The notes beneath the pieces are model-generated. The model was given only the letters and a program-made list of their open reading frames with translations. It was not told the DNA's origin and ran no database searches. Source: Candidatus Omnitrophota bacterium (GTDB lineage Bacteria > Omnitrophota > Gorgyraeia > Gorgyraeales > Gorgyraeaceae). Taken from it: DNA of 64,000 nt. The number at the start of each line of letters is the position of its first letter. Position 1 is the first letter of the stretch. Location: positions 6,342 through 70,341 of the forward strand of contig JBHPFI010000003.1 in the NCBI GenBank assembly GCA_042572045.1, given 5' to 3'. Positions 1-64,000 of the stretch are shown here, piece after piece. The translations under genes were made by a program, and so were the position numbers.

Positions 1-215
1 AATATTCCAGGGCCCTTGACGTAATAAGAAGCTCTAAGAAAAAATCTCCAAAACAGGATTACACGCTGTTAGAGTTGGAGCGGAATATAAAGAACAAAAT
101 AAAGGAGGAAAGGATAGAAGACCATTATAACGAAGGCCTTATGCGCTATCGCCAGAAAAATTTTGCAGGTGCAAGAAAAGAATTCGAGGCAATACTTAAT
201 ATTTTGCCAGAATAA
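1..215 (+). CDS. 3' end of a truncated ORF, TPR-like C-terminus
   Basis: Open frame from the window edge to TAA at 213-215. The tail ...YNEGLMRYRQKNFAGARKEFEAILNILPE looks like a tetratricopeptide repeat. Confidence 0.4.
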   Translation, partial: YSRALDVIRSSKKKSPKQDYTLLELERNIKNKIKEERIEDHYNEGLMRYRQKNFAGARKEFEAILNILPE

Positions 216-445
216 TTCTCCTGAATCCTAAATGCAAGACATATCCTTCCATTTTTATACAGAAATCACCCTATAATTAGATAATAGCCGGGCATTACAA
301 TAATGACATATAAACTGCAAAAAGTTCGTAGATTAGCCATGCATAATAGCTATATGAAAGACTAGAAATGTGTGCCAAACGTTAAATAATAAACGGCCCG
401 CCTCGTCAACCTTTGCATATTGTGACAGCGAATACAGATTATGGT

Positions 446-3199
446 ATGAAAAAATCATCGAAAGATTCTAAGGATCCTAATCTTAAGAAAAAAGGGAAAA
501 AGAGGCTTTTTCTGATCGATGGGAATTCTTATTGCTATCGGGCTTATTATGCCATAAAAGAACTCAGGAATTCAAAAGGCCTTCCTACCAACGCGATCTA
601 TGGCTTTATATTGATGCTTAAAAAATTACTCGACACGCAAAATCCTGATTACCTGGCCGTGGCATTTGATTTAAAAGGACCTACGTTTAGACATAAAAAA
701 TTCAAGGAATATAAAATCAAAAGAAAACCTATGCCTGACGACCTTGTTTTACAGCTGCCTATGATAAAGGAGATAGTGTCCGCTTACAATATACCCATAT
801 TTGAAAAAGAGGGATTTGAGGCAGACGACATCCTAGCCACGATTGCCAAGAAGGTTTCCAAAGAGAAGCATATCGATGTATGCATAGTGACAGGCGATAA
901 AGACATATTGCAGCTTGTGGATGAAAATATAAAGATATACAGCACTCACAAAGAAGGACTTGTGTATGACGAAAATGCGGTAAGGGAAAGATTTTCCGGA
1001 TTAGGGCCAGAGAGCATGGTTGATCTAATGGCCTTGGCCGGAGATGCGACTGACAATATTCCTGGCGTGCGCGGCATAGGAGAGAAAACAGCCATTAACT
1101 TGATAAAGGAGTTTAATAATATAGAAAATTTATATAACAACCTGGACAGGATAACGAATGAGTCAAAGAAAAAAATATTAGCAGATGATGAAGAGAGCGC
1201 CCGCATGTCAAAGGAGCTTAGCGCCTTGGACCTCTCTGTAGGCATAGACATTGATGTTGAGACTATGCGCGTGATAGCGCCTGATACAAAAAAACTTTCA
1301 GGACTTTTTAAAGAATGGGAGTTTAAGGGTTTTGCAAAAGAGATCGCATCCTGTGATTCTGACATACGTCGCGAGGCATGTTACAAGACGATTTTGACGC
1401 AAAAGGAATTTGATCTTTTTCTTGGAGAATTAAAGAAGCAGAAAGAGCTTGTCCTGGATTTTGAAACAACGAGTGAAAACCCGTTAAAAGCAATGCCGGT
1501 AGGCATATCTTTTTGCTGGAAGAAGGCCAATGCCTATTATGTCCCGCTGGTTAATAAAAACCAGGCGCATGCTGCCGGAGCGCATAAAGACATTGAGATA
1601 GGACGCGCGCTAGAGGCATTGAAGCCCGTCCTAGAGAGCGAGGACATAAAAAAGATAGGGCAGAATCTAAAATATGAAAAATTGATACTTTCGGAACGCG
1701 GCATAGAATTAAAGGGGATATATTTTGATACCATGATAGCGTCTTATTTGTTGAATCCGTCGAAAATCAGCCATAATCTGGACGATATGGCATTTGAGAG
1801 GCTTGACCATAAGATGATATCGCTGGACGAGGTTTTGGGCACAGGCAAGAAAAGAATGACAATGGATATGGTTTCCCTGGATAAGGTTTCTGAATATTCT
1901 TGCGAAGATAGCGATGTGACATTCAGGCTCAAAGAGATTTTCGAAAAGCAACTTTTCGATAAAGATCTGAGCGGCCTTTTTCAAGAGATAGAGGTCCCGC
2001 TCATAGAGGTGCTGTCAGATATGGAGAAAAACGGCGTAAAGATAGACAAGGGCTTGTTGAAAGATACATCAAAGATCATGGAAAAGGATCTATCTCACAC
2101 CGTAGCCAATATCTACAAGATGGCAGGGGTGGAATTTAATATAAACTCGCCAAAGCAGCTGAGCGAGATATTGTTTGAGCGATTAGACCTGCCAGTAATA
2201 AGAAGGACAAAAACCGGCATCTCTACTGACATGGGTGTCCTTGAAAGGTTATCCCTGGTCCACCCATTACCAAAAGAACTTTTGCGATACAGGGAATTAT
2301 CCAAATTAAAATCAACATACATAGATGCATTACCTGAGCTCATAAACAAAAAAACAGGAAGACTACATACGTCCTTCAATCAAACAGTTACCGCGACCGG
2401 CAGGCTTTCATCCAGCAAGCCAAATCTGCAGAATATACCTATAAAAACAGAGCAAGGCAAAGGCATAAGAAAGGCCTTTATAGGTGAACATGGCGCGTAT
2501 ATTATATCCGCGGATTATTCCCAGATAGAATTGAGAATTCTGGCGCATTTGTCCAAAGACGAACAGCTGATGATGGCGTTTGAAAAAGACAAGGACGTGC
2601 ATGTACACACCGCTTCCTTGATATTTGACGTTAAAGAAAAAGACGTGACACATGAGATGAGGGCAAACGCAAAGACGGTAAATTTTGGAATAGTCTACGG
2701 CATGAGCGCATTTGGCTTATCGAGAGGGCTTTCTATTGACCCAGCGAGCGCGCAGCGTTTTATAGATTCTTATTTCGAGAGGTACCCTGGGGTAAGGATG
2801 TACATGGAGGACAAGATAGAAGAGGCCAGAGACACAGGTTATGTTACTACCCTTTTTAATAGACGCAGGTATATACCAGAAATAACAACCGGGGGCATAA
2901 AAGGGCAGCAGCAGGCCGAAAGGATAGCGATCAATACACCAATACAAGGCTCGGCAGCAGATCTTATAAAGATAGCCATGGTCAATATACATAGAGAGAT
3001 AAAAGAGAGAAAGCTCTCCTCGAAGATGATACTGCAGGTGCATGACGAGCTCGTCTTCGAGACCCCTAAAGAACAACTCGAACCTATGTGTTCCCTGGCA
3101 AGAAAGAGCATGGAATGTGCTGTAAAATTGCGCGTGCCGATAAAGGTAAGCATAAAGTACGGGAAGAACTGGCTGGAGACAGAAGAAGCGCAATTTTAA
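446..3199 (+). CDS. polA: DNA polymerase I
   Basis: 5'-nuclease N-terminus LFLIDGNSYCYRAYYA, ExoI LDFETTS, pol motif A DYSQIELRILAH, motif C QVHDELVFE. First ATG in the ORF is at 446 (track start 413 is TTG). Confidence 0.95.
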   Translation: MKKSSKDSKDPNLKKKGKKRLFLIDGNSYCYRAYYAIKELRNSKGLPTNAIYGFILMLKKLLDTQNPDYLAVAFDLKGPTFRHKKFKEYKIKRKPMPDDLVLQLPMIKEIVSAYNIPIFEKEGFEADDILATIAKKVSKEKHIDVCIVTGDKDILQLVDENIKIYSTHKEGLVYDENAVRERFSGLGPESMVDLMALAGDATDNIPGVRGIGEKTAINLIKEFNNIENLYNNLDRITNESKKKILADDEESARMSKELSALDLSVGIDIDVETMRVIAPDTKKLSGLFKEWEFKGFAKEIASCDSDIRREACYKTILTQKEFDLFLGELKKQKELVLDFETTSENPLKAMPVGISFCWKKANAYYVPLVNKNQAHAAGAHKDIEIGRALEALKPVLESEDIKKIGQNLKYEKLILSERGIELKGIYFDTMIASYLLNPSKISHNLDDMAFERLDHKMISLDEVLGTGKKRMTMDMVSLDKVSEYSCEDSDVTFRLKEIFEKQLFDKDLSGLFQEIEVPLIEVLSDMEKNGVKIDKGLLKDTSKIMEKDLSHTVANIYKMAGVEFNINSPKQLSEILFERLDLPVIRRTKTGISTDMGVLERLSLVHPLPKELLRYRELSKLKSTYIDALPELINKKTGRLHTSFNQTVTATGRLSSSKPNLQNIPIKTEQGKGIRKAFIGEHGAYIISADYSQIELRILAHLSKDEQLMMAFEKDKDVHVHTASLIFDVKEKDVTHEMRANAKTVNFGIVYGMSAFGLSRGLSIDPASAQRFIDSYFERYPGVRMYMEDKIEEARDTGYVTTLFNRRRYIPEITTGGIKGQQQAERIAINTPIQGSAADLIKIAMVNIHREIKERKLSSKMILQVHDELVFETPKEQLEPMCSLARKSMECAVKLRVPIKVSIKYGKNWLETEEAQF

Positions 3200-3220
3200 T
3201 CTAAAGAAAGAACCTGTTTT

Positions 3221-3811
3221 ATGGTCATTGGCGTTACAGGTAGTTTTGGAAGCGGCAAGAGCTTTGTCGCAAAGATGTTTGCGCAGCGAGGCGCTTATAT
3301 TGTTGATGCGGATGGAATATGCCACTCGTTGATGAAGCCATCAAAAAAGGCTTACAAAAAAGTCCTCAGGCATTTTGGCCGCAGTATACTCAAAAAAGAC
3401 AAGACCATCGATAGAAAAAGGCTGGCAGGTATTGTTTTTGAAAAAGGAGGCGAGATAAAGCTGCTCAATAGGCTCGTTCACCCAGAGGTCATAAAGGAAA
3501 TGGTGAGGCTTATACGGACAAACAAAAAGAACGCTCTTATAGTTGTTGATGGACCTCTTTTGGTGGAAACGGGTTTTTATAAAAAAATGGATAGGTTGAT
3601 AGTTGTAAAAACTGGGAGACACATACAGACCAACAGGATGATCAAGGCAAAAGGTATGTCCAGGAATGAGGTATTGGACAGAATAAGGATGCAGGCGCCT
3701 TTGAAAAAGAAACTAGCGCTTGCCGACTTTGTTATAGATAATAGCGGTTCGAAAAAGGAAACTTTATCTCAGGTTGAAAAAATTTGGAAAACAATAAGTT
3801 TGTCCGCCTGA
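3221..3811 (+). CDS. coaE: dephospho-CoA kinase
   Basis: P-loop IGVTGSFGSGKS, about 195 aa, typical position after polA. Confidence 0.9.
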   Translation: MVIGVTGSFGSGKSFVAKMFAQRGAYIVDADGICHSLMKPSKKAYKKVLRHFGRSILKKDKTIDRKRLAGIVFEKGGEIKLLNRLVHPEVIKEMVRLIRTNKKNALIVVDGPLLVETGFYKKMDRLIVVKTGRHIQTNRMIKAKGMSRNEVLDRIRMQAPLKKKLALADFVIDNSGSKKETLSQVEKIWKTISLSA

Positions 3812-3818
3812 GGCGGAC
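3802..3818. repeat. GC-rich hairpin GTCCGCC-TGA-GGCGGAC; the coaE stop codon is the loop
   Basis: 7-bp perfect stem read directly. The same 17-mer occurs in reverse complement at 44285-44301. Confidence 0.7.
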
Positions 3819-3838
3819 TCATTTGAGGAGGATGGGTT

Positions 3839-5104
3839 ATGGCTGTAAATGAAAGATTGGATATTGAAAAACTGAAGTCTCTCAAGATATCAGAGCTCAG
3901 TAAGGTTGCGCGTGAAATGAAGGTAAACGGGGTGAGCAGCTTGAGAAAAGAAGAGCTGATTTTTAAAGTGCTCCAGGCTCAGACAGAAAAGATCGGTCTC
4001 ATATTTGGAGAGGGTGTTCTTGAAAGGCTCCCTGACGGGTTTGGTTTTTTGCGTTCTTCAAATTACAGCTACCTTCCTTGTCCCGACGACATATATGTCT
4101 CTCCTTCGCAGATTAAAAAATTCAGCCTGCGTACCGGGGATACAGTGAGTGGGCAGATCAGGCCTCCAAAAGAAGGTGAAAAGTACTTTGCCTTGTTAAA
4201 AGTGGAGGCAGTGAATTACGAAAGCCCTGAAGCGGCAAAGGATAAGATCCTGTTCGATAACCTTACACCTCTTTATCCTAACGAGAGATACGTTCTAGAG
4301 TTGGACCAAAAAGAGCTTTCCATGCGCGTGATGGATCTATTGACGCCTATGGGAAAAGGTCAGAGAGGTACGATTGTCGCGCCGCCTTACAGTGGAAAGA
4401 CCATAATCATGCAAAAGATAGCAAACAGCATTGCGACAAATCATCCAGAGACCATTATTATCGTGCTTCTTATAGACGAGAGGCCTGAAGAGGTCACAGA
4501 TATGGAACGTTCCGTAAAAGGCCAGGTTGTCAGCTCTACGTTTGACGAGCCTGCCGAAAGGCATGTCCAGGTTGCAGAGATGGTGCTTGACAGGGCGAGG
4601 AGGCTTGTTGAGCACAAGAGGGACGTCGTGGTGCTCTTAGACAGCATAACGCGTCTGGCAAGAGCATACAATACAATTGTCCCGCATTCCGGAAAGATAC
4701 TTTCGGGAGGCGTTGATTCAAATGCCCTGCACAAGCCAAAGAGGTTTTTTGGGGCAGCCAGAAATATAGAAGAAGGGGGTAGCTTGACCATTATAGCAAC
4801 GGCACTCGTGGATACAGGCAGCAGGATGGATGAGGTTATATTTGAAGAATTTAAAGGGACAGGAAATATGGAATTGCAGCTTGACAGAAACCTGTTTCAG
4901 AGAAGGGTCTATCCCGCCATTGATATAAAGAGATCGAACACAAGAAAGGAAGAACTTCTTTTGGATGAGAAAGAGCTTCAAAGGGTATGGGTACTGAGAA
5001 AGGTCTTAAACGAACTGAATACTGTGGAGGCAATGGAGCTCCTTCTTTCAAAACTTCGGAAAACAAAGACAAATAAAGAATTTTTAGAAAGCATGAACCA
5101 GTAA
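3839..5104 (+). CDS. rho: transcription termination factor Rho
   Basis: N-terminal [16 protein letters not shown]-binding DGFGFLRS, Walker [10 protein letters not shown]-terminal RKEELL motif. Confidence 0.95.
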
Positions 5105-5115
5105 AGGAGGAAGCT

Positions 5116-5322
5116 ATGAAAGCAAAGATTCATCCAGAATACAAAGACACAACGGTTATATGCGCATGCGGAGAGGCCATACATACCCGATCCACAAAGC
5201 AGAATATACGCGTGGAGATATGCTCTAAATGCCATCCCTTTTTCACGGGCAAACAAAAGTTCGTTGACTCTGCCGGAAGAGTGGAGAAGTTTTTAAAGAA
5301 ATACAAGAAGAAAGAGTCGTAA
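5116..5322 (+). CDS. rpmE: 50S ribosomal protein L31 (Zn-binding type)
   Basis: MKAKIHPEY..., Cys pairs CAC / [12 protein letters not shown]. Confidence 0.95.
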
Positions 5323-5356
5323 GGCGAGAGATTAGGATCAGAAGACTTAAAAAGCC

Positions 5357-6433
5357 ATGTTTGATAAATTAGATTCCATATTAGCGAGATACACAGAAAT
5401 TCAGCGTCTTTTGGCAGACCATGGAGTAGTCTCTGATTTAGAGCGATGCCGGAAACTTGCAAAGGAGCTTTCCGGCATAGAGGATGTGGTAAAAAAATAC
5501 AAAGAATACAGGAAGGCGGTCTCTGACATAGAAGACACAAAAAGGCTTTTAGAGAAGGAGACGCATTCAGAGCTTATCGAGATGGCAAAAAAAGAGATCA
5601 AGGAACTGGAGGATAAGAAAAAGACGCTGGAGGCTGAACTGGAAGAGAGAGTGCTCGAAGAAGATGGAGACGCCGCCAAAGACGTGATTATGGAAATAAG
5701 GGCCGGCACAGGAGGAAAAGAGGCGTCTTTATTTGCGGGAAATCTATTTAGGATGTATTCCAAATATGCCGCAAAAAAGGCATGGAAGATAGATGTAATG
5801 GACAGTCATATTGCAGATGGAGGCGGTTTTAAGGAAGTAATATTCTCCGTAAAAGGTAAAAATGTCTATAAAAATTTAAAATACGAAAAGGGCACGCACA
5901 GGGTGCAGCGCGTTCCTCTTACAGAGTCATCCGGCAGGATACATACGTCTGCGGCTACAGTCGCTGTGCTTCCTGAGGCAGAAGATGTTGATGTGGAGAT
6001 CAATCCCCAGGATTTGAAGATAGACACATATCGGGCGAGCGGCGCAGGCGGCCAACACGTAAACGTTACAGATTCTGCGGTGAGGATTACGCATTTGCCC
6101 ACAGGTATCGTGGTACAGTGCCAGAACGAAAGGTCTCAACATAAAAACAAGGCCTCGGCAATAAAGGTTTTGAAGGCAAGAATCTTGGAAGATTCAAGGA
6201 TCAAGCGCGAAAAAAAGATGGCAAGCGACAGAAAAAATCAGGTAGGTTCAGGCGACCGCAGCGAAAAGATACGCACGTATAATTTTCCTGATAGGCGCGT
6301 GACAGATCATAGGATAGGGTTTACTATCCATAAACTAGACAGTGTGATGGAGGGCGAGATCGACGAGATCATAGACGCATTGATGCTAACAGAGAAGAGA
6401 TTGAAATTAAGCAATCCCCAAGGTCAGGGTTGA
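5357..6433 (+). CDS. prfA: peptide chain release factor 1
   Basis: GGQ motif [10 protein letters not shown]-x-T type tripeptide (VPLTES) indicates RF1. Confidence 0.95.
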
Positions 6434-6455
6434 TCAGATTAAAAGAAGGCCAGGC

Positions 6456-7385
6456 ATGGAAACTGAGACAAAAGCCGTTTTTCCCCAAAAAGATATTTTT
6501 TATTTGCTGAATAAATATTCGGATATAGTCTCCAGAATAGATGCGGAGATTTTATTGTCTCACATATTTAGATGCGCCAGGACAGGGCTTTATACAACCA
6601 GTCATAACGCAGATAGAGGCATTGAAAAACTATATGACTCTTTTATAAAAAGACGCTTGTCAGGAGAGCCTATCCAATATATCACCGGCACTGTGGAATT
6701 CATGGGATTGGCTTTTGCTGTAAACAGGCGCGTGTTTATACCCAGGCCAGAGACAGAGATTCTGGCGAACGAGGTTTTGTTATCTACGCAGCCTCGCGCA
6801 AAAGGCGGTAGATTGCGTATATTGGACTTATGCACAGGTTGTGGTAATATAGCGATCAGCCTAGCGCGATTAATTCCAGACACAGAGATTGTTGCCATGG
6901 ATATATCAGGGCCTGCGTTAGAAGTGGCTCAAAAAAACTCTATTCTTCACGGAGTGGATAAATACATAACGTTTTTAAAGGGCGACGCTTTTCAGGTTTT
7001 ACCGGGCTCCAGATATCAGACACCCAAATCGAAAGATAAAAGCTTGGGGCAGGGTTTATTGTTTGATAAAAAGGCTAAATTTGATATAATAGTGTGCAAC
7101 CCGCCGTATATAAAGAGTCTTGAAATAGGATTTTTGCAAAAAGAGGTGCGACTCGAGCCTGAAGCTGCTTTGGACGGAGGCCCTGACGGCTTAGAGTTTT
7201 ACAGGCTAATAGCAGATGTGTCTCCGGATTATTTAAAAGAAAGAGGCTCTTTGTTTTTAGAAATAGGCTTTGGCCAGGCACAGCATGTAGTGGATATTTT
7301 TAACTCAAGGAATTTATTTGAGATACATAAAGTGAAGAAGGATTTTACAGAGATAGACAGGGTGGCATGGATAGATTTATTATAG
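6456..7385 (+). CDS. prmC: release-factor glutamine N5-methyltransferase
   Basis: NPPY motif (IVCNPPYI), SAM-binding LDLCTGCGNIA, position after prfA. Confidence 0.9.
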   Translation: METETKAVFPQKDIFYLLNKYSDIVSRIDAEILLSHIFRCARTGLYTTSHNADRGIEKLYDSFIKRRLSGEPIQYITGTVEFMGLAFAVNRRVFIPRPETEILANEVLLSTQPRAKGGRLRILDLCTGCGNIAISLARLIPDTEIVAMDISGPALEVAQKNSILHGVDKYITFLKGDAFQVLPGSRYQTPKSKDKSLGQGLLFDKKAKFDIIVCNPPYIKSLEIGFLQKEVRLEPEAALDGGPDGLEFYRLIADVSPDYLKERGSLFLEIGFGQAQHVVDIFNSRNLFEIHKVKKDFTEIDRVAWIDLL

Positions 7386-8632
7386 AAGGTGGCATAAAAC
7401 TCAAGGGTTCCACGGAATTGAGCGGCTCGAAAAATGCAGCCCTTCCTATACTGGCCGCAACGCTTCTGACGGACTCCAAATGTATAATAAAAAATGTGCC
7501 GCCTCTGCGAGACGTCTATACAATGCTCAGGATTATGCGAGGTCTGGGCGTTAAGGTCAACATGGAAGAAGATGCGGTCCATGTGGAGCCGCGCGGTTAT
7601 TCAAAATATACTGCGCCATATAAGCTTGTCAGCACTATGAGGGCATCTATATGCGTGCTGGGACCGATGCTGGCTAAATTAAAGCATGCGAAGGTTTCGA
7701 TGCCGGGCGGTTGCGTTATTGGACCGAGGCCTATCGATTTGCACATAAAAGGTCTGCGCTCAATAGGCGCTGACATAAAGATAGAACACGGGTATATTAT
7801 CGCTGCCACAAAACGCCTGGAAGGCAGCCGGGTCTATTTGGGCGGGAATTTTGGTTCAAGCGTATTGGCAACAGCAAATCTTATGATGACTGCTACGCTT
7901 GCAAAAGGTAAGACCGTGATTGAAAGTGCGGCATGCGAACCAGAGATATACGACCTTGCGAATTTTCTTATTAAGATGGGGGCAAAGATAAAAGGCCATG
8001 GCACGCCTATTATAGAAATAGACGGCGTCAAGTCGCTTGGCGGCGCCGAGCATTCTGTGATCTATGACAGAATAGAAGCCGGCACATTTATGATAGCAGC
8101 GGCTATTACCGGAGGCGACATAATAATAAAGCATGCTAAAATAGAGTACTTGGGCGCCATTGTAGATAAATTGCAAGACGCAGGCGTTAAGATTGCAAAG
8201 GTAAAGGACGGTGTACGCGTAAAAAAAATGCGCTCCGCAAAACCAGTGGATGTCACAACCCTTCCTTATCCAGGATTTCCTACTGATATGCAGGCTCAGA
8301 TGACAGCCCTTATGAGCACAACCAAAGGCATTAGCGTTGTCACAGAAAAGGTATATCCTGAGAGGTTTATGTATGTGAGCGAGCTCGCAAGAATGGGCGC
8401 TCAGATTATGCGCGAAGGCCCAAGCGCAATAGTTAAAGGTGTGTCCCATCTTAGCGGCGCGCCTGTGATGGCGTCAGATTTACGTGCCTCAGCAGCTCTG
8501 ATACTTTCAGGATTGGTTGCCAAAGGCAGGACAGAAATATCAAGGATTTATCACTTGGATCGTGGATACCATAACATCGAAGAAAAACTAGAGAGGTTGG
8601 GCGCAAGAATAAAGCGCGAAAAAGAAGATTAG
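7367..8632 (+). CDS. murA: UDP-N-acetylglucosamine 1-carboxyvinyltransferase
   Basis: MDRFIIEGG.KLKG N-terminus, active-site Cys loop GGCVIGPRPIDLH. Overlaps prmC by 19 nt. Confidence 0.95.
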   Translation: MDRFIIEGGIKLKGSTELSGSKNAALPILAATLLTDSKCIIKNVPPLRDVYTMLRIMRGLGVKVNMEEDAVHVEPRGYSKYTAPYKLVSTMRASICVLGPMLAKLKHAKVSMPGGCVIGPRPIDLHIKGLRSIGADIKIEHGYIIAATKRLEGSRVYLGGNFGSSVLATANLMMTATLAKGKTVIESAACEPEIYDLANFLIKMGAKIKGHGTPIIEIDGVKSLGGAEHSVIYDRIEAGTFMIAAAITGGDIIIKHAKIEYLGAIVDKLQDAGVKIAKVKDGVRVKKMRSAKPVDVTTLPYPGFPTDMQAQMTALMSTTKGISVVTEKVYPERFMYVSELARMGAQIMREGPSAIVKGVSHLSGAPVMASDLRASAALILSGLVAKGRTEISRIYHLDRGYHNIEEKLERLGARIKREKED

Positions 8633-8739
8633 TTGAATGAGGACATGATTTATGGAGGCTGCAGGCCGACATAAACCGTGCGTCCGAATTTAACCCGCCT
8701 TGTGGGCGGATAAAATACCAATTAAACGAGGAGGAAAAG

Positions 8740-8982
8740 ATGGCGGTAAGAATCAGATTGAAGAGGTTTGGCACAAAAAAGAAACCACATCGCAGGATAG
8801 TCGTATGCGATAAAAAGCGCGCAAGGGACGGCAAGACCATAGAGGAGATAGGTTATTATGATCCTTCTAAAAATCCAGCGGTTATAGTAGTGGACAAGGA
8901 AAGGGCCAAATACTGGATATCCAATGGCGCTACCCCGTCCGAGACAGTGAAGACCCTGCTAAAAAAACAAAACGCTATTTAA
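8740..8982 (+). CDS. rpsP: 30S ribosomal protein S16
   Basis: MAVRIRLKRFGTKKKPHRRIVV, SD aggagg upstream. Confidence 0.95.
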   Translation: MAVRIRLKRFGTKKKPHRRIVVCDKKRARDGKTIEEIGYYDPSKNPAVIVVDKERAKYWISNGATPSETVKTLLKKQNAI

Positions 8983-9025
8983 ATGCTTTGAGCGCGCGAA
9001 ATAATCACGCCGTCTTGTTGATTTT

Positions 9026-9712
9026 ATGCGAATAGACGTCCTGACCATCTTTCCGAAAATGTTCGATGCCGTGATGGGCGAGTCTATAATAAAAAGGGCT
9101 CAGAAAAAAGGCGTGGTCAGGTTAAACATTGTTGATCTGAGGGTTTTTTCAAAGGATAAACACAAAAAGGTAGATGACAAGCCTTTTGGTGGAGGCCCTG
9201 GGATGGTCATGAACGTTGAGCCATTTTTTGAGGCTATAAATTATATACGCCGCAAGACCAAAGACGAAAGGCTTAAGACCAGGATTATCCTTATGAGCCC
9301 AAAAGGGCCTGGATTTAACCAGAGAAACGCCTCAAGGCTGGCGCGACGCGAGCATCTGATATTACTTTGCGGGCATTACGAAGGCGTTGACGAGAGGATC
9401 AGGGAACACCTGGTCGATGAGGAAATATCAATAGGGGATTTTGTCTTAACAGGCGGTGAGCTTGCGGCAATGATAGTCATAGACAGCGTTGTAAGGCTTT
9501 TACCAGGATGTTTGGGCAATAAAGATTCTTCCAGCGAGGAATCTTTTGCAAAGGGCCTATTGGAATACCCGCACTACACCCGGCCTGCTGAGTATAAGGG
9601 CATGAAAGTCCCGGATGTGCTTTTGTCCGGAGACCATAAGAAGATAAAAGGGTGGAGAAGAAAAGAATCCTTGAAGACAACAAAAAGAAAAAGACCGGAT
9701 CTTATAAAATAA
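9026..9712 (+). CDS. trmD: tRNA (guanine37-N1)-methyltransferase
   Basis: [32 protein letters not shown] motifs. Confidence 0.95.
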
Positions 9713-9745
9713 GTCAAGATTAAAACTATTAAGGAGGAGGCTATC

Positions 9746-10135
9746 ATGAAGGAGATTCTTGAGATCGAAGCAGGTTTTATGAAAAAAGATATACCGAGTT
9801 TTAAGGTCGGGGATACGGTAAAGGTATTTGTAAAAATAAAAGAGGGTGACAAGACGCGCCTGCAGGCCTTTGAGGGGATTGTTATTGCAAAGAAGGGCTC
9901 TGGCGTCAGGGAGAGTTTTACTGTAAGGCGCATATCCTATGGCGAAGGCGTGGAGAGGGTTTTTCAATTGCATGCCCCTTCAATAGACTCTGTTGTCGTT
10001 GCAAAAAAGGGAAAGGTTAAAAGATCCAAACTTTATTACCTAAGAGGAAAGATTGGAAAAGATACGAAAGTCGAAGAAGAGAGGACGTTTGATAAAAAGG
10101 AAGATGCTTCTTTGGGAAAAAAAGGCGTTTCTTGA
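9746..10135 (+). CDS. rplS: 50S ribosomal protein L19
   Basis: FKVGDTVKV..KIKEGDKTRLQAFEG..RRISYGEGVERVF. Confidence 0.95.
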   Translation: MKEILEIEAGFMKKDIPSFKVGDTVKVFVKIKEGDKTRLQAFEGIVIAKKGSGVRESFTVRRISYGEGVERVFQLHAPSIDSVVVAKKGKVKRSKLYYLRGKIGKDTKVEEERTFDKKEDASLGKKGVS

Positions 10136-10760
10136 TGGCGCCTCTCTGATCCTTGGCCTGGATGAAGCAGGCCGCGGGCCCTTGGCCGGACCTGTAATAG
10201 CGGCAGCTGTTTTGTTAAAGCCATCGCCTTTAAAAAGATTTACCTTTCCCCGTTACGCCGAAAGGCTGGATGATTCCAAAAAATTGTCCTTTGCACAAAG
10301 GGAAAGGTCTTACAGGGAGATCTTAAAAAAATCCCTGTTCGGCGTAGGATTAAAAGACCCTAGATTTATAGACAGGCAAAATATACGCATAGCGACGCTT
10401 CTGGCTATGAAGGAGGCGGTAGAAAAGGTTGTAACCAAGTATTGCCGGCTGAACAACAAACTAGAGGCGAGGATAAGAGACAGTATCTGCGTGTTGGTTG
10501 ACGGCGATTGCGACCCTGATGTCCCTTACCGGAAGATCCCGATAATAAAAGGCGACTCGAGGAGCGTTTCAATTGCTGCGGCATCAATAGTTGCCAAAGT
10601 TACGCGCGACAGGATGATGGTATCTTATGACAAAAGGTATCCTGGGTATGGATTTTCAAGACACAAGGGATATGGCACAAGATTTCATATAGAGACAATA
10701 CAAAAACGCGGTCCGTGCCCTATTCACAGAAAGAGCTTTGCGCGCGTTAAGATAAAATGA
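10104..10760 (+). CDS. rnhB: ribonuclease HII
   Basis: GLDEAGRGPLAGPV catalytic motif. Internal ATG at 10104 chosen because the track start 10053 lies deep inside rplS. Confidence 0.9.
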   Translation: MLLWEKKAFLDGASLILGLDEAGRGPLAGPVIAAAVLLKPSPLKRFTFPRYAERLDDSKKLSFAQRERSYREILKKSLFGVGLKDPRFIDRQNIRIATLLAMKEAVEKVVTKYCRLNNKLEARIRDSICVLVDGDCDPDVPYRKIPIIKGDSRSVSIAAASIVAKVTRDRMMVSYDKRYPGYGFSRHKGYGTRFHIETIQKRGPCPIHRKSFARVKIK

Positions 10761-11140
10761 GCCTTGCAAGAATAGACACAGGAAAACGCGGAGAGGATCT
10801 AGCTGTATCTTACTTGAAAAAGCAAGGATACAAAATAATAGAGAAAAATTATAAGACAAAACAGGGTGAGATAGACATAATAGGCCGCCACAGGGGTTGT
10901 GTTTGCTTTGTGGAGGTTCGCGCCAGAAACACAAGAAGGTTCGGTTTGCCAGAAGATTCGATTAACAGAAAAAAACAGACACAGATTGCAAAGGTAGCCT
11001 TGTCGTATATAAAAAGGTTTGGATTAGAAGAGGAGAATTGCAGATTTGACGTAGTGAGCGTGGAGAACGTAAATAGCATTTCTCCAAAGCTAAAGCTGCT
11101 CAGGAACGCGTTTGAGTTAGTCGATCAGTACAAATATTGA
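10757..11140 (+). CDS. yraN: YraN/UPF0102 family endonuclease
   Basis: GEDLAVSYLKKQGYKIIEKNYKTKQGEIDII...VEVRAR pattern, position after rnhB. Confidence 0.85.
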   Translation: MSLARIDTGKRGEDLAVSYLKKQGYKIIEKNYKTKQGEIDIIGRHRGCVCFVEVRARNTRRFGLPEDSINRKKQTQIAKVALSYIKRFGLEEENCRFDVVSVENVNSISPKLKLLRNAFELVDQYKY

Positions 11141-11192
11141 GGCAGGATCTTAATAAGGGGCTTTGCCTCGAACAAAAACCTGGAGGTGGATA

Positions 11193-12902
11193 TTGAAAAA
11201 GGTTCCTAGCGATCTTGAGATTGCGCAAGCTGCAAAGATAAAACCCATCCTTGAAATCGCCCGTCAGATAGGAATAAAAGAAGACTATCTGGAGCTGTAC
11301 GGAAAATATAAGGCCAAGATATCCCTTTCTGTTTTGGACCACCTGAAAGATAAACCACAAGGAAAATTTATAGACGTTACCGCGATTACGCCTACGCCTC
11401 TAGGAGAAGGCAAGACCGTGACCACCATAGGTCTGAGCCTGGGACTTGCAAAGATCGGTAAAAGCGTCATAACAACTCTAAGGCAGCCCTCTATGGGGCC
11501 TGTGTTTGGAATAAAAGGAGGGGCAGCAGGTGGAGGGTATTCTCAGGTTTTGCCTATGGAAGATATTAATCTACATTTCACGGGGGACATCCATGCAGTA
11601 GGCGCGGCAAATAACCTCCTTGCGGCATTTATCGACAATCATTTATTAAAAGGGAACAAGCTCGACATAGACCCGGATTCAATTGTTGTCAGAAGGGTAG
11701 TTGATATAAGCGACAGGGCATTACGCCAGATCAGGATCGGTCTTGGCGGAAAAGAAAACGGCGTGCCCAGGGACACCGGATTTGATATAACAGTTGCAAG
11801 TGAAGTAATGGCAATACTTGCCTTAACAACAGGCCTGGATGATTTGAGAAAAAGATTAGGGAGAATGGTGGTTGCCTCTACTAAGGCAGGCAGGGCTGTT
11901 ACCGCAGAGGATTTAAAATGCGCGGGAGCGATGACCGTGCTTTTAAAAGATGCCATAAAGCCAAATCTTATTCAAACTACGGAGAACACGCCTTGCATTA
12001 TGCATGCAGGCCCTTTTGCCAACATTGCTCACGGAAACAATTCTGTGTTGGCCGACCTCATAGCTTTAAGGCTCGCGGATTACGTGGTAACTGAAAGCGG
12101 CTTTGGGGCTGATTGCGGGGCAGAGAAATTTTTGGATATAAAATGCAGGGCCAAAGGCCTTAAGCCACCTGATGGCATAGTGCTTGTATGCACTGTAAAG
12201 GCGCTGAAGATGCATGGAGGCGCCTTCCAAGCCATTCCTGGAAGGCCAATGGACATGGAGCTAGTGAAAAAAGAAAATGTAGAGGCAGTAATAAAAGGCT
12301 CGGGGAATCTTGTAAAGCATATAGAAAACTTAAAGTTGTTCGGCGTGCCGGTAGTGGTTGCTGTAAATAAATTTCTCTATGACGCCGAGAGGGAGATAAA
12401 TGCAATAAAAGATATAGCCAAAAAAGCGGGCGCAATGGATGTTGTTTTGAGCGAGGTCTGGGAAAAAGGCGGAGAAGGCGGAAAGGATCTGGCAAGGGCC
12501 GTAGTCAAGATGTGCGAACAAAAATCTAATTTTAAATTCCTATACGAGCTAGACTTGCCTATAAAAGAAAAGATAGAAAAAATCGCGAAAAAGATTTACG
12601 GGGCTAAGGGCGTAGAGTATTCGGAGGAGGCTGAAAAGAAAATAGCTTGTTACACAAAACTGGGCTATGATAAATTGCCTATAAACATGGCAAAGACCCA
12701 TCTTTCACTTTCGCATGACCCTAGCTTAAAAGGAAGGCCCGAAGGCTTTACCCTTCCGGTCAGGGATATCAGGATTTCAGCAGGCGCAGGATTTTTGTAT
12801 CCATTGTGCGGAACAATGCGCACTATGCCAGGCTTACCGTCAGTACCCGCTGGAACAAAGGTGGATATAGACAAAGACGGGAAAGTGGCAGGGCTATTTT
12901 AA
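11193..12902 (+). CDS. fhs: formate--tetrahydrofolate ligase
   Basis: PTPLGEGKTVTTIGL nucleotide loop, full-length similarity to FTHFS. TTG at 11193 is preceded by GGAGGTGG. Confidence 0.95.
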   Translation: MKKVPSDLEIAQAAKIKPILEIARQIGIKEDYLELYGKYKAKISLSVLDHLKDKPQGKFIDVTAITPTPLGEGKTVTTIGLSLGLAKIGKSVITTLRQPSMGPVFGIKGGAAGGGYSQVLPMEDINLHFTGDIHAVGAANNLLAAFIDNHLLKGNKLDIDPDSIVVRRVVDISDRALRQIRIGLGGKENGVPRDTGFDITVASEVMAILALTTGLDDLRKRLGRMVVASTKAGRAVTAEDLKCAGAMTVLLKDAIKPNLIQTTENTPCIMHAGPFANIAHGNNSVLADLIALRLADYVVTESGFGADCGAEKFLDIKCRAKGLKPPDGIVLVCTVKALKMHGGAFQAIPGRPMDMELVKKENVEAVIKGSGNLVKHIENLKLFGVPVVVAVNKFLYDAEREINAIKDIAKKAGAMDVVLSEVWEKGGEGGKDLARAVVKMCEQKSNFKFLYELDLPIKEKIEKIAKKIYGAKGVEYSEEAEKKIACYTKLGYDKLPINMAKTHLSLSHDPSLKGRPEGFTLPVRDIRISAGAGFLYPLCGTMRTMPGLPSVPAGTKVDIDKDGKVAGLF

Positions 12903-13501
12903 TGTACATTTCCGGATCCATTAAAAGATACGTTGAAGATCTGGCGGCTCGTAAACCAGCGCCAGGAGGGGGAAGCGCTGCGGCTTTTTCAGGAGCGCTT
13001 GGGGTAGCGTTACTTGAGATGGTGTGCAACTTCACGCTTGGAAACGAAAAATATAAAGACCTTGGAGTGGACATGCAAACTTACCTCGCATCTTTAAGGA
13101 AGATAGAAAAAGAGTTTTGTTCATTAATAGACGATGATGTAAAATGCTATTCGGTTATACGAGATGCCTTTAAGTCAAAAGATAAAAAAGTTATTGATAA
13201 GGCCCTAAAAGACGGCTATCGTACCTCTTTAAAAACATGCAAGGTATCTATCGAGGCCTTGAAAATAGCTGTCTTGCTCCCGGAAAAAGGCAACCCCAAC
13301 TTAATAACAGATGTTGGCTGTGGCGCTGAGCTCTTAGAGGCCTCTTTTAACTCCGGAATTTTTAATGCTGAGATAAACCTAAAAGGCTTAGAGGATGAGG
13401 ATTTTATAAAAAAAGAACGGGCTTTGCTGGAAGAAATAAAAAAAGAAAGTACTTTTTTATACAAGGACGCGATAAGTAAAACCCAAAATAAAATGAGGTG
13501 A
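12902..13501 (+). CDS. fchA: methenyl-THF cyclohydrolase / cyclodeaminase-family protein (FchA-like)
   Basis: RKPAPGGGSAAAFSGALG motif. ATG shares one base with the fhs stop (TAATG). Confidence 0.85.
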   Translation: MYISGSIKRYVEDLAARKPAPGGGSAAAFSGALGVALLEMVCNFTLGNEKYKDLGVDMQTYLASLRKIEKEFCSLIDDDVKCYSVIRDAFKSKDKKVIDKALKDGYRTSLKTCKVSIEALKIAVLLPEKGNPNLITDVGCGAELLEASFNSGIFNAEINLKGLEDEDFIKKERALLEEIKKESTFLYKDAISKTQNKMR

Positions 13502-13503
13502 CC

Positions 13504-14364
13504 ATGGCTGCAAGTCTCTTGGACGGAAAAACCCTTTCAAAAAACATCAAGGAAGAAATAAAAAAAGAGGTCGAGCTTCTAAAAACAAAATACAATAAAA
13601 CGCCTAAATTGGTCAGTATCCAGGTTGGCGAGAACCCTGCCTCAGAGGTATATTTGAAATCCCAGAAAAAAAACGCTGAAAACCTCAGCATAGAATACCG
13701 CCTTGAGAAGTTAGACCAAAAGATATCTCAGGATGAGCTTGTAAAGGTAATCGACGGGTTTAACAAGGATAAATCAGTAAACGGTATCATGATTCAGATG
13801 CCGCTTCCTTCCCAGGTAGACGCTAAATTGATTTCGCGATATATATGTCCTTTAAAGGATGTTGAGGCTGTGCACCCTGAGAACATGGGGGAGATCGTGT
13901 TTGGAAACGCAAAGATCTTGCCGTGCACAGCTGCCAGCTGCATGGAGCTTTTGAATTCAATAGAATCGCTTGAGCTGTACGGAAAGGAAGTGGTTATCGT
14001 CGGTCACAGCGAAATAGTTGGAAAACCATTGGCATTAATGCTCTTGAATAAATTTGCCACTACCACTGTCTGTCATATCGCGACTGGCGAAAGGGGTAGG
14101 CTTCCGGAATTTGTTAAAAACGCGGAGATATTGGTCGTGGCCGTTGGTAAGGCAGAACTTATCAAAGGCGAATGGGTGAAGGATGGCGCTATTGTAATTG
14201 ATGTTGGGATAAACAGGGTTGAGGGAAAGCTCGTAGGCGATGTAGAATTTGACAGCGCTCAGGAAAAGGCTTCTTATATTACCCCTGTGCCGGGCGGCGT
14301 AGGACCGCTGACTGTGGCAATATTAATGAAAAATCTTGTGACGGCATATAAACTACAACAATAA
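13504..14364 (+). CDS. folD: bifunctional methylene-THF dehydrogenase / methenyl-THF cyclohydrolase
   Basis: LLDGK N-terminus, PVPGGVGPLTVA C-terminal motif. ATG 13504 follows GAGGTGA. Confidence 0.95.
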   Translation: MAASLLDGKTLSKNIKEEIKKEVELLKTKYNKTPKLVSIQVGENPASEVYLKSQKKNAENLSIEYRLEKLDQKISQDELVKVIDGFNKDKSVNGIMIQMPLPSQVDAKLISRYICPLKDVEAVHPENMGEIVFGNAKILPCTAASCMELLNSIESLELYGKEVVIVGHSEIVGKPLALMLLNKFATTTVCHIATGERGRLPEFVKNAEILVVAVGKAELIKGEWVKDGAIVIDVGINRVEGKLVGDVEFDSAQEKASYITPVPGGVGPLTVAILMKNLVTAYKLQQ

Positions 14365-14376
14365 GAGGTGTGTAAA

Positions 14377-15243
14377 ATGTCCTTATGCGATAAAACCAAA
14401 GCAGGAAAATTCATCCTTACCTCTGAGATAGGCCCGCCAAAAGGCACTGACATCGAAGAGGTGTTAAAAGACGCCCTCCTTATCAAAGACAGGGTAGATG
14501 CCGTAAACGTGACTGACCTGCAGAGTTCTGTCATGCGCGTTGGGTCTTTGGCCATCTGCAAACTTTTGATAGAACGCGGGATAGAGCCTGTATTTCAGAT
14601 TACCTGCAGAGACAGGAACAGGCTCGCCCTGCAATCAGATCTCTTGTCCGCATCTGTTTTTGGGATAAAGAATGTGCTGGCGCTCACAGGGGATCATCCT
14701 GCTCTTGGCGACCATCCGCAGGCAAAGCCTGTGTTTGACATGGATTCAGTGCAGTTGCTTGATGCAATCAGGGGACTGGCCTCAGGAAAAGATATGGCAG
14801 GAAAAGAATTAAAAGGCTCTCCTGAATTCTGCGTAGGAGCGGTTGTGAACCCCGGGGCCGACCCAATAGAACCCGAGATCATAAAGATGGAAAAAAAGAT
14901 TGATAGGGGCGCGCAGTTTTTTCAGACCCAGGCGATTTACGATATAGATTTATTTAAAAAATTTATGGAGGCCACAGGGCATTTAAAAACCACGATTATC
15001 GCGGGCATTGTGCTTTTAAAATCCGCCGGCATGGCCAGATTTATGAACAAAAACGTCAGCGGGGTGTTCGTGCCCGATCACCTTATAGAGGAAATGGACA
15101 AGACGCAGGATAAGAGCGCCAAGTCGATAGAGATAGCGGCGCGGCTTATAAAGGAACTCAAGCCCATGTGTCAGGGCATTCACGTCATGCCCATTGGGTG
15201 GGATAAGAAGGTCCCTTTGGTCCTTGACGCAGCTGGATTATGA
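14377..15243 (+). CDS. metF: methylenetetrahydrofolate reductase, acetogen/anaerobe type
   Basis: TSEIGPPKG, ALTGDHP, FFQTQAIYD blocks typical of MetF of anaerobes. ATG 14377 follows AGAGG. Confidence 0.85.
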   Translation: MSLCDKTKAGKFILTSEIGPPKGTDIEEVLKDALLIKDRVDAVNVTDLQSSVMRVGSLAICKLLIERGIEPVFQITCRDRNRLALQSDLLSASVFGIKNVLALTGDHPALGDHPQAKPVFDMDSVQLLDAIRGLASGKDMAGKELKGSPEFCVGAVVNPGADPIEPEIIKMEKKIDRGAQFFQTQAIYDIDLFKKFMEATGHLKTTIIAGIVLLKSAGMARFMNKNVSGVFVPDHLIEEMDKTQDKSAKSIEIAARLIKELKPMCQGIHVMPIGWDKKVPLVLDAAGL

Positions 15244-15974
15244 AAATAGCCATTACTGGAAAAGGCGGCGCGGGAAAGACTTCTATTGCGGCAGGGCTTG
15301 CTTTTATTTTTAGAGATCAAGGCAAGAAGGTAATAGCGATAGATGCCGACCCTGATGCAAACCTTGCGACAGCGATAGGGCTTCCTGAAAGGCCTACGCC
15401 GATCGCTGAATTAAAAAAAATAATACTTGAGCGCACGGGAGAAGTCGGCGCATTTTTTAAGCTGAACCCCAAGGTAGACGATATCCCGGATAAATTTTCA
15501 AAACTTTATAACGGCATCAGGCTTATAGAGATGGGGACTGTAAAAAAAGGCGGGAGCGGTTGCGTTTGTCCGGAAAGCGCATTTCTAAAGGCATTGTTGA
15601 GTCATGTATTTTTAAACAGGGATGAAGTTATCGTGGTGGATATGGAGGCCGGGGTAGAGCACTTAGGAAGAGGTACGGCTGGGGCAGTGGATAAATTTAT
15701 AATAGCGGTAGAGCCGAATTTTACATCGCTGGATACTGCCAGCAAGATAAAAAATCTGGCTGAGAATTTGAAAGTGAAAGAGGTATTTGTCATAGGGAAC
15801 AAGATCCGTTCCGGCCAGGACAAGGATTTTATAAATAAGAATATAAAGGGCTTGAGGGTCGAAGGGTTTATAGACCTGGATGAAAATCTTTTAGCTGCAA
15901 GAGGCGCCCTGCCGAGTGATTCGCAATTCATAAAAGATCTGGAGGAGGTCATAAATGTCAAAACCAACGGGTAA
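15240..15974 (+). CDS. cooC: CODH nickel-insertion accessory ATPase CooC
   Basis: P-loop GKGGAGKT and metal-binding C-x-C (GSGCVCPE). 4-nt overlap with metF. Confidence 0.9.
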   Translation: MKIAITGKGGAGKTSIAAGLAFIFRDQGKKVIAIDADPDANLATAIGLPERPTPIAELKKIILERTGEVGAFFKLNPKVDDIPDKFSKLYNGIRLIEMGTVKKGGSGCVCPESAFLKALLSHVFLNRDEVIVVDMEAGVEHLGRGTAGAVDKFIIAVEPNFTSLDTASKIKNLAENLKVKEVFVIGNKIRSGQDKDFINKNIKGLRVEGFIDLDENLLAARGALPSDSQFIKDLEEVINVKTNG

Positions 15975-17877
15975 TCCTGTAAATGATAAGCTGATAGAAC
16001 TTGCCAAAAAGAACAACATCGCTACAGTATGGGATCGCTTTGCAGAGCAGGAACCGCAATGCGGTTTTGGTGCGCTAGGGGTGTGTTGCAAGATATGTAA
16101 TCTGGGCCCTTGTCGCATAGACCCATTTGGTGAGGGCGCACAAGTCGGTACATGCGGGGCAGATGCCGATATCATAGCCGCGAGAAACCTTGTACGCAAC
16201 GCTGCTGCGGGCGCCGCGTGTCACTCTGATCACGGCCGTGATCTTGCCAGGACTTTACTTGAATTAGGCAGGGGGCAGGCAAAGGATTATCAGATAAAAG
16301 ACCCAAAAAAATTACGAACCATGGCTCAAGAGTTTGGATTAAAGATAGATGGCAAAAATGACCTTAAGATAGCTGAAGAATTAGGTGAAAAGATCTTGAA
16401 GGAATTCGGCAATCAGGAAGGCGAACTCACGCTTCTCAAGAGAGCTCCAAAAAAACAGCGTGAAAACTGGAAAAAATTTAACGTGACTCCTGTAGGCATT
16501 GATATAGAAGTGGTCCAGGCTCTCTCGCGTACTCATATAGGGTGCGATAACGAATATAAACATGTGACTGAGCAGGGTATCAAAGCATCGCTTGCAGACG
16601 GCTGGGGCGGGTCCATGATAGCGACTGACCTTAGCGACATCCTTTTTGGCTCACCGCAGCCTATACGCGCGGAAGTAAATCTCGGCGTATTAAAAGAAGA
16701 CGAGGTGAATATTTTGGTCCATGGGCATGAGCCCACATTGTCAGACATGATAGTTACTGCCAGTCAAGACAAGGAAATCAGAGAGCTGGCAAAGAAAAGC
16801 GGCGCAAAAGGTATTAACCTTGCGGGCATATGTTGTACTGCCGCAGAGATTTTGATGAGGCATGGCATGCCTATGGCAGGAGGCTTCCTGCAGCAGGAGC
16901 TGGCAATAATTACGGGCGCAGTCGAAGCAATGGTCGTGGACATACAATGCATCATGCCTTCGCTTTCAGAGGTTGCCAAAAATTACCACACAAAACTCAT
17001 CTCTACTTCGCCAAAGGCAAAGTTTAAAGGAATAGAGCATATTGAGTTTCATGAAAAAGAGGCACTAAAAATCGCTAAAAAGATCTTGACCGAGGCTATT
17101 GAAAATTATAAAAATAGAGACAAGACCAAGGTGAATATCCCCAAAGAAAAAATGACTATCGTGGCTGGGTTTACCATGGAAAATGTCTTTTACAATCTCG
17201 GAGGCACTTTTAGAGGCACCTACAGGCCTCTCAATGACGCGATAATAAGCGGAAGGATAAGGGGCGTAGCAGGCGTTGTAGGTTGCGATAACCCTAAAAA
17301 TGAATCAAGCATGTGCCACGCTGATATGGTAAAACACCTTATAAAGAATGACGTGCTTGTAGTACAGACAGGTTGCTCTGCTGGCGCGTGCGGAAAGGCA
17401 GGGCTTTTGACGCCTGAGGCCGCATTTAAATATGCGGGGGACGGGCTTAAGGAGATCTGCGAAACAGTCGGCATACCGCCAATACTTCACACAGGTTCCT
17501 GTGTTGATAACACGAGGATCTTAACGGCATGCTGTGAAATGGTAAAAGAAGGCGGTATTGGCGCTAGCATTGACGAACTTCCTGTTGCAGGCGCAGCGCC
17601 CGAGTGGATGTCAGAAAAGGCAATAGCAATAGGGTGGTATTTTGTTACATCAGGCATTTTTGTCGTTATAGGCTCTCCTTTAAGGGTCCTTGGCAGCAAG
17701 AATGTCTCAAACTATATCTGTAATGAGATCGAGCCTATGTTTGGCGGTAAATGGGCATTTGAAAGCGATCCTGTAAAGGCAGCGCAACTTATGATCGAAC
17801 ATATTAATAAGAAGCGCGAGGCGCTTAAACTTGGGTCTATGATGTATGCTGAGGCAACAGTTGGAGCAAGGACATGA
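15955..17877 (+). CDS. acsA: anaerobic Ni,Fe carbon-monoxide dehydrogenase catalytic subunit (CooS/AcsA)
   Basis: N-terminal B/D-cluster cysteines CGFGALGVCCKICNLGPCR, 640 aa, conserved HGHEP and GSCVDN blocks. Confidence 0.95.
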   Translation: MSKPTGNPVNDKLIELAKKNNIATVWDRFAEQEPQCGFGALGVCCKICNLGPCRIDPFGEGAQVGTCGADADIIAARNLVRNAAAGAACHSDHGRDLARTLLELGRGQAKDYQIKDPKKLRTMAQEFGLKIDGKNDLKIAEELGEKILKEFGNQEGELTLLKRAPKKQRENWKKFNVTPVGIDIEVVQALSRTHIGCDNEYKHVTEQGIKASLADGWGGSMIATDLSDILFGSPQPIRAEVNLGVLKEDEVNILVHGHEPTLSDMIVTASQDKEIRELAKKSGAKGINLAGICCTAAEILMRHGMPMAGGFLQQELAIITGAVEAMVVDIQCIMPSLSEVAKNYHTKLISTSPKAKFKGIEHIEFHEKEALKIAKKILTEAIENYKNRDKTKVNIPKEKMTIVAGFTMENVFYNLGGTFRGTYRPLNDAIISGRIRGVAGVVGCDNPKNESSMCHADMVKHLIKNDVLVVQTGCSAGACGKAGLLTPEAAFKYAGDGLKEICETVGIPPILHTGSCVDNTRILTACCEMVKEGGIGASIDELPVAGAAPEWMSEKAIAIGWYFVTSGIFVVIGSPLRVLGSKNVSNYICNEIEPMFGGKWAFESDPVKAAQLMIEHINKKREALKLGSMMYAEATVGART

Positions 17878-18389
17878 AAGGGATCATTGTAATTGATCCG
17901 AAAAAATGTTTGGCATGCAGGACCTGTGAGCTTCAATGCGCAATAGCGCATTCGGAGTCAAAGGACCTGGCAAAGGCAATTTGTGAAGACCCTCTTCCTC
18001 AGACAAGGGTCAAGGTCGAGGGAATGGATGATTTAGCAATGCCTCTACAATGTCGGCACTGTGAAGATGCGCCTTGTGTTAAGATCTGTCCGACAGAAGC
18101 CACGATAAAATCAGAAGACGGCGGGCCCGTCCTGATAAAAGACAAGCTCTGCATCGGGTGCAAGTGGTGCGTACTGGTCTGTCCGTTTGGCGTGATTCGC
18201 ATGGCTAGAGGAGGCGCAGCTGTAACCAAATGCGACCTCTGCTTTGAAAGGCTTGAAAAAGGCGAAGCGCCTGCATGCGTAGCAGCGTGTCCGAGCAAGG
18301 CCATGCAGTTTAAGTCCATAGAAGAGGTATCCAAAGGCAAGAAAAGAGAGTATTTGGTCAAATTCAAAAAGGAGAAAGAGCTGATCTAA
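17874..18389 (+). CDS. CooF-like polyferredoxin with four CxxCxxCxxxCP-type motifs
   Basis: CLACRTCELQC, CRHCEDAPCVKICP, CIGCKWCVLVCP, CDLCF...ACVAACP. 4-nt overlap with acsA. Confidence 0.85.
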   Translation: MKGIIVIDPKKCLACRTCELQCAIAHSESKDLAKAICEDPLPQTRVKVEGMDDLAMPLQCRHCEDAPCVKICPTEATIKSEDGGPVLIKDKLCIGCKWCVLVCPFGVIRMARGGAAVTKCDLCFERLEKGEAPACVAACPSKAMQFKSIEEVSKGKKREYLVKFKKEKELI

Positions 18390-18844
18390 TGGCAAAGACC
18401 AGGGAATCTGAAAAAGTCGATGTGATTTGCATGCTGCAGGAGATCCAAAATAAACATAATTATCTGCCAAAAAAAGATCTTGAGCGCATAACAAAAAAAT
18501 TAAACATCCCCCTCAGTCAGACCTATAGCCTGGCTACATTTTATAAGGCGTTTAGCCTGAAGCCGCGCGGCAAGTTTTTGATCTCTGTATGCATGGGGAC
18601 TGCGTGTCATGTGCGCGGAGCCGAGAAGATCCTGGGTGAAATTCAAAGGACGCTAAAGATAAAACCTGGCCAAACATCAGAAGACCAGAAATTTACACTA
18701 GAGACTGTTAATTGTTTAGGGGCTTGCGCATTAGGCCCCTTAATGGTGGTTAATGGTGAATATTATGGCAGCATGAATGCCAAAAAGGTAAGCGCAGTTT
18801 TGAAAAAATATATTGCTCAAAAGAAAAATGCCCAAAAAAGCTAA
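18389..18844 (+). CDS. NuoE/HydC-like thioredoxin-fold [2Fe-2S] protein
   Basis: CMGTACHVRG ... CLGACALGP cysteine pattern. ATG overlaps the upstream stop by 1 nt. Confidence 0.85.
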   Translation: MAKTRESEKVDVICMLQEIQNKHNYLPKKDLERITKKLNIPLSQTYSLATFYKAFSLKPRGKFLISVCMGTACHVRGAEKILGEIQRTLKIKPGQTSEDQKFTLETVNCLGACALGPLMVVNGEYYGSMNAKKVSAVLKKYIAQKKNAQKS

Positions 18845-20636
18845 AAAATCTGCTTTATCCAAAAAAGATTCTGACAAGCCTTGTATTGCGATATGCAAAG
18901 GCACAGGATGTTCTGTATCCGGCGCGGCTGGACTGGAAGAGGCATTCAAGAAAGAGATAGCTGTAAAAAAGATATCTCAAAAGGTGACTGTCCGCACCAC
19001 TGGTTGCCATGGGTTCTGTGAAAGAGGTCCGGTGGTCGTGATACATCCAAGCAAGATCTTTTATCAGAGAGTACAAGCAAAAGATGCGCCAGATATAATC
19101 CAGACAACGATCATCGAAAATAAAACAGTCGATCGCTTATTATATAAAGATCCGGCAACCGGAGAAAAAATAACCCATGAACATGAAATACCTTTTTATA
19201 AAAAACAGCTAAGGCTTATTTTTGGCAATAATGGCAAGATCGATCCTACACAGATCGAAGATTATATCGCAATAGGCGGCTATAGCTCCCTATCTAAAGC
19301 AAGAACCAAGATGTCTTCTGAGGCGGTGATTGAGGAAATAAAAAATTCTGGATTGCGAGGTCGTGGTGGCGGCGGCTTTCCTACTGGCAGAAAATGGGAA
19401 TCATGCTACAAAGCCGAAGGCAAAATTAAATATGTGATCTGTAATGCGGATGAAGGGGATCCTGGCACTTTTCAGGATAGGAGCATTCTTGAAGGAAATC
19501 CTCATGCTGTCATAGAGGGCATGCTGATAGGCGCCTATAGTGTTGGAGCAAAAGAAGGCTATATATATGTGCGCAATGAATATCCTTTGGCAATAAAACA
19601 CGTTGAGATCGCCTTGCGCCAGGCGCGAGAACACGGGTTCCTTGGTAAGGATTTTAATATTTACATACAGAGGGGCGGAGGCGCATTTGTATGCGGTGAG
19701 TCCTCTGCATTAATGGCTTCCATAGAAGGCAGGCTTGGTGAGCCCAGATTTAAGCATGCTCATGCAACTGAAAAGGGTCTTTGGGACAGGCCTACGACTT
19801 TAAATAATGTTAAGACATGGGCAGCTGTGCCATTGATCATAAATAAAGGCGCTAGGTGGTTTGCAAAGATAGGGACTGAAAAAAGCAAAGGCACAATGAT
19901 ATTTTCTCTGGTAGGAAATATTAATAATACCGGCCTCGTTGAAGTGCCAATGGGCATAACATTGCGCAAGTTGATCTATGAAATAGGTGGCGGCATACCC
20001 GGCGGAAAAAAACTAAAGGCGGTCCAGACAGGCGGCCCATCAGGCGGATGTATTCCAGAAAAACTATTGGACCTGCCAGTAGACTATGAAAGACTGTCTG
20101 ATGCAGGCTCAATGATGGGGTCCGGCGGCATGATAGTCATGGATGAGGCCACCTGCATGGTCAATATAGCCAGGTACTTTTTATCGTTTACCATAAATGA
20201 ATCCTGCGGAAAATGCACGCCCTGTCGCGAAGGCACAACTCATATGTTAGATACGCTTACCAGGATTACTAAGGGCCAGGGAATAACTGGAGACGTTGAG
20301 CTCCTAGAGGAATTAGGAAACTTGACCAAGGCAACTTCTTTGTGCGCATTGGGTAAAAGCGCGCCAAACCCTGTATTGACTACTATAAAATATTTTCGCG
20401 ACGAGTATGAATCGCATATCAATGATAAAAAATGTCCAGCTGGCACCTGTACCGCGCTGATACAGTATTCTATCGATGAATCCAGGTGCACTGGCTGCGG
20501 TGTTTGCAAAAACGAATGTCCTGAAAAGGTTATTTCCGGAGAAAAGAAAAAGAAACATAAGATAGACCAGCTTAAGTGCATTAAATGCGGAATCTGCAAC
20601 GACGTCTGTAAATTCGAGGCTGTCAAGATATCATGA
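18828..20636 (+). CDS. NuoF/HydB-like NAD(P)H-binding FMN flavoprotein with N-terminal 2Fe-2S domain and C-terminal 2x[4Fe-4S] domain
   Basis: CKGTGC...GCHGFCERGP (N-terminal 2Fe-2S), GLRGRGGGGFPTGRKW (FMN), ESCGKCTPCREG, C-terminal CTGCGVCKNECP + CIKCGICNDVC. Start could be 18813 or 18828. Confidence 0.85.
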   Translation: MPKKAKKSALSKKDSDKPCIAICKGTGCSVSGAAGLEEAFKKEIAVKKISQKVTVRTTGCHGFCERGPVVVIHPSKIFYQRVQAKDAPDIIQTTIIENKTVDRLLYKDPATGEKITHEHEIPFYKKQLRLIFGNNGKIDPTQIEDYIAIGGYSSLSKARTKMSSEAVIEEIKNSGLRGRGGGGFPTGRKWESCYKAEGKIKYVICNADEGDPGTFQDRSILEGNPHAVIEGMLIGAYSVGAKEGYIYVRNEYPLAIKHVEIALRQAREHGFLGKDFNIYIQRGGGAFVCGESSALMASIEGRLGEPRFKHAHATEKGLWDRPTTLNNVKTWAAVPLIINKGARWFAKIGTEKSKGTMIFSLVGNINNTGLVEVPMGITLRKLIYEIGGGIPGGKKLKAVQTGGPSGGCIPEKLLDLPVDYERLSDAGSMMGSGGMIVMDEATCMVNIARYFLSFTINESCGKCTPCREGTTHMLDTLTRITKGQGITGDVELLEELGNLTKATSLCALGKSAPNPVLTTIKYFRDEYESHINDKKCPAGTCTALIQYSIDESRCTGCGVCKNECPEKVISGEKKKKHKIDQLKCIKCGICNDVCKFEAVKIS

Positions 20637-21415
20637 AGACAAATAAAATGATAAAGATAACCATTGATGACAGGCAAGTAGAGGTCGCCTCCGGCGCGAC
20701 TATATTAGAGGTAGCGAATAGTTTAGGCATAGACATACCTACCTTGTGTCATCACGAGGCGCTTGAGCCTTATGGTGCGTGCCGGGTCTGTCAGGTCGAG
20801 ATAGTTACACCCAGGCGCTCGAGCGTTATTACCGCGTGCACTTACCCGGTATGGGACGGGCTTATTATAAAGACTGAATCGGAAAAGGCAAAAACGGCCC
20901 GGAAATTTGTCGTGGAGCTTTTACTGGCGCGCTGCCCAAACTCAGAAAGGATACAGAAACTTGCAAAAGACATGGGTGTTGAGGCGAAAAGATTAAAGAG
21001 CGCGAATGAAAAGGAAGAGTGTGTCCTTTGCGGACTCTGCGTACGCGCATGTAAGGATATAATATGTAAAAGCGCTATTAGTTTTGTAAGTCGCGGCGCG
21101 GACAGGAAGATTGATACACCGTTCGCAGAGCATTCTGAGGACTGTATTGGGTGCGGCGCATGCGCATTTGTCTGCCCTACAGGCGCGATAAAGATGGAGG
21201 ATATACTAAAGGTACGCAAAATACATGACCGTAAGACAGAGCTTGAGCTGGCCGGTTGCAAGTGTTGCGGCGCCAGATTTGCCACTATAAAAGAATTAGA
21301 CCATCTTAAAGGGAAAATAGATATACTTCAGGACATATTCGAACTTTGTGAAAATTGCAGACGTAAAAAATTAAAAGAAAAAATATCTAAAGTGGAGGGG
21401 GCATGTCAAAGATAA
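20633..21415 (+). CDS. short FeS protein resembling only the N-terminal [2Fe-2S]+2x[4Fe-4S] part of HydA/NuoG/FdhA, with no catalytic domain
   Basis: CHHEALEPYGACRVCQVE, CVLCGLCVRAC, CIGCGACAFVCPTGA, plus a Cys-rich tail CKCCG...CENC. 260 aa; ATGA overlap with the NuoF-like gene. Confidence 0.75.
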   Translation: MKTNKMIKITIDDRQVEVASGATILEVANSLGIDIPTLCHHEALEPYGACRVCQVEIVTPRRSSVITACTYPVWDGLIIKTESEKAKTARKFVVELLLARCPNSERIQKLAKDMGVEAKRLKSANEKEECVLCGLCVRACKDIICKSAISFVSRGADRKIDTPFAEHSEDCIGCGACAFVCPTGAIKMEDILKVRKIHDRKTELELAGCKCCGARFATIKELDHLKGKIDILQDIFELCENCRRKKLKEKISKVEGACQR

Positions 21416-23580
21416 TTGCATCAGCTGCCATAAGAGGCGCGCAAAAAATTTACAAAGAGGCAGAGGATTTTCTGAATAAGGCAATTAAAGAAAAGAACGA
21501 AGACTGCGAGGTCAAATTTCCAGAGACCGCTTTTTATTTCCCAATGGCCTACGCTCTTCTTGGGAAAGAAGTGAAGACTCTCGCAGAGGCCAAAGAGGTG
21601 CTGCAGTTTTCAAAGACGCTCCTCCATGATGAACCTACTGAAAAGATATGGCTGCCTTATCTGGGGGATACTCTGGATTCAGGTGTCGCAACGTTATTGT
21701 GCGAAGAGATCATAATGGCATTACGATACCTATATAACCAGGAGCCACAGAAGGACTGTAATGGTTTTTTCTCAGACACCATTCTGCGCACACTTGGTAT
21801 TCAGCTTGTGGATGGAAGAATGCCAGGATTCGCAGCTATTTTAGGCGCAGCGCCTGACAATAAGACCGCTGTTAATATTGTACGCGAGCTTCAAAAACGC
21901 AGCATAATGACATTTATTGGTAGTTCAGTAAATGACCGAAGTATTATTGACCAGCTCATAGAAGAGAAGGTAGAGATGGGATGGGATACCTATATAGTAC
22001 CCTATGGCAGGGATAGCTTGAGCGCAATATATCCTTTAAACTGGGCAATTCGCGGCGCTCTTACATTTGGTGGCCATAAAAAAGGGGAGGCGCTTAAATG
22101 CCTGAAGTATTGTAAAGACAGGGTGTTTGCGTTTGGCATGGTTTTGGGCGAGTTGGATGATATAAAATACGCAACTGGCGCAGGCGCTATAAATATGGGA
22201 TTTCCTATCATAGCCGATACTAATATTCCTGAGATACGACCAACCGGCATATGTACCTATGAACACGTGATAAAAGAGCTAGACCACAAAAAAATAGTCC
22301 CGACAGCTATTGAATTAAGGGGAATAAAATTAAAGGTCTCAGAGATACCGATACCTGTGTCTTATTCTCCGGCGTTTGAAGGCGAACGCGTTAGACGCGA
22401 GCAAATGTTTGCGCAATTTGGCGGCAAATATTCAACCGCATTTGAATATGTCAAAATGGTGGGTGCGGATAAGATAGAGGATGGCAAGATCGAAGTCATT
22501 GGTCCGGAAGTGGACGATATCAAAGAAGGAGACGCTGCTCCTTTAGGAATAGTCGCAGAGGTCGCCGGCAGAAAGATGCAAAAGGATTTTGAACCTATAC
22601 TGGAGAGACAGATGCACAGCTTCTTGAATGAAGCGATGGGCATATTCCACATGGGCCAGAGAGACATGTGCTGGATAAGGATCTCCAAGGACGCAAAAGA
22701 TAAAGGGTTAAAACTCAAACATTTTGGCGTAATACTGCATGCGCGTTTTCACGATGTGTTCAGCGCGATAGCTGATAAAGTGCAGGTAACGATTTACACA
22801 AAACAGGAAGATGTGGAGAAAAAAATAAAAGAGGCGCAAAAATCATATAATGAAAGAGACGCGCGCGTTGCAGGCATGACAGATGAAAACGTTGATTTAT
22901 TCTGGACATGCACGCTTTGTCAGAGTTTTGCGCCAAACCATCTTTGTATAATAAAACCTGAAAGGATCGGATTGTGCGGAGCGTACAACTGGCTGGACGC
23001 CAAGGCGTCTTATGAGTTGAATCCGACAGGGCCCAATCAGCCTATCAAAAAAGGGGAATGCCTTGATCCTGTAAAAGGCGAGTGGAAAGGCGTGAATGAA
23101 ATTCTATCGCAGAAATCCAATCGCACGCTTGAGAGGTTTTGCGGATATTCTATCATAGATTCACCTGAGACCAGCTGCGGGTGCTTTGAATGCATAATAG
23201 CCATATTGCCGGAGGTAAACGGGTTTATGGTGGTAAACAGGGAATACGCGGGCGCAACGCCGGCTGGCATGGGCTTTTCAACCCTGGCAGGAACAATCGG
23301 CGGGGGTCAGCAAACTCCGGGTTTCATGGGCATAGGAAGGCTTTATATCACAAGTAAAAAATTTATCTCTGCGGAAGGCGGTATTAAAAGAATAGTATGG
23401 ATGCCCAAGGAGCTAAAAGAGGCGCTTAGCGATAAACTAAAAGAACGAGGCAAGGAATTGGGAGAGCCTGACTTAATAAATAAAATAGCAGATGAGACAG
23501 TAGCTACGTCTAGTGAAGAGCTATTGCCTTATCTAGAGAAGGTCGGCCATCCAGCATTGACAATGGAAGTAGTAATGTAA
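21403..23580 (+). CDS. acsB: acetyl-CoA synthase (A-cluster subunit, AcsB/CdhC type)
   Basis: 725 aa. A-cluster ligands WTCTLCQSFAPNHLC and Cys-Gly-Cys (SCGCFECI). Confidence 0.95.
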   Translation: MSKIIASAAIRGAQKIYKEAEDFLNKAIKEKNEDCEVKFPETAFYFPMAYALLGKEVKTLAEAKEVLQFSKTLLHDEPTEKIWLPYLGDTLDSGVATLLCEEIIMALRYLYNQEPQKDCNGFFSDTILRTLGIQLVDGRMPGFAAILGAAPDNKTAVNIVRELQKRSIMTFIGSSVNDRSIIDQLIEEKVEMGWDTYIVPYGRDSLSAIYPLNWAIRGALTFGGHKKGEALKCLKYCKDRVFAFGMVLGELDDIKYATGAGAINMGFPIIADTNIPEIRPTGICTYEHVIKELDHKKIVPTAIELRGIKLKVSEIPIPVSYSPAFEGERVRREQMFAQFGGKYSTAFEYVKMVGADKIEDGKIEVIGPEVDDIKEGDAAPLGIVAEVAGRKMQKDFEPILERQMHSFLNEAMGIFHMGQRDMCWIRISKDAKDKGLKLKHFGVILHARFHDVFSAIADKVQVTIYTKQEDVEKKIKEAQKSYNERDARVAGMTDENVDLFWTCTLCQSFAPNHLCIIKPERIGLCGAYNWLDAKASYELNPTGPNQPIKKGECLDPVKGEWKGVNEILSQKSNRTLERFCGYSIIDSPETSCGCFECIIAILPEVNGFMVVNREYAGATPAGMGFSTLAGTIGGGQQTPGFMGIGRLYITSKKFISAEGGIKRIVWMPKELKEALSDKLKERGKELGEPDLINKIADETVATSSEELLPYLEKVGHPALTMEVVM

Positions 23581-23588
23581 GTGAGGTC

Positions 23589-23620
23589 GCGACTTACACA
23601 ACGAAGTGAACGTAAGTCGC
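23589..23620. other. 9-bp stem hairpin GCGACTTAC-N14-GTAAGTCGC just after the acsB stop
   Basis: Perfect inverted repeat read directly; no adjacent U-tract. Confidence 0.6.
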
Positions 23621-23624
23621 TGAC

Positions 23625-23661
23625 CGAACTTATCCTTGAGGGTTTTTGGGGTTATTAAGAA
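23625..23661 (+). repeat. shared intergenic motif CGAACTTATCCTTGAsG-T-run-GGTTATT, copy 1
   Basis: Aligns with 44301-44339 (first 14 nt identical, the rest with small indels). Both copies follow a hairpin at the 3' end of an acs block. Confidence 0.6.
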
Positions 23662-23753
23662 GATAGCGGGAGAAGAGTTAGTTTTATGATAACAAAAAAT
23701 GTCAAGGGTCAGATTTGTTCGAACGAAGCGGACTCATTAAAGGAGATGACTAA

Positions 23754-25097
23754 ATGGCTCTATCGGGTTTAGATATTTACAAATTGCTACCAAAGACAAA
23801 CTGCAAAAAGTGCGGTTCGCCGACATGTCTTGCCTTTGCGATGAAGCTGGCAATGAAAAAGACATCTCTGGATCAATGCCCTGATATTTCAGAAGAAGCA
23901 AAGGCTTCTCTGGCTCAGGCTTCACGTCCGCCTATCGCGACGATAACTATTGGTTCGGGCGACAACAAAGTAGAAACAGGAGGGGAAACGGTTTTATTCA
24001 GGCATGAAAAAACCTTTTATCATCAGACCGCGATAGCAATAAGCGTAGAGGACACGCTTTCCGATTCTGAATTAACAGAAAAGGTTAAATCAATAGAAGG
24101 GCTTAGCTTTGAAAGAGTCGGCCAGCATATTGAGATTGACATGATAGCCCTGGTCAATACCAGCGCATCCAGCGAAAAATTTATCAATACGCTGGATAAA
24201 CTTGTTGCTGCCTCGGGTAAACCGATAATATTGATAAGCGACAACGTAAAGGCGATCGAAGATGCCCTGAAAAAATATCCTGACAAGAAACCTTTGATAT
24301 ATGCGGCAACGAGCGCCAATTTAAAAGACATGTCTCGGATAGCAAAGAGCTATAAGGCACCGCTCGCCTTAAAAGCCGATGGATTAGAGGAGCTTGACAA
24401 GCTTTCTCAGGAAGCAGCCTCGTCAGGCATAGAGGAGTTGGTTTTAGACCCAAACCCGTCAACGCTAAACCAGGCCATAAATGATTTTACTCAGATCAGA
24501 AGGCTCTGTCTGAAAAAAAATTACCGGGCCTTTGGTTATCCCATTATCGCATTTGTAAAGAGCAAGGAAAAATACCAGATGGTGCAGGAGGCGTCTACCT
24601 TTATCGCAAAATACGCGAGCTTAATCGTGATAGATTCTTTAGACAAAGAGGTGTTGCTTCCGGTCGTCACCCTGCGGCAGAATATTTATACAGACCCGCA
24701 GAAGCCGGTTACTGTTGAGCCAAAACTGTACGCCTTTGGCGCGGTTGACAAAAATTCGCCCGTTATGGTAACGACTAATTTTTCCCTTACATTTTATACT
24801 GTCTCGCCTGAGATAGAGGCAAGTAAAAATCCGGCATATCTTCTTGTCACGGATTCAGAAGGCATGAGTGTTCTTACGGCGTGGGCAGCGGAAAAATTTA
24901 CGCCAGAAGGTATATCCGAGTCAATGAAAAAATTCGACGTAGAAAGCGCGGTTTCGCATAAAAAAATCATTATTCCCGGGTATGTCTCGGTCTTGAGCGG
25001 AAAACTGGAGGACGCTTCTGGATGGCAGGTGCTTGTAGGCCCTAAAGAGGCGTCGGGCCTGCCAAAGTATTTGAAAGAGGTTTGGACTAAATCATGA
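23754..25097 (+). CDS. acsC: corrinoid iron-sulfur protein large subunit
   Basis: N-terminal [4Fe-4S] motif LPKTNCKKCGSPTCLAFA, 447 aa. Confidence 0.9.
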   Translation: MALSGLDIYKLLPKTNCKKCGSPTCLAFAMKLAMKKTSLDQCPDISEEAKASLAQASRPPIATITIGSGDNKVETGGETVLFRHEKTFYHQTAIAISVEDTLSDSELTEKVKSIEGLSFERVGQHIEIDMIALVNTSASSEKFINTLDKLVAASGKPIILISDNVKAIEDALKKYPDKKPLIYAATSANLKDMSRIAKSYKAPLALKADGLEELDKLSQEAASSGIEELVLDPNPSTLNQAINDFTQIRRLCLKKNYRAFGYPIIAFVKSKEKYQMVQEASTFIAKYASLIVIDSLDKEVLLPVVTLRQNIYTDPQKPVTVEPKLYAFGAVDKNSPVMVTTNFSLTFYTVSPEIEASKNPAYLLVTDSEGMSVLTAWAAEKFTPEGISESMKKFDVESAVSHKKIIIPGYVSVLSGKLEDASGWQVLVGPKEASGLPKYLKEVWTKS

Positions 25098-25645
25098 ACC
25101 TTGCCAACAAGATAACGCTGCTGCGCATACTTTTAATACCTTTTTTTATTGCCTGTATTTTATATTACGGGGAAGCGAGGCCATATCTTAGACTTGTGGC
25201 GCTTGTCATATTTGCGATAGCCATGCTAACGGACGCGATTGACGGAGGCTTTGCCCGAAGCCGCTCTCAGGTAACAGACCTAGGCATAGTCCTGGATCCG
25301 ATAGCGGATAAGCTGCTTATAATAAGCGCGTTCATATCTTTATCCACCATAAAAAGCATCCCTGAAGACCTGCGCATTCCTGCATGGGCAGCTTTAACCG
25401 TGATAAGCCGGGATATCATCATTATCCTCGGTTCTTTAATAATATATTTTTTAAAAGGCCATTTGGCAATAAAACCCAGCTGGCTCGGCAAGATAACAAC
25501 CTTCTTTCAGATGATGGCCATACTGACAATTCTCGTAATATTTAAATATAATAAATTTCTCATATATCCAGCGGTTTTCTTCACCATCCTTTCCGGAATA
25601 GACTACATCTGGCGCGGTTCAAGGCAGTTAAATGAAGCCTCATAA
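25094..25645 (+). CDS. pgsA: CDP-diacylglycerol--glycerol-3-phosphate 3-phosphatidyltransferase (CDP-alcohol phosphatidyltransferase family)
   Basis: DAIDGGFAR...G...DPIADK signature, multiple TM helices. ATGA overlap with acsC. Confidence 0.85.
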   Translation: MNLANKITLLRILLIPFFIACILYYGEARPYLRLVALVIFAIAMLTDAIDGGFARSRSQVTDLGIVLDPIADKLLIISAFISLSTIKSIPEDLRIPAWAALTVISRDIIIILGSLIIYFLKGHLAIKPSWLGKITTFFQMMAILTILVIFKYNKFLIYPAVFFTILSGIDYIWRGSRQLNEAS

Positions 25646-26942
25646 GCATAACCCCCCTCAGATAGTTATCATAGGTAGGCCTAATGTAGGCAAATCCACC
25701 CTGTTTAACAGGATCACGGGAAAGCGCAAGGCAGTTGTGGAAAAAGCGGAATCCACGACGCGCGACAGGCTTAGCGAAAGCGTAAATTTCTCAGGAAGCA
25801 TTTTTAAATTAATAGACACGGGAGGGATGCGCTTTAATAGAAGCGAAGAAATGGCATCCCTTGTTGAAAAGCAAGTGATGTTTGCCATAAAAGAAGCGAA
25901 TAAGATACTTTTTGTGTGCGACGTGAAAGATGGCGTATTGCCTCTTGACCAAAAGATATGCGACCTTATTAGAAAATTTAGCAAGCCCGTCGTCCTGGTT
26001 GTAAATAAGGTAGACAATAAACAGCTTCTGCAGCATTGCCATGAGTTTTATAATCTGGGACTGGGCGAACCGGTGGCAGTATCCAGCCTGCATGGATCAG
26101 GCATAAGAGACTTGATGGAGGTCATTGTCAAGGAGCACCCTTACCCTACAGAAGAAGACCGAGGATTGAAAAACACCGTAAGATTGGCGGTAGTCGGCAA
26201 ACCCAATGCCGGCAAGTCGTTGTTTGTAAATGCCATACTCGGCGAGGAAAGGGTTATTGTGAGCCCTGAGCCAGGCACAACAAGGGATTCGATAGATACC
26301 TATTTTGAAAAAGACAAGAAAGGTTTTGTTGTAATCGATACTGCGGGAATCCGCTCGAAAAAAAAGATCAAAGACGCTGTCACCTATTTCAGCATATTGC
26401 GCACCGAGCAGAGTGTAAAAAAAAGCGACGTGTGCGTGATTTTGATAGACGGGATGGCTGGAATAGACAAAGAGGATTACAAAATAATAGACATCGTCCA
26501 GAAGAAATTAAAGCCTTTTGTGTTGACGGTGAACAAGTGGGACCTTTGTAAAAAAGAAGATATTAAGATGAAAGACTATGAGGCAGTAATAAGAAAAAAC
26601 CTGCGATTTATTTATAACGCTCCCATCTTATTTGTATCTTCCTTGACTGGGCAGAATATTTTGGATACGTTGGATTGGGCGTACGAACTTGCGCAAAGGT
26701 CCAGAACCAATTTTTCAACAGACCGCCTTAATCTGATATTGAAGCGCATCATAATAAAGGAAACAAGGCTATATTCGATAAGACCGATAAAAAATTCGCC
26801 TCCTGAGTTTGAAATTATCGCTAAGAACCCTGATGTAATAAATGGACAGAGCAGGAATCAGATTGTCAATAGGTTAAGAAGCGAATTAGCATTAGAGGGC
26901 GTCCCGATAAAGCTAAATTTTAGAAAAAAGGTTTTTAAATAA
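25632..26942 (+). CDS. der: ribosome-biogenesis GTPase Der (EngA)
   Basis: Two GTPase domains (GRPNVGKST, GKPNAGKSL; DTGG/DTAG; NKVD/NKWD). Confidence 0.95.
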   Translation: MKPHKHNPPQIVIIGRPNVGKSTLFNRITGKRKAVVEKAESTTRDRLSESVNFSGSIFKLIDTGGMRFNRSEEMASLVEKQVMFAIKEANKILFVCDVKDGVLPLDQKICDLIRKFSKPVVLVVNKVDNKQLLQHCHEFYNLGLGEPVAVSSLHGSGIRDLMEVIVKEHPYPTEEDRGLKNTVRLAVVGKPNAGKSLFVNAILGEERVIVSPEPGTTRDSIDTYFEKDKKGFVVIDTAGIRSKKKIKDAVTYFSILRTEQSVKKSDVCVILIDGMAGIDKEDYKIIDIVQKKLKPFVLTVNKWDLCKKEDIKMKDYEAVIRKNLRFIYNAPILFVSSLTGQNILDTLDWAYELAQRSRTNFSTDRLNLILKRIIIKETRLYSIRPIKNSPPEFEIIAKNPDVINGQSRNQIVNRLRSELALEGVPIKLNFRKKVFK

Positions 26943-27008
26943 CTGACCTTTTGGGGTCTTTTGATATTCAAAAGCCCTGGGAAGGTTGATGGCGAGGAGA
27001 AGTCAAAT

Positions 27009-27638
27009 ATGTCTTATTTTATATTATCTTTAGGTGTACTTGCCGCCTATTTAATCGGTTCAACGCCAACCGCTTACATCTTTGGCCGCTTGTTAAAAGG
27101 CGTTGATATACGACAGTTGGGAAGCGGCAACGTAGGCGCGACAAACACCTTCAGGGTTATTGGCAGGATTCCGGGTCTAATGGTTCTGGCAATAGATATC
27201 CTAAAAGGGTTTGTGTGCGTTACCTATATTGCGAATTGTGTTATGTATGTCTCTCCGGCGCCAAGGCCTGAATTTTATAGAGTGCTTATGGGCTTGGTCG
27301 CCATACTGGGACATAATTGGCCTGTATTTTTGAAGTTTAAAGGCGGCAAAGGCGTTGCTACAAGCGCAGGGGTCGTGATAGGGCTTATACCAGGGATATT
27401 CTGGATAGGGTTCCTGGTATGGTGCATTGTATTCTCTATAACAGGGTATATATCCCTAGCCTCTATCATAGCATCTGTTTCAGTGCCGTTATTTACCCTG
27501 ATCTTCGGGCAATCAACAGAAGTCGTTGTGTTTATGAGCATCCTCTGTGTTGTGATAACATACAAGCACAGGCCAAATATAAAGCGCTTAAAAAAAGGGG
27601 AAGAAAAAAGAATATCCTTGTTTGGCAAATCAAGATAG
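27009..27638 (+). CDS. plsY: glycerol-3-phosphate acyltransferase PlsY
   Basis: GSGNVGATN motif, polytopic membrane protein. ATG 27009 follows GAGGAG. Confidence 0.9.
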   Translation: MSYFILSLGVLAAYLIGSTPTAYIFGRLLKGVDIRQLGSGNVGATNTFRVIGRIPGLMVLAIDILKGFVCVTYIANCVMYVSPAPRPEFYRVLMGLVAILGHNWPVFLKFKGGKGVATSAGVVIGLIPGIFWIGFLVWCIVFSITGYISLASIIASVSVPLFTLIFGQSTEVVVFMSILCVVITYKHRPNIKRLKKGEEKRISLFGKSR

Positions 27639-27675
27639 CTTGACAAATCAGTCAATGAGAAATGTGTCAAGTTAG
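27639..27675 (+). repeat. CTTGAnAAATC..TCAATGAnAAA palindromic element, copy A
   Basis: 37 nt identical to 47391-47427 except one base. Nested hairpins TTGAC-N6-GTCAA and CTTGACA-N19-TGTCAAG. Confidence 0.8.
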
Positions 27676-27700
27676 CATGGGTTGCGCTTTCATTTTTCAC

Positions 27701-29665
27701 ATGGACAGGTTTATAACTAATATTTTTGACATATCCGGCCCTATCGCAAAGATCCTGCCGAACTACGAGATAAGAAAAGAGCAGATAGAGATGGCTGATG
27801 CTACGAGTAAAGCCATCTCTAACTCAGAGATCCTCGTGGTCGAGGCGGGAACAGGCGTTGGCAAAAGCTTTTCTTATCTTACGCCTATCGCGCAACATGT
27901 CTTTGAGACCGAATCCGTTGCGATAATCTCTACAAATACAATAAGCCTCCAGGAACAGATCATCCACAAAGACATCCCTTTTCTCCAAAAGGCCATGGAT
28001 AAGGATTTTAAGGCAGTGCTTGTAAAAGGCAGACATAATTACCTTTGCCTGAGAAGATTACACAGGTCTAATTTTAAACAAAAAGACCTTTTTGCTGACG
28101 AGTACGAAATGCGGCAGTTTGCCAAGATCGTGGCATGGTCATATAAAACAGAAGATGGTTCGCTTTACGATCTGGACGAGGCGCCAGATCCAAGGGTATG
28201 GGACATGGTTTCGGCCAATAGAGAGAGCTGTCTTAGCAAGAAATGTCCTTATTACAAGCAATGTTTTTTTCAAAGGGCCAGAGAAAATATGCGCGAGGCC
28301 AGTATATTGATCGTAAACCATCATCTCTTTTTTTCAAATCTGGCGATAGAGGATGAGCAGAAAAGCATCCTTCCTGAATGTGACGTGCTCGTGTTTGATG
28401 AGGCGCATAGCATAGAAAATGTGGCAACAGAGCATCTAGGAGCAACTGTTAGTAATTCAGGCATCAGATATTTAATGGAGCTTTTATTCAATCCCAGAAA
28501 ACAAAAAGGGTTTTTATTGACTATCGGCGCCCATGATAGCATGGAATGGGTGGAGCTTGTTCGAAAAAAATCAGAATCCTTTTTTAAGGAAATAAAGGAG
28601 TATTTTCAGGGCAGAAAACTGCAGGGGGAATCTGACTCCTTAAGAATAAGAAAACCCGATTTTGTGGATAATTGCCTGCAGATACCTCTTTCCAAGCTTG
28701 CGGAATCCTTGATGGACGCAAAAAAGAATACCTCCAACAAGGAGGATGAGATAGAGATATCGTCGTTCGTTAAAAAAATAAACGCACTTAATGATTCCTT
28801 GGACGTTATTTTAAATCAGGCCCTTGATGATTATGTATACTGGACAGAGTGCTCGAAAAACAAGAACGTTAATAAGGTTTCTATTAACGCCGCGCCAATA
28901 AACATAGGAAATATTTTAGGTGCCAGGCTCTTTTCCGCGCACAAGCCAATGATCCTGACCAGCGCAACGCTCTCGGTGGATAAGGGCACTTTTAAATATT
29001 TTAAGGGTCGCCTGGGCATAGGGGATTCGAAAGAACTAAGGCTTGGCTCACCTTTTGATTATAAAAATCAGGTCAGGATGTATATAGCTAAAAACATGCC
29101 GTTGCCGTCTAATCTCATAGAGTATTCCCATGCTCTAGCAGAAAAAATCAAGAAGTATATCGAGCTTACAAACGGCAGCGCGTTTGTGCTGTTTACAAGC
29201 TATGCCCTTATGAACATTGTCTACGAAGAACTTGAAGGCTACCTGACTGAAAAAGGGCTTAATGTCCTCAAGCAAGGAGGTGGGCTCGGAAGAAGCAAAA
29301 TGCTGTCGAGATTCAAAGACAATGCGGGCTCTGTTCTTTTTGGCGTGGACAGTTTTTGGCAGGGAATAGACGTGCAGGGCAAGGCGCTTTCAAATGTGAT
29401 AATAACAAAATTGCCGTTTGCAGTCCCGGATTATCCTGTCATAGAAGCCAGAATCGAAGATATGCAGAAAAAAGGGAAAGACGCCTTTTTGGAATACAAT
29501 CTTCCTGAAGCTGTATTAAGGTTTAAACAGGGGTTTGGCAGGTTGGTCAGAAGCAAGCTGGATACAGGCATAATCGCCATCCTTGATAGCCGCATAATAA
29601 ATAAATCCTACGGCCGGCAGTTTTTGAATTCTATCCCAAAGTGTGAAATAATCATAGATAAATAA
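27701..29665 (+). CDS. dinG: DinG/XPD-family ATP-dependent helicase (Fe-S type)
   Basis: Walker A EAGTGVGKS, DEAH box VFDEAHS, Cys cluster CLSKKCPYYKQC. Internal ATG 27701 chosen because the track start lies inside repeat copy A. Confidence 0.85.
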   Translation: MDRFITNIFDISGPIAKILPNYEIRKEQIEMADATSKAISNSEILVVEAGTGVGKSFSYLTPIAQHVFETESVAIISTNTISLQEQIIHKDIPFLQKAMDKDFKAVLVKGRHNYLCLRRLHRSNFKQKDLFADEYEMRQFAKIVAWSYKTEDGSLYDLDEAPDPRVWDMVSANRESCLSKKCPYYKQCFFQRARENMREASILIVNHHLFFSNLAIEDEQKSILPECDVLVFDEAHSIENVATEHLGATVSNSGIRYLMELLFNPRKQKGFLLTIGAHDSMEWVELVRKKSESFFKEIKEYFQGRKLQGESDSLRIRKPDFVDNCLQIPLSKLAESLMDAKKNTSNKEDEIEISSFVKKINALNDSLDVILNQALDDYVYWTECSKNKNVNKVSINAAPINIGNILGARLFSAHKPMILTSATLSVDKGTFKYFKGRLGIGDSKELRLGSPFDYKNQVRMYIAKNMPLPSNLIEYSHALAEKIKKYIELTNGSAFVLFTSYALMNIVYEELEGYLTEKGLNVLKQGGGLGRSKMLSRFKDNAGSVLFGVDSFWQGIDVQGKALSNVIITKLPFAVPDYPVIEARIEDMQKKGKDAFLEYNLPEAVLRFKQGFGRLVRSKLDTGIIAILDSRIINKSYGRQFLNSIPKCEIIIDK

Positions 29666-29701
29666 AACGCCATGCGCCTTATCAAGCTTTCTTCAGTATC
29701 T

Positions 29702-29727
29702 CTTTTTGTCATTGAGGATTTATCAAG
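29702..29727 (-). repeat. CTTGAnAAATC..TCAATGAnAAA element, copy D (reverse orientation)
   Basis: The reverse complement, cttgaTaaatcctcaatgacaaaaag, matches 39557-39582 at 25 of 26 nt. Confidence 0.8.
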
Positions 29728-29739
29728 TTGCGTTGCCTA

Positions 29740-29768
29740 TTGACACCTTAGATTTTTTACTATATACT
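29740..29768 (+). promoter_or_regulatory. sigma70-like promoter upstream of trpB
   Basis: TTGACA-N17-TATACT; ATG is 26 nt downstream of the -10, after GGAGAT. Confidence 0.6.
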
Positions 29769-29793
29769 TTATATCTTATATTGGAGATAGAGT

Positions 29794-30969
29794 ATGTTGC
29801 CGGATAAGAATGGGAAATTTAAAGGCTTTGGCGGAAAATTCGTGCCTGAAACTCTAATGGTAGCCCTTGAGGAGCTCGAGCGAGAACACAAAAAAGCCCT
29901 TAAGGATCCTAGGTTTAGGCGAGAATTGGACCGATTGTTGAATAGTTACGCGGGTCGACCTACCCCGCTTTATTTTGCCGCTAATCTCTCAAAAAAAACA
30001 GGTATAAAAATCTACCTTAAAAGAGAAGATCTGCTGCACACAGGCGCCCACAAAATCAATAATACGCTTGGCCAAGTGCTTCTGGCAGTTCGAATGGGTA
30101 AGTCGCGCATAATAGCAGAGACAGGCGCTGGCCAGCACGGGGTCGCTACTGCGACTGCCGCAGCTATGTTCGGGCTTCCGTGCGATATATACATGGGCGT
30201 GGAAGACATCCAGCGCCAGTCGCTAAATGTGTACAAGATGAAGCTCCTGGGCGCGAGGGTTATGCCTGTTTGCTCGGGCAGCAAAACCCTTAAGGACGCT
30301 ACTAACGAGGCCATAAGAGATTGGGTCACAAACGTGCGCACAACGCACTACGTGCTGGGTTCTGTTGTGGGCCCGCATCCTTATCCAACAATGGTAAGAG
30401 ACTTCCAGTCTATAATCGGAAGGGAGACAAAAAGAGCTATTTTAAAATGTGAGAAAAGACTGCCTGATTACTTAGTCGCTTGTGTCGGCGGCGGGAGCAA
30501 TTCAATAGGATTTTTCCACGCCTTTTTTAAATCAAAAGTAAGATTTATAGGCGTGGAGGCGGGGGGCTTGGGTTTGACTACAGGAAGGCATGGAGCTGCG
30601 CTTTGCAAGGGCAAGCCAGGCATCTTGCACGGAAGCAAGAGCTACCTGCTTCAGGACAAAGATGGTCAAATAAAAATTGCCCACTCTATATCTGCCGGAC
30701 TTGATTACCCTGGAGTAGGCCCGGAGCATTCATATTATAAAAAGATCTCCAGGGCCGCCTATGTAGCTGTAAATGACAAAGAGGCTCTTGAAGGATTTAA
30801 GATGCTGTCTGAGATAGAAGGCATTATACCTGCGTTGGAACCGAGCCATGCGATATATTATGCTATAAGAAAATTGGCACCAATATTAAAGAAAAACAAT
30901 ATCGTGATTATTTGTCTCTCTGGGAGAGGCGATAAGGATATTGATATAGTTAAAGCCCTCGGTCTTTAA
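29794..30969 (+). CDS. trpB: tryptophan synthase beta chain
   Basis: PLP-lysine motif [23 protein letters not shown]. Confidence 0.95.
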
Positions 30970-30989
30970 AGGGCGTGCCGCAATGCGCT

Positions 30990-31778
30990 ATGGCAAATCG
31001 TATTGATAGAAAATTCAGGGAATTAAAAAAGAAGCGAAAAAAGGCGTTTATATCATTCATAATGGCCGGCGACCCCTCTCTGGATATTACAAAAAAGCTG
31101 GTTTTTGAATTAGAAAGACAAGGGTCTGATATTATCGAGCTTGGGGTGCCTTTTTCCGATCCTCTTGCAGACGGCCCAACCATACAAAGGTCCTCTGAGC
31201 GAGCGCTAAAGAACAGGATTAACATGGATTCTGTTTATGGCGCAGTCAGGGATGTCAGGCTGAAGTCAGAGGTGCCGATAGTTTTTTTAACATATTACAA
31301 TTTGATACATCATTACGGGCTCAAGAGGTTCGTTCATGAGGCAAAAGCCGCGGGGGTTGACGGCGTGATCGTGCCTGACCTGCCTCCTGAGGAATCAAGC
31401 GAGCTGCGATCTATTGCAAAAAGCAAAGGATTTTCAATCGTCCATCTTGTAGCTCCCACGAGCTCAACAGAGAGGATAAGAAAGATAGCTCTCTCATCAA
31501 GCGGATTTATTTATTATGTCTCGCTTACAGGCACAACGGGCGAAAGAAAAAAATTGCCGCGCGAGATTTCTGATAGCCTGAAAGATGTGAAGAAGGTGAC
31601 GAATAAGCCTGTATGTGTTGGCTTTGGTATTTCCAAGCCAAAACAGGTACAGTCAATTTCAAGATTTGCCGACGGCATCATCGTAGGGAGTGCCATTATA
31701 AAAGTGATTGAAAAAAACATCGGCAAGAAAGATTTGGTGAAAAAAGTAGGCAGGTTTGTAAAAAAGCTCATACTGTAA
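30990..31778 (+). CDS. trpA: tryptophan synthase alpha chain
   Basis: ELGVPFSDPLADGPTIQ, YYVSLTGTTG. ATG 30990 preferred over GTG 30975. Confidence 0.9.
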   Translation: MANRIDRKFRELKKKRKKAFISFIMAGDPSLDITKKLVFELERQGSDIIELGVPFSDPLADGPTIQRSSERALKNRINMDSVYGAVRDVRLKSEVPIVFLTYYNLIHHYGLKRFVHEAKAAGVDGVIVPDLPPEESSELRSIAKSKGFSIVHLVAPTSSTERIRKIALSSSGFIYYVSLTGTTGERKKLPREISDSLKDVKKVTNKPVCVGFGISKPKQVQSISRFADGIIVGSAIIKVIEKNIGKKDLVKKVGRFVKKLIL

Positions 31779-31816
31779 GGTTCGGATTTTTATTTAAGGA
31801 CTCAAGGGGGCAAAAA

Positions 31817-32866
31817 ATGTATGCGATAATCATGGCTGGCGGAAAAGGCGAGAGATTGTGGCCGAAGAGCGCAAAGGGTAGGTCCAAACACGTCCTTGCC
31901 TTTGGCACAAAAAATGTGATGATCAAGGAGACCATAAAAAGACTGAATCGGCACATCTCTTTGCAAAACATATTTCTTGTGACAACCAAAAAACAATACC
32001 CTGCTTTAAAACCTTATATTGCGCTTCTTGAAAAACGCAACATTATCTTGGAGCCGGAGGGGAAAGACACTGCCGCGGCTATTTGTCTATCGGCATTGCT
32101 ATTGAAGAAAAGGGCTCAGAGACCCACAATGGTAATACTGCCGGCAGATCACATAATAAAAAATTCAGAGAGCTTTTTTAAAGACCTTTTGCTTGCCGAG
32201 AGAATAGCCAACGCTGATTCTGGACTAGTGACAATAGGCATAAAACCAAAACATCCTTCTGTTGGATATGGGTATATCGAAACAGGGGAAAAGCTATCAG
32301 GCTATTACAGAGTAAAAAGATTTACAGAAAAGCCAAAAAAGAAAACGGCGGAGAGATTTTATAAACACAAAAATTACTTCTGGAATAGCGGAGTTTTTGT
32401 GTGTAAGGTTGATTCTGTGCTGGCTATGCTAAAGAGGTACATGCCGACTTTATATTACAGCCTAAAAGATGCCGTGAGGTTTGAGGGGAAAAAAGGTTAT
32501 TCGTTAAGGTTGTCAAAGGAATATTCGAGATTTAGGCCTGTATCTATAGATTATGGCGTTATGGAACTCGCTGCAAAAGATAGGATGCAAAAGGTGTTTT
32601 GCGTAAAAGCGGGCTTTGATTGGGTGGACATAGGATCTTGGTCCAGTATAGAAGAGATATATGACAAGGACAGTAAAGGCAATATCGTTCTCTCCAACAG
32701 CGCGCTCATAGATGTCAAGAACTCTACTATAATAGGAGAGAGGGACCAGAAGATCGGCGTAATAGGGGTAAATGGCCTGATAATAATTCAGACCAAATCA
32801 GGGACCTTGGTTTGCAATAAAAGCAGGGCTCAAGAAGTAAAGGAGCTTGTAAGGAGTTTCAAATGA
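31817..32866 (+). CDS. mannose-1-phosphate guanylyltransferase-like nucleotidyltransferase
   Basis: IIMAGGKGERLWP N-terminal nucleotidyltransferase motif, LPADH, YGYI blocks. Confidence 0.8.
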   Translation: MYAIIMAGGKGERLWPKSAKGRSKHVLAFGTKNVMIKETIKRLNRHISLQNIFLVTTKKQYPALKPYIALLEKRNIILEPEGKDTAAAICLSALLLKKRAQRPTMVILPADHIIKNSESFFKDLLLAERIANADSGLVTIGIKPKHPSVGYGYIETGEKLSGYYRVKRFTEKPKKKTAERFYKHKNYFWNSGVFVCKVDSVLAMLKRYMPTLYYSLKDAVRFEGKKGYSLRLSKEYSRFRPVSIDYGVMELAAKDRMQKVFCVKAGFDWVDIGSWSSIEEIYDKDSKGNIVLSNSALIDVKNSTIIGERDQKIGVIGVNGLIIIQTKSGTLVCNKSRAQEVKELVRSFK

Positions 32867-33291
32867 GGATACTGGCTCTTGATGTCGGGCAAAAACGCAT
32901 AGGCGTTGCGGTCAGCGACGCACTAAATCTTATTGCCCAGGGTATAGAGACTATAAAACGCGAAGACCTATCAGGCACATTAAATAGAATCAGCTCTTTA
33001 GTAGAAGAATACGATGTTTCAAAGATAATCGTCGGACTGCCTTTTAATATGAACGGGACAAAAGGCACTAGTGTAAAACTGACGGAAGAATTTATAGACG
33101 AGCTAAAGAAGAAAACAGGCGTCACCATAGAAACAAGGGACGAGCGGCTTACCACGCTACAAGGAGAACGCGTGTTGCTGGAAGCGAATGTTTCAAGAAA
33201 AAAACGTAAACTAGCCATTGATAAGATCGCAGCCCAGCTAATTTTGCAGTCATATCTGGAAGAGCATGTACAAAAAAATAAACCTGAATAA
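32863..33291 (+). CDS. ruvX: Holliday-junction-resolvase-like nuclease YqgF/RuvX
   Basis: ILALDVGQKRIGVAVSD, DERLTT motifs. Confidence 0.9.
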   Translation: MRILALDVGQKRIGVAVSDALNLIAQGIETIKREDLSGTLNRISSLVEEYDVSKIIVGLPFNMNGTKGTSVKLTEEFIDELKKKTGVTIETRDERLTTLQGERVLLEANVSRKKRKLAIDKIAAQLILQSYLEEHVQKNKPE

Positions 33292-34534
33292 CGGCGTTCG
33301 AATCGTGTTGAACCATATACCGCGCATGGAATCAGCGGCAATAGGAATATGGATTGGTGTAGGTTCGAGAATCGAAAGCGAGCGTTCTTCAGGAATCTCT
33401 CACTTTTTAGAACACATGATCTTTAAAGGCACGCCTACCAGGAGCTGCCGCAGTATCAAAGAAGAGATAGAGGGTAGAGGTGGGTCGTTAAATGGCTTTA
33501 CGTCTGAAGAGGTGACTTGCTATCTAGCCAAAGTTGGCAGACGCCACACGGATGTAGCGCTTGACGTTCTTTCTGATATGGTCCTTAATGCCCATATACC
33601 TGAAAAGGACATCGAGCGCGAACGCACGGTTATTGTGGAAGAAATAAAGATGTACAGGGACCTGCCAAATCATTACGTGCAAGACATGCTGAGCGAATTG
33701 ATGTGGCCAGGACATGCCCTGGGCCTGTCTGTTGCTGGAAACATCGAGTCCGTAAGCGGGGTTACGCGCCAGAATCTTTTGGAATACAAAAAAATAAACT
33801 ATGCACCTAAAAACATCGTTGTAGCCCTGTGCGGAAATTTGAATCATGACGCTCTCATCCGAAAGATCAAGAAAATATTCTGCGTAAATCCGAAAAATAA
33901 GGCTGTTTTTTTTACCGGGTTTAACAATACGCAATCAAGGCCGCGCATAAAGATCTTATATAGAGACACAGAGCAAACGCGTCTCTCTATGGGAGTGCAT
34001 ACATTCGGAAGGATGCATGAAGACAGGTACGTATTGAGTCTCTTACATATTATATTAGGCGCAAACATGTCTTCAAGGCTTTTTGAGAATGTAAGGGAAA
34101 AAAGAGGACTTGCTTATGAAATAGGAACAGGTGTAAAAAGATATCAAGGCACGGGCGGCTTTATTGTAAACGCAGGCATAGACCACAAAAAGGCTAAAGA
34201 GACGGTCGCGCTTATAATAAAAGAACTGAGCAAGATTAAAGACAAACTTGTTCCTGAAAAGGAGCTAAAAAGGGCAAAGGAATTTTTAAAGGTGCAGCTC
34301 CTGCTCGCCCTGGAAGATACTCTGGAACGCATGCTGTGGCTGGGTGAACACGTAGTCTCCTCAGGCAAGCTGCCTGATAAAAACAATATCATCAGGAGAG
34401 CGAATTCTGTATCCAGTCGCGACTTGCAACGTGTCGCGAGAGCCATATTTAACTCCAAGGACCTTAATCTCGCTATTATAGGGCCTTTGAAAGACAAGCA
34501 AAAAGAAGAACTAGAGAAGGAATTAAGCTTATAG
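33266..34534 (+). CDS. M16-family zinc peptidase
   Basis: HxxEH motif (HFLEH) + downstream E, 422 aa. Confidence 0.85.
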   Translation: MYKKINLNNGVRIVLNHIPRMESAAIGIWIGVGSRIESERSSGISHFLEHMIFKGTPTRSCRSIKEEIEGRGGSLNGFTSEEVTCYLAKVGRRHTDVALDVLSDMVLNAHIPEKDIERERTVIVEEIKMYRDLPNHYVQDMLSELMWPGHALGLSVAGNIESVSGVTRQNLLEYKKINYAPKNIVVALCGNLNHDALIRKIKKIFCVNPKNKAVFFTGFNNTQSRPRIKILYRDTEQTRLSMGVHTFGRMHEDRYVLSLLHIILGANMSSRLFENVREKRGLAYEIGTGVKRYQGTGGFIVNAGIDHKKAKETVALIIKELSKIKDKLVPEKELKRAKEFLKVQLLLALEDTLERMLWLGEHVVSSGKLPDKNNIIRRANSVSSRDLQRVARAIFNSKDLNLAIIGPLKDKQKEELEKELSL

Positions 34535-34558
34535 CTAAATTACCCTGGGAGAGCCCGG

Positions 34559-35281
34559 ATGAAAAAAAACATACTTGTAGCGCCAAGCATATTATCAGCT
34601 GATTTTTCAAGACTGGGGCAAGAAATAAAAAAGATTGAAGACGCCGGAGCTGACATGATACACATCGATGTAATGGACGGACATTTCGTGCCAAACATCA
34701 CCATCGGCCCTTTCATTGTCGAGGCAGCGAGAAAGGTAACGACTTTATTGCTTGATGTGCATTTGATGGTCGAAAACCCGCATAGATTCATAAGACAATT
34801 CGTAGATGCCGGAAGTGATATTATCACCGTACACCTGGAGGCATATTCTTTAATGGAAGGCGAGAATCAAAAAACTCGCCAAGGGAATAAGAAAGGCCTT
34901 TCAAGATCGACAGACAGGATAGATGAAGACATGGTGAAAGAAGCGCTCGGGCAAATAAAAAAATTCGGAAAAAAGGCAGGGATATCCTTGAATCCTGACT
35001 CGCCGTTTTCTTGCATACAGGGCGTGCTCGGCGAAACAGACATGGCTTTATTTATGTCAGTACACCCTGGCTTCGCAGGCCAGAAATTTATTGATAGCGT
35101 GGTGTCGAAGATAAAAGAGGCAAGGAGGCTTTACTCCGGAGACATTGAGGTTGATGGCGGCATAAACGACAAGAATGCGGGTCTGGTTATAGATGCCGGC
35201 GCGAACATAATCGTAGCAGGCTCTTATTTTTTTAGCTCAAAAGACCCGAAAGAGGCTGTGAAAAAATTACGCAACTATTAA
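34559..35281 (+). CDS. rpe: ribulose-phosphate 3-epimerase (with an internal insertion of about 27 aa)
   Basis: APSILSADF, HIDVMDGHFVPN, MSVHPGFAGQKF. Confidence 0.9.
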   Translation: MKKNILVAPSILSADFSRLGQEIKKIEDAGADMIHIDVMDGHFVPNITIGPFIVEAARKVTTLLLDVHLMVENPHRFIRQFVDAGSDIITVHLEAYSLMEGENQKTRQGNKKGLSRSTDRIDEDMVKEALGQIKKFGKKAGISLNPDSPFSCIQGVLGETDMALFMSVHPGFAGQKFIDSVVSKIKEARRLYSGDIEVDGGINDKNAGLVIDAGANIIVAGSYFFSSKDPKEAVKKLRNY

Positions 35282-35305
35282 AGATTAGAAAGGGTAGGGG
35301 AATGT

Positions 35306-36709
35306 ATGTCTGTCAAATTTGGCACCGATGGCTGGAGGGCAATCATATCAGATGATTTTACATTTGAAAACGTGCGCCTTGTTTCTCAGGCGATAGCGGA
35401 TCATTTTAAAGGTAAAGGCGTTACCTTTGCAGTCGGTTACGATTGGAGGTTTTTGTCTGACAGATACGCTGAATTGGTGACCGAGGTGCTTGCGGCAAAC
35501 GGGATCAAGGTATTGCTTTCAGATAAGGCTGTGCCAACGCCTCTTGTAAGCCTGGCAATAAAAAACAAGAAACTTTCCGGCGGCATCGTGATAACTGCCA
35601 GCCATAACCCCCCTATCTATAACGGGATCAAAATAAAGGCGGCCTATGCAAGCTCTGCAGATGAAGGCATTACCAAATCAGTGGAGGCCCTTCTTGGTAA
35701 AAACTCTGTAAAAAATATTTCTTTGCAACAAGGTATTGCCTCCGGCTCCATAGAACTCGTTGATCTAAAACCCGATTACATGAAATTTGTAACCTCATAC
35801 ATAGATATGGGCCTCCTGAAGGATTCAAGGCTCAAGGTTTTAGTTGACTGCATGCACGGGGTAGGCGACGGCTATATAAAAGAAATCTTGGAAGGAACAA
35901 ATATTGAAGTTGCACAGATGAGGGCTGGTCGCGACCCGCTTTTTGGCGGAGTGAATCCAGAGCCGATCCCTAAAAACCTTGAGGCGGTATTTCAGGAAAT
36001 GAAAAAAGGCAGCTATGATATTGCGATCGTAAATGACGGGGATGCGGACAGGATCTCTGCTGTTACGCCAAAAGGAGAGCACATCAGTGCTGGCCAGATA
36101 ATGGCATTGCTTTTACTGCACTTTGTTGAAGACAAGAAGTGGAAAGGTTCGGTGGTTAAGACGATTTCAAATACCACGCTTATAGAACGCATTGCAGAAA
36201 AATACAAGCTCAAGCTACACGAAACCCCCGTGGGCTTTAAATACATATGCCGGCTTATGCTCGATGAGGACGTACTCATAGGAGGAGAGGAATCAGGCGG
36301 CATTGGCGTCAGGGACTACATGCCTGAAAGAGACGGTATGCTTTTGGGCATATTGCTTATAGAGATGATGGCGCATAGAAAAAAGGGCATATTGGCTATC
36401 ATGGATGATGTGGAAAGCGAGTACGGGAAGTTTTGCTACGCAAGGATCGACATGGAATATCCCGACGACAAAAAGAAGGCCCTTATGCAGTTCCTTAAGG
36501 CCAACCCACCCAAAGAAGTCCTGAAAAAGCCAGTAAAGCAAACTAAATCATACGACGGATATAAATTTATACTGGGGGATGGCAGCTGGCTTATCCTGAG
36601 GCTTTCCGGCACCGAACCTATACTCAGGATATACGCGGAGGCACCCACTAAAGACCTGGCCAAAAAATATCTGGAATTCGGAAAGAAGATTGCCGTTAGC
36701 ATTTCCTGA
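35306..36709 (+). CDS. phosphoglucomutase/phosphomannomutase family protein
   Basis: Phosphoserine loop TASHNP, metal loop NDGDADR, GGEESGG sugar loop. Confidence 0.9.
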   Translation: MSVKFGTDGWRAIISDDFTFENVRLVSQAIADHFKGKGVTFAVGYDWRFLSDRYAELVTEVLAANGIKVLLSDKAVPTPLVSLAIKNKKLSGGIVITASHNPPIYNGIKIKAAYASSADEGITKSVEALLGKNSVKNISLQQGIASGSIELVDLKPDYMKFVTSYIDMGLLKDSRLKVLVDCMHGVGDGYIKEILEGTNIEVAQMRAGRDPLFGGVNPEPIPKNLEAVFQEMKKGSYDIAIVNDGDADRISAVTPKGEHISAGQIMALLLLHFVEDKKWKGSVVKTISNTTLIERIAEKYKLKLHETPVGFKYICRLMLDEDVLIGGEESGGIGVRDYMPERDGMLLGILLIEMMAHRKKGILAIMDDVESEYGKFCYARIDMEYPDDKKKALMQFLKANPPKEVLKKPVKQTKSYDGYKFILGDGSWLILRLSGTEPILRIYAEAPTKDLAKKYLEFGKKIAVSIS

Positions 36710-36730
36710 AATTGCAAAAGATAAGAGATC

Positions 36731-38524
36731 ATGAAAAGGGACAGGATAAGAAATTTCTGTATAATCGCTCATATAGACCACGGAAAATCTACGCTTGCCG
36801 ACAGACTGCTTCAGTTTACGAATACGGTAAATGAAAGGCAGTTCAGGGAGCAGCTTTTAGATGACATGGACCTGGAAAGGGAACGCGGTATCACTATCAA
36901 GGCAAGTGCGGTAAGGATGTCCTATAAGGCAAAAGATAACCATGTCTATGAGTTGAATCTTATAGATACGCCCGGGCACGTTGATTTTAGCTATGAGGTC
37001 TCAAAGTCTCTTTCTGCGTGCGAGGGCGCTGTTCTTCTGGTCGATGCCGCGCAGGGCGTAGAGGCGCAAACTGTTGCAAATCTTCAACAGGCGCTTGAAA
37101 AAGGGTTAAAGATCATACCTGTTGTAAATAAGATTGACTTGCAGAATGCTGAGCCAGAAAGGGTAAAGGGAGAAATCAGGAGCATCCTGAAACTGGAAGA
37201 GGACACCGTAATAATGACCAGCGCCAAGGAAGGCATAGGAACAGAAGAAGTTCTTGAAAGGGTAGTCAGAGACATACCCTGCCCCGAAGGAAACGAAACC
37301 GAGCCTCTGCAGGCCCTGATATTTGATTCTAAATACGACAGCTATAAAGGGGTTATTATTTATATAAGGGTTGTGAACGGACATATAGAAAAAGGCTTAC
37401 ATGTGATCATGATGTCATCTTCCAAACGATACGAGGTGCAGGAAGCGGGGATGTTTACACCTCACATGAAACCCGTGGAGTCTCTTTCCTGCGGAGAGGT
37501 CGGCTACATCACCTGCCAGATCAAAGACGCAAAGGATGTCATTAATGGCGACACAATTACAGAAGCAAAACATCCTGCGGACAAGGCCTTGCCCGGCTAT
37601 AAGCAGCTAAAACCAATGGTATTTTGCGGAGTGTATCCGGTAAACGCCAAAGACTTTGACGCATTAAAAAGCGCTGTTGAAAAATTGAAATTGAGCGACG
37701 CATCTTTTATATATGAAGTCGAAAGCTCTAGGTCTCTCGGGTTTGGATATAGATGCGGCTTTCTCGGGCTTCTCCACATGGAGATAGTCCAGGAACGCCT
37801 TGAAAGGGAATATGATCTAAACTTAGTGCTTACGACCCCGAGCGTTGTGTATAGGGTTAAAGATAAAAAAGGTAAGACTATTGAGGTGGACAACCCAAGC
37901 CGGCTTCCCGAGCCTCAGAACATCATTGAAATACTAGAGCCATACACGACTACCTTTATCATGATACCCCATGATATGTTAAGCGCGATAATAGATTTTT
38001 GTAAATCAAAACGAGGAGAGTACAAATCAACGGAATACATCTCGCAAGATAAAATAAAACTGACCTTTGAGACGCCTCTGTCTGAACTCATAGTGGATTT
38101 TTACGATAAGATAAAATCCATGACAAAGGGGTACGGCTCGCTTGATTATGAGATAATAGGTTACAGATCCGGCGATCTCGTAAAACTTGACATACTGATA
38201 AACGGCCAGCCCTGCGAAGCGCTTTCATTCATTGTGCATAAAGAAAAAGCGCAGTTTAAAGGCAGGGCGCTTGCTGAAAAATTAAAGGAACTTATCCCGA
38301 GACAGCTTTTTGAGGTAGTGATACAGGCTGCCATAGGAAGCAAGATTCTCGCAAGGACAAGGGTAAGACCGCTTTCTAAAAATGTAACCGGAAAGTGTTA
38401 CGGCGGGGATATCACGCGAAAGCGCAAGCTCTGGGAAAAGCAAAAGGCGGGAAAGAAGCGCCTGAAGCAATTTGGCAAAATACAGATTCCGCAAGAGGCC
38501 TTTTTGGCGGCATTAAAAATCTAA
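36731..38524 (+). CDS. lepA: elongation factor 4
   Basis: [28 protein letters not shown], LepA-specific C-terminus. Confidence 0.95.
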
Positions 38525-38532
38525 GGAGATAT

Positions 38533-39075
38533 ATGAACGACAGGATGCGTTATTTTATAAAAGAGTGGATCGAGCCGGTAGTTATAGCTGTAATCCTCGC
38601 ATTGATAATAAGGGCCTTTGTTGTGCAGGCCTTCAAGATACCAACAGGGTCTATGAGGCCTACGCTGATCGAAGGCGACAGGATACTAGTAAATAAATTT
38701 ATCTACAAATTCAAAGAGCCGGAAAGAGGGGACGTTATTGTTTTTCGTTCTCCCGAAGACAAGAAAAAGGATTTTATAAAAAGGCTTATAGGATTGCCTG
38801 GTGAGAATATTGAGATATCAAACGGCACCGTGCTTATCGATGACAAGGCCGCTGACGAGGATTCCGTGATAAGAGAAAGATATTATTACAATAGGGGCGC
38901 GTTTGGTAAAGACGACCAAGTCACCCTGATACCTAAGGACGCGTATTATGTGTTGGGCGACAATAGCATTTCAAGCCGCGATAGCAGATACTGGGGGTTT
39001 ATGCCAAAAAAATATTTAAAAGGAAAGGCGTTTTTGATTTATTGGCCTCCAACACGGATAAGATTGCTTAAATAG
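38533..39075 (+). CDS. lepB: signal peptidase I
   Basis: GSMRPTL (Ser), KRLIG (Lys), GDNSISSRDSRYWG. ATG 38533 follows AAGGAG. Confidence 0.9.
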   Translation: MNDRMRYFIKEWIEPVVIAVILALIIRAFVVQAFKIPTGSMRPTLIEGDRILVNKFIYKFKEPERGDVIVFRSPEDKKKDFIKRLIGLPGENIEISNGTVLIDDKAADEDSVIRERYYYNRGAFGKDDQVTLIPKDAYYVLGDNSISSRDSRYWGFMPKKYLKGKAFLIYWPPTRIRLLK

Positions 39076-39077
39076 TC

Positions 39078-39105
39078 TTGTTTTATTGATATAAGGTGCT
39101 ATAAT
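39078..39105 (+). promoter_or_regulatory. extended -10 promoter upstream of the lipoprotein gene
   Basis: TTGTTT-N16-(TGc)TATAAT. Confidence 0.5.
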
Positions 39106-39177
39106 TAAAAGTGGGAGAGATGTGTCAGAGTAATCAGTCGGGCGTTTTAAGACAAACTAGTTGAGGAGGTAGGTGAA

Positions 39178-39480
39178 ATGAAAAGGTATGCCATTCTAAC
39201 GGTTCTATGTTTGCTGATATTTGCGGTTGGTTGCACTGGCACGCAGAAAGGCGCTGGTGTTGGCACATTAATAGGTGCAGGCGCTGGGGCAATCATAGGT
39301 CATCAGTCAGGCCATGCAGCTGAAGGCGCGCTTGTAGGCGGCGCAGTAGGCGCGGCAGGAGGGGCTTTAGCAGGCGATGCGATGATGACAACGTTCTGTC
39401 CTGCATGCGGAAGGGATTTTGGCTCGGATGTCCAATATTGTCCGTTTGACGGCGCTGAACTAAAGGCAAAACAAAAGTAA
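39178..39480 (+). CDS. small lipoprotein: Gly-zipper segment plus C-terminal CPxCG/CPxDG zinc-ribbon-like motif
   Basis: Lipobox LIFAVGC, G/A-rich GAGVGTLIGAGAGAIIG...GGAVGAAGGALAG, then FCPACG...YCPFDG. Strong SD GAGGAGG. Confidence 0.75.
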   Translation: MKRYAILTVLCLLIFAVGCTGTQKGAGVGTLIGAGAGAIIGHQSGHAAEGALVGGAVGAAGGALAGDAMMTTFCPACGRDFGSDVQYCPFDGAELKAKQK

Positions 39481-39515
39481 GGTTATTTTCAATTTTAATG
39501 CGGCGTGGATATAAT

Positions 39516-39551
39516 AGGGGTCTTACATTTTTTGTAAGACCCCTTTATTTT
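39516..39551 (+). terminator. rho-independent terminator
   Basis: 12-bp stem AGGGGTCTTACA / TGTAAGACCCCT, 5-nt loop, followed by TTATTTT. Confidence 0.85.
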
Positions 39552-39556
39552 GCTAA

Positions 39557-39582
39557 CTTGAGAAATCCTCAATGACAAAAAG
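39557..39582 (+). repeat. CTTGAnAAATC..TCAATGAnAAA element, copy C
   Basis: cttgaGaaatcctcaatgacaaaaag. Inner hairpin TTGAG-N5-CTCAA covaries with TTGAC/GTCAA of copies A and B. Confidence 0.8.
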
Positions 39583-39614
39583 TTATTCGCCCTAGTATAT
39601 TATTTGACGAATAA

Positions 39615-39629
39615 TCCGCCTTTGGCGGA
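39615..39629. repeat. GC-rich hairpin TCCGCC-TTT-GGCGGA
   Basis: Same stem as the 3802 and 44285 hairpins but a different loop. Confidence 0.55.
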
Positions 39630-39697
39630 TGCATCAATTTCATGTGTAAAGTTAGAAGGCGCTCGGGTCCGCGAATAAGCCTCTCTTTCTATTTTCC

Positions 39698-39726
39698 TTG
39701 ACCGTCCCTTTTTACCATGTTAAAAT
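39698..39726 (+). promoter_or_regulatory. sigma70-like promoter upstream of acsV
   Basis: TTGACC-N17-TAAAAT. The acsV ATG is only 11 nt after the -10 and has no SD. Confidence 0.6.
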
Positions 39727-39736
39727 TCTATTTATT

Positions 39737-41668
39737 ATGGAAGAGTTTACCATTACATTCCTGCCTGAAAAGAAAACCATTTTAGTGGACAGGGGAACAG
39801 ATCTCCTGACAGCCGCTATTAAAGCTGGCATACATATATATAATAGCTGCGGGGGAGAAGGTGTGTGCGGCAGATGCAAGGTGATTGTAAAGAAGGGCAG
39901 GTACGCAACAGAGTATAGCGGAAGGATTTCTGAAAAAGAGCGCAAAAAGGGTTACGTGCTTGCCTGCAGGACAACGCCTGGCTCTAACATGGCTATACTG
40001 GTCCCCCCGGAATCCAGGTTAGGGGATATCGAGGTCCTTACGGATGAAGTAAGGGCAAAGCGCCTCGCAGGCCTTTATACCCCTGCTGAGAAAATAAAGG
40101 AAGAAACGCGTAAAGCGGAAATAAAGATATTCAAACACGGCCCTTTGTCCACAAAATTATTTCTAAAACTCCATCCCCCTTTAATAGATGACAACTGTGG
40201 CGATGTAGAAAGGCTTTTTAGAGAGATAAGAAGAGGCAGAAATATTCCTGTGATGCAGATGGGCTTGGGCAATATAAAAAAATTGCCTCATCTTTTAAGA
40301 GAAAGCAACTGGCTAGTCACAGCGACGCTGGGGAACAGGAACGGCACCATAGAAGTGGTGTTGATCGAACCAGGCGATACTGCTGGCAAAAACTTCGGCA
40401 TAGCCCTGGATATCGGCACAACTACCGTAGTGGCGTATTTAGTAGATTTAAAATCGCAGAAGGTATTAAGCGCAAAGGCGAGCTATAACCCTCAGATTGA
40501 TTTTGGAGAGGATGTGATTTCCAGGATTGTATATGCGCAAGAAGGAAGAGGCCTTGAAAAATTGCATCATGCGGTAATAGATGTGGTAAATACGCTTATA
40601 TGCGGCCTTGCGAAAGAGCAAGATTTGACCTTGGACGACATTACGGCAGTAGTGTGCGCGGGCAACACCACTATGACCCACCTTTTGCTAAAAATAGAAC
40701 CGGCGTATATAAGAAAAGAACCTTACGTGCCTGCTGTAAATTTTATGCCTGTGATCAGGGCTGCGGAGGCCGGGATAAAGGTGCATCCGCGAGGGCTTCT
40801 TTCCTGCCTACCTTCCATAGGAAGCTATGTCGGCGGCGATATAATTAGCGGCGTTCTTGCATCTGGCATAGATGACACAAGCGAAACCTCACTTTTTATA
40901 GACCTGGGCACGAATGGCGAGGTTGTTCTTGGGAATAAAGAGTATTTTATGGCGTGTTCCACATCTGCCGGTCCTTGTTTTGAAGGAGGAGGGTTAACTT
41001 CGGGCGTCAGGGCAATGAAGGGCGCAGTACAAAGCGTTTCTATAAAAGATAACAAGCTATTCGCAGAAACCATAGGCGAGGCGGCACCGATAGGCATATG
41101 CGGCTCCGGCATAATAGAGGCGATCAGTGTATTCTTGCAATATAAGATCATAGACCGCTCTGGAAAAATAAAGGATAATGACGTTTGCAAAGTGCGTGAT
41201 GCCGACGGGGTAAACGAAATTGTTCTCGTGGATAAGGAAAATTCAGCCACCGGCAAAGATGTGACCATTGACGAAAACGACATTAAAAACGTTATTCATT
41301 CAAAAGGCGCCATCTACACAGGGATAGAAACCCTATTGAGAGAATCCGGCTACAAGAACTCTGATTTAAAGCATGTTTTTATTGCCGGGGGCATGGGTAC
41401 GGCGTTAAATATAAGATCTGCCATAAACATCGGGCTTTTGCCTGATTTACCCGAGGACAAATTCGAGTTTTTAGGGAATACTTCGATAACAGGTGCAAAG
41501 ATGTGTATACTTTCGAACGAGGCAATGGAAAAAGCGCATTCAATTGCCAACAAAATGACGTATCTTGATTTGAGCACAAATTCATCTTTTATGAATAATT
41601 ACAGCGCGACACTTTTTTTACCGCATACTGATATAGAGTTATTTCCGACAGTAAAGAAGATATTATAG
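39737..41668 (+). CDS. acsV: reductive activator of the corrinoid Fe-S protein (RACo/AcsV; 2Fe-2S ferredoxin + ASKHA ATPase)
   Basis: N-terminal plant-type ferredoxin CGGEGVCGRCKV, ASKHA phosphate loop ALDIGTTTV, DLGTNGE. Confidence 0.85.
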   Translation: MEEFTITFLPEKKTILVDRGTDLLTAAIKAGIHIYNSCGGEGVCGRCKVIVKKGRYATEYSGRISEKERKKGYVLACRTTPGSNMAILVPPESRLGDIEVLTDEVRAKRLAGLYTPAEKIKEETRKAEIKIFKHGPLSTKLFLKLHPPLIDDNCGDVERLFREIRRGRNIPVMQMGLGNIKKLPHLLRESNWLVTATLGNRNGTIEVVLIEPGDTAGKNFGIALDIGTTTVVAYLVDLKSQKVLSAKASYNPQIDFGEDVISRIVYAQEGRGLEKLHHAVIDVVNTLICGLAKEQDLTLDDITAVVCAGNTTMTHLLLKIEPAYIRKEPYVPAVNFMPVIRAAEAGIKVHPRGLLSCLPSIGSYVGGDIISGVLASGIDDTSETSLFIDLGTNGEVVLGNKEYFMACSTSAGPCFEGGGLTSGVRAMKGAVQSVSIKDNKLFAETIGEAAPIGICGSGIIEAISVFLQYKIIDRSGKIKDNDVCKVRDADGVNEIVLVDKENSATGKDVTIDENDIKNVIHSKGAIYTGIETLLRESGYKNSDLKHVFIAGGMGTALNIRSAINIGLLPDLPEDKFEFLGNTSITGAKMCILSNEAMEKAHSIANKMTYLDLSTNSSFMNNYSATLFLPHTDIELFPTVKKIL

Positions 41669-41676
41669 GCCTCTAT

Positions 41677-42450
41677 ATGACGAATGTCAGGGCGCCATAT
41701 ATAATCGCGATTGCAGGAAAGGGTGGGGTTGGAAAAACAACCATTAGCGCGCTTTTGATTCGGCATCTTGTGAAAATCAATAGCCCGGTGCTAGCTGTTG
41801 ACGCTGATCCGAATTCTAATCTTAATGTATTGCTGGGCTTTGATTACGATAAGACTATTTCGGATATACGGGAAGAGGCGAAAAAACTTTCCTCCTCAAG
41901 TTTTTCAAAAAGCGATTTCTTTAATCTAAGGTTGCAAGAAATACTTTTCGAAGGCGACGGCGTGGACCTTCTTGTCATGGGACGACCGGAAGGACCTGGT
42001 TGCTATTGCGCTGTTAATAATATTTTAAGAGAGCACCTGTCCAAGCTGAGCAAAAATTATAACTTTGTCGTAATAGACAATGAGGCTGGCATGGAGCATC
42101 TGAGCCGACGCACAGCAAATAATATAGATAGGCTTCTTTTGGTCAGCGACACAACACCTGTCGGCATACATTCGGCCATAAATGCCTTTCAGGCCGCGCA
42201 AAAGATCGATTTAAAAATAAAGCGCGCCTCGTTATTGATTAATAAATCAAAAGTGCCGCTCAAGGAGGATGGAATAAGACTGATAGAGGGATCTGGCTTA
42301 GGCATAGCTGGCTACATTCGCTTTCAAGAAGAGATACAGCAAAATAGCGAATCAGGGGCATCGATCTCAAACATTAAGATCAAGGGCATGAATAGTGTTT
42401 TTGACAATTTAATATGCGAGAGCGAGGCCATCTCTCGCCACAACAAATAA
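41677..42450 (+). CDS. acsF: ACS nickel-insertion accessory ATPase (CooC/AcsF family)
   Basis: P-loop GKGGVGKTT, C-x-C motif GPGCYCA. Confidence 0.85.
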   Translation: MTNVRAPYIIAIAGKGGVGKTTISALLIRHLVKINSPVLAVDADPNSNLNVLLGFDYDKTISDIREEAKKLSSSSFSKSDFFNLRLQEILFEGDGVDLLVMGRPEGPGCYCAVNNILREHLSKLSKNYNFVVIDNEAGMEHLSRRTANNIDRLLLVSDTTPVGIHSAINAFQAAQKIDLKIKRASLLINKSKVPLKEDGIRLIEGSGLGIAGYIRFQEEIQQNSESGASISNIKIKGMNSVFDNLICESEAISRHNK

Positions 42451-42469
42451 ACCAATGCGCGGAGGCACG

Positions 42470-43429
42470 ATGGAAAGAGCGATTGAAAAATGGCAGGATA
42501 AGATATGCGAGGTTGCGCTCGGGGCATCAAAGGAAGAAGGGGGCTCTCGAACAGGAACGATTAAAGTCGGAGGAGAAACAGGGATCTACTTCATAAAAGG
42601 CGAAGATGCCTGTCCTAATTCTCCTGTGATAGCCATGGAGGTGTGGGACATGGAGCCGGAATCCTGGCCAGTATCTTTAAAGGCGAATTTTGGCAGCGCA
42701 TTAAAAAACCCTACTGAATGGGCAAAGATATGCGTTGAGAAATTTTCAGCGGACTTAATATGTCTGAGGCTCGCCAGCGTGCATCCAGACGCAAAGAACG
42801 CTTCTTCGGAAGAGGCAGGAAAAACGCTTGAATCGATCCTTAAGGCAGTAAGCGTGCCTTTGATTGTGCTAGGGAGCTCATCGCCTGAAAAAGACAACGA
42901 GGCAATGGTGCACTGCGCTGAAGTCGCAAAAGGGGAGAATTGCCTCTTTGGAATCGCTACCCAGGGAAATTACAAGACATTAACTGCCGCGTGTATAAGC
43001 GGAGGGCACTCTATTATTTCAGAGGCGCCAATAGATATAAACATCGCCAAACAGCTAAACATACTCATATGCGACATGCAATTTTCGGCAAATAAGATTG
43101 TTATACATCACGCTACAGGGGCGCTAGGGTATGGCTTAGAGTATACATACTCTATAATGGAAAGAACAAGGCTTGCGGGTCTTTCAGGGGATAAGATGCT
43201 TTCTATGCCATTGATAAATTTTGTAGGGCAAGAGGTCTGGCGCACAAAGGAGGCTAAGACAGGGGACGAGGTTTCTAAGGACTGGGGTCCGGCAAAACAT
43301 AGAGGGGCGTTGCTGGAAATGGCAACAGCCGTTGCTTATTTAAATGCCGGTTCTGACATACTCGTTATGAGCCACCCAAAGGCCGTCGAGGAGACAAAAA
43401 AAGTAATAAACGATCTGTGCAAAAATTAG
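42470..43429 (+). CDS. acsD: corrinoid iron-sulfur protein small subunit
   Basis: Length and position between acsF and acsE, overall resemblance to AcsD TIM-barrel subunits. ATG 42470 follows GGAGG. Confidence 0.8.
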   Translation: MERAIEKWQDKICEVALGASKEEGGSRTGTIKVGGETGIYFIKGEDACPNSPVIAMEVWDMEPESWPVSLKANFGSALKNPTEWAKICVEKFSADLICLRLASVHPDAKNASSEEAGKTLESILKAVSVPLIVLGSSSPEKDNEAMVHCAEVAKGENCLFGIATQGNYKTLTAACISGGHSIISEAPIDINIAKQLNILICDMQFSANKIVIHHATGALGYGLEYTYSIMERTRLAGLSGDKMLSMPLINFVGQEVWRTKEAKTGDEVSKDWGPAKHRGALLEMATAVAYLNAGSDILVMSHPKAVEETKKVINDLCKN

Positions 43430-43485
43430 AGCATCAAGCAACATAAAAATCATGATGCCTGGCATCTAACCTCAAGGGAGAACAT

Positions 43486-44280
43486 ATGTTTATCATCGGC
43501 GAGCGAATAAATGGGATGTTTAATGACGTGGCGGATGCCCTAAAGAAAAAGGATGAATCGGTCATACAGGGTCTTGCGGAAAAACAGATTGCATGCGGCG
43601 CAAATGCGCTGGATGTAAATGTAGGGCCGTCTTCTGACAGCCCAAAAGAGGCCATGCAGTGGCTTGTAAGAACCATTACCGCAGTCACTGATATAACGCT
43701 TGCCATCGATACCACAAAAAACGATGTAATGGAGGCCGGGCTTTCGTTGTGCAAGTCAGAGCCTATAATCAATTCTGTAAACGCCAATCAGGATAAAATG
43801 AATTCGCTTTTTGCGCTCGCAAAAAAATACAACGCGTCTATTATAGGGCTAACTATGGATAAGTCTGGCATACCAAAAGACGCTGAAGGTCGGTTAGAGC
43901 TCGGCATGAAGATAGTGGCATTTGCTCTTGAGCAGGATTTTGATATATCTAAACTTTACATCGACTCTGTGATCCTGCCTGTAAATGTCGCGCAGGTTCA
44001 CGCAAAAGAAGTGTTAAAAACAATAAGGGATTCGAAGATGTTGGCAGCCCCTCCGCCAAAGACAATGCTTGGCCTGTCTAACGTGTCCCAGGGCGCGCCA
44101 TACGAAAACAAGCCCCTTATAAACAGAACGTTTATGGTAATGGCAATAGCTTCGGGCCTAGACGGAGCCATTATGGATGTTACTGACAAAGAATTAGTCG
44201 ATGCGGGAATAACCGCAGAGCTTTTAATGGAAAAACAGCTTTACTGCGACTCTTATATCGAGGCATACAGAAAAAAGTAA
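43486..44280 (+). CDS. acsE: methyl-THF:corrinoid/iron-sulfur protein methyltransferase
   Basis: MFIIGERING N-terminus, pterin-binding barrel blocks (LDVNVG, INSV, GLSNVS). Confidence 0.9.
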   Translation: MFIIGERINGMFNDVADALKKKDESVIQGLAEKQIACGANALDVNVGPSSDSPKEAMQWLVRTITAVTDITLAIDTTKNDVMEAGLSLCKSEPIINSVNANQDKMNSLFALAKKYNASIIGLTMDKSGIPKDAEGRLELGMKIVAFALEQDFDISKLYIDSVILPVNVAQVHAKEVLKTIRDSKMLAAPPPKTMLGLSNVSQGAPYENKPLINRTFMVMAIASGLDGAIMDVTDKELVDAGITAELLMEKQLYCDSYIEAYRKK

Positions 44281-44305
44281 GTTCGTCCGCCTCAGGCGGA
44301 CGAAC
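44281..44305. repeat. 11-bp stem hairpin GTTCGTCCGCC-TCA-GGCGGACGAAC immediately after the acsE stop
   Basis: The core 17-mer is the reverse complement of 3802-3818. Confidence 0.7.
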
Positions 44306-44339
44306 TTATCCTTGACGTTTTTTTTGAGGTTATTGGGAA
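44301..44339 (+). repeat. shared intergenic motif CGAACTTATCCTTGAsG-T-run-GGTTATT, copy 2
   Basis: Aligns with 23625-23661. Confidence 0.6.
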
Positions 44340-44758
44340 TGACGGTTATTACTAAAAAAATAAAATTAAATACAAAGGGCTCTACGGACATTATTAACAT
44401 TACGGATCAGACGAGAGAGATTGTGTCCAAGACTGCGACAAAAAACGGGATTGTCCTTATTTTTGTGCCTGGTTCAACCGGAGGGCTCACTACCGTAGAA
44501 TACGAACCGGGGCTTGTCCAGGATCTAAAGAAGTTTTTTGAAAAGATAGCCCCTGAGTCCAGCACATATCAACATGATTTACGCTGGCACGATGGCAATG
44601 GGCACGCTCACGTAAGGGCCTCTTTTTTAGGGCCTAGCATATCAGTTCCATTTGTTAACAAGACCTTGCAGCTCGGCACATGGCAGCAGATTATATTCAT
44701 AGATTTTGACAACAGGCCAAGATCGAGAGAGTTGATATTTCAGATAGTGGGGGACTGA
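44339..44758 (+). CDS. yjbQ: YjbQ/UPF0047 family protein (secondary thiamine-phosphate synthase-like)
   Basis: About 139 aa, DITD..., HDLRWHDGNGHAHVRASFLGPS, tail RPRSRELIFQIVG typical of the family. Confidence 0.8.
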   Translation: MTVITKKIKLNTKGSTDIINITDQTREIVSKTATKNGIVLIFVPGSTGGLTTVEYEPGLVQDLKKFFEKIAPESSTYQHDLRWHDGNGHAHVRASFLGPSISVPFVNKTLQLGTWQQIIFIDFDNRPRSRELIFQIVGD

Positions 44759-44783
44759 TATTGTTGTTCGGGATGGAGAATAC

Positions 44784-46070
44784 ATGAAGCCGATATTACA
44801 AGTTGCCCTGGATTTTGTGAATTTAAAACGGGCTCTTAAGTGCGCCGAAGAAGCGGTGAAAGGCGGGGCGGATTGGATAGAAGCAGGCACCCCTCTTATA
44901 AAAAGCGAGGGCCTGAATGCAGTAAGGAAATTACGTGAAAGATTTCCGAGAAAAACAATAGTTGCTGACATGAAGATAATGGATACTGGTCGCACAGAAG
45001 TAGAGATCGCTGCCAAGGCAGGCGCAAACGTGGTTTGTGTTCTCGGTGCCAGCAGTGACTCAACCATAAAGGAATGCGTTGAGGCAGCGCGTAATTACGG
45101 GGCGAAGATACAGGTAGATCTGATTGCGATAAAGAATGCGGGGAAACGCGCCGCGGAAATACAAAAATTCGGAATTGATTATATAGGCGTTCATTGCGCA
45201 ATTGACGACCAGATGCGGGCAAAGGATCCCCTTGGCCAGTTAAGGGAAATCTCAAAGAAAATAAGCGTACCGATAGCGGCTGCAGGTGGAATAAACTCTG
45301 AAACAGCTCCTGAGGTGATAAAGTCCGGGGCAAGCATTGTTATTGTTGGTGGGGCGATCAGCAAGGCAGGCGATGCGGAAAAAGCCACCCGCCGCATAAA
45401 ACAATCGATCTTGAGCATGAAGAAGATAAAGACAGAGTTTTTCAAGAGGGTATCCGAAAAAGATATAGAAAAGATTTTAAAAAATGTCTCTACAGCAAAC
45501 TTGTCAGACGCGATGCACAGGAGCGGGGATTTAAAAAATTTGCAGGCGATTAGCCCTGGAATAAAGATGTATGGTAAGGCGCTTACGGTGAGGACCTATC
45601 CTGGGGATTGGGCAAAGGCGGTAGAAGCAGTTGAGGTGGCTGATGCCGGTCAGGTTATTGTCATTGACGCAGGAGGCGTTGGTCCTAGTGTATGGGGGGA
45701 ACTGGCGACGCATGGAGCGATTCAAAAAAAGATATCAGGCGTTGTAATAGATGGGGCCATTCGGGACGTTCAGGAAATAAGACGCCTTAAATTCCCCGCG
45801 TTCGCCAAGATCATATCGCCTACGGCGGGAGAACCGAAAGGGTTTGGAGAGATCGGTGTCCCCGTGAACATAAGCGGCACAAAAATATTCCCGGGAGATT
45901 ACATTGTAGGGGACGGCGATGGCGTGATCGTCGTTCCCGGACAAAAGGCCATAGAGTTGACCAACAGGGCCATGGGCATTCTTGAGATGGAAGACCGATT
46001 AAGAAAAGAAATAGACGACGGAAACACGCTGGCAAATATAATAGAGCTTTTGAAATGGGAAAAAAAGTAG
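44784..46070 (+). CDS. fusion protein: 3-hexulose-6-phosphate synthase domain + RraA/HMG-aldolase-like domain
   Basis: N-terminal half aligns along its length with HxlA-type HPS (LQVALDF..IEAGTPLIK..ADMKIMD..GGI..VIVGGAI). C-terminal half has RraA-type blocks (ANLSDAM, VIVIDAGG...VWGELAT, DGAIRD, GDGDGVIVVP). Confidence 0.8.
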   Translation: MKPILQVALDFVNLKRALKCAEEAVKGGADWIEAGTPLIKSEGLNAVRKLRERFPRKTIVADMKIMDTGRTEVEIAAKAGANVVCVLGASSDSTIKECVEAARNYGAKIQVDLIAIKNAGKRAAEIQKFGIDYIGVHCAIDDQMRAKDPLGQLREISKKISVPIAAAGGINSETAPEVIKSGASIVIVGGAISKAGDAEKATRRIKQSILSMKKIKTEFFKRVSEKDIEKILKNVSTANLSDAMHRSGDLKNLQAISPGIKMYGKALTVRTYPGDWAKAVEAVEVADAGQVIVIDAGGVGPSVWGELATHGAIQKKISGVVIDGAIRDVQEIRRLKFPAFAKIISPTAGEPKGFGEIGVPVNISGTKIFPGDYIVGDGDGVIVVPGQKAIELTNRAMGILEMEDRLRKEIDDGNTLANIIELLKWEKK

Positions 46071-47167
46071 CTCAAAATAAGATATTCATAGCAGCCACGA
46101 GACAGAATGACGGAAAAACTACTTTGTCCATGGGTCTTATTAATACCCTTAAGAAAAGATTAAAAAGCGTTGGTTTTATAAAACCTGTTGGCCAAAGATA
46201 TGTTATCGATGGAGGATTTAAGGTTGACGAAGATTCGGTCCTCATCGAAAATGTTTGTGGCATGAAGTGCCGATTGAAAGACATGAGCCCCGTGGCTATA
46301 GAGAGAGGTTTTACAGAAAAATATATAAGGACAGGGGGTTACGAAAAATTGGTCGATGACATCGTCGGGTCATTTAAGCGCGTGTCCAAAGGAAAAAGTC
46401 TTATTGTAATCGAAGGCACTGGTCATGCAGGCGTTGGGGCCGTGTTTGATCTTTCCAACGCAAAGATAGCAAAGCTTCTGGGCGCCAAGGTAATACTCAT
46501 AACATCAGGGGGAATAGGCAGACCTATAGACGAGATAGAGCTCAACATGGCCTTGTTTGAAAAAGAAGGCGTTGAGGTGATAGGCGTCATCGTTAACAAG
46601 GTCATACCGTCAAAATATAAAAAAATACAGCAGGTGCTCAAGCTTGGTTTTAAGCGTAAAGGCGTTGATTTGCTGGGCACCATACCATATATGCCACTAT
46701 TATCAACGCCTACTATGCAGCATATTTTAGAAGAAACAGATGTAGAGCTTATTTCAAAAAAAGTTGGCATGCGCAATAAGATTCAAAAGATACTGATAGG
46801 GGCCATGGAGCCACACAATGCGTTGTCTTATATAGAAAACGACTGCCTTCTGATAACGCCCGGAGACAGGGAAGACATGCTTATGACCCTATTAAGCGTG
46901 CATCTTCTGAAAAAATCTAAAAAGAGTTTTTCGATTTCAGGAATAATCCTGACAGGGGGCATAATCCCTAATCAAAAAATAATGACACTTATACAAAGCG
47001 CAAAGATACCTGTTTTTCTGAGCAAAAAACACACCTATGCGGCTGCGTCCCAGATATATGACTTGGCTATAAAAATAAGGCCTGAGGATAAAGAAAAAAC
47101 AAAAATGGCAACAAGGTTAGTAGAAGAGTACGTGGATATAGACAAGATACTATCTAAAATTAAATAA
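46055..47167 (+). CDS. protein homologous to the N-terminal (BioD-like P-loop + DRTGG) region of class II phosphotransacetylase, lacking the catalytic PTA domain
   Basis: IFIAATRQNDGKTTLSMGL, VIEGTGHAGVG, VIVNKV, LITPGDRED..ILTGG pattern as in the E. coli Pta N-terminus. 370 aa; overlaps the upstream gene by 16 nt. Confidence 0.7.
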   Translation: MGKKVAQNKIFIAATRQNDGKTTLSMGLINTLKKRLKSVGFIKPVGQRYVIDGGFKVDEDSVLIENVCGMKCRLKDMSPVAIERGFTEKYIRTGGYEKLVDDIVGSFKRVSKGKSLIVIEGTGHAGVGAVFDLSNAKIAKLLGAKVILITSGGIGRPIDEIELNMALFEKEGVEVIGVIVNKVIPSKYKKIQQVLKLGFKRKGVDLLGTIPYMPLLSTPTMQHILEETDVELISKKVGMRNKIQKILIGAMEPHNALSYIENDCLLITPGDREDMLMTLLSVHLLKKSKKSFSISGIILTGGIIPNQKIMTLIQSAKIPVFLSKKHTYAAASQIYDLAIKIRPEDKEKTKMATRLVEEYVDIDKILSKIK

Positions 47168-47207
47168 CAAGGGCTATTAAACGTTTCTAAGATAAAAAGG
47201 GGGTTAT

Positions 47208-47375
47208 ATGTTTGGTATTGGCATGCCAGAGCTTATTCTGATACTTCTAATATGTCTGCTTGTATTTGGGGCAAGCAAGCTCCCGGAAATAGCCAAAAAT
47301 CTCGGTAAAGGCATAAAAGAATTCAAGAATGAAATGAAGGACGAGGGCAAAAAAGAAGGGGAAGACAAAAGGTAA
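47208..47375 (+). CDS. tatA: twin-arginine translocase subunit TatA/E
   Basis: 55-aa ORF not in the track: [40 protein letters not shown]... SD AAAGGGGG upstream. Confidence 0.85.
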
Positions 47376-47384
47376 GGCCCCTCG

Positions 47385-47429
47385 CCCTAACTTGACAAAT
47401 CAGTCAATGATAAATGTGTCAAGTTAGGG
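47385..47429 (+). repeat. CTTGAnAAATC..TCAATGAnAAA element, copy B, with 13-bp perfect outer inverted repeat
   Basis: CCCTAACTTGACA-N19-TGTCAAGTTAGGG. The interior matches copy A. Confidence 0.85.
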
Positions 47430-47448
47430 CGTGCAGCTGATATTGTCC

Positions 47449-47477
47449 TTGACAATAGAGATGTTTTTGGATAAAAT
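47449..47477 (+). promoter_or_regulatory. sigma70-like promoter upstream of rpsU
   Basis: TTGACA-N17-TAAAAT, about 90 nt upstream of the rpsU ATG. Confidence 0.6.
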
Positions 47478-47566
47478 GCACATTAATTAATCGCCTGTTA
47501 GGCATTGAATAGTCTTAACTACCTAAGGGGGCGAGATTACGATTAACGAAAAGGGGTGAAATTCAA

Positions 47567-47740
47567 ATGTCAAAAGTAGTAATTGCACCTGGCGAACCAT
47601 TAGAGAGAGCTCTTAGGCGTTTTAAAAAGAAAATAGAGCGGGATGGCGTGTTAAAACAGTTAAAGGCGCGCAAGCACTACGAAAAGCCAAGTGAAAAAAA
47701 GAGAAAACGACGAAGAACTACAAAAATCCCCAGGTATTAG
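47567..47740 (+). CDS. rpsU: 30S ribosomal protein S21
   Basis: 57-aa ORF not in the track: MSKVVIAPGEPLERALRRFKKKIERDGVLKQLKARKHYEKPSEKKRKRRR... Confidence 0.9.
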   Translation: MSKVVIAPGEPLERALRRFKKKIERDGVLKQLKARKHYEKPSEKKRKRRRTTKIPRY

Positions 47741-47772
47741 TTTTAAAATATAAAAGAGAAATACAAGGTCAA

Positions 47773-50376
47773 GTGTCCAAGATAATAAAACTTCTTTTAA
47801 TCTGCGTCTTGGCATTTTTTATTTTAGATGGCCTCATGTTGTCACGGTCATCAAATGCGCAAGACACAAAACCCCTCAAAAACGGTCTGAAGACCATAAT
47901 CAGAGAAGATCACAGAAATCCTATTGTGGTCTTTTCTGCTTTTATAGACGTCGGAGCTGCCTCTGAAGGTAAGTATTTTGGAAGCGGCATCAGCCATTTG
48001 ATAGAGCACATGCTTTTTAAGGGCACCCAAAAATATCCTCCCGGCGCCATAGCAGATATATTACATAAATATGGCGGCAAGATAGATGGTTTTACTTCAT
48101 ATGATTATACCGGGTTTCGGATAACCATTCTAAAAGAGCACAGGGCTATAGCGCTGGATATATTGAAAGAGATGCTCTCTTCCCCAAGCTTTGACGCCAA
48201 AGAATTAGAAAAAGAAAAAGCCGTGATAGAAAGAGAGATGGCATTAAACAGGGATGATCCTGGGCGGAGGGTCTCAAGGTTAACATTTTCTAACGCGTTC
48301 ACCAGACATCCTTACAAGGTACCTGTGATAGGGTACAAACAGAGTTTTAGAAGACTGAGCAGAAACGATCTTTTGGAATTTTTTAAATCAAACTATATCC
48401 CTGAAAAAACTATAATAGCGGTTATAGGGGACATAGAGCGCGATACAATGTTTTCCGAGATAGAAAAGCTCTTTGGGGAGACACCTAGGGGGAGGGGCGC
48501 ATCCCTGGCTGTGCCGCAAGAGCCGCAACAAACAGCACAAAGACGCGTTGAGGAAAAATCAGATACAAGCGGCGCGTATCTGAATATCGCTTTTCACTCT
48601 ACGAGTTTATTAGACAGGGACCTTTATGCCATGGATCTCCTTTCTTTCATATTAGGGCAGGGCGAAAGTTCGATATTGAACCAGGAGATTCGGATAAACA
48701 AGGGTCTGGCGCTATCCGTATCCGCCTATAACTACACCCCTAAAGACCCCGGCCTTTTTATTATCTCAAGCGTATTAAAAGAGGAAAACCTGAAAAGGGC
48801 TATGGATGAGATAATGAAAGAAGTGGATGTCATAAAAGAAAAAGGTGTGACTGACAAAGATCTGCTGAAGGCAAAAAATAATTTCATAACAGGCTACCTG
48901 TATCAAAAAGAAACCATTGGATCCCAGGCCAACGACTTTGCCCTTGGCCAACTATTGGCCGGAAATCCTAGTTTTTTCAAGCAATACACAGAGCGCATTA
49001 AATCAGTAACGCTGGATGACATACGGAGCGTGGCAAGGAAATACCTAACAAAGGAAAGCATGACAGTGGCAGCCTTGTCCAGATCAGGCAATGCCCTGGG
49101 TTTTGGTTTTGAAACTGTTGCGCAAAAACAAGAAAGAAAGATAAAAAAAATAACACTCAAAAACAAGCTTCCTGTCCTGATATCTGAGAACCCATCGCTC
49201 CCCATCTTATCCATTTTTCTGTTGCTGGAAGGCGGCGTAAGGCTGGAAACGGAAGAAAACAATGGGATCTCAAAGATTGTAAGCCTCATGTTTACAGACG
49301 GGACAGGCTCTATGTCAAGACAAGAGATCGCGCAGCTTTACGAGTCAAAGGCCATGTCATTTAATGCCTATTCCGGAAACAGCAGCCTTGGGATCTCTAT
49401 AACATGCTTGAAGGAATACACTGAAGACGCCATGATGCTTTTGTCTAGCTTGTGCTCCCTATCTCTCTTTCCTGAGAATGAATTAGAAAGAGAAAGAAAA
49501 GAACTCGAGGCCTCGATAGACATGCAAGACGATCAGATATTCAATCAAGGTCACAGGCTCTTAAAAGAGCTCCTCTTTAAAACACACCCCTATAGGTTTC
49601 AAATAATAGGGACACGCGATAGCATCGGTAAAACACAAAGGAATGATGTCTTAGAGTTTTATGAGGACATATTCTCATCGGATAATATGGTTTTGGGCAT
49701 ATGCGGCGATTGCAGCATAGAAGAAATAAAGGCATTGATAGAAAAATATTTCTCGGGAATCCCTCTTAAAAAAAAGGACCTTGTTTTTCCTGAAAAAGAG
49801 CGACCTATGACCAAAATCAGAGAATCCTTGATAGCGACAGATAAGGAGCAGTCCCTGGTCTTGATCGGGTTTCACGGTATAGATGTTTATGACAAAGATA
49901 GATACTCTGTTGAAATAATGATGGATATGCTTTCTAGGGAATCAGGCGTTTTGTTTAAGAGCATAAGAGAAAAACAAGGGCTTTCATATGCGACAGGAGC
50001 GTTCCAGGTTTTAGGCACAGATCCCGGATATATAGCGGCCTACGCATTGACCTCAAAGAAGGATGTCGATAAGGTTAAATTCATGATGTTTAACGAAATA
50101 GGCTCTTTTGTAAAAAACGATATACCCGATGAAGAATTAAAAAGATCCAAGAATCATCTCAAGGCAATGCGCCAGCTCGCAATGCAGACGAATTCAAGTT
50201 TTATTTTTACATCCTGCCTGGATGAACTTTATGGGCTTGGATATAACGCTTATAAGGATTATAATATAAAGATAGACAGCGTTAGCAAGGAGGATGTCGA
50301 AAGGACGGCAAAAAGACTTTTAACTCTTGATAAATGCGCTGTTGTGATATTAAAAAGTCAGGACGATCTTGATTAG
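47773..50376 (+). CDS. secreted double-module M16-family zinc peptidase
   Basis: Signal peptide, HxxEH (HLIEH) in the first module, second inactive-like M16 module, 867 aa. Confidence 0.85.
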   Translation: MSKIIKLLLICVLAFFILDGLMLSRSSNAQDTKPLKNGLKTIIREDHRNPIVVFSAFIDVGAASEGKYFGSGISHLIEHMLFKGTQKYPPGAIADILHKYGGKIDGFTSYDYTGFRITILKEHRAIALDILKEMLSSPSFDAKELEKEKAVIEREMALNRDDPGRRVSRLTFSNAFTRHPYKVPVIGYKQSFRRLSRNDLLEFFKSNYIPEKTIIAVIGDIERDTMFSEIEKLFGETPRGRGASLAVPQEPQQTAQRRVEEKSDTSGAYLNIAFHSTSLLDRDLYAMDLLSFILGQGESSILNQEIRINKGLALSVSAYNYTPKDPGLFIISSVLKEENLKRAMDEIMKEVDVIKEKGVTDKDLLKAKNNFITGYLYQKETIGSQANDFALGQLLAGNPSFFKQYTERIKSVTLDDIRSVARKYLTKESMTVAALSRSGNALGFGFETVAQKQERKIKKITLKNKLPVLISENPSLPILSIFLLLEGGVRLETEENNGISKIVSLMFTDGTGSMSRQEIAQLYESKAMSFNAYSGNSSLGISITCLKEYTEDAMMLLSSLCSLSLFPENELERERKELEASIDMQDDQIFNQGHRLLKELLFKTHPYRFQIIGTRDSIGKTQRNDVLEFYEDIFSSDNMVLGICGDCSIEEIKALIEKYFSGIPLKKKDLVFPEKERPMTKIRESLIATDKEQSLVLIGFHGIDVYDKDRYSVEIMMDMLSRESGVLFKSIREKQGLSYATGAFQVLGTDPGYIAAYALTSKKDVDKVKFMMFNEIGSFVKNDIPDEELKRSKNHLKAMRQLAMQTNSSFIFTSCLDELYGLGYNAYKDYNIKIDSVSKEDVERTAKRLLTLDKCAVVILKSQDDLD

Positions 50377-50400
50377 GATTAGACGTGTAGGCTTATTGCT

Positions 50401-51204
50401 ATGATTAGAAAACCTGTAGTTGCCGGACAATTTTATCCGCAGACCGAGGCAAGCCTCAAAAAAATGCTTTCCAATCTCATCAACACTGAATCAGAAAAGC
50501 AGGAGGTAAAAGGCATTATCATGCCTCACGCCGGCTATGTCTATTCAGGCTATGTGGCAGGCGCGACTATTTCAAAAGTAGCTATCAAAAAAACAGCCAT
50601 TATTCTAGGGACTGACCACACTGGCGCAGGCAAGCCATTTAGCATTATGACCAAGGGAAGTTGGTCAACTCCTCTGGGTGAAGTTAAAATAGATATTGAG
50701 ATCGCAGAGTCGATCCTGAAAGAAAGTGCGCTTTTAGAAGAAGATACCGCCTCTCATTTATACGAACACTCGATAGAGGTAGAGCTCCCTTTCTTACAGT
50801 ATCTAAGAAACGACCTAAAGATTGTACCGATTGGCATTTCCCGGGGGGACATAAAAGAGTACAAGCAGCTCGGAAAAGAGATAGCGGAGGGGTTTAAAAA
50901 AATAGGTAGATCTGCTCTTTTTATGGCAAGCACTGACTTTACTCACTACGAGACAAAGGGCTCTGCAGAAGAAAAGGACAGGCTTGCCATAGACGCAATA
51001 TTAGACCTTGACGAAGAGAAGCTCTTTAGAATTGTAAACGAAAATAATGTTTCAATGTGTGGCATTGCTCCGACATGCACACTCATAAGCGCGTGCAGAA
51101 ATTTAGGCGCTACAAAGGCAGGCCTTGTAAAATACCAGACAAGCGGAGATATATCAGGAGATTATACCTCTGTCGTAGGCTACGCGGGGTTAGTGATATG
51201 GTAA
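50401..51204 (+). CDS. MEMO1 / AmmeMemoRadiSam system protein B family
   Basis: PVVAGQFYP N-terminus, MPHAGYVYSG, GTDH, His/Asp/Cys metal-site pattern. Confidence 0.8.
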   Translation: MIRKPVVAGQFYPQTEASLKKMLSNLINTESEKQEVKGIIMPHAGYVYSGYVAGATISKVAIKKTAIILGTDHTGAGKPFSIMTKGSWSTPLGEVKIDIEIAESILKESALLEEDTASHLYEHSIEVELPFLQYLRNDLKIVPIGISRGDIKEYKQLGKEIAEGFKKIGRSALFMASTDFTHYETKGSAEEKDRLAIDAILDLDEEKLFRIVNENNVSMCGIAPTCTLISACRNLGATKAGLVKYQTSGDISGDYTSVVGYAGLVIW

Positions 51205-52166
51205 AGAGAGAGAAAATATCCTTTTTTGTAAAGATTGTGATAAGCTTTGGTCTGCTTTTAGGTTTATTGTGGATTATGCGCCACAATATAGGCGATGTTA
51301 TTGATATTCTGAAAAAATCCAACAAGGTATTTTTTGCAGTGGCGCTGTTGATAAGCCTGCCCCTTACGGTGGCTACATCCTTTCGTTTAAAAGTCGTCAT
51401 GTCAGGGCAGGGCATATCCCTGCCCTTAAAGGATTTTATTTATCTGACATTTATAGGGTATTTTTTTAATAATTTTTTTCCAACAGCCATCGGAGGCGAC
51501 GTTGCAAAGGGCTATTATGCTTCCAAAAAGACCAATAATGCTACCGCCTCTTATGCTGCAATATTGGTTGACAGAATGATCGGGGCCCTGTCTTGTTTGT
51601 CCATAGCTGTCATAGGCATCATTTTTGTCGGAAAAGAGATTGGAAACAACAAGGTTATTTTAGCCGTCCCTTTGATGCTGGTTGCATTGGTATCATTTTT
51701 CTTCCTCCTGGCCAATAAAGAAAGAGTTAGATTCATGCTTCCTATTTTCGAAAAAATCGGCCTGTTAAACAAAATAAAAAACACTATCTCCAAGCTGTAC
51801 AATGCCATTAATTCTTACAAACATAATGTCGGATTTCTGACAAAGGCTTATTTTTTAGGGGTGTCTACGCAGTTTTTTGCTATACTGTCAGTCTACTTTT
51901 TTGTGCTCAGTGTAGGGGGGAACATGCCCTTACTAAAGCTTTTTTTGATTATACCGCTTGTATGGGCCTTAAGCATGTTGCCTTCGCTAAATGGATTAGG
52001 CGTCAGAGAAAGTGCCTTTGTTTACTTTTTAAAAGGCGATATCGGAGCGGATAAGGCATTTTCTATCTCCATTCTGTGGCTTAGCGTAATCATCTTGTAC
52101 GGCATTATAGGAGGCGTGCTGCATTTAGCCTATCCGCTTAAGGTTAAAAAACCAGCAATAACATAG
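51198..52166 (+). CDS. flippase-like / lysylphosphatidylglycerol-synthase TM-region family membrane protein
   Basis: About 8 predicted TM helices, FFPTAIGGDVAKGYY motif. ATG 51198 overlaps the upstream stop. Confidence 0.65.
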   Translation: MVKREKISFFVKIVISFGLLLGLLWIMRHNIGDVIDILKKSNKVFFAVALLISLPLTVATSFRLKVVMSGQGISLPLKDFIYLTFIGYFFNNFFPTAIGGDVAKGYYASKKTNNATASYAAILVDRMIGALSCLSIAVIGIIFVGKEIGNNKVILAVPLMLVALVSFFFLLANKERVRFMLPIFEKIGLLNKIKNTISKLYNAINSYKHNVGFLTKAYFLGVSTQFFAILSVYFFVLSVGGNMPLLKLFLIIPLVWALSMLPSLNGLGVRESAFVYFLKGDIGADKAFSISILWLSVIILYGIIGGVLHLAYPLKVKKPAIT

Positions 52167-52176
52167 GAGGGGTCCA

Positions 52177-52338
52177 ATGATAGACAAAGAACTTTTGGAA
52201 ATACTGGCCTGCCCGGCTTGCAAGGCGAGCGTCGAGTTAAAAGAGAATAAAATTTGCTGCACCAAGTGCAAAAGAAAATACCCCGTCAGAGACGGCATTC
52301 CCATAATGTTGATAGAAGAGGCGGAGGTTGGTAGTTGA
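52177..52338 (+). CDS. Trm112-family small zinc-ribbon protein
   Basis: 53-aa ORF not in the track: LLEILACPACK...CTKCKRKYPVRDGIPIML. SD GGAGGGG upstream. Confidence 0.8.
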   Translation: MIDKELLEILACPACKASVELKENKICCTKCKRKYPVRDGIPIMLIEEAEVGS

Positions 52339-52394
52339 CAACTCTAAAAACCCACTAAATTACACATTGCTGATTTCTAAAAGAAGGAGACCTT

Positions 52395-52829
52395 ATGCTT
52401 AAGATATTAGTAATCCATGGGCCAAACTTAAATCTGCTAGGTAAAAGAGAGCCTGATGTTTATGGAAAGATTACCATCGAGGAGATCAACGAAAAACTTT
52501 GCCAACTGGCAAAGGCAAAAAAGGTTGAACTCGATATATTTCAATCGAACCATGAGGGCGAAATTGTAGATAAAATAGGCGAGACCAAAAATAAATACGG
52601 CTCCTTGCTCATAAACCCTGCCGCTTATACACATACAAGCGTTGCGATACGCGATGCGATAATGGCCACTGATATACCCACAGTAGAAGTGCATCTTTCA
52701 AACATACATTCCAGGGAAGAATTCCGACGCGCCTCACTGGTCGCACCTGTCGCAAAAGGTCAGATATCCGGATTTGGTATTGATAGCTACATATACGGCT
52801 TGGAGGCGGCGATAAAACTGGGGCTATGA
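52395..52829 (+). CDS. aroQ: type II 3-dehydroquinate dehydratase
   Basis: [44 protein letters not shown]. Confidence 0.95.
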
Positions 52830-53902
52830 ATTATAGCAAAAGACGAGACGGATTAATAAGATCGCTTGAATCCAAATCCCTGCACGCGCTCATTGTAAGA
52901 AAAAAGCAGAACATATCCTACCTGGTAGGCGCAAAGGGTGAAGACGCGGCCCTTTTTATTTCTAGCAAAAAAAACTTTCTTGTTACTGATTCAAGATATC
53001 AGGAAGAATACAAATGTCCTGTTAAAGATTATCAGCTAGAGGTTGTCAACGGCGAAGATCTTTGGCCATGTGTAGAACGCATCTCTAAAAAGACGAGCTC
53101 GAAGCGCATAGGATTTGAATCCCATAGTTTCTCGTATTCAGAATACCTTGATTTAAAGAAACGCGTGAAGAACGTTGCGCTTGTACCAGTGAAGAATATG
53201 GTAGAATCTCTCAGGATGCTCAAAGACGACGATGAGGTCGCATGCATTAAAAAGGCGTGCGAATATGGCTGCGATATAATGGATTACGGGCTTAAGATGC
53301 TAAGGCCTGCTCGCAGCGAGATTGCCGTAAAGACTATGATAGAGGGCTATATTGCAAAAAAACGCTTAAAGGCCGCGAGTTTTGATATTATTGTCGCGTC
53401 CGGGAAAAACGCGTCCATGCCACACGCGAGCGCATCAAAAAAGAAAATCAAGGACGGGGAGATGGTCATAATAGATTTAGGGGCAATGAATTACGGATAT
53501 AATTCTGACTTGACAAGGACTGCTTTCTTGGGTAGAATTAACCGCAAGTATCTACGCATCTACAACATTGTACTGGATGCCCAGAAAAAGGCTATAGAGC
53601 ATATCAAACCCGGGGTTCCGGTTAAGTATATAGACGCTATATCCCGTAAATATATATTAGATAAAGGCTTTGGCAGGCATTTTATACATAGCCTTGGGCA
53701 CGGGATAGGGTTAGAGACGCATGAGCTGCCGCGTGTTTCCAGGCATACTACGGCAACGTTAAAGAAAAACATGACTGTGACTATTGAGCCTGGTATTTAC
53801 ATCCCTGGGTGGGGCGGCATAAGGATCGAGGATGTCGTGCTTGTTACCGAAGACGGAAGCGAAATATTAACACAAAGGTGCGAAAAAACATTATGCAGAT
53901 AG
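52826..53902 (+). CDS. pepP: M24-family Xaa-Pro aminopeptidase
   Basis: [36 protein letters not shown]. Confidence 0.9.
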
Positions 53903-54453
53903 GCCTGAACCAGATGAAGAATGGCTTAAGCATAGGGCTGGATGGCGAGATTTACTCTGTCGTAAGCTGTAAACATGTAAAGCCTGGAAAAGGCGGGGCC
54001 TTCATGCGCACAAAACTAAAGAATTTAAGGTCAGGAGCGGTTGTTGACAAAACATTCAGGCCTAATGAAAAAATTGAAATCGCTTATATAGAAAAGAAGA
54101 CTATCCAGTATTTGTATTCGTCCAAGGATCTTTATGAATTTATGGACCATGACACATATGATCAGATAACCCTGCATCGGGAACAACTGGGCGACGTGGT
54201 CAACTATCTTAAGGAGAACGCGGAAGTATCCGCGCTTGTGTATAAAAATAAGATCATAGCGCTCGAGCCGCCTATTTTTATTGACTTGAAAATAGTTTCA
54301 ACTGAGCCTGGGATAAGGGGCGACACATCAAGGTCCGGGACAAAACCCGCAAAGACAGAAAGCGGCATGACCGTCTTGGTGCCGCTCTTTATAAACGAAG
54401 GGGATGTTGTGCGCATAGACACCAGAACAAAGGAATACACAGGTCGCGCGTAG
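53893..54453 (+). CDS. efp: elongation factor P
   Basis: KNGLSIGLDGEIY, HVKPGKGGAFMRTKLKNL. The internal ATG 53893 removes an arginine-rich overlap with pepP. Confidence 0.9.
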   Translation: MQIGLNQMKNGLSIGLDGEIYSVVSCKHVKPGKGGAFMRTKLKNLRSGAVVDKTFRPNEKIEIAYIEKKTIQYLYSSKDLYEFMDHDTYDQITLHREQLGDVVNYLKENAEVSALVYKNKIIALEPPIFIDLKIVSTEPGIRGDTSRSGTKPAKTESGMTVLVPLFINEGDVVRIDTRTKEYTGRA

Positions 54454-54508
54454 CATTGTCGGGGGGCCATCGTCATAAGGCCTTCACTTGTAGTCAAAGG
54501 AGCCGAAT

Positions 54509-54967
54509 ATGAATCTAAAAGAGATAAAAGAGCTGATCAATCTGATGAACGAAAACGATCTTACTGAATTAGAGGTCGAGCGCGAGGGAGCAAAGATAAG
54601 AATTAGAAAATCCTCGTCGGGAAAATTTGAGGCAGTTGCCGAAGGTCCGGCCATGCCGAGAAGGGTTCAGACGATCAATGTGGATCAAGAAGCGCTTGAC
54701 AAAAAAGAGGAAAAGCCAGAGAAAGATCTTGTGGCAATAAAAGCGCCCATGGTGGGGACATTCTACAGGAGCCCTTCGCCAGAAGCAAAGCCATGCGTAG
54801 AGATCGGTCAGGCAATAGACGTCGGTGATGTAGTTTGCATTATTGAGGCGATGAAGCTTATGAATGAAATAAAATCAGAAGTAAAAGGAAAAATAGCAGA
54901 GGTCCTTGTAGAAAACGCCAACCCCATCGAATACGGCGAATCCTTATTTATGGTAGAATCCGTATAG
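54509..54967 (+). CDS. accB: acetyl-CoA carboxylase biotin carboxyl carrier protein
   Basis: Biotinyl-lysine motif CIIEAMKLMNEI. Confidence 0.95.
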   Translation: MNLKEIKELINLMNENDLTELEVEREGAKIRIRKSSSGKFEAVAEGPAMPRRVQTINVDQEALDKKEEKPEKDLVAIKAPMVGTFYRSPSPEAKPCVEIGQAIDVGDVVCIIEAMKLMNEIKSEVKGKIAEVLVENANPIEYGESLFMVESV

Positions 54968-54975
54968 CAAAAAAT

Positions 54976-56322
54976 ATGTTTTCAAAGATATTGATAGCAA
55001 ATCGCGGAGAGGTAGCTGTAAGAATAATACGCGCCTGCAAAGAAATGGACATCAGGACGGTTTCAGTGTATTCAGACGCCGACTCAGACTCGTTGCACAC
55101 GAGATTGGCAGATGAGGCTGTTTGTATAGGCCCGCCCAGCCCTTCCGAGAGTTATCTGAATATTCCTGCCATTATAAGTGCCGCTGAGATAACAGATGTA
55201 GACGCAATACATCCGGGCTATGGATTTCTAGCAGAAAATTCGCATTTTGCGGAGATATGTGAGTCTTGCGACATTGCATTTATCGGACCTACGCCTGAGA
55301 ACATGAGGTTGTTAGGGGATAAAATGACAGCCCGTCAGACCATGCAAAAGATCGGCATACCTGTCATACCAGGCAGTCCTAATATATTGAAGACAAAAGA
55401 AGACGCGATGAAAATAGCCAAAAAATTAAAATACCCAGTAATCATCAAGGCATCCGCGGGAGGAGGCGGCAAGGGCATGAGGGTTTGTCATAATGATGTG
55501 CGTCTCGTGAGCGCTTTTATGACAGCGCAACAAGAGGCAGAATCAGCTTTTGGCAAATCTGACGTATATCTTGAAAAATACATTGAAAGACCTAGGCACA
55601 TAGAGGTTCAGATTTTAGCGGATAAATTTGGCCATATCTTTCATCTTGGCGAAAGGGATTGCACCATCCAAAGGCGCCATCAAAAATTAATAGAAGAATC
55701 CCCATCTCCTGCAATAAGGCCTAAGCTAAGAAAAAAAGTAGGAGATATGGCTGTAAAGGCTGCCAGGGCGTGCAATTATTTAAACGTCGGCACCGTGGAG
55801 TTTTTGTTTGACAGATATGAAAATTTTTACTTCTTAGAAGTGAATACAAGGATTCAGGTCGAACACCCTGTAACAGAAATGGTGACAGGGATAGATTTAG
55901 TAAAAGAACAGATAAAGATTTCTGCCGGCATTAGACTCCCGTATAAAAAACAAGACGACATAGAAATCAAGGGCGCTGCTATCGAATGCAGAATAAATGC
56001 TGAAAATCCTGAGAAAGATTTTATGCCGTGCCCGGGCAAGATAGATATGTTTTTGCCTGCGGGAGGGCCCGGTGTAAGGGTAGACTCGCATGTCTATCCC
56101 GGTTACACCATATCCCCTTATTATGACTCTATGATAGCAAAGATCATCTGCTACGGAAAAAACAGACAGCAAGCAATAAAAACCATGAAGAGGTCTTTAG
56201 ATGAGTTTTTAGTGGGCCCGATAAAGACAACAATACCTTTTCATAAGCATGTCATGGCTGATGCATTGTTTTTGCGGGGAGATTTTGCAACTGATTATGT
56301 GGAAAACTTGACCTCAAAGTAA
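54976..56322 (+). CDS. accC: acetyl-CoA carboxylase biotin carboxylase subunit
   Basis: ILIANRGEVAVRIIRA, ATP-grasp GGGGKGMR, EVNTRIQVEHPVTE. Confidence 0.95.
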   Translation: MFSKILIANRGEVAVRIIRACKEMDIRTVSVYSDADSDSLHTRLADEAVCIGPPSPSESYLNIPAIISAAEITDVDAIHPGYGFLAENSHFAEICESCDIAFIGPTPENMRLLGDKMTARQTMQKIGIPVIPGSPNILKTKEDAMKIAKKLKYPVIIKASAGGGGKGMRVCHNDVRLVSAFMTAQQEAESAFGKSDVYLEKYIERPRHIEVQILADKFGHIFHLGERDCTIQRRHQKLIEESPSPAIRPKLRKKVGDMAVKAARACNYLNVGTVEFLFDRYENFYFLEVNTRIQVEHPVTEMVTGIDLVKEQIKISAGIRLPYKKQDDIEIKGAAIECRINAENPEKDFMPCPGKIDMFLPAGGPGVRVDSHVYPGYTISPYYDSMIAKIICYGKNRQQAIKTMKRSLDEFLVGPIKTTIPFHKHVMADALFLRGDFATDYVENLTSK

Positions 56323-56365
56323 TAAAATATGGCTCAGGCGGGCACATATAGACGGAGGTGTTATT

Positions 56366-56977
56366 GTGAAAATATTTAATATAATCGCGATATTTCTATA
56401 CACCCTTTTATTTTCTATGGTCGGGGCTGTGCTTATGGCGCTTTCGCTTTACCCGTCATCTCTTGAATCAGCAATAAAGATGATAAATAGTTTATCGGAG
56501 ACGGATAATATAAGAATGGGCATGGCGTTAACAGGATTGGCGCTGATTTTTGTAAATATATCCATAGCGCAGCTTTCCATAAGAAGGCTTCGGAGGCATA
56601 AGACGGTTGCCTTTGAGAATCCATACGGACAGGTAACCCTGTCTTTGTCAGCAATAGAAGACTACATAAAAAAACTCACGCACACAATGACAGAGTTAAA
56701 CGAATTCAAGGCTAACATAAGCGCTGGTAAATCCGGCATTGAAGTTGCTGCAAAAGCAGAGCTTTATTCTGATGTGAACATTCCTGAGGTTACCGAAAAG
56801 GTGCAGAATGCGATACGAATACGCTTGCAGGAGATCCTGGGCATAGAAGAAAAGGTCGCAATAAAGATCCATGTCACAAAGATAATCCAAAGGGAAAGAG
56901 GCGTTGAGCAAAAATACACAAAAAAAGAAACCCGGCAAGGTGGTTTCAAGGGAGAAATTGAATATGGCAAGCAGTAA
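56366..56977 (+). CDS. membrane-anchored Asp23/AmaP-like (alkaline-shock-type) protein
   Basis: Two N-terminal TM helices, then a segment like Asp23-family proteins (ENPYGQVTLSLSAIEDYI). GTG start after GGAGGTG. Confidence 0.5.
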   Translation: MKIFNIIAIFLYTLLFSMVGAVLMALSLYPSSLESAIKMINSLSETDNIRMGMALTGLALIFVNISIAQLSIRRLRRHKTVAFENPYGQVTLSLSAIEDYIKKLTHTMTELNEFKANISAGKSGIEVAAKAELYSDVNIPEVTEKVQNAIRIRLQEILGIEEKVAIKIHVTKIIQRERGVEQKYTKKETRQGGFKGEIEYGKQ

Positions 56978-58034
56978 ACTAAAAAAGAGAAAAAATAAAG
57001 GCGTTGTAAAAAAAGTTGGGGTATTGACCGGCGGAGGAGATTGTCCTGGCTTAAATTCTGTTATAAGAGCGATTGTGAGATATGCGATCAGAGAAGGGTA
57101 TCGGATAACAGGAATAAAGAACGGCTGGAAAGGGTTGATTGAAAAGAATTCCATGCCCTTGGACCTTGATTCAGTCTCAGGTATCTTGCGAAGGGGCGGA
57201 ACTATATTAGGGACTTCAAGAACAAACCCGTACAAGAAAAAGGGAGATGTGGGCAAGGTAAAAGAAAACTTCAAGAAATTAGGGCTTGAGGCGTTGATAG
57301 CTATCGGAGGCGAGGACACGCTCGGGGTCGCTGCCAAACTATACAAAGAAGGTTTAAACGTGGTGGGCGCGCCAAAGACGATTGACAACGACCTTTCGTG
57401 TACAGATGTTACATTTGGCTTTGACACAGCAATAAACATCGCTACTGATGCCATTGACAGGCTCCATACCACGGCAGAGTCTCATAACAGGATCATGGTT
57501 GTTGAGGTGATGGGCAGGCATGCGGGCTGGATTGCCATAGAAGCTGGGATAGCAGGAGGGGCTGACGTAATCTTGATACCAGAGTTGCCCATAGACGTGA
57601 ATGAAGTATGCAAACTCTTAGAGAAACGTCATTCAAGGGGGAAAAGCTTTAGTATTATTGTGGTAGCAGAAGGCGCAAAGTTTAAAAAAGGCACCCTGGT
57701 CAAACAGGAAGAAAAGCTGGATTCATTTGGCCATGTTAGACTGGGCGGGATAGGTCATAATTTGGGCGAGATAATAGAAAAGAAAACAGGGTTTGAAACA
57801 AGGGTGACTGTTCTCGGGCACATACAAAGGGGCGGCACGCCTACTGCCTTTGACAGGGTGCTGGGAGCGCGCTTTGGCGTAAAGACAATGGAGCTTGTGC
57901 TCAAAAAAGATTACGGAAAGATGGCTGCTTTAAACGGCAATAAAATAGAGGCCGTCTCCTTAAAAAAGGCTGTTTCTAAACTAAAAACAGTTGATATGGA
58001 GCTTTATGATATTGCCAAGCTATTCTTTGGTTGA
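56964..58034 (+). CDS. pfk: 6-phosphofructokinase, predicted pyrophosphate-dependent
   Basis: GVLTGGGDCPGLN, IGGEDT (Asp at the E. coli Gly104 position), PKTIDND (Lys at the Gly124 position), MGRHAG. Confidence 0.85.
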   Translation: MASSKLKKRKNKGVVKKVGVLTGGGDCPGLNSVIRAIVRYAIREGYRITGIKNGWKGLIEKNSMPLDLDSVSGILRRGGTILGTSRTNPYKKKGDVGKVKENFKKLGLEALIAIGGEDTLGVAAKLYKEGLNVVGAPKTIDNDLSCTDVTFGFDTAINIATDAIDRLHTTAESHNRIMVVEVMGRHAGWIAIEAGIAGGADVILIPELPIDVNEVCKLLEKRHSRGKSFSIIVVAEGAKFKKGTLVKQEEKLDSFGHVRLGGIGHNLGEIIEKKTGFETRVTVLGHIQRGGTPTAFDRVLGARFGVKTMELVLKKDYGKMAALNGNKIEAVSLKKAVSKLKTVDMELYDIAKLFFG

Positions 58035-58087
58035 ATATTAAATCGGCAGCTAGTGAGAACTGCTGTCAAAAAAAGAGGTCGCCAGGC

Positions 58088-58651
58088 ATGCGAAAAAAAA
58101 TAGCCAGCCGGATACATGAAAGCGTATATGTAAAACAGGCCCTTTTAAAAACTCAGGTCAGCGCCATTGAAGAGCTTGCCAGGACAATGTCGCATACCAT
58201 AAAAAGAGGCAACAAGATCATAATATTCGGTAACGGCGGGAGCGCTTCTGACAGCATTCATATAGCTGCGGAGCTTGTCGGCAGATTTCACAAGGAAAGA
58301 AAGGCACTTCCTGCTGTCGCTCTGGCAGCCAACATATCTTCGCTTACTGCCCTTGGCAACGATTATGGATTTGACTATATTTTTGAAAGGCAGATAGAAG
58401 CCCTTGGAAAAAAAGGAGACCTGGCGCTGGGTATCTCCACGAGTGGAAAATCAAAAAACGTAATACGCGGGATACTAAAGGCCTCGAAGATGAAAATGAA
58501 GACAGCTGTATTAACAGGCAAGGCCAAAGAAAGACTTTCGCAAATAGCCGACATCTCTATAAAGGTGCCGTCAAATAATACGCCCCGGATACAAGAAGCC
58601 CATATCCTGATCGGACACATTGTCTGTGAAATCGTCGAAGATGCTTTATAA
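58088..58651 (+). CDS. gmhA: SIS-domain phosphoheptose isomerase
   Basis: GNGGSASDSIHIAAEL, ISTSGKSKN, EAHILIGH. Confidence 0.85.
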   Translation: MRKKIASRIHESVYVKQALLKTQVSAIEELARTMSHTIKRGNKIIIFGNGGSASDSIHIAAELVGRFHKERKALPAVALAANISSLTALGNDYGFDYIFERQIEALGKKGDLALGISTSGKSKNVIRGILKASKMKMKTAVLTGKAKERLSQIADISIKVPSNNTPRIQEAHILIGHIVCEIVEDAL

Positions 58652-59117
58652 TAAGATAAAAAATCTGCCTGAGTTGACAAAGGCCTTAAAAAACCTTAAG
58701 GTTAGAAACAAAACCATTGTATTTACAAATGGTTGCTTTGATATCCTGCACGTCGGCCATGTCAGCTATTTAACAAAGGCAAAATCAATGGGCGACGTGT
58801 TGGTAGTTGGATTAAACAGCGATTCTTGTACAAGAAAATTAAAAGGTAAGAAAAGGCCTATAGTTTCACAAAAAAACAGGGCCAAGATTCTTTCAGCGTT
58901 GAGCGCTGTGGATTTTATAGTTATATTCGATAGTCTTACCCCTTACAAGTTGATAAAGACCTTGAGGCCGGACGTGCTTGTAAAGGGCGGGGATTGGAAA
59001 ATAAAAACCATTGTCGGAGCTGATTTTGTCCGCTCTTACGGCGGCCTTGTAAAAAGCCTGCCCTATAAAGAAGGGTTTTCTACAAAAGGGCTTATTAAGA
59101 AAATAAAATCGTCTTGA
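58641..59117 (+). CDS. D-glycero-beta-D-manno-heptose 1-phosphate adenylyltransferase (RfaE domain II only)
   Basis: Cytidylyltransferase motif FTNGCFDILHVGHVSYL, RPDVLVKGGDW. Confidence 0.85.
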   Translation: MLYNKIKNLPELTKALKNLKVRNKTIVFTNGCFDILHVGHVSYLTKAKSMGDVLVVGLNSDSCTRKLKGKKRPIVSQKNRAKILSALSAVDFIVIFDSLTPYKLIKTLRPDVLVKGGDWKIKTIVGADFVRSYGGLVKSLPYKEGFSTKGLIKKIKSS

Positions 59118-59140
59118 TTGCGCGTAAGGCGCCTGAACGC

Positions 59141-59563
59141 ATGGACAAAAAAATCTTTCAAATAATAGACGCTAATTTAAACAGGACCCGGGAGGGGTTA
59201 AGGGTCTGCGAGGATATAGCTAGATTCATGATTCCCGATAAGAATTGCGCAAAGGCCTTAAAGATCATAAGGCATGCCGCAACAAAGGCGCTTTTAGATT
59301 CAAAGGACCTGTCGTTAAAAAAACTTCTACGGTCAAGGGACACAAAAAGAGACTTGCTAAAATTCGTTGATTTTAAGAAGCAACGTAATGACGGCGTTGC
59401 GGATATCTTTATGTCCAACATCGAACGCGTAAAAGAATCTCTCAGGGTACTTGAAGAATGCTGCAAGATTATAGATGAAAACGCAAGCCGTAAATATAGA
59501 AGGTTGAGATTTAATGCGTACGCTGTTGAAAAAATGGCTGTTGGAAAAATCATAGGGTCATGA
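59141..59563 (+). CDS. small protein resembling the N-terminal extension of long-form thiamine-phosphate synthases (ThiD2-like)
   Basis: IIDANLNRTREGLRVCEDIARF motif, recalled from ThiE N-terminal extensions. Overlaps the thiC start by 4 nt. Confidence 0.4.
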   Translation: MDKKIFQIIDANLNRTREGLRVCEDIARFMIPDKNCAKALKIIRHAATKALLDSKDLSLKKLLRSRDTKRDLLKFVDFKKQRNDGVADIFMSNIERVKESLRVLEECCKIIDENASRKYRRLRFNAYAVEKMAVGKIIGS

Positions 59564-60834
59564 CACAGTTAAAACTCGCAAAACTGAATAAAATATCTTC
59601 TGAGATGCGGTATATTGCTAAGCATGAAGGCATTCCTTCGGACATATTGAGAAAGCGCATTAAAGACGGCCGCATTGCGCTCATTAAAAATTCAAAAAGA
59701 GAGGCAAGGCCGTGTGCGGTTGGCGAAGGTTTGCGGACAAAAGTAAATGCAAATCTTGGCACATCCCAGGATAAGGCGCAACTGAAAACTGAGCTGAACA
59801 AGCTGCGCGTCGCCATACGCTCAGGCGCTGACACGGTAATGGATTTGAGCACAGGCGGAGACATAAAAAGGCTGCGCAGGGCTATTTTAAAACACTCGAG
59901 CGTGCCCGTAGGTACTGTTCCTGTATACCAGGCAGCTATAAAAGCGCATAAAGAAAAAGGGCATATATCCCGCATGAGGAAAGAGGATATCGTGGAGGCC
60001 TTTGAAGAACAGGCATCTGACGGCGTAGATTTTTTTACAGTCCACTGCGGAGTAACGCAAGCCACGCTTACGCTGTTAAAAAGAAAAAGGCGCCTTATGC
60101 CTATCGTCTCCAGAGGAGGCGCTTTTCTCGCAGAATGGATGATCGTGAACAAAAAAGAAAACCCGTTATATGAATATTTCGACGATATTATTGCTATCGC
60201 AAAGAAATATGACATAACATTAAGCCTTGGCGACGGCATGAGACCAGGTTCATTGATAGACGCTACTGACAGGCCTCAGATACAAGAACTTATTATTCTC
60301 GGGGAGCTGGCAGAAAGGGCAAGAAAACGCGATGTGCAGGTAATAATAGAAGGGCCCGGCCATATACCAATAGACCAGATAGAATCAAATGTACTTATAG
60401 AAAAAAAGATGTGCAACCATGCGCCTTTTTACGTATTGGGTCCTCTTGTGACAGATGTCGCGCCTGGCTATGATCACATAGTAGGGGCAATAGGCGGCGC
60501 CATGGCAGCCTTTTATGGCGCAGATTTCTTATGTTATGTGACCCCGTCAGAACACCTAAGGATACCGGATAAAAACGATATAAAAGACGGAGTTGTGGCC
60601 TCTAGGATAGCTGCTCATGTGGCTGACATAGCCAAGCGGATACCAGGCGCCCTGGATTGGGATAGAGAAATGTCAAGATGTCGTTCTGCAAGAGACTGGG
60701 AAGGCCAAATAAAGAGATCCATAGATCCCGCAAAACCAACTTATTATAGAAAATCCGCCAAGTCTAAAAATAAAGACGTATGCACGATGTGCAGCAACTA
60801 CTGCTCGATGAAAATAATGGAAAGATATCTTTAG
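59560..60834 (+). CDS. thiC: phosphomethylpyrimidine synthase
   Basis: Radical-SAM-like C-terminal CxxCxxxxC (CTMCSNYCSMK), conserved EGPGH, GDGMRPG blocks. Confidence 0.95.
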   Translation: MTQLKLAKLNKISSEMRYIAKHEGIPSDILRKRIKDGRIALIKNSKREARPCAVGEGLRTKVNANLGTSQDKAQLKTELNKLRVAIRSGADTVMDLSTGGDIKRLRRAILKHSSVPVGTVPVYQAAIKAHKEKGHISRMRKEDIVEAFEEQASDGVDFFTVHCGVTQATLTLLKRKRRLMPIVSRGGAFLAEWMIVNKKENPLYEYFDDIIAIAKKYDITLSLGDGMRPGSLIDATDRPQIQELIILGELAERARKRDVQVIIEGPGHIPIDQIESNVLIEKKMCNHAPFYVLGPLVTDVAPGYDHIVGAIGGAMAAFYGADFLCYVTPSEHLRIPDKNDIKDGVVASRIAAHVADIAKRIPGALDWDREMSRCRSARDWEGQIKRSIDPAKPTYYRKSAKSKNKDVCTMCSNYCSMKIMERYL

Positions 60835-61743
60835 ATGAGCAAAATACTCGTAATAGGCTCTGTTGCCCTGGACACCATCAGGACCTCTCTAGGCATATCA
60901 AGAGACGTATTGGGCGGTTCTGCCATGTATTTCTCGGTAAGCGCGAGCTTTTTTGCCCAAGTCAATCTTGTAGCTACGGTCGGAAAGGATTTTCCTGATA
61001 AACACAGGTCACTTATAAAATCTTTTGGCGTAAACATAAACGGGTTAGAGACAAAAGAGGGCAAGACATTTCGATGGGAAGGTTCTTACGTGGACGACCT
61101 AAACTGCGCAAAGACAATAAATACGCAACTGAATGTATTTGCTGATTTTAAGCCCGAGATACCGCGGGAATACAGAGACAGCAAATTCCTTTTTCTTGCT
61201 AACATAGATCCTGACCTTCAGCTGTTTATATTGAGAAACTTTAAGCATCGGCAATTTGTCGGATGCGATTCAATGAATTACTGGATTCAGAACAAAGGTC
61301 CGACCTTGAAGAGATTAATGAAAGAAACCTCGATTATTTTTTTAAACGACGCGGAAGCAAAACTCTTTTCCGGAGAGACCAATGTCCTTAAGGCCGGGAG
61401 GTATCTGATTTCGTTGGGGCCAAGATTTGCAATAATAAAAAGAGGCGAATACGGCGCGATTTTATTTAGCAAGGGGGTGGATACCCCTTTTTCAATACCT
61501 GCCTATCTTTTGGATACCATCTCTGACCCAACCGGCGCAGGAGATACATTCGCCGGCGGGTTTATGGGGTACATGGCTAAAACGAACAGAATAAATGACC
61601 AGATTATGCGCAAATCTCTTTTGTATGGCTCGACAATGGCTTCGTTCACCGTTGAAAATTTTAGCATTAATAGATTTCTAACGCTGAAAAGGAAAAATAT
61701 AGAGGCTAGGTACAAGCGGTTCGAAAAATCGATCACGCTTTAA
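60835..61743 (+). CDS. PfkB/ribokinase-family carbohydrate kinase
   Basis: C-terminal DPTGAGDTFAGGF motif. Starts one base after the thiC stop. Confidence 0.8.
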   Translation: MSKILVIGSVALDTIRTSLGISRDVLGGSAMYFSVSASFFAQVNLVATVGKDFPDKHRSLIKSFGVNINGLETKEGKTFRWEGSYVDDLNCAKTINTQLNVFADFKPEIPREYRDSKFLFLANIDPDLQLFILRNFKHRQFVGCDSMNYWIQNKGPTLKRLMKETSIIFLNDAEAKLFSGETNVLKAGRYLISLGPRFAIIKRGEYGAILFSKGVDTPFSIPAYLLDTISDPTGAGDTFAGGFMGYMAKTNRINDQIMRKSLLYGSTMASFTVENFSINRFLTLKRKNIEARYKRFEKSITL

Positions 61744-61805
61744 AAAATAGGGCTTTTGTCAGGGCGCGCGATTTAGGATAGCTCCTAGATCTTTATGGGC
61801 AGGCC

Positions 61806-61879
61806 GCGGGTGTAGTTCAATGGTAGAACACGAGCTTCCCAAGCTCGCAGCGTGGGTTCGATTCCCATCACCCGCTCCA
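61806..61879 (+). tRNA. tRNA-Gly (anticodon CCC), CCA encoded
   Basis: Manual cloverleaf: acceptor GCGGGTG/CACCCGC, D arm GTTC-AATGGTA-GAAC, anticodon arm CGAGC-TTCCCAA-GCTCG, T arm GTGGG-TTCGATT-CCCAT, discriminator T + CCA. Confidence 0.9.
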
Positions 61880-61888
61880 TTCAAGAAT

Positions 61889-62188
61889 ATGAAAAACGTT
61901 AAAAAGATCATTAAAAACCTGACTTCTTCCGGCTCCAAGAAAGTATTCTATGCGTCGGTAAAGTGCTCTGGGTGCGAAGAAGAGGTAAAAATAAGAATAA
62001 ACCGTCCTTCAGATTTTCAGGAAGAGTATAATCCGCATAACCCAGAACACTGTTACACAGTAAAAAAAGAGATAATCGGAAAAAAATGTTTCAACCTTAT
62101 GAAATTGACGCTCGCCCTGACAAAAAAGATAAATGTTTTATTCGCTGATGCCGAATCATGTGAATTCATGGCATTCGATAGGGAGTAA
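61889..62188 (+). CDS. hypothetical small Cys-containing (possible zinc-ribbon) protein
   Basis: 99 aa from the first ATG beyond the tRNA. CSGC...HC...C pattern; no family recognised. Confidence 0.45.
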   Translation: MKNVKKIIKNLTSSGSKKVFYASVKCSGCEEEVKIRINRPSDFQEEYNPHNPEHCYTVKKEIIGKKCFNLMKLTLALTKKINVLFADAESCEFMAFDRE

Positions 62189-62192
62189 CGTT

Positions 62193-63815
62193 ATGCCGTA
62201 TTATAGAACCGCTATCCTCAATAACCTGATACATCGCGTAAACTCCTTCTCCGAAGGGTACAGACAGAATATAGCTATCATCGGAGAGCCCTGCATAGGG
62301 AAAACCTCTCTTATAAAAAACCTTTTGTCTTCGGATAAAATAAAAAAAGATGCGGTTATACCAATATATCTTGAGATAAAAATAGAGCCTTTTGAGTTTT
62401 GCGCAAAGCGCTTTATAAAGTCAGCTCTTTTTCAACTCTTGCAATCCGATCCTCTCCTGGCAACGTCGCACGATACAGTGTTATTAATAGAAGATCTCCG
62501 CGGGCAATATCCAAAGACCGCGCAAATATGCATAAGGGTCTTGCAGGACATAGAAAAGAACAGGTTCGACGAGGCCTTTTCTTTTATGATGGATATTACG
62601 GCAACGATTTTTGAAGAGAGTAAAAAGCGATGCATACTTATTCTCGATGAATTTCACAACCTAGGCAACTTTATGCTGAAGCACCCCTTTGGAACACTTG
62701 CAAAAAAGATCATGCTGCAGAAGGGTACTATGTATCTTCTGGTAAGCTCTAAGAATACAATCTCTCAGCGGCTATTGAGTGAAAAGCTCTCAATGCTTTT
62801 CGGCAATTTTGAAAAAGTTCTTCTACCGCCTTTCGACCTTAACGCAAGCCGGTCTTTTCTTCAGGAAAACATAAAGGGGGTAACCTTCCCCCAGGCATAT
62901 CTTGACTTTATCGCGTCTTTTACAGGCAGCAGGCCTTTATATATGCAACTAATATGCGATGAGATCGAGAGGATTGTTTTTTCCAAAAAGGCCTTCCCCG
63001 AAGATTATGTCGGGCTTATAGAATGCGCGCTGACAGAGGCCATCTTTAAGAAAACAGGGACAATAAACCAGCATTTTTACAACCTTTTCTTTAAGATCTC
63101 GGATGGGAAATTATTGTCTAAAAGCGCCGCGGTCCTTATCGCGCTCTCGTCTGAAAACAAGAAACAACAGGACATCGTTAAATCTTCCAACTTGCAGGCT
63201 CGGGACGTTTCCAGGATATTGAGCAGACTGCTGGAAATGGACGTTATCGCGCGAAATGGCTCGTTCTACAGGTTTAAGGACAAGCTTTTTAGCTTCTGGC
63301 TCCAGTCTGTTTACCTGAAAAGGCTCCTGTCGTTCAGTATAGATGAATCGTTGGAAAAAAACATTTTTAAAAAAGCTGCGATGAATAAACTCAACGTGTT
63401 CATGCAAGAGCTGGAAAAAGAGCTTTCCTCAAGGGTCATAGAACTCTTCAGATTGTTCAAAAACGACGTAATACAGTTAAACGGCAGAAAGCACAAGTTT
63501 CCTTTGTTTGGCAATGTTCAAAAGCTCGAGGACAGTGCCTCTCGTAAGACAACAAGCATCCTGGCCACAGAAGGCAAGCTTAAATGGTTATGCACGATTA
63601 AAAAAGAATATGTGACAGAAAATGACATAACAGAGGCTATAAAAAAGATTGGGGAAGATAAGCAGAACAATAGGATAAATAGGCATGTGCTTGTTTCGCT
63701 TGCTGGCATAAACGAGAACGCCTATCTTTTGGCAAAAGAGGCAAAGTTCTGGGTATGGGACCCGGAGAGCCTTAATGTGTTAATGGAACTTTACGGCAAA
63801 CCGCACATAGCTTGA
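62193..63815 (+). CDS. archaeal-type P-loop ATPase (COG1672-like) with DUF234-like C-terminal region
   Basis: Walker A GEPCIGKTS, Walker B ILILDEFH, central winged-helix-like segment (QQDIVKSSNLQARDVSRILSRLLEMDVI). ATG is 5 nt after the upstream stop. Confidence 0.65.
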   Translation: MPYYRTAILNNLIHRVNSFSEGYRQNIAIIGEPCIGKTSLIKNLLSSDKIKKDAVIPIYLEIKIEPFEFCAKRFIKSALFQLLQSDPLLATSHDTVLLIEDLRGQYPKTAQICIRVLQDIEKNRFDEAFSFMMDITATIFEESKKRCILILDEFHNLGNFMLKHPFGTLAKKIMLQKGTMYLLVSSKNTISQRLLSEKLSMLFGNFEKVLLPPFDLNASRSFLQENIKGVTFPQAYLDFIASFTGSRPLYMQLICDEIERIVFSKKAFPEDYVGLIECALTEAIFKKTGTINQHFYNLFFKISDGKLLSKSAAVLIALSSENKKQQDIVKSSNLQARDVSRILSRLLEMDVIARNGSFYRFKDKLFSFWLQSVYLKRLLSFSIDESLEKNIFKKAAMNKLNVFMQELEKELSSRVIELFRLFKNDVIQLNGRKHKFPLFGNVQKLEDSASRKTTSILATEGKLKWLCTIKKEYVTENDITEAIKKIGEDKQNNRINRHVLVSLAGINENAYLLAKEAKFWVWDPESLNVLMELYGKPHIA

Positions 63816-63822
63816 TTAAGAA

Positions 63823-64000
63823 ATGAAAATCGGGATTATTTCTGATACACACATACCTATCAATAGCCGCGAGTTATCTGCGGATCTCCTGGATGCGCTT
63901 AAGGGTTGCGACCTAATACTTCATGCAGGCGATTTGATAGAGCTATCACCGCTTGAGAGCTTAAGGAAAATATCAAAAGTAGAAGCTGTTTGGGGCAATA
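63823..64000 (+). CDS. YfcE/MJ0936-type metallophosphoesterase, 5' part (truncated by the window end)
   Basis: MKIGIISDTHIP and HAGDL motifs. Confidence 0.75.
   Translation, partial: MKIGIISDTHIPINSRELSADLLDALKGCDLILHAGDLIELSPLESLRKISKVEAVWGN

Follow-up and report, generated by a model that had tools for sequence, protein, structure and literature searches.

A putative Type 2 Bfu module between the CODH and acetyl-CoA synthase genes of an Omnitrophota bacterium

Why are four redox genes placed between the gene of a Ni,Fe-CO dehydrogenase (CODH) and that of acetyl-CoA synthase (ACS)? This question is raised by a DNA stretch of 64,000 nucleotides from a Candidatus Omnitrophota bacterium (GCA_042572045.1, contig JBHPFI010000003.1), referred to here as the window. 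The four genes, encoding a CooF-like polyferredoxin, BfuC, BfuB and BfuA, are located between acsA (cooS) and acsB (Table 1). In our view they rather probably form a Type 2 Bfu module (BfuABC plus a CooF/WorS-like protein), with the Ni,Fe-CODH of the flanking CODH/ACS as its third catalytic partner. The position of the module implies that it takes part in either the synthesis or the cleavage of acetyl-CoA.

Gene arrangement in the window

The open reading frames lie exactly where the preliminary description had placed them, and the four redox genes are translationally coupled. The overlaps along cooS, the genes for the CooF-like, NuoE-like (BfuC), NuoF-like (BfuB) and short FeS protein (BfuA), and acsB are 4, 1, 17-32, 4 and 13 nt. 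Domains of the locus genes were assigned by Pfam and NCBIfam. The only CODH gene of the operon is cooS, the product of which has CODH chains as its best PDB matches (6t7j_B, 3.4e-200; next come chains filed as CODH/ACS components, e.g. 9fzy_B). AcsB contains the N-terminal CODH-binding domain (Pfam CODH_A_N). The position of cooC upstream of cooS is conserved in L081, L003, L024, L086 and L088. The methyl-branch genes are located directly upstream in one gene string with the CODH/ACS genes; metF is not accompanied by metV.

Table 1. Wood-Ljungdahl and redox genes in the window, with positions, strand and supporting matches.
Feature	Position	Strand	Evidence
Methyl-branch genes fhs, fchA, folD, metF	11163..15243	+	Pfam FTHFS, FTCD_C, THF_DHG_CYH, MTHFR
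cooC, Ni-insertion ATPase for CODH	15240..15974	+	Pfam CbiA/AAA_31/Fer4_NifH
acsA/cooS, Ni,Fe-CODH catalytic subunit	15955..17877	+	Prismane E 4.9e-170; TIGR01702 666 bits (cut-off 478)
CooF-like polyferredoxin, 4x[4Fe-4S], WorS/HycB homologue, 171 aa	17874..18389	+	Fer4_11 E 1.3e-24
BfuC (NuoE/HydC-like), [2Fe-2S] C1 cluster, 151 aa	18389..18844	+	2Fe-2S_thioredx E 5.2e-48
BfuB (extended NuoF/HydB-like), FMN and NAD(H) sites	18813..20636	+	Complex1_51K + SLBB + NADH_4Fe-4S
Type 2 (WorA-type) BfuA, 260 aa, without catalytic domain	20633..21415	+	9mqx_A E 3.5e-50
acsB, acetyl-CoA synthase (A-cluster subunit)	21403..23580	+	CODH_A_N + CdhC + ACS_CODH_B_C; NF040764 1037 bits (cut-off 800)
acsC, corrinoid Fe-S protein large subunit	23754..25097	+	FeS + CdhD, E 2.6e-112
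Second Wood-Ljungdahl cluster: RACo, second cooC/acsF-like ATPase, acsD, acsE	39698..44280	+	Pfam RACo domains, CbiA, CdhD, Pterin_bind

Composition of the module

BfuC contains the CxxxxC...CxxxC motif and matches best HydC (8a6t_C, 1.8e-43) and WorC (9mqx_C, 5e-35). BfuB comprises 607 aa if translation begins at a TTG codon, and about 602 aa if it begins at the ATG at 18828. Pfam and NCBIfam agree with the preliminary description that it carries a 2Fe-2S_thioredx-like [2Fe-2S] domain at the N terminus and a 2x[4Fe-4S] domain at the C terminus, and that the 260-aa protein has no catalytic domain. The ligands of the clusters B1-B5 are all present. Over its full length BfuB matches the B subunits of bifurcating enzymes (7t2r_B, 8.5e-235; 9mqx_B, 3.7e-229; 7q4v_B, 1.4e-224) and is about 60% identical to these and to 8a6t_B (E 1e-217 to 1e-235), whereas the non-bifurcating NuoF, FdsB and Nqo1 match over the core only (about 1e-109 to 1e-115). 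A place in a non-bifurcating clade was not found, and the assignment as Bfu-type BfuB is supported. In the FMN/NADH pocket, T219 and Q221 (DPGTFQDR) deviate from the Bfu consensus DPGAFMDR, whose A202 and M204 in A. mobile are Bfu-specific according to Schut et al. (PMC9304861). The corresponding residues of a short non-Bfu NuoF from a related locus read GTFKDR, making the motif of the window's BfuB intermediate. We put forward bifurcation by this module as a hypothesis.

The CooF-like protein has 16 cysteines in four CxxCxxCxxxC-type motifs, read directly from its sequence. It matches HycB3/HycB4 (7qv7, E 5e-28) and, over its full length, WorS (9mqx_E, E 9e-22).

The 260-aa protein is similar to WorA. 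It contains only Fer2_4 and 2x[4Fe-4S] domains, and neither an H-cluster nor a molybdopterin or GltD domain was detected by Pfam and NCBIfam. Its sequence indicates an A1 [2Fe-2S] cluster, A2 and A4 [4Fe-4S] clusters and a Cys4 zinc finger. Residues 7-250 align to WorA (9mqx_A). Among 81 homologues compared, the 16 cysteines are invariant and the A3 motif is missing, i.e. the His-ligated A3/N5 cluster of NuoG and HydA is absent. The AF2 model (pLDDT 91.5, with a helix at 240-259) has 9mqx_A as its top Foldseek match (TM 0.86/0.90, rmsd 1.8 A), the next-best match reaching a TMq of 0.64. This match includes the zinc finger of WorA and its polyferredoxin-recruiting C-terminal helix. The preliminary description had correctly recognized an FeS-only protein, but its kinship to HydA/NuoG does not extend to the A3/N5 cluster, and the CKCCG...CENC tail is the counterpart of WorA's four-Cys zinc finger and adaptor helix, not a further FeS site. 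Its matches to HydA, NuoG and FdhA are confined to their N-terminal third, as could be the case for a hydrogenase or FDH subunit cut short by truncation or by faulty assembly. This explanation can be regarded as refuted, with practically no probability left to it: the 120 best homologues are all 237-286 aa long, the 16 cysteines are invariant across 81 sequences, the full-length match is to a solved 247-aa protein, and an independent MAG shows the identical organisation.

The tail co-occurs with the polyferredoxin. At least 13 aa follow the last CxxC of BfuA in all 14 scored loci with a CooF-like neighbour, and at most 5 aa in all 19 scored Por-Bfu loci without one (Fisher p = 3e-7, calculated on all 44 loci that were scored). 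The window's BfuA has a tail of 18 aa.

The partner of the module

The six-gene order, which was to be checked in related genomes, is conserved. The identical order is present, with 73-88% protein identity, in another Omnitrophota MAG (L081, GCA_042570105.1). About a dozen loci carry the module embedded inside CODH/ACS operons in three gene-order permutations; they derive from MAGs of Omnitrophota, Elusimicrobiota, Firestonebacteria, Chloroflexota (Anaerolineales), Clostridia and unclassified bacteria. The order cooS-cooF-bfuCBA-acsB is found in the window, L081, L082, L084, L088, L086, L003 and L024, cooF-bfuCBA-cooS-acsB in L001 and cooS..acsB-cooF-bfuCBA-acsC in L018. Stand-alone cooF-cooS-bfuCBA loci are L017, L063 and L087. 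In Bathyarchaeia, a cdhA...cdhCDE operon encodes BfuB and the CODH/ACS epsilon subunit domain (PF02552) as one fused protein, and at least 27 protein clusters show this fusion. Both the embedding inside CODH/ACS operons and the fusion appear to be new. However, cooF-bfuCBA also occurs as an orphan (L092) and beside PFOR (L093) or AOR (L094), so that adjacency is informative but does not prove the partnership.

The co-occurrence of adaptor tail and CooF-like protein, together with the cooS/acsB gene order conserved across phyla, speaks for the suggested CooS/CooF partnership, and the Bfu-type BfuB and WorA-type BfuA favour the idea that the third site is supplied in trans by CooS via the CooF-like protein. 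We therefore propose CooS as the candidate third catalytic site. None of the three outcomes which the preliminary description had listed as contradicting its reading was found in the comparisons of sequence, gene order and single-chain model.

The same proteins could also form a non-bifurcating CO:NAD+ (or NADH:CO2) oxidoreductase, wired to CODH by CooF, in which electrons simply move between CODH and NAD(H), much as they probably do in CooS-CooF-FNOR systems, while the ferredoxin domain is an optional second outlet and coupling is not obligatory. The replacement of A202/M204 by T/Q would fit, the threonine being the residue of a non-Bfu NuoF; CO is reducing enough for both acceptors (Table 1 of PMC9304861), and it is well established that CooS-CooF-FNOR contexts hand electrons from CO on to NAD(P)+ (PMC11338639). 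We nevertheless consider this unlikely, as the ligands of B2-B5 and C1 are fully conserved while non-bifurcating homologues lack B2-B5 (Schut 2022), and every one of the closest relatives of solved structure is bifurcating. WorABCSL, which also uses a very low-potential substrate, reportedly reduces neither NAD+ nor ferredoxin without the other. A CooF-BfuABC cassette that is autonomous and merely co-transcribed, either with its partner elsewhere or as an NADH:ferredoxin-type oxidoreductase filling or draining the CODH/ACS ferredoxin pool, is improbable. The orphan locus and the cassettes beside PFOR or AOR are in line with it, as is the polyphyly of the BfuB lineages tied to CODH/ACS in an NJ tree, suggesting a mobile module. 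Yet the insertion between acsA and acsB with gene overlaps, the recurrence of this embedding across phyla in three permutations and the physical association indicated by the archaeal BfuB-CdhB fusion argue against it, and BfuABC without a third substrate would catalyse no net reaction under the Bfu model (PMC9304861).

NuoF-like proteins serve methylene-THF reductase in some acetogens (RnfC2 in A. woodii). The trio and CooF might be the electron input of the MetV-less MetF encoded two genes upstream, giving an NADH/ferredoxin-dependent methylene-THF reductase and not a CODH partner, as the preliminary description had suggested as an alternative. MetF is encoded in the same gene string, metV is absent from the window and L081, and in a spirochaete locus (L075) metF is directly upstream of bfuCBA. 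But metF is not conserved beside the module, being absent nearby in L001, L003, L018, L024, L086, L087 and L088. In relatives, MetF is accompanied by MetV and by redox genes of its own, namely a separate HoxU-like/NuoE/short-NuoF trio in L082 and the adjoining HoxYH in L084, while cooS-cooF-bfuCBA-acsB is intact in both. Furthermore, a MetV-less MetF would probably lack any FeS cluster that could take up electrons delivered by such a wire of FeS clusters. This assignment is very improbable.

For the favoured Bfu module with CODH as third partner, we infer a physical complex in which the zinc finger and C-terminal helix of BfuA would dock CooF, and CooF would act as a wire from the CODH D-cluster to BfuA. 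Electrons could pass from the C-cluster of CODH via its B- and D-clusters and the four [4Fe-4S] clusters of CooF to A4, A2 and A1 of BfuA and then to B1/FMN of BfuB. The FMN would couple them to NAD(H), the presumed nucleotide, and via C1 of BfuC and B2-B4 of BfuB to ferredoxin. Either direction may be physiological. During acetyl-CoA formation, NADH and reduced ferredoxin would jointly reduce CO2 to enzyme-bound CO (confurcation), feasible because ACS holds CO very low. During acetyl-CoA cleavage, CO would be oxidised and NAD+ and ferredoxin reduced together. With a CO/CO2 standard potential of -520 mV, CO could reduce NAD+ and ferredoxin uncoupled, and the need for bifurcation therefore hinges on the assumed very low CO. 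The module suggests a CODH/ACS powered partly by NADH and not by ferredoxin alone which, if true, would alter the energy balance of the most ancient carbon-fixation pathway known.

Comparison with known systems

The preliminary description knew of no characterised enzyme of such composition, but an analogous one has been structurally characterised and a CODH variant published as a hypothesis. The former is WorABCSL (PDB 9MQX; Feng et al. 2025, PMC12318220), a tungsten-containing, electron-bifurcating aldehyde oxidoreductase from Acetomicrobium mobile, in which the zinc finger and C-terminal helix of WorA recruit the polyferredoxin WorS and electrons follow S4-A4-A2-A1 (PMC12318220). It shares with the window the BfuABC core with the same cofactor ligands, a short BfuA (247 aa vs 260 aa) with Cys4 zinc finger and C-terminal adaptor helix but without A3 and A5, and a 4x[4Fe-4S] polyferredoxin of about 150-170 aa (WorS; here CooF) joining a separate catalytic subunit to A4. 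In contrast, its partner is the tungstopterin protein WorL instead of a Ni,Fe-CODH itself paired with ACS, and the WorB pocket reads DPGAFMDR and not DPGTFQDR.

Codh-Bfu (Schut 2022, PMC9304861), or CodhABCSF (Feng 2025, PMC12318220), is a purely bioinformatic hypothesis, named as hypothetical by its own authors, and was never purified. It was based on four sequences "only in Firmicutes" (Acetohalobium arabaticum, Clostridium cellulovorans; S. silvacetica was named later) and proposed for stand-alone CODHs as a CO-oxidising or detoxifying enzyme (PMC9304861; PMC12318220). It likewise combines BfuABC with CooS and CooF, with CO/CO2 as third substrate entering through A4, and this independent prediction of the architecture speaks for the reading favoured here. 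In two of its genomes, however, the Codh genes are located between bfuB and bfuA, whereas here the module lies between acsA and acsB, in a Wood-Ljungdahl operon of Omnitrophota and other uncultured phyla. In the Sporomusa Wood-Ljungdahl cluster as listed, acsA and acsB are not separated by Bfu genes (PMC12003927).

HydABC, NiFe-HydABCSL and NfnABC, members of the Bfu family whose structures are solved (7P5H, 7Q4V, 8A6T, 7T2R, 9N5U), show the same FMN, B1-B5 and C1 architecture, but their BfuA has a catalytic or remnant C-terminal domain with A5, absent here. In NiFe-Bfu, BfuA connects to the hydrogenase by A3, which the window's BfuA lacks. The HoxEFU diaphorase of bidirectional [NiFe] hydrogenases is also a NuoE/NuoF/short-NuoG-like trio with its catalytic site, HoxYH, in trans and with HoxU as a separate FeS protein of some 240 aa. 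The window proteins score far below the NCBIfam cut-offs for HoxU (114 vs 333) and HoxE (138 vs 224). HoxU-type proteins carry the A3 cluster domain (e.g. NADH-G_4Fe-4S_3 in a 225-aa protein of L082) missing in the window's BfuA, and HoxF-type flavoproteins are without the FeS extensions that its BfuB has at both termini. In CooS-CooF-FNOR and CooS-CooF-Ech, cooF also follows cooS directly and CO-derived electrons are passed to a partner oxidoreductase. There, the partner is an FAD-NAD(P) oxidoreductase or a membrane hydrogenase, whereas in the window it would be a Bfu-type FMN/FeS core, and the CODH is the ACS-associated one.

Gene order and composition of the redox module

The preliminary description had placed four redox genes, chained to each other and to their neighbours, between acsA and acsB, and every element of this was borne out by the ORF coordinates and overlaps. 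According to ORF calls and Pfam/NCBIfam matches, one tight gene string on the plus strand of the window, a chromosomal stretch of a Candidatus Omnitrophota MAG, reads fhs-fchA-folD-metF-cooC-cooS-cooF-bfuC-bfuB-bfuA-acsB-acsC. The genes cooS, cooF and bfuABC are contiguous, and the six central genes from cooS to acsB overlap by 4, 1, 17-32, 4 and 13 nt. BfuA of the window is identical to NCBI MFC1666619.1. A promoter and terminator scan of the operon yielded counts at shuffle level.

Wood-Ljungdahl genes and redox module genes in the window
Feature	Position	Strand	Remarks
fhs	11163-12902	+	
fchA	12806-13501	+	as called from first GTG
folD	between fchA and metF	+	
metF, without metV	14368-15243	+	
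cooC	15240-15974	+	
acsA/cooS	15955-17877	+	TIGR01702 666 bits (cut-off 478)
CooF-like polyferredoxin, 171 aa	17874-18389	+	
NuoE-like BfuC, 151 aa	18389-18844	+	2Fe-2S_thioredx E 5.2e-48
extended NuoF-like BfuB, 607 aa	18813-20636	+	
260-aa FeS protein BfuA	20633-21415	+	
acsB	21403-23580	+	CODH_A_N, CdhC and ACS_CODH_B_C; NF040764 1037 bits (cut-off 800)
acsC	23754-25097	+	
RACo, second cooC-like gene, acsD, acsE (remaining carbonyl-branch genes)	39698-44280		

The Wood-Ljungdahl genes are split, the block of RACo, second cooC, acsD and acsE lying 14.6 kb downstream of acsC behind housekeeping genes (pgsA-like, der, plsY, a helicase, trpBA and others). Read from its first GTG, the fchA ORF shares 97 nt with the end of fhs. 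Its true start is probably located further downstream, since the homologue of a second Omnitrophota MAG (locus L081, GCA_042570105.1) has 199 aa compared to 231 aa here.

Along its entire length, BfuB shares about 60% identity with the B subunits of bifurcating Bfu enzymes of known structure. It matched NiFe-HydABCSL (7t2r_B, E 8.5e-235) and the bifurcating aldehyde oxidoreductase WorABCSL (9mqx_B, 3.7e-229), and HydABC (7q4v_B, 8a6t_B), too; the non-bifurcating NuoF, Nqo1 and FdsB match its core only (about 1e-110). Schut et al. characterise BfuB by Nuo51 FMN-binding, SLBB and NADH_4Fe-4S domains plus an extra 4Fe-4S ferredoxin domain, and state that the clusters B2-B5 are absent from non-bifurcating homologues (PMC9304861). 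The window protein exhibits this domain set (Complex1_51K, SLBB, NADH_4Fe-4S and Fer4/Fer4_7 at residues 553-604) and the ligands of B1 (C465, C468, C471, C511), B2 (C448, H535, C541, C546), B3 and B4 (C559/562/565/569 and C589/592/595/599) and B5 (C28, C33, C65, C69), all five sites being conserved in an alignment of 76 BfuB sequences including three PDB references. BfuC contains the motif CMGTAC...CLGAC of the [2Fe-2S] cluster C1 and matches HydC (8a6t_C, E 1.8e-43). The full-length matches to bifurcating B subunits, the complete ligands and the HydC match support the HydABC/Bfu-like combination of NuoE with an extended NuoF that had been proposed for this locus.

BfuA showed an end-to-end match to one solved chain, WorA (9mqx_A, 247 aa, E 3.5e-50). 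In a Foldseek search with an AlphaFold model built on an 81-sequence alignment (pLDDT 91.5), the same chain came first (TM 0.86/0.90, rmsd 1.8 A, 246 columns), followed by the N-terminal part of HydA (TMq 0.64); an earlier AF2 model from 14 sequences (pLDDT 65.6) was not used for the fold search. Sixteen Cys are invariant in 81 homologues, four for the [2Fe-2S] cluster A1, eight for the [4Fe-4S] clusters A2 and A4 and four in a CxxC...CxxC motif. Neither the His-ligated A3 motif (HxxxCxxCxxxxxC) nor a match to NADH-G_4Fe-4S_3 or any further domain was detected in BfuA. BfuA has A1, A2 and A4 and lacks A3, A5 and a catalytic domain; that the third catalytic domain is missing, as noticed before, agrees with the WorA-type full-length match and with the lack of any domain past the FeS region. 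The four Cys of the last motif (C209, C212, C239, C242) align to the zinc-finger Cys of WorA, and the model has a helix at 240-259. BfuA is therefore predicted to possess a Cys4 zinc finger and a C-terminal adaptor helix like WorA. In WorABCSL the Cys4 zinc finger buttresses the C-terminal helix, which recruits WorS, and electrons pass via S4-A4-A2-A1 to the bifurcating core (PMC12318220).

The CooF-like protein, with 16 Cys in four cluster motifs, matches WorS over its full length (9mqx_E, E 9e-22) as well as the HDCR nanowire subunits HycB3 and HycB4, so that the module includes a gene for a WorS-like 4x[4Fe-4S] polyferredoxin. In the 'Type 2' Bfu enzymes of Schut et al., BfuA is without A3 and A5, and the third catalytic site resides on extra subunits reached via A4 (PMC9304861). 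From the identities of BfuB, BfuC, BfuA and the CooF-like protein the locus is therefore a 'Type 2' Bfu module. The profile and structure searches suggested in the preliminary description (Pfam, PDB, Foldseek) place all four proteins as WorABCSL/HydABC-like.

Two other assignments were rejected. A truncated hydrogenase or FDH subunit is ruled out by the end-to-end WorA match and the 16 Cys invariant in 81 homologues. Against a HoxEFU diaphorase speak the scores for HoxU (114 bits, cut-off 333) and HoxE (138 bits, cut-off 224) and the absence of the A3 motif, the A3 cluster being a feature of HoxU-type subunits.

The catalytic partner of the module

We consider it rather probable that the module is wired to CODH/ACS, because synteny, an adaptor rule, a Rosetta-stone fusion and the CODH-binding domain of AcsB all point to CODH(/ACS) as the partner. 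The window shows the features of a bifunctional CODH/ACS, i.e. an AcsB with an N-terminal CODH-binding domain and A-cluster domains (Pfam), and cooS as the sole CODH gene of the operon. The order cooS-cooF-bfuC-bfuB-bfuA-acsB-acsC is kept in the homologous loci L081, L082, L084 and L088 (BfuA identity 73%, 62%, 56% and 51%, respectively) and, despite two inserted genes, in an Elusimicrobiota MAG (L086). Among the matches listed for species-representative genomes, a Clostridia MAG (L003) and an unclassified bacterium (L024) have the same order; the conservation from cooS to acsB in relatives, a check proposed earlier, thus holds. An Anaerolineales locus (L001) reads cooF-bfuCBA-cooS-acsB, and two Firestonebacteria loci (L018, L014) read cooS...acsB-cooF-bfuCBA-acsC. 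With three permutations interleaving the module with acs genes, a single chance insertion is hard to accept. Three Chloroflexota loci (L017, L063, L087) have a stand-alone cooF-cooS-bfuCBA set without ACS. A metagenome contig search with a single protein gave three loci, of which one, a bfuB-bfuA-acsB fragment (L089), was informative.

In L086 (GCA_040757695.1; positions 7585-9639 and 13245-16365), bfuB and bfuA are separated by a gene for a retropepsin-like aspartic protease, and bfuA and acsB by one for a methyltransferase; downstream of acsB there are two more CooF/WorS-like genes and a gene of the AOR family. In one relative, AcsB (L084:10765-14415 and L085:3390-7040; 1216 aa) contains an intein (Intein_splicing and LAGLIDADG_3) within ACS_CODH_B_C.

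According to Feng et al., the zinc finger is retained in the BfuA proteins of Por-Bfu enzymes, whereas the C-terminal helix and a WorS homologue are missing (PMC12318220). Among the loci that could be scored, the tail after the last CxxC comprised at least 13 aa wherever a CooF-like neighbour was present (14/14; 18 aa in the window) and at most 5 aa in all 19 Por-Bfu loci without CooF (Fisher p = 3e-7, full table of 44 scored loci); the Dehalococcoidia loci were confirmed as Por-Bfu by Pfam.

In a Bathyarchaeia MAG (CAYGJP010000013.1, L043:7469-11811), BfuA, BfuC and BfuB are encoded inside a cdhA...cdhC-cdhD-cdhE operon. Here the C-terminus of BfuB (814 aa) is joined to PF02552, the epsilon subunit domain of CODH/ACS, and BfuA (473 aa) is fused to an FrhB/FdhB-like F420-type domain, both fusions lying between cdhA and cdhC. 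The BfuB-CdhB fusion (812-825 aa) forms at least 27 protein clusters, assigned to Bathyarchaeota wherever named. As tblastn with bacterial CooS misses archaeal CdhA, the homologous loci were re-screened with archaeal CODH queries, which revealed no further cases. Synteny, adaptor rule and fusion thus favour the central idea of the preliminary description, CooS as partner via the CooF-like protein.

The CooF-bfuCBA cassette is a mobile 'plug'. It occurs without any catalytic neighbour (L092:4083-7759), immediately ahead of a gene for a single-chain PFOR (more than 1158 aa; L093:4106-11317) and beside an AOR (L094), and for this reason adjacency alone falls short of proof. The CooF proteins of L092 and L093 are 56-59% identical to that of the window. 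L093 represents a Por-Bfu variant with CooF, in contrast to the Por-Bfu of Dehalococcoidia, which has none. In a neighbour-joining (NJ) tree of BfuB, the window groups with L081, L082, L084, L085, L018 and L024 (bootstrap 93%). Two ACS-linked loci, L003 and L043, never fell into this clade and L001 did so in 38% of the replicates only, which suggests, on an NJ basis, several independent recruitments of the module to CODH/ACS. The window BfuB groups with Por-/Wor-linked BfuBs and not with the reference for NiFe-Bfu (clade 49, which includes the Codh sub-clade of Firmicutes such as Acetohalobium, C. cellulovorans and Sporomusa) in this tree, whose deep nodes are unsupported.

Alternatively, the module might feed electrons to the MetV-less MetF, as had been considered before; indeed, metV was detected neither beside metF nor elsewhere in the 64-kb segment. 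Against this, metF lies beside the module in one further case only among the genome loci listed, a spirochaete (L075). Furthermore, MetV-MetF is preceded by separate redox genes in L082 and L084, while cooS-cooF-bfuCBA-acsB is intact in both, so that the Bfu module is unlikely to be the MetF partner. In L082 (368-4247) these encode a HoxU-like protein (225 aa) with an A3-cluster domain, a NuoE (136 aa) and a short non-Bfu NuoF (398 aa), and look as though they form a separate module for NADH input to methylene-THF reductase. In L084 (756-5180) HoxY-HoxH-HycI (NiFe hydrogenase subunits of group 3 type, with no HoxEFU of their own) are encoded directly upstream of MetV-MetF; H2-linked methylene-THF reduction or a shared diaphorase is a possibility there.

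With CODH/ACS as the preferred partner, it might still be that the enzyme is non-bifurcating or differently tuned. Schut et al. describe A202 and M204 (motif DPGAFMDR) in the FMN/NADH pocket as Bfu-specific (PMC9304861). Neither residue is present in the window BfuB, which has T219 and Q221 instead (DPGTFQDR, window 19467-19475, residues 219-221); our comparison covers these two positions, F182 of the same study having no match in PDB numbering. Among 76 BfuB sequences, A was found in 70 and M in 63. The change from M to Q occurs in six of the seven members of the window's BfuB clade, and in the 76-sequence alignment that from A to T is confined to the window and L081. The short non-Bfu NuoF of L082 has T and K here (GTFKDR). 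By its sequence, the window BfuB is thus intermediate at this pocket, which makes a non-bifurcating or differently tuned enzyme possible. The full Bfu domain set and the clusters B1-B5 described for BfuB are present as well, and we rate true bifurcation by the predicted complex at somewhat below an even chance.

Proposed mechanism and energetics

Gene content, cofactor ligands, homology of structure and conserved gene order are observed, and the following docking, route and coupling are our inference. CooF would bind both the BfuA helix and the CooS dimer, the latter at the face where the D-cluster is exposed, and electrons would move from the C-cluster via B, D, the four CooF clusters, A4, A2 and A1 to B1/FMN. 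As in other Bfu enzymes, FMN would couple them to NAD(H) and, via C1 and B2-B4, to ferredoxin.

For E'(NAD) and E'(Fd), values of about -280 mV and -500 mV, respectively, are given (PMC9304861). By our arithmetic, NADH and reduced ferredoxin together have a mean donor potential of about -390 mV. The CO2/CO couple has an E0' of -520 mV, and its potential becomes about 30 mV more positive with each tenfold decrease in CO/CO2. According to our estimate from these potentials, confurcation of NADH and reduced ferredoxin onto CO2 is therefore feasible at CO/CO2 below roughly 1e-4 to 1e-5. Such low ratios are plausible if CO is channelled to and consumed at ACS. A low-concentration argument was likewise used by Schut et al. 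for Wor-, Por- and Codh-Bfu (PMC9304861).

As a tentative proposal, which we regard as possible rather than probable, CODH/ACS of Omnitrophota and several other uncultured anaerobic lineages may not be a ferredoxin-only enzyme, but one AcsB-CooS-CooF-BfuABC supercomplex. It would confurcate NADH and reduced ferredoxin for the reduction of CO2 to tunnel-bound CO and, in the cleavage direction, bifurcate CO electrons to give NADH and reduced ferredoxin. Half of the ferredoxin that the carbonyl branch requires would thereby be replaced by NADH, and acetogenesis close to the thermodynamic limit would give more ATP. The module would have been recruited independently several times, including the Bathyarchaeia BfuB-epsilon fusion.

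Relation to known systems

To our knowledge, Wood-Ljungdahl energy balances all charge the reduction of CO2 to CO at CODH/ACS with one reduced ferredoxin, the costliest reductant of the cell. If the carbonyl branch were half NADH-driven, ATP yield, H2 threshold and reversibility (acetogenesis vs acetate oxidation) would change. This would apply to uncultured subsurface and sediment Omnitrophota, Elusimicrobiota, Firestonebacteria, Chloroflexota and possibly Bathyarchaeia. The loci supply defined gene sets for heterologous expression.

Concerning previous reports, the Wood-Ljungdahl cluster of Sporomusa is listed with acsA and acsB and no Bfu genes between them (PMC12003927), and one MAG study remarks in passing on a nuoEF set close to the CODH/ACS cluster (PMC6305446). 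In our literature search, which was incomplete in coverage and yields absence of evidence only, no description of a Bfu/NuoEF module embedded in a CODH/ACS operon was found.

Among characterised enzymes, WorABCSL is the closest; the 'plug plus FeS wire' idea of bifurcation would be extended from aldehyde oxidation to the enzyme at the centre of the acetyl-CoA pathway. As a concept, the hypothetical, unpurified Codh-Bfu/CodhABCSF comes closest, which was deduced from four Firmicutes sequences and regarded as a stand-alone CO-oxidising or detoxifying enzyme (PMC9304861, PMC12318220). Like it, the window has cooS and cooF contiguous with bfuABC. The composition BfuABC, CooS and CooF, for which the preliminary description knew no precedent, is therefore already predicted, and this hypothetical class would gain a physiological setting that is both concrete and widespread. 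What appears to be unreported is the link to ACS, the spread over five bacterial phyla or more, and the BfuB-CdhB fusion of archaea; taken together, these move the proposed role away from CO scavenging and into the core of acetyl-CoA synthesis and cleavage.

What the first reader, a model, noticed from the sequence alone, without database searches (positions are those of the whole stretch)
44784..46070. HPS-RraA fusion protein encoded directly behind the acs methyl-branch genes
Seen in sequence: a 428-aa ORF has an N-terminal half that aligns end to end with HxlA-type 3-hexulose-6-phosphate synthase. Its C-terminal half carries RraA / HMG-aldolase-family blocks. It follows acsE-yjbQ and is overlapped by the next gene.

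Recollection, to be verified: this fusion architecture is annotated mostly in archaea as a bifunctional hexulose-6-phosphate synthase / ribonuclease regulator. There, a reverse RuMP route supplies pentoses.

Inference: its placement next to the methyl-THF-handling genes suggests a link between the C1 pool and sugar phosphates. Formaldehyde equilibrates chemically with methylene-THF, so the link could be formaldehyde fixation or detoxification, or pentose synthesis. No 6-phospho-3-hexuloisomerase gene is evident next to it.
Basis: partly seen in the sequence, partly recalled or inferred. Interest (0 to 1): 0.6.

Follow-up and report, generated by a model that had tools for sequence, protein, structure and literature searches.

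The report
Hexulose-phosphate synthase–aldolase fusion, likely pantoate-linked
The gene is a real fusion of a formaldehyde-releasing sugar-phosphate enzyme with a metal-dependent aldolase, and its gene neighbours in many other microbes suggest it makes the vitamin B5 precursor ketopantoate without the usual folate-dependent enzyme PanB.

Summary
ORF 44784-46070 (+) encodes a 428-aa protein. Its N-half is a true 3-hexulose-6-phosphate synthase (HPS), not KGPDC or OMPDC. Its C-half is an RraA-like class II aldolase with the catalytic Arg and metal-binding Asp intact. It follows acsE-yjbQ, and the next gene overlaps its end by 16 nt.

The host is a Candidatus Omnitrophota bacterium. The family is already catalogued (NCBIfam NF005442) and is widespread in anaerobic archaea and bacteria.

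The Wood-Ljungdahl linkage is real but limited to certain lineages: Gorgyraea-type Omnitrophota, plus C1-folate genes in Zipacnadia and some Planctomycetota.

Across 86 related loci the recurrent partners are:
- PHI in 16 loci
- YjbQ in 21, never together with PHI
- pantothenate/CoA genes in 25 loci from six or more phyla

In Asgard and Nezhaarchaeales genomes the fusion sits inside the pantoate kinase-PPS-KPR-MfnA operon. No locus carries PanB. The complete Atabeyarchaeia-1 genome has no PanB hit, yet it has a separate Fae-Hps and PHI.

Best reading (about 0.5): a formaldehyde relay. The HPS half releases formaldehyde from hexulose-6-phosphate. The aldolase half adds it to 2-oxoisovalerate to give 2-dehydropantoate.

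The parts
44784..46070 (+). HPS-RraA-like fusion gene (428 aa plus stop codon)
   Evidence: The identical protein is P0001 from Candidatus Omnitrophota.
44793..45398 (+). HPS domain (aa 4-205). Conserved residues include E33, D62, K64, D67, D112, H137, D141 and Q143.
   Evidence: TIGR03128 scores 228.6 against a cutoff of 200. PDB hits to HPS score 224, 139 and 131 bits, against 57-67 bits for KGPDC. The listed residues are invariant in 86 homologues.
45492..45932 (+). RraA-like class II aldolase domain (aa 237-383). Key residues are G305, R327 and D328.
   Evidence: PF03737 at 5e-43. R327, D328 and G305 align with Arg123, Asp124 and Gly101 of HMG/CHA aldolase 3NOJ. The roles of those residues are given in PMC5065237. 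All three are invariant in 86 homologues.
45933..46067 (+). C-terminal extension (aa 384-428) containing invariant E403. This residue lies near the position aligned with the metal-site residue Glu199 of 3NOJ.
   Evidence: The alignment in this stretch is low-confidence.
44339..44758 (+). yjbQ (UPF0047), 139 aa from the ATG at 44339 (the ORF is listed from a TTG at 44312). It lies immediately upstream of the fusion and on the same strand.
   Evidence: TIGR00149 scores 102.8 against a cutoff of 67.75. A YjbQ gene sits directly upstream of the fusion in 21 other loci from Omnitrophota and Actinomycetota. The start codon was read from the sequence.
46055..47167 (+). AAA_26+DRTGG protein (370 aa), resembling the N-terminal half of type II Pta. 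Its start overlaps the end of the fusion by 16 nt.
   Evidence: The gene and its overlap with the fusion (1-16 nt) are conserved in L001-L004.
44278..44308 (.). Perfect 14-bp hairpin between the acsE stop codon and yjbQ. It could be a terminator, an attenuator or an RNA-stabilising element.
39698..44280 (+). Second acs sub-cluster upstream: acsV/RACo (39698-41668), a cooC-like ATPase (41677-42450), acsD (42455-43429) and acsE (43486-44280).

Best explanation
SHOWN. The gene encodes a two-domain enzyme in which both halves keep their catalytic residues. The N-half is a Mg-dependent 3-hexulose-6-phosphate synthase, which interconverts hexulose-6-P with ribulose-5-P plus formaldehyde. The C-half is an RraA-like class II (metal-dependent) 2-oxoacid aldolase. 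It is not an RNase E regulator.

INFERRED. The fusion works as a formaldehyde relay. The HPS half releases formaldehyde from hexulose-6-P, which PHI makes from fructose-6-P. The aldolase half adds that formaldehyde to the Mg-stabilised enolate of 2-oxoisovalerate, giving 2-dehydropantoate (ketopantoate). Ketopantoate reductase then reduces this to pantoate. This would make the fusion a folate-independent, non-homologous stand-in for PanB.

INFERRED for this genome. The gene's place behind acsE reflects a shared formaldehyde-level C1 pool. Methylene-THF equilibrates chemically with formaldehyde and is PanB's normal donor. YjbQ, the tightly linked upstream gene, is an accessory of unknown role and may replace PHI.
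For: 1. Both halves are under equal purifying selection. Identity to distant homologues is 50-63% for the N-half and 45-58% for the C-half. The HPS residues (E33, D62, K64, D67, D112, H137) and the aldolase residues (G305, R327, D328, E403) are invariant in 86 sequences from more than 12 phyla.

2. PHI is immediately adjacent to the fusion in 16 of 86 loci (TIGR03127 scores 165.6 against a cutoff of 160). This supports RuMP chemistry for the N-half.

3. Pantothenate/CoA genes lie within about 1.6 kb of the fusion in 25 of 86 loci:
- L059 (Atabeyarchaeia): PoK-PPS-[fusion]-PanE-MfnA.
- L079 (Nezhaarchaeales): CoaBC-PoK-[fusion]-PanE-PPS-MfnA.
- L055: [fusion]-PanE-CoaBC.
- L041, L018, L061, L063, L078 and L083: [fusion]-PanE.
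- 13 Actinomycetota loci: DUF2520 reductase and/or panC, with panD in two, followed by yjbQ-[fusion], in two different arrangements.
- L062 and L084: [fusion]-PHI-DUF2520.

4. No PanB hit was found in any of the 86 loci or in the window.

5. The complete Atabeyarchaeia-1 genome has KofamScan hits for PoK, PPS, PanE, MfnA and CoaBC but none for K00606 (PanB). It also has a separate Fae-Hps and PHI, so the fusion is a second, specialised HPS.

6. Standalone RraA-like relatives P0209 and P0294 are each directly preceded by a PanE/ApbA gene.

7. Ketopantoate is a 4-hydroxy-2-oxoacid. That is the substrate class of the HMG/CHA aldolases, whose catalytic Arg stabilises the 2-oxoacid enolate (PMC5065237).

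8. HPS is also fused to other candidate formaldehyde consumers: aldehyde:ferredoxin oxidoreductase in P0136 and P0165, and Fae.
Against: - There is no biochemical evidence, and no paper was found that links this family to pantoate.
- In this window and in all Gorgyraea-type Omnitrophota loci, no pan gene is nearby. The neighbours there are acs genes.
- 61 of the 86 loci show no pan linkage. These include the Thermoplasmata, methanogen and anammox loci.
- PanB absence could be checked in only one complete genome, and only from a published KO table that lists above-threshold hits.
- HMG/CHA-type enzymes use pyruvate as the nucleophile. Use of the bulkier 2-oxoisovalerate is assumed, not shown.
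- Equating DUF2520 proteins with the ketopantoate reductase PanG rests on my recollection. The paper is not held in the library.
- The 13 Actinomycetota loci are related to one another, so they are not independent observations.
Confidence: 0.5

Rival explanations
1. RuMP-only role. The HPS half supplies ribulose-5-P by the reverse RuMP route, or fixes or detoxifies formaldehyde leaking from methylene-THF. The RraA-like half is regulatory or metabolically unrelated. The acs neighbourhood reflects this link between the C1 pool and sugar phosphates.
For: - The HPS signature is complete.
- PHI is adjacent in 16 loci.
- The acs-yjbQ-fusion block is conserved in Omnitrophota despite different flanking genes.
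- C1-folate genes flank the fusion in L063, L078, L064 and L038.
- rpe lies in the window at 34559-35281.
- The precedent of Fae-Hps in archaea (my own knowledge; Fae-Hps is present in Atabeyarchaeia).
Against: - It does not explain why the aldolase catalytic residues are invariant.
- It does not explain why the fusion sits inside pantothenate/CoA operons in archaea and next to panE, panC or panD in four bacterial phyla.
- Atabeyarchaeia-1 already has Fae-Hps plus PHI for that job.
Confidence: 0.25
2. The C-half condenses formaldehyde with a different 2-oxoacid, or cleaves some other 4-hydroxy-2-oxoacid. One example is pyruvate giving 4-hydroxy-2-oxobutanoate. The neighbouring ApbA/PanE-family reductases would then act on that product rather than on ketopantoate.
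For: Characterised RraA-like aldolases use pyruvate (PMC5065237). ApbA/PanE and DUF2520 are broad reductase families. The Omnitrophota loci lack pan genes.
Against: Pantoate kinase, phosphopantothenate synthetase, CoaBC, MfnA, PanC and PanD in the same operons are specific to the pantothenate route. One complete genome has a missing-PanB gap that this reading does not fill.
Confidence: 0.13
3. The C-half is an oxaloacetate decarboxylase or HMG/CHA aldolase of central or aromatic metabolism that happens to be fused to HPS.
For: There are weak matches to LigK/PcmE-type models and to 3NOJ.
Against: All equivalog cutoffs are missed by a wide margin (92 against 304.5, and 104 against 179). No aromatic-catabolism genes occur in any locus. 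The more distant RraA-like protein in a catabolic-type setting (L094) is a different subgroup.
Confidence: 0.06
4. The C-half is a true RraA-type inhibitor of RNase E, as the family name 'ribonuclease regulator' implies.
For: Only the NCBIfam name.
Against: RraA equivalog models are missed (70.5 against 136, and 51.6 against 241). The catalytic Arg-Asp pair is invariant. According to PMC5065237, most homologues that carry these motifs are likely to be class II aldolases. The family also occurs in archaea; my recollection, not checked here, is that archaea lack RNase E.
Confidence: 0.02

Closest known systems
NCBIfam NF005442 (PRK07028) 'bifunctional hexulose-6-phosphate synthase/ribonuclease regulator'
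   Same: End-to-end match (aa 2-428) at 595.6 bits against a cutoff of 593, with the same two-domain architecture. Relatives occur in Methanocalculus, Thermoplasmata, Asgard archaea, Bathyarchaeia and many bacterial phyla.
   Different: Nothing structural. The second half of the family name is probably wrong, because the aldolase catalytic residues are intact. No paper found here links this family to any pathway, so its physiological role appears to be uncharacterised.
Fae-Hps fusion of methanogens and other archaea (KO K13812)
   Same: HPS is fused to a partner that takes up the formaldehyde it releases, linking sugar phosphates to a C1 pool. This logic is from my own knowledge. A Fae-Hps gene is present in Atabeyarchaeia-1.
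   Different: The partner there is formaldehyde-activating enzyme acting on H4MPT. Here it is an RraA-like aldolase, and the proposed acceptor is a 2-oxoacid. NF009833 scores only 138.6 against a cutoff of 274.
HPS-PHI fusion (PDB 9LJ9; NF041755; KO K13831)
   Same: The N-half is the closest solved relative of our HPS half, at 224 bits over 202 residues.
   Different: Its C-half is a SIS-domain isomerase, not an RraA-like domain. NF041755 scores 226.9 against a cutoff of 500, and only the N-half matches. Pipelines that use K13831 mislabel the HPS-RraA proteins as HPS-PHI.
HMG/CHA aldolase of Pseudomonas putida (PDB 3NOJ) and RraA-like class II aldolases
   Same: Matching RraA-like family domain by sequence (PF03737; the fold itself was not modelled). 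The catalytic Arg123, metal ligand Asp124 and pocket residue Gly101 are conserved as R327, D328 and G305.
   Different: Only 66-68 bits. The LigK/PcmE equivalog cutoffs are not met. There is no aromatic-degradation context. The domain is fused to HPS, and a different nucleophile (2-oxoisovalerate) is proposed.
PanB, ketopantoate hydroxymethyltransferase (K00606)
   Same: The proposed product (2-dehydropantoate) and the proposed place in the pathway are the same. In archaeal pantothenate/CoA operons the fusion occupies the one step that has no assigned gene.
   Different: There is no sequence similarity to PanB: E. coli PanB finds nothing in any locus. The C1 donor would be formaldehyde from hexulose-6-P rather than methylene-THF.
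E. coli RraA (RNase E regulator)
   Same: Distant relative within PF03737, at 47 bits to PDB 1Q5X.
   Different: The equivalog cutoffs are missed. The catalytic residues retained here point to an enzyme rather than an inhibitor.

Membership tests
3-hexulose-6-phosphate synthase (HxlA, TIGR03128) | Score above the curated equivalog-domain cutoff over the full domain | tested here: met
   228.6 bits against a cutoff of 200, covering aa 5-209 against model positions 1-205 of 205.
3-hexulose-6-phosphate synthase (HxlA, TIGR03128) | Metal and catalytic residues of the OMPDC suprafamily (Glu33, Asp62, Lys64, Asp67, His136 in KGPDC numbering) | tested here: met
   E33, D62, K64, D67 and H137 are present and are invariant in 86 homologues.
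3-hexulose-6-phosphate synthase (HxlA, TIGR03128) | Residues that separate HPS from KGPDC (Asp at 112, no Arg at 139, Ala at 169) | tested here: met
   The protein has D112, I140 and A167 at the aligned positions. The KGPDC variant 1XBX (V at position 139) scores higher against it than 1XBY (R at 139), which scores higher than 1KV8 (66.9, 64.4 and 60.7 bits). Which residues discriminate the two enzymes, which PDB entries are wild type or mutant, and the HPS-enhancing effect of the mutations are all my recollection of Wise et al. 2005.
3-hexulose-6-phosphate synthase (HxlA, TIGR03128) | Genomic coupling with 6-phospho-3-hexuloisomerase | tested here: not met
   No PHI lies in the 64-kb window. 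PHI is directly adjacent to the fusion in 16 of 86 homologous loci.
3-hexulose-6-phosphate synthase (HxlA, TIGR03128) | Catalysis of Ru5P + formaldehyde to hexulose-6-P and back | not testable with these tools
   Needs an enzyme assay.
NF005442 / PRK07028 HPS-RraA fusion | Full-length match above the equivalog cutoff | tested here: met
   595.6 bits against a cutoff of 593, aa 2-428. The margin is small.
RraA-like class II aldolase (PF03737; HMG/CHA aldolase type) | Domain match, plus the catalytic Arg and metal-binding Asp (Arg123/Asp124 of 3NOJ) and the pocket residue Gly101 | tested here: met
   PF03737 at 5e-43. R327, D328 and G305 align without gaps to 3NOJ and are invariant. Their roles are described in PMC5065237.
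RraA-like class II aldolase (PF03737; HMG/CHA aldolase type) | Second metal-site acid (Glu199 of 3NOJ) | tested here: inconclusive
   E401 aligns with Glu199, and the invariant E403 lies two residues further on. The alignment in this stretch is weak.
HMG/CHA aldolase orthologues (LigK/PcmE, TIGR02798; NF006731) | Score above the equivalog cutoff, and an aromatic-catabolism context | tested here: not met
   92.4 against a cutoff of 304.5, and 103.6 against 179. No such neighbours occur in any locus.
RraA, RNase E regulator (NF006875, TIGR02998) | Score above the equivalog cutoff | tested here: not met
   70.5 against a cutoff of 136, and 51.6 against 241.25.
HPS-PHI fusion (NF041755 / K13831) | A SIS-domain isomerase as the C-terminal half | tested here: not met
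   226.9 against a cutoff of 500, and only aa 2-246 match. The C-half is RraA-like.
KGPDC (UlaD/SgbH) | Score above the cutoff | tested here: not met
   104.1 against a cutoff of 250, and 92.9 against 294.
PanB ketopantoate hydroxymethyltransferase | Homology to PanB | tested here: not met
   E. coli PanB gives no tblastn hit at E<=1e-3 in the window or in any locus. The claim is therefore 'works like PanB', not 'is a member of the PanB family'.
PanB ketopantoate hydroxymethyltransferase | Formation of 2-dehydropantoate from 2-oxoisovalerate and a C1 unit | not testable with these tools
   Inferred only from operon context and from the absence of a PanB hit in one complete genome.

The most novel reading that the evidence does not exclude
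The HPS-RraA-like family is a folate-independent ketopantoate synthase. It would transfer a hydroxymethyl unit from hexulose-6-phosphate to 2-oxoisovalerate, passing formaldehyde between its two fused active sites. In that way it would replace PanB in many anaerobic archaea and bacteria. A corollary is that the tightly linked YjbQ (UPF0047, function unknown) is a non-homologous substitute for 6-phospho-3-hexuloisomerase in Omnitrophota and Actinomycetota.
Probability: 0.45. Interest if true: 0.8.

Novelty: new variant of a known kind. Interest (0 to 1): 0.6.

Why it matters
If the family makes ketopantoate, several things follow:
- It closes a gap in coenzyme A biosynthesis for organisms that lack PanB. 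At least one complete Asgard genome is in that position.
- It gives a function to a widespread and misnamed protein family, currently called 'ribonuclease regulator' or mislabelled 'HPS-PHI'.
- It adds a third kind of HPS fusion in which toxic formaldehyde is handed directly to a consumer.
- It corrects metabolic reconstructions that count this gene as evidence for formaldehyde assimilation by the RuMP pathway.
- It offers a natural, folate-free formaldehyde-to-2-oxoacid aldolase module that could be useful in synthetic C1 metabolism.

For this genome in particular, it changes how the gene behind acsE should be read. It looks less like an extra carbon-fixation branch and more like a cofactor-synthesis step drawing on formaldehyde-level C1 units.

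Tried and rejected
- **Locus scan with the 18-sequence alignment A1.** I repeated it with the 12-sequence alignment A2.
- **KGPDC or OMPDC identity of the N-half.** Rejected on scores and on discriminating residues.
- **RNase E regulator reading.** Rejected.
- **Recent transfer from archaea into Omnitrophota.** Not supported. The window groups with bacterial clades, and GC content across the gene is only slightly raised (0.46-0.50 against 0.39-0.46 in the surrounding sequence).
- **Contexts of standalone RraA-like relatives.** P0200 was on a contig too short to inform. The P0209 contig is only 1.8 kb, but it does show a PanE-like ORF directly upstream. L093 is fragmented. L094 is a different, catabolic-type subgroup. 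P0297 (L090, L091) has no pan genes nearby.
- **PanG paper (to confirm that DUF2520 proteins are ketopantoate reductases).** Not held in the library.
- **PanB versus fusion complementarity in Omnitrophota.** The stored supplement of PMC10066038 covers only three genomes. All three have PanB and lack both the fusion and acs genes. That fits the hypothesis, but the sample is too small to count.
- **Whole-genome search of this MAG for PanB, PanE, PHI or transketolase.** Not possible.
- **Structure prediction.** Not run. Sequence matches to solved structures already fix both domain families, and a monomer model could not show channelling between the two active sites.
Full report
**1. Observation**

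ORF 44784-46070 (+) is real and encodes 428 aa. A GGAG ribosome-binding site lies 6 nt before the ATG.

Pfam finds an OMPdecase/HUMPS domain at aa 4-205 and an RraA-like domain at aa 237-383. NCBIfam gives an end-to-end match to NF005442, 'bifunctional hexulose-6-phosphate synthase/ribonuclease regulator', at 595.6 bits against a cutoff of 593. The HxlA model TIGR03128 scores 228.6 against a cutoff of 200. KGPDC, OMP decarboxylase and HPS-PHI models all fall far below their cutoffs.

Upstream lie the acs genes acsV/RACo, a cooC-like ATPase, acsD and acsE, followed by yjbQ. Downstream, a 370-aa AAA_26+DRTGG protein starts 16 nt before the fusion's stop codon.

The identical protein is deposited for a Candidatus Omnitrophota bacterium, and more than 120 protein clusters share 67-83% identity with it. 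The rest of the window carries the remaining Wood-Ljungdahl genes (fhs, fchA, folD, metF, cooC, acsA, acsB, acsC) at 11163-25097. About 14.6 kb of housekeeping genes separate the two groups.

**2. The two halves**

The N-half matches solved HPS structures much better than KGPDC: 224 bits to 9LJ9 (an HPS-PHI fusion), 139 to 3AJX and 131 to 3F4W, against 57-67 bits for KGPDC. It carries D112, I140 and A167 at the positions that, by my recollection of Wise et al. 2005, separate HPS from KGPDC. Consistent with this, the KGPDC variant with Val at position 139 scores higher against it than the variant with Arg, which in turn scores higher than 1KV8.

The C-half aligns without gaps to HMG/CHA aldolase 3NOJ across the active-site loop. 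R327, D328 and G305 correspond to Arg123 (stabilises the enolate and is essential), Asp124 (metal ligand) and Gly101 (lines the pyruvate pocket) (roles from PMC5065237). The RraA and LigK equivalog cutoffs are not met.

In an alignment of 86 homologues, both catalytic sets are invariant and the two halves diverge at similar rates. The protein is therefore a two-enzyme fusion, not an enzyme joined to a regulator.

**3. Distribution and origin**

A scan of one genome per GTDB species found 592 relatives. The best 80 all cover at least about 90% of the query (residues 1-384 in the shortest case) at 51-78% identity. They come from:
- Bacteria: Omnitrophota, Desulfobacterota, Actinomycetota (Thermoleophilia, Geothermincolia), Planctomycetota including anammox lineages, Aerophobetes, Ratteibacteria, NPL-UPA2 and Armatimonadota (Zipacnadia).
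- Archaea: Thermoplasmata, Asgard archaea, Bathyarchaeia, Nezhaarchaeales and Altiarchaeales.

Methanocalculus also has the fusion.

In a midpoint-rooted NJ tree the archaeal sequences are basal and paraphyletic. All bacterial sequences form one nested clade made of phylum-coherent groups. The window groups with Omnitrophota, next to Aerophobetes, NPL-UPA2 and anammox sequences. This fits an archaeal origin for the family but gives no sign of a recent transfer into Omnitrophota. The tree is a distance tree without support values.

**4. Wood-Ljungdahl linkage**

All eight Gorgyraea-type Omnitrophota loci (the window, L001-L004 and L007-L009) keep acsV-cooC-acsD-acsE-yjbQ-fusion-DRTGG. L003 has different genes on both sides and only 50-55% identity in the acs proteins, so the block itself is conserved and not merely local synteny.

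A second Omnitrophota-labelled lineage (L047) lacks the block.

Elsewhere, C1-folate genes flank the fusion in several loci:
- L063 (Zipacnadia): fhs-fchA-folD-metF-fusion-panE-acsE, all on one strand.
- L078, L061 and L083: panE followed by an acsE-type methyltransferase.
- L064: fusion-PHI-fchA-folD.
- L038: folD.

Most loci have no Wood-Ljungdahl neighbour. The linkage is therefore real, recurrent and restricted to certain lineages.

**5. Conserved partners**

I clustered all ORFs within 5 kb of the fusion in 86 loci and annotated the large clusters. This gave the following:
- YjbQ directly upstream in 21 loci (7 Omnitrophota, 13 Actinomycetota, one Thermoplasmatales locus at 2.6 kb).
- PHI directly adjacent in 16 loci (mostly Desulfobacterota, three Planctomycetota). 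PHI and YjbQ never occur together.
- PanE/ApbA ketopantoate reductase directly adjacent in 9 loci.
- A Rossmann+DUF2520 reductase in 14 loci.
- PanC in 12 loci.
- PanD in 2 loci.
- QueD in 10 loci.

In the Atabeyarchaeia-1 chromosome (L059) the order is pantoate kinase - phosphopantothenate synthetase - fusion - PanE - MfnA. In Nezhaarchaeales (L079) it is CoaBC - pantoate kinase - fusion - PanE - PPS - MfnA. In Hecatellales (L055) it is fusion - PanE - CoaBC.

Actinomycetota show DUF2520 - panC - (panD) - yjbQ - fusion, and also a second arrangement with panC downstream on the opposite strand.

In all, 25 of 86 loci from six or more phylum-level lineages carry pantothenate/CoA genes within about 1.6 kb of the fusion. 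As a rough estimate (my inference, not computed), a random gene would have such a neighbour about 1% of the time.

Two standalone RraA-like relatives of the C-half are each directly preceded by a PanE gene. This ties the pantoate link to the aldolase half specifically.

**6. The missing step**

These operons encode every step to 4'-phosphopantothenate except ketopantoate hydroxymethyltransferase. E. coli PanB finds nothing in any locus or in the window.

The published KofamScan table for the complete Atabeyarchaeia-1 genome is held in full in the stored supplement. It lists PoK (gene 1060), PPS (1061), the fusion (1062, which hits K13831, K08093 and K10218), PanE (1063), MfnA (1064) and CoaBC (2640). 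There is no K00606 entry.

The same genome has a separate Fae-Hps (gene 459), PHI (gene 708) and RpiA. It therefore already has the reverse-RuMP pentose route, and the fusion is a second, specialised HPS.

**7. Mechanism proposed**

Ketopantoate is a 4-hydroxy-2-oxoacid. Its retro-aldol products are 2-oxoisovalerate and formaldehyde. That is the chemistry of RraA-like class II aldolases, and formaldehyde is exactly what the fused HPS releases.

I therefore propose a relay:
- fructose-6-P is converted to hexulose-6-P by PHI;
- hexulose-6-P is split into ribulose-5-P and formaldehyde by the N-half;
- formaldehyde is added to 2-oxoisovalerate by the C-half to give 2-dehydropantoate;
- 2-dehydropantoate is reduced to pantoate by PanE or the DUF2520 reductase.

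Other HPS fusions to candidate formaldehyde consumers fit the same design: Fae and aldehyde:ferredoxin oxidoreductase (P0136 and P0165).

The links to folD, metF and acsE fit a shared C1 pool at the formaldehyde oxidation level. Methylene-THF is PanB's normal donor and equilibrates chemically with formaldehyde (established chemistry).

Shown: the architecture, the conserved residues, the gene contexts, and the absence of a PanB hit in one complete genome. Inferred: the substrate, the direction of the HPS reaction, and any channelling between the two sites.

**8. What remains weak**

- No pan gene lies near the fusion in Omnitrophota.
- 61 of the 86 loci show no pan link.
- The 13 Actinomycetota loci are not independent of one another.
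- PanB status is unknown for this genome.
- In the three Omnitrophota genomes whose KO tables are held, PanB is present while the fusion and acs genes are absent. This fits the hypothesis, but the sample is only three.
- No paper in the searchable library links hexulose-phosphate synthase or RraA-like proteins to pantoate. That covers open-access literature only.

**9. YjbQ and the DRTGG protein**

YjbQ's physiological function is unknown (PMC3010111). It sits in the same slot as PHI, and the two are mutually exclusive across loci. It lies within the actinobacterial panC-(panD)-yjbQ-fusion operons, and in two of those loci panD is present as well.

In E. coli, yjbQ overexpression rescues a pdxB mutant, apparently by producing 2-oxo-3-hydroxy-4-phosphobutanoate. 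That would fit a 3-keto to 2-keto isomerase, which is PHI-like chemistry. This is speculation.

The DRTGG protein matches only the N-terminal half of type II Pta. It is confined to the Omnitrophota block, and its role is open.

**10. Verdict**

The finding is a correct observation of a catalogued but functionally uncharacterised fusion. Comparative genomics points to a more specific and testable role in pantoate synthesis.

Noticed in passing
window 44278-44308: A perfect 14-bp hairpin (AAGTTCGTCCGCCT/AGGCGGACGAACTT) begins inside the acsE stop codon and lies ahead of yjbQ. A T-run follows about 10 nt downstream on the + strand. It may separate or attenuate transcription between acsE and yjbQ-fusion-DRTGG.
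   Followed up: partly
window 46055-47167: A standalone AAA_26+DRTGG protein matches only the N-terminal (regulatory) half of type II phosphate acetyltransferase. Its overlap with the fusion's stop codon (1-16 nt) is conserved in Omnitrophota. Its function is unknown, and no PTA catalytic domain lies next to it.
   Followed up: partly
window 11163-25097 and 39698-44280: The Wood-Ljungdahl genes are split into two clusters. About 14.6 kb of housekeeping genes lie between them (der, a dinG-like helicase, trpBA, manC, an M16 peptidase, rpe, pgm, lepA). In L003 the acsB-acsC-acsV-...-acsE genes are contiguous instead.
   Followed up: partly
P0136, P0165, P0132: Other HPS fusions appear in the representative protein library. 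Two join aldehyde:ferredoxin oxidoreductase to HPS (992 and 600 aa). One 968-aa protein has several HPS-like stretches followed by a SIS domain.
   Followed up: no
L059 8001-9278; JGI names: KO K13831 ('hps-phi') is assigned to HPS-RraA proteins. Many JGI entries, and gene 1062 of Atabeyarchaeia-1 in PMC11291895, are therefore called HPS-PHI although the C-half is RraA-like. This inflates predictions of the RuMP pathway.
   Followed up: yes
L013, L024, L027, L028, L040, L042, L043, L054, L057, L068: A QueD/6-pyruvoyl-tetrahydropterin synthase family gene lies directly upstream of the fusion in anammox and other Planctomycetota and in one Aerophobetes locus. This hints at a pterin link that I cannot explain.
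   Followed up: no
P0172, P0176, P0178, P0195, P0263 (alignment A1): A divergent group of same-length HPS-RraA proteins (24-30% identity) lacks H137 and has Thr or Ser in place of the catalytic R327. They are probably not catalytic in the same way.
   Followed up: no
L071-L073, L075, L080, L081: In Thermoplasmata a DUF362 protein with a 4Fe-4S ferredoxin domain lies directly downstream of the fusion in six loci. Its function is unknown.
   Followed up: no
L006 8537-14229: In one euryarchaeal contig the fusion is followed by genes whose Pfam domains resemble a formylmethanofuran dehydrogenase operon (polyferredoxins, Molydop_binding, Molybdopterin, Amidohydro_3, GXGXG). A ribose-5-phosphate isomerase gene lies upstream.
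   Followed up: no
window 61806-61879: tRNA-Gly(CCC) is the only RNA gene in the window. The mechanical ORF 61820-62188 overlaps it and is probably spurious.
   Followed up: no

Follow-up and report, generated by a model that had tools for sequence, protein, structure and literature searches.

Four repeats in an Omnitrophota genome window and a family of REP-like intergenic palindromes whose first triplet can be a stop codon

A window of 64 kb (the whole stretch of DNA that was analysed) from a Candidatus Omnitrophota MAG holds four short repeats, here called A to D, which an earlier sequence-only reading had placed and described as intergenic copies of one element with a compensated inner hairpin. 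The question that this locus raises is what such repeats are, whether a small RNA motif or operator belonging to the rpsU and trpB promoters beside which two of them lie, or members of a wider family of copied repeats. Examination of the window sequence located all four at the coordinates given by that reading, and two gap variants of its consensus matched exactly twice each in the 64 kb where shuffled sequences led us to expect 0.02-0.03 matches, which is far beyond chance. A single mismatch interrupts the 37 nt common to copies A and B (95% identity over 40 nt), and likewise the 26 nt common to copies C and D, the latter taken on the minus strand, both as originally described; a core of 24 nt is present in all four. 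The perfect 13-bp outer inverted repeat reported for B is also present and forms part of longer arms of 18 nt, 94% complementary, around a centre of 13 nt. A relaxed scan of the 64-kb window yielded no extra copies above shuffle level. Taking together the coordinates, the excess over shuffles, the pairwise identities and the arms of B, we conclude that the repeat is real. The copies and the features that surround them are as follows.

Copy B, 47383..47431, no strand assigned: intact 39-nt palindrome with its core at 47388-47426, TAACTTGACAAATCAGTCAATGATAAATGTGTCAAGTTA.
Copy A, 27636..27674, no strand assigned: 39-nt palindrome TAGCTTGACAAATCAGTCAATGAGAAATGTGTCAAGTTA, the opening TAG of which is the plsY stop codon.
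Copy C, 39555..39586, plus strand: 32-nt deletion derivative TAACTTGAGAAATCCTCAATGACAAAAAGTTA, with pairing left only at the terminal TAACTT/AAGTTA.
Isolated 3' arm, 39642..39655, plus strand: ATGTGTAAAGTTAG, 56 nt downstream of C and identical at 13 of 14 positions to the 3' arm of A and B.
Copy D, 29702..29729, minus strand: remnant AACTTGATAAATCCTCAATGACAAAAAG, with no partner arm.
31-nt perfect palindrome, 44278..44308, no strand assigned: TAAGTTCGTCCGCC-TCA-GGCGGACGAACTTA, its first TAA being the stop codon of the gene that ends at 44280.
Promoter of rpsU: TTGACA at 47449, 17-nt spacer, TAAAAT; matches sigma-70 at 11 of 12 positions, 19 nt from B.
Promoter of trpB: TTGACA at 29740, 17-nt spacer, TATACT; matches sigma-70 at 11 of 12 positions, 12-13 nt from D.

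The two promoters thus lie close to B and D, as the sequence-only reading had said. When aligned with the elements of relatives, A and B are 39-nt palindromes of the form TAACTTGACA + 19 nt + TGTCAAGTTA. In B the stem is lengthened by CGCCC/GGGCG beyond the 39-nt core; this copy is located 12 nt past the tatA stop codon and 19 nt ahead of the -35 box of rpsU, and has a predicted RNA fold of -27.1 kcal/mol (z -8.5) on either strand. Copy A takes up most of the 62-nt gap between plsY and the helicase gene, a gap that is absent in relatives, and its fold is of -13.4 kcal/mol (z -2.9). The plsY stop codon TAG at 27636-27638 (the ORF ends at 27638) is the first triplet of this copy, which accounts for the G that had appeared as a mismatch in A, and the description of all copies as intergenic does not strictly hold for A for that reason. 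Copy C lies past the terminator of a Gly-zipper gene (39516-39544) and upstream of the RACo gene, with a weak fold (z -1.9), and the isolated arm downstream of it may be what C's 5' arm originally paired with, split off by inserted DNA, or else a solo arm. Copy D does not fold (-0.9 kcal/mol, z 0.02); it sits between the helicase stop codon and the trpB promoter, where two relatives (loci L028 and L151) have intact elements. Relative to A and B, copies C and D have suffered the same internal losses, namely one base and the 7-nt TGTGTCA of the 3' arm, and such identical deletions indicate that they are copies of one derivative. What had been counted as four copies of one element is more aptly described as two full members, A and B, together with a deletion derivative, C, and a remnant, D. 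The palindrome at 44278-44308, which folds at -25.4 kcal/mol (z -8.9), has the TAAGTT/AACTTA ends of the family, yet its inner stem is GC-rich and of the GTCCGCC...GGCGGAC hairpin type, and we include it in the family only tentatively. Represented in these 64 kb by a single intact copy, an imperfect one and two relics, the family looks sparse, old and decaying in the source genome.

The DinG-like helicase encoded between A and D matches a protein of a Candidatus Omnitrophota MAG at 100% identity, its close homologues (63-79% identity) all belong to Omnitrophota, and the M16 peptidase points the same way. Loci of relatives were then obtained around the orthologous helicase genes. One of these loci (L022, 77% identity) contains two elements of the form TAAGTTGACACTT-N13-AAGTGTCAACTTA with opposite loop orientation, one of them overlapping the helicase stop codon. 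Another (L028/L029, 74% identity and syntenic with the 27-39 kb part of the window) has, within 22 kb, 11 palindromes that are nearly identical to one another, measure about 37 nt and conform to (C/T)TAACTTTACATTTCAAC-AAY-GTTAAAATGTAAAGTTA(G/A), occupying 11 of the approximately 16 gene junctions in L028. In that locus the stop codon of the upstream gene is the first TAA of the element in nine of the 11 cases, and the ribosome-binding site and ATG of the next gene follow within 7-20 nt after the element. A second locus from the same genome, L278, holds four copies in 14.6 kb, and no elements were found in L025 or in L027, the closest relative. A metagenome scan with the pattern TAACTTNACANNTN{9,15}ANNTGTNAAGTTA retrieved at least 120 loci, about 780 kb in total; the census built on them is one of loci rather than of whole genomes, most of them chosen because an element is present. 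The proteins that could be named in these loci are those of Omnitrophica GWA2_41_15 and CG1_02_40_15, and several loci hold orthologues of window genes at 50-69% identity. The sequence-only reading had stated that a lack of further copies and of conservation in relatives would speak against it; relatives do carry further copies, and a real family is favoured. Scanning a collection of genome contigs that lacks the source genome with the consensus of that reading gave 21 scattered single matches in unrelated taxa, which is the chance level.

The conserved unit of this family is a 39-nt near-perfect palindrome, TAACTT(G/T)ACA, 8 bp, a 3-nt loop, 8 bp and TGT(C/A)AAGTTA. Element length shows sharp peaks among the matches listed, at 39 nt (122 of 179) and 37 nt (40 of 179). 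The termini are conserved between genomes, the 10-mer terminus being the most conserved part of the element, and the inner stem varies, is lineage-specific and co-varies strongly, to the point that the positions left free by the scan pattern are still complementary and co-varying. TA is invariant at both ends and indistinguishable from the element itself, the stems are AT-rich, and the flanks past the element are complementary above chance (47% at +/-1 and 37% at +/-2). Four of the stem pairs illustrate the variation.

Pair 7/33: TA 84, GC 22, CG 3.
Pair 11/29: AT 48, CG 31, TA 21.
Pair 15/25: GC 52, AT 24, TA 10, CG 6.
Pair 17/23: GC 60, AT 27, TA 14.

When 71 distinct sequences are compared, the paired cells amount to 91.7%, whereas shuffles reach 77.9% and controls with slid partners 24-43%; cells with double changes number 195, against 73 in shuffles, with nine pairs showing such changes. 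True covariation thus extends over the whole 18-bp stem that the 39-nt palindrome forms. We also built a covariance model, R1, trained only on the 39-mers of relatives with the window left out, and used it to score the window copies, with the following results.

Copy B: 46.4 bits, E 3.3e-7.
Copy A: 25.6 bits, E 0.006.
Copy C: 12 bits, E 3.5, through its termini only.
Copy D: not found.

The recovery of B and A by a model that had not seen the window supports the membership of the window copies in the family. The palindrome at 44278-44308 had no match to R1. A search of Rfam, proposed by the sequence-only reading, assigned the elements to no family: with Rfam 15 the whole window at gathering score gave one match only, a tRNA, permissive thresholds at B gave just sub-threshold chance matches, and positions 8600-14200 of L028 gave nothing.

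These results bear directly on the inner hairpin by which the element had originally been defined, TTGAC-N6-GTCAA in A and B and TTGAG-N5-CTCAA in C, with a compensatory swap between them, and on the proposal that such a hairpin is an RNA motif or an operator of the rpsU and trpB promoters. The presence of the 24-nt core in every window copy and the proximity of B and D to promoters agree with that proposal. The supposedly compensated pair is broken in D, however, which reads TTGAT...CTCAA; the minimum-free-energy folds of A and B take the outer stem and leave the inner hairpin unused, D being unfolded; and among the 71 members from relatives the inner hairpin is paired in 35.8% of cases, against 36.1% in shuffles, without a single compensatory change. 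Moreover, the trpB and rpsU promoters are conserved also in relatives that carry no element. The folds and the pairing test over 71 members have already largely refuted the inner hairpin, and we give this proposal next to no credence. Nor did the suggested link between element and promoter survive, as the elements of relatives are found at all kinds of junctions, for the most part after a stop codon and ahead of the ribosome-binding site that comes next. An operator for a transcription factor was rejected along similar lines: elements follow the stop codons of unrelated genes in the background mix of gene pairs, and the promoters are conserved without an element. Reading the repeat as an ECF or sigma-70 promoter (AACTT-N15/16-AnAAA, TTGACA...TGTAAA) failed as well, the spacers being unfit, the whole spacer conserved and both orientations present.

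Comparison of orthologous junctions revealed that presence of the family differs between relatives at the same gene junction, through gain or loss. The plsY and helicase genes abut or overlap in L022, L025, L027 and L028, and in the source genome they are separated by copy A and 23 nt. Elements that L028 has at trpB/trpA, CdhD/pgsA and other junctions are missing from L027, L025 and the source genome. Upstream of the rpsU promoter an element is present in the source genome (copy B) and in L278, but L276 and L277, which are closer relatives, have none there. Ahead of the trpB promoter L028 and L151 have intact elements and the source genome the remnant D. At one junction L080 and L081 carry different subfamilies, and the site is empty in L111, where the stop and start codons overlap as ATGA. 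Subfamilies are specific to a genome and homogeneous within it, down to shared imperfections, and one abundant subfamily has two fixed mismatches that appear as T.T and C.C in one orientation and as A.A and G.G in the other. A test for selection at the RNA level, based on the preference for G.U over A.C on the sense strand, detected no bias (31 vs 30). That the subfamily mismatches are common to both orientations without a G.U bias, and that orthologous junctions differ in presence and absence, argues for copying rather than local evolution. Where filled and empty sites could be compared, the difference consisted of the element plus 11-26 extra bases in sequences 75-85% identical, and at the compared sites we saw neither a clean filled/empty pair nor a target-site duplication.

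Crude ORF calls place 158 of 163 elements in intergenic regions. The gene pairs around them are tandem in 102 cases, convergent in 12 and divergent in 12, proportions that match the background of all adjacent gene pairs. In 57 of 160 elements an ORF of 100 codons or more terminates on the element's first TAA, with all other in-element positions together providing only 25 such stops, and about 48 more lie 1-15 nt upstream of the element; of TAA triplets taken at random, only 2% close an ORF that long. On the 3' side a purine-rich Shine-Dalgarno stretch and then a start codon (ATG) follow, the purine immediately after the element being owed to the Shine-Dalgarno sequence. In 89 of 113 oriented cases a co-directional start is found no more than 200 nt away, mostly at 6-40 nt, and a T-run follows the element in only 7 of the 113. 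Both orientations occur, at random relative to transcription. The anchoring to stop codons, the nearby Shine-Dalgarno sequence and start codon and the rarity of T-runs indicate that these are mostly intercistronic hairpins and not canonical terminators.

The same data weigh on the idea that the elements are Rho-independent terminators sharing their sequence by chance. Their location at the 3' ends of genes, the stability of some hairpins (-27 kcal/mol for B and -25 kcal/mol for the variant at 44278), the T-runs behind the seven copies just mentioned, and the fact that B and copies in L278, L028 and L151 end transcription units just ahead of promoters would all fit. Yet 94% of copies lack the T-run, stems are AT-rich, and most copies lie so close to the next co-directional start (6-40 nt) that a promoter would not fit in between; classic GC-rich terminators with T-runs exist nearby too, such as that at 39516-39544, and the imperfect positions held in common indicate copying instead of convergence. 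A terminator scan at B detected no plus-strand terminator. We thus regard chance terminators as extremely improbable.

A more serious competitor is that host selection maintains the element as an intercistronic punctuation hairpin, in which the RNA hairpin, or a protein bound at its base, would process or stabilise cistrons and gate termination and re-initiation, copying being secondary. Consistent with this are the conservation of the termini over divergent Omnitrophota when the inner stem needs only to pair, the fixed length of 37 or 39 nt, the stereotyped order of stop codon, hairpin, Shine-Dalgarno sequence and ATG, the extreme occupancy of junctions in L028, the use of the first TAA 57 times against 25 for the other in-element stop positions combined, and the recurrence in distant relatives of elements just upstream of the rpsU and trpB promoters. 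A duplex of 18-23 bp is moreover close in size to an RNase III substrate. On the other hand, close relatives are free of elements at the same junctions, where the genes are often coupled by an ATGA overlap instead; orientation is random with respect to transcription and the sense strand has no G.U bias; divergent intergenic regions also hold elements (12 of 126), at the share that the background mix of gene pairs would lead one to expect; and copies C and D have been left to decay in the source genome. On balance host-selected punctuation is unlikely to be the main explanation. Less likely still is its wider version, a phylum-wide punctuation of operons used by the host, in which a conserved protein would read the TAACTT(T/G)ACA/TGT(A/C)AAGTTA base of the hairpin, in RNA or extruded DNA, and mark cistron boundaries at the stop codon, and phages may reuse arrays of the 10-mer. 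Were such a system to exist, the boundary marks would serve processing, stabilisation or controlled termination and re-initiation.

The 10-mer was also observed in phage-like contigs (L041/L173, L190, L220 and L223), where AT-rich DNA is surrounded by repeats of it, some direct and others inverted with close spacing. The real 10-mers occur in at least 120 and in 89 viral contigs, but because a control 10-mer of the same composition is already found in 52, the phage link is weak and suggestive at most. These contigs enter into a further reading, according to which the conserved 10-mers are duplex-DNA sites of a sequence-specific protein (nucleoid-associated, regulatory, or of the replication or partition type) and the palindromes are inverted pairs of such sites. 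That the 10-mer is the most conserved part of the element and that the phage-like contigs carry it in iteron-like arrays are in keeping with a protein site. However, the stretch that separates the two 10-mers is also a palindrome, of constant length and with numerous compensatory changes, which a pair of protein sites does not call for; arm 9-mers are scarce away from palindromes, with 292 counted inside them and 60 elsewhere; set against the control 10-mer, the phage signal is weak; and TTGACA and TTTACA are -35-like hexamers that are common for other reasons. A duplex-DNA protein site is therefore very unlikely. The element's arrangement does not fit any of the IHF, Fur, TyrR-box, LacI-type, dif/Xer and parS sites that it resembles.

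Comparison with systems described in other bacteria places the family nearest to REP elements. Like REPs, the Omnitrophota elements are imperfect palindromes of 20-40 nt, highly repeated, extragenic and present in both orientations; they lie mainly just downstream of coding regions in operons, form species-specific subfamilies and vary in presence among relatives, and their termini are able to provide the stop codon of the flanking ORF. The ends of GTAG REPs frequently supply the stop codon of the flanking ORF, and REP-like families without the tag exist (Di Nocera et al. 2013, PMC3733652). Stop-proximal REPs are known to influence translation and mRNA stability, and according to PMC12306157, which cites Liang et al. 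2015, a REP no more than 15 nt from a stop codon makes ribosomes stall. The broad features of REPs are all found: a short stem-loop palindrome, many extragenic copies in the loci of relatives (the source window holds only 2 intact and 2-3 degenerate ones), and variable presence at orthologous sites with subfamilies. What distinguishes the Omnitrophota element is the want of a GTAG or CGTC tag, the termini being TAAC.../...GTTA on both sides with symmetric TAACTT(T/G)ACA ends of 10 bp conserved across lineages, a long (18 bp) and nearly perfect stem with a loop of 3 nt, and the fact that neither doublets of the REPIN type nor an association with RAYT was seen in the Omnitrophota loci. A phmmer search with E. 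coli RayT against six-frame ORFs from about 1 Mb of loci gave one match (L139, E 6e-9), which is flanked by palindromes of the GTACAACCCCGGAGGTTGTA type and not by the TAACTT(T/G)ACA family. Likewise, all-against-all clustering of 1,548 ORFs (about 780 kb), in search of a recurrent neighbouring gene, produced only housekeeping families and no recurrent transposase-like ORF. Lacking the GTAG/CGTC tag and, in the loci searched, a visible RAYT partner, the family is REP-like in behaviour and stands outside the tagged REP families.

Other known repeats resemble the element in part. MITEs such as the Correia elements of Neisseria (IS630/Tc1-type, with a TA target) share terminal inverted repeats with TA at the start and the end, intergenic insertion next to genes, presence/absence polymorphism and hairpin transcripts, those of Correia elements being RNase III substrates. 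Correia elements, however, are about 100-160 nt long whereas the Omnitrophota element is just 37-39 nt with nothing between its inverted repeats, the complementarity of its flanks at +/-1 and +/-2 is not predicted by a simple TA duplication, and at the sites compared neither a clean target-site duplication nor a clean empty site turned up for it. The terminator pairs formed by the uptake sequences of Neisseria (DUS) and Pasteurellaceae (USS) also consist of a lineage-specific conserved 10-mer in inverted repeats just past genes. Uptake sequences are nevertheless abundant singly and also inside genes, whereas single arms are rare in Omnitrophota and the spacer between arms is fixed in length and paired. 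A DNA uptake sequence was rejected after counting 292 arm 9-mers in palindromes and 60 outside them against about 25 expected by composition, the 60 coming mostly from variant palindromes or from one phage-like contig. Omnitrophota are not known to be competent. Finally, the ends resemble the inverse core and core sites of attC, RYYYAAC...GTTRRRY (for example gCCTAAC...GTTAGGc), as does the location of an imperfect palindrome directly past an ORF. Known attC sites measure about 57-141 nt, and the Omnitrophota element is shorter. The genes that it flanks are housekeeping genes (trpBA, lepA, plsY, Wood-Ljungdahl), syntenic among several relatives, and not cassettes, so that attC was rejected; the loci examined contained no integron integrase, only a XerC-like housekeeping recombinase.

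Taking all these results together, the explanation that we favour, with a probability of roughly 0.6, is an Omnitrophota-wide family of palindromic intergenic repeats, 37-39 nt long and spread by REP-like copy-and-paste, to which A and B belong and from which C and D derive by decay. The family is closer in kind to the REP elements known from other bacteria than to some novel type of regulator. Under copy-and-paste, of the REP or MITE type, copies would arise from master copies, the conserved termini would be the recognition site for a putative trans-acting enzyme, and insertions would survive where the terminal TAA can be, or adjoin, a stop codon. Within a polycistronic mRNA each such copy is predicted to form a hairpin of 18 bp reaching from the stop codon to just before the next Shine-Dalgarno sequence, and this hairpin might be expected to act like the stop-proximal REPs of E. 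coli, blocking 3' exonucleases, which would give cistrons differential stability, and hindering the terminating ribosome, which would uncouple or damp translation. The 10-base termini kept across lineages, the tight length and the layout of stop codon, hairpin and Shine-Dalgarno sequence could equally well reflect selection for a host function.

No description of repeats from Omnitrophota or of TAACTT(T/G)ACA palindrome sequences was found in the searchable literature. The repeat family is real, the class of REP/MITE-like structured repeat to which the sequence-only reading had assigned it is right, since the repeats are multi-copy, palindromic, intergenic and variably present in relatives, and the phylum is one without an earlier description of such a family. 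Two features of it are notable, the stop codon within the stem and the very high occupancy of junctions in some genomes. For the window itself, a candidate novel regulator of rpsU and trpB is removed. Omnitrophota are an uncultured and poorly understood phylum, and a 39-nt palindrome that in some genomes sits at as many as two thirds of the gene junctions, and that provides stop codons, has consequences for gene calling (where stops and starts are assigned), operon prediction and assembly, its genome-specific subfamilies offering at the same time a lineage marker. The family also provides a natural system in which to ask if the REP-like hairpins found at stop codons regulate translation coupling and mRNA decay or are parasites.

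The counts for the main palindrome family (the TAACTTTACA family) must be read as lower bounds, because our detector was anchored on TAA and was thus blind to a subfamily of this palindrome that presents CAACTT...AAGTTG ends in place of TAACTT...AAGTTA, termini that leave its members without a terminal stop codon. Members of this subfamily lie at the following positions.

CAACTT...AAGTTG subfamily
L092 5698-5760 and 6673-6735
L070 9448
L078 330
L063 674-790 and 12050

The conserved terminus of the main family, the 10-mer TAACTT(T/G)ACA, was also observed in phage-like contigs, where it forms iteron-like arrays of direct repeats and of inverted pairs 5 nt apart, with TTTAACTTTACAATC as one common unit, which has a period of 21-22 nt. 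The 10-mer matched at least 120 viral contigs, versus 52 for a control 10-mer.

Arrays of the 10-mer
L041 60-490 (the same as viral L173)
L190 10100-10480
Viral loci L154-L233

In the window, copy A of the main family keeps plsY and the DinG-like helicase gene apart, whereas in relatives the two genes are translationally coupled through an ATGA overlap. The true start of the helicase is uncertain, since the annotated one at 27701 shows no obvious Shine-Dalgarno sequence and further in-frame ATGs are located at 27662, within copy A, and at 27677, directly after it.

Between the helicase region and trpB one relative carries an inserted AbiEii/AbiEi toxin-antitoxin pair (L025 17606-19019), and L150 and L151 likewise differ in content 3' of the helicase gene; this downstream stretch is a hotspot of variable content. 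Immediately 3' of the helicase gene in L022 lies a giant ORF (6235-16082), called at 14,822 residues and extending past the locus end; it recalls the giant genes that have been reported in Omnitrophota. Six Omnitrophota loci show strong conservation of the promoter and leader of trpB (window 29740-29793 and orthologues; TTGACAC-N16-TATATAMTTTATAAGCTATAT...GGAG). This conservation is above that expected for a plain promoter and suggests that trpBA may be served by a conserved leader or a conserved regulatory element.

Two other hairpin families were found. The GTCCGCC-N3-GGCGGAC family is repeated within the window as well as in further Omnitrophota loci, and some of its copies bear a T-run and resemble classic terminators. 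The other, (G)TCATTCCCGCGAACGCGGGAATCC / ATTCCCGCTTTTGCGGGAAT, is built as ATTCCC-N8-GGGAAT, the form of the Neisseria dRS3 repeats.

GTCCGCC-N3-GGCGGAC hairpins
Window 3799-3830, 23714-23745, 44282-44304 and 39612-39630
L050, 3' of its main-family element
L150 14830-14862

ATTCCC-N8-GGGAAT palindromes
L028 16853-16892, 9350-9385 and 21880-21950
L150 about 14880-14910

L139 10528-11220 encodes a RAYT/IS200-like Y1 transposase in which both the HUH and the Tyr motifs are present. Palindromes of the GTACAACCCCGGAGGTTGTA type border the gene on both flanks, making it a REPtron-like unit that has no relation to the TAACTTTACA family.

In the relative L150 (Ca. Gorgyraea atricola) different long palindromes replace the main-family type at gene junctions, some of them overlapping stop codons.

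Long junction palindromes of L150
7177-7219
9917-9978
16124-16167
21794-21835

One type, CTAAAGTAGACAAAACAGTC-ACT-..., is possibly a diverged form of the main family; a second, GGTCCAGCC(T)CGGCTTT-N4-..., stands apart from it and has stems of 19-29 bp. Long hairpins at gene junctions seem to be general across this clade.
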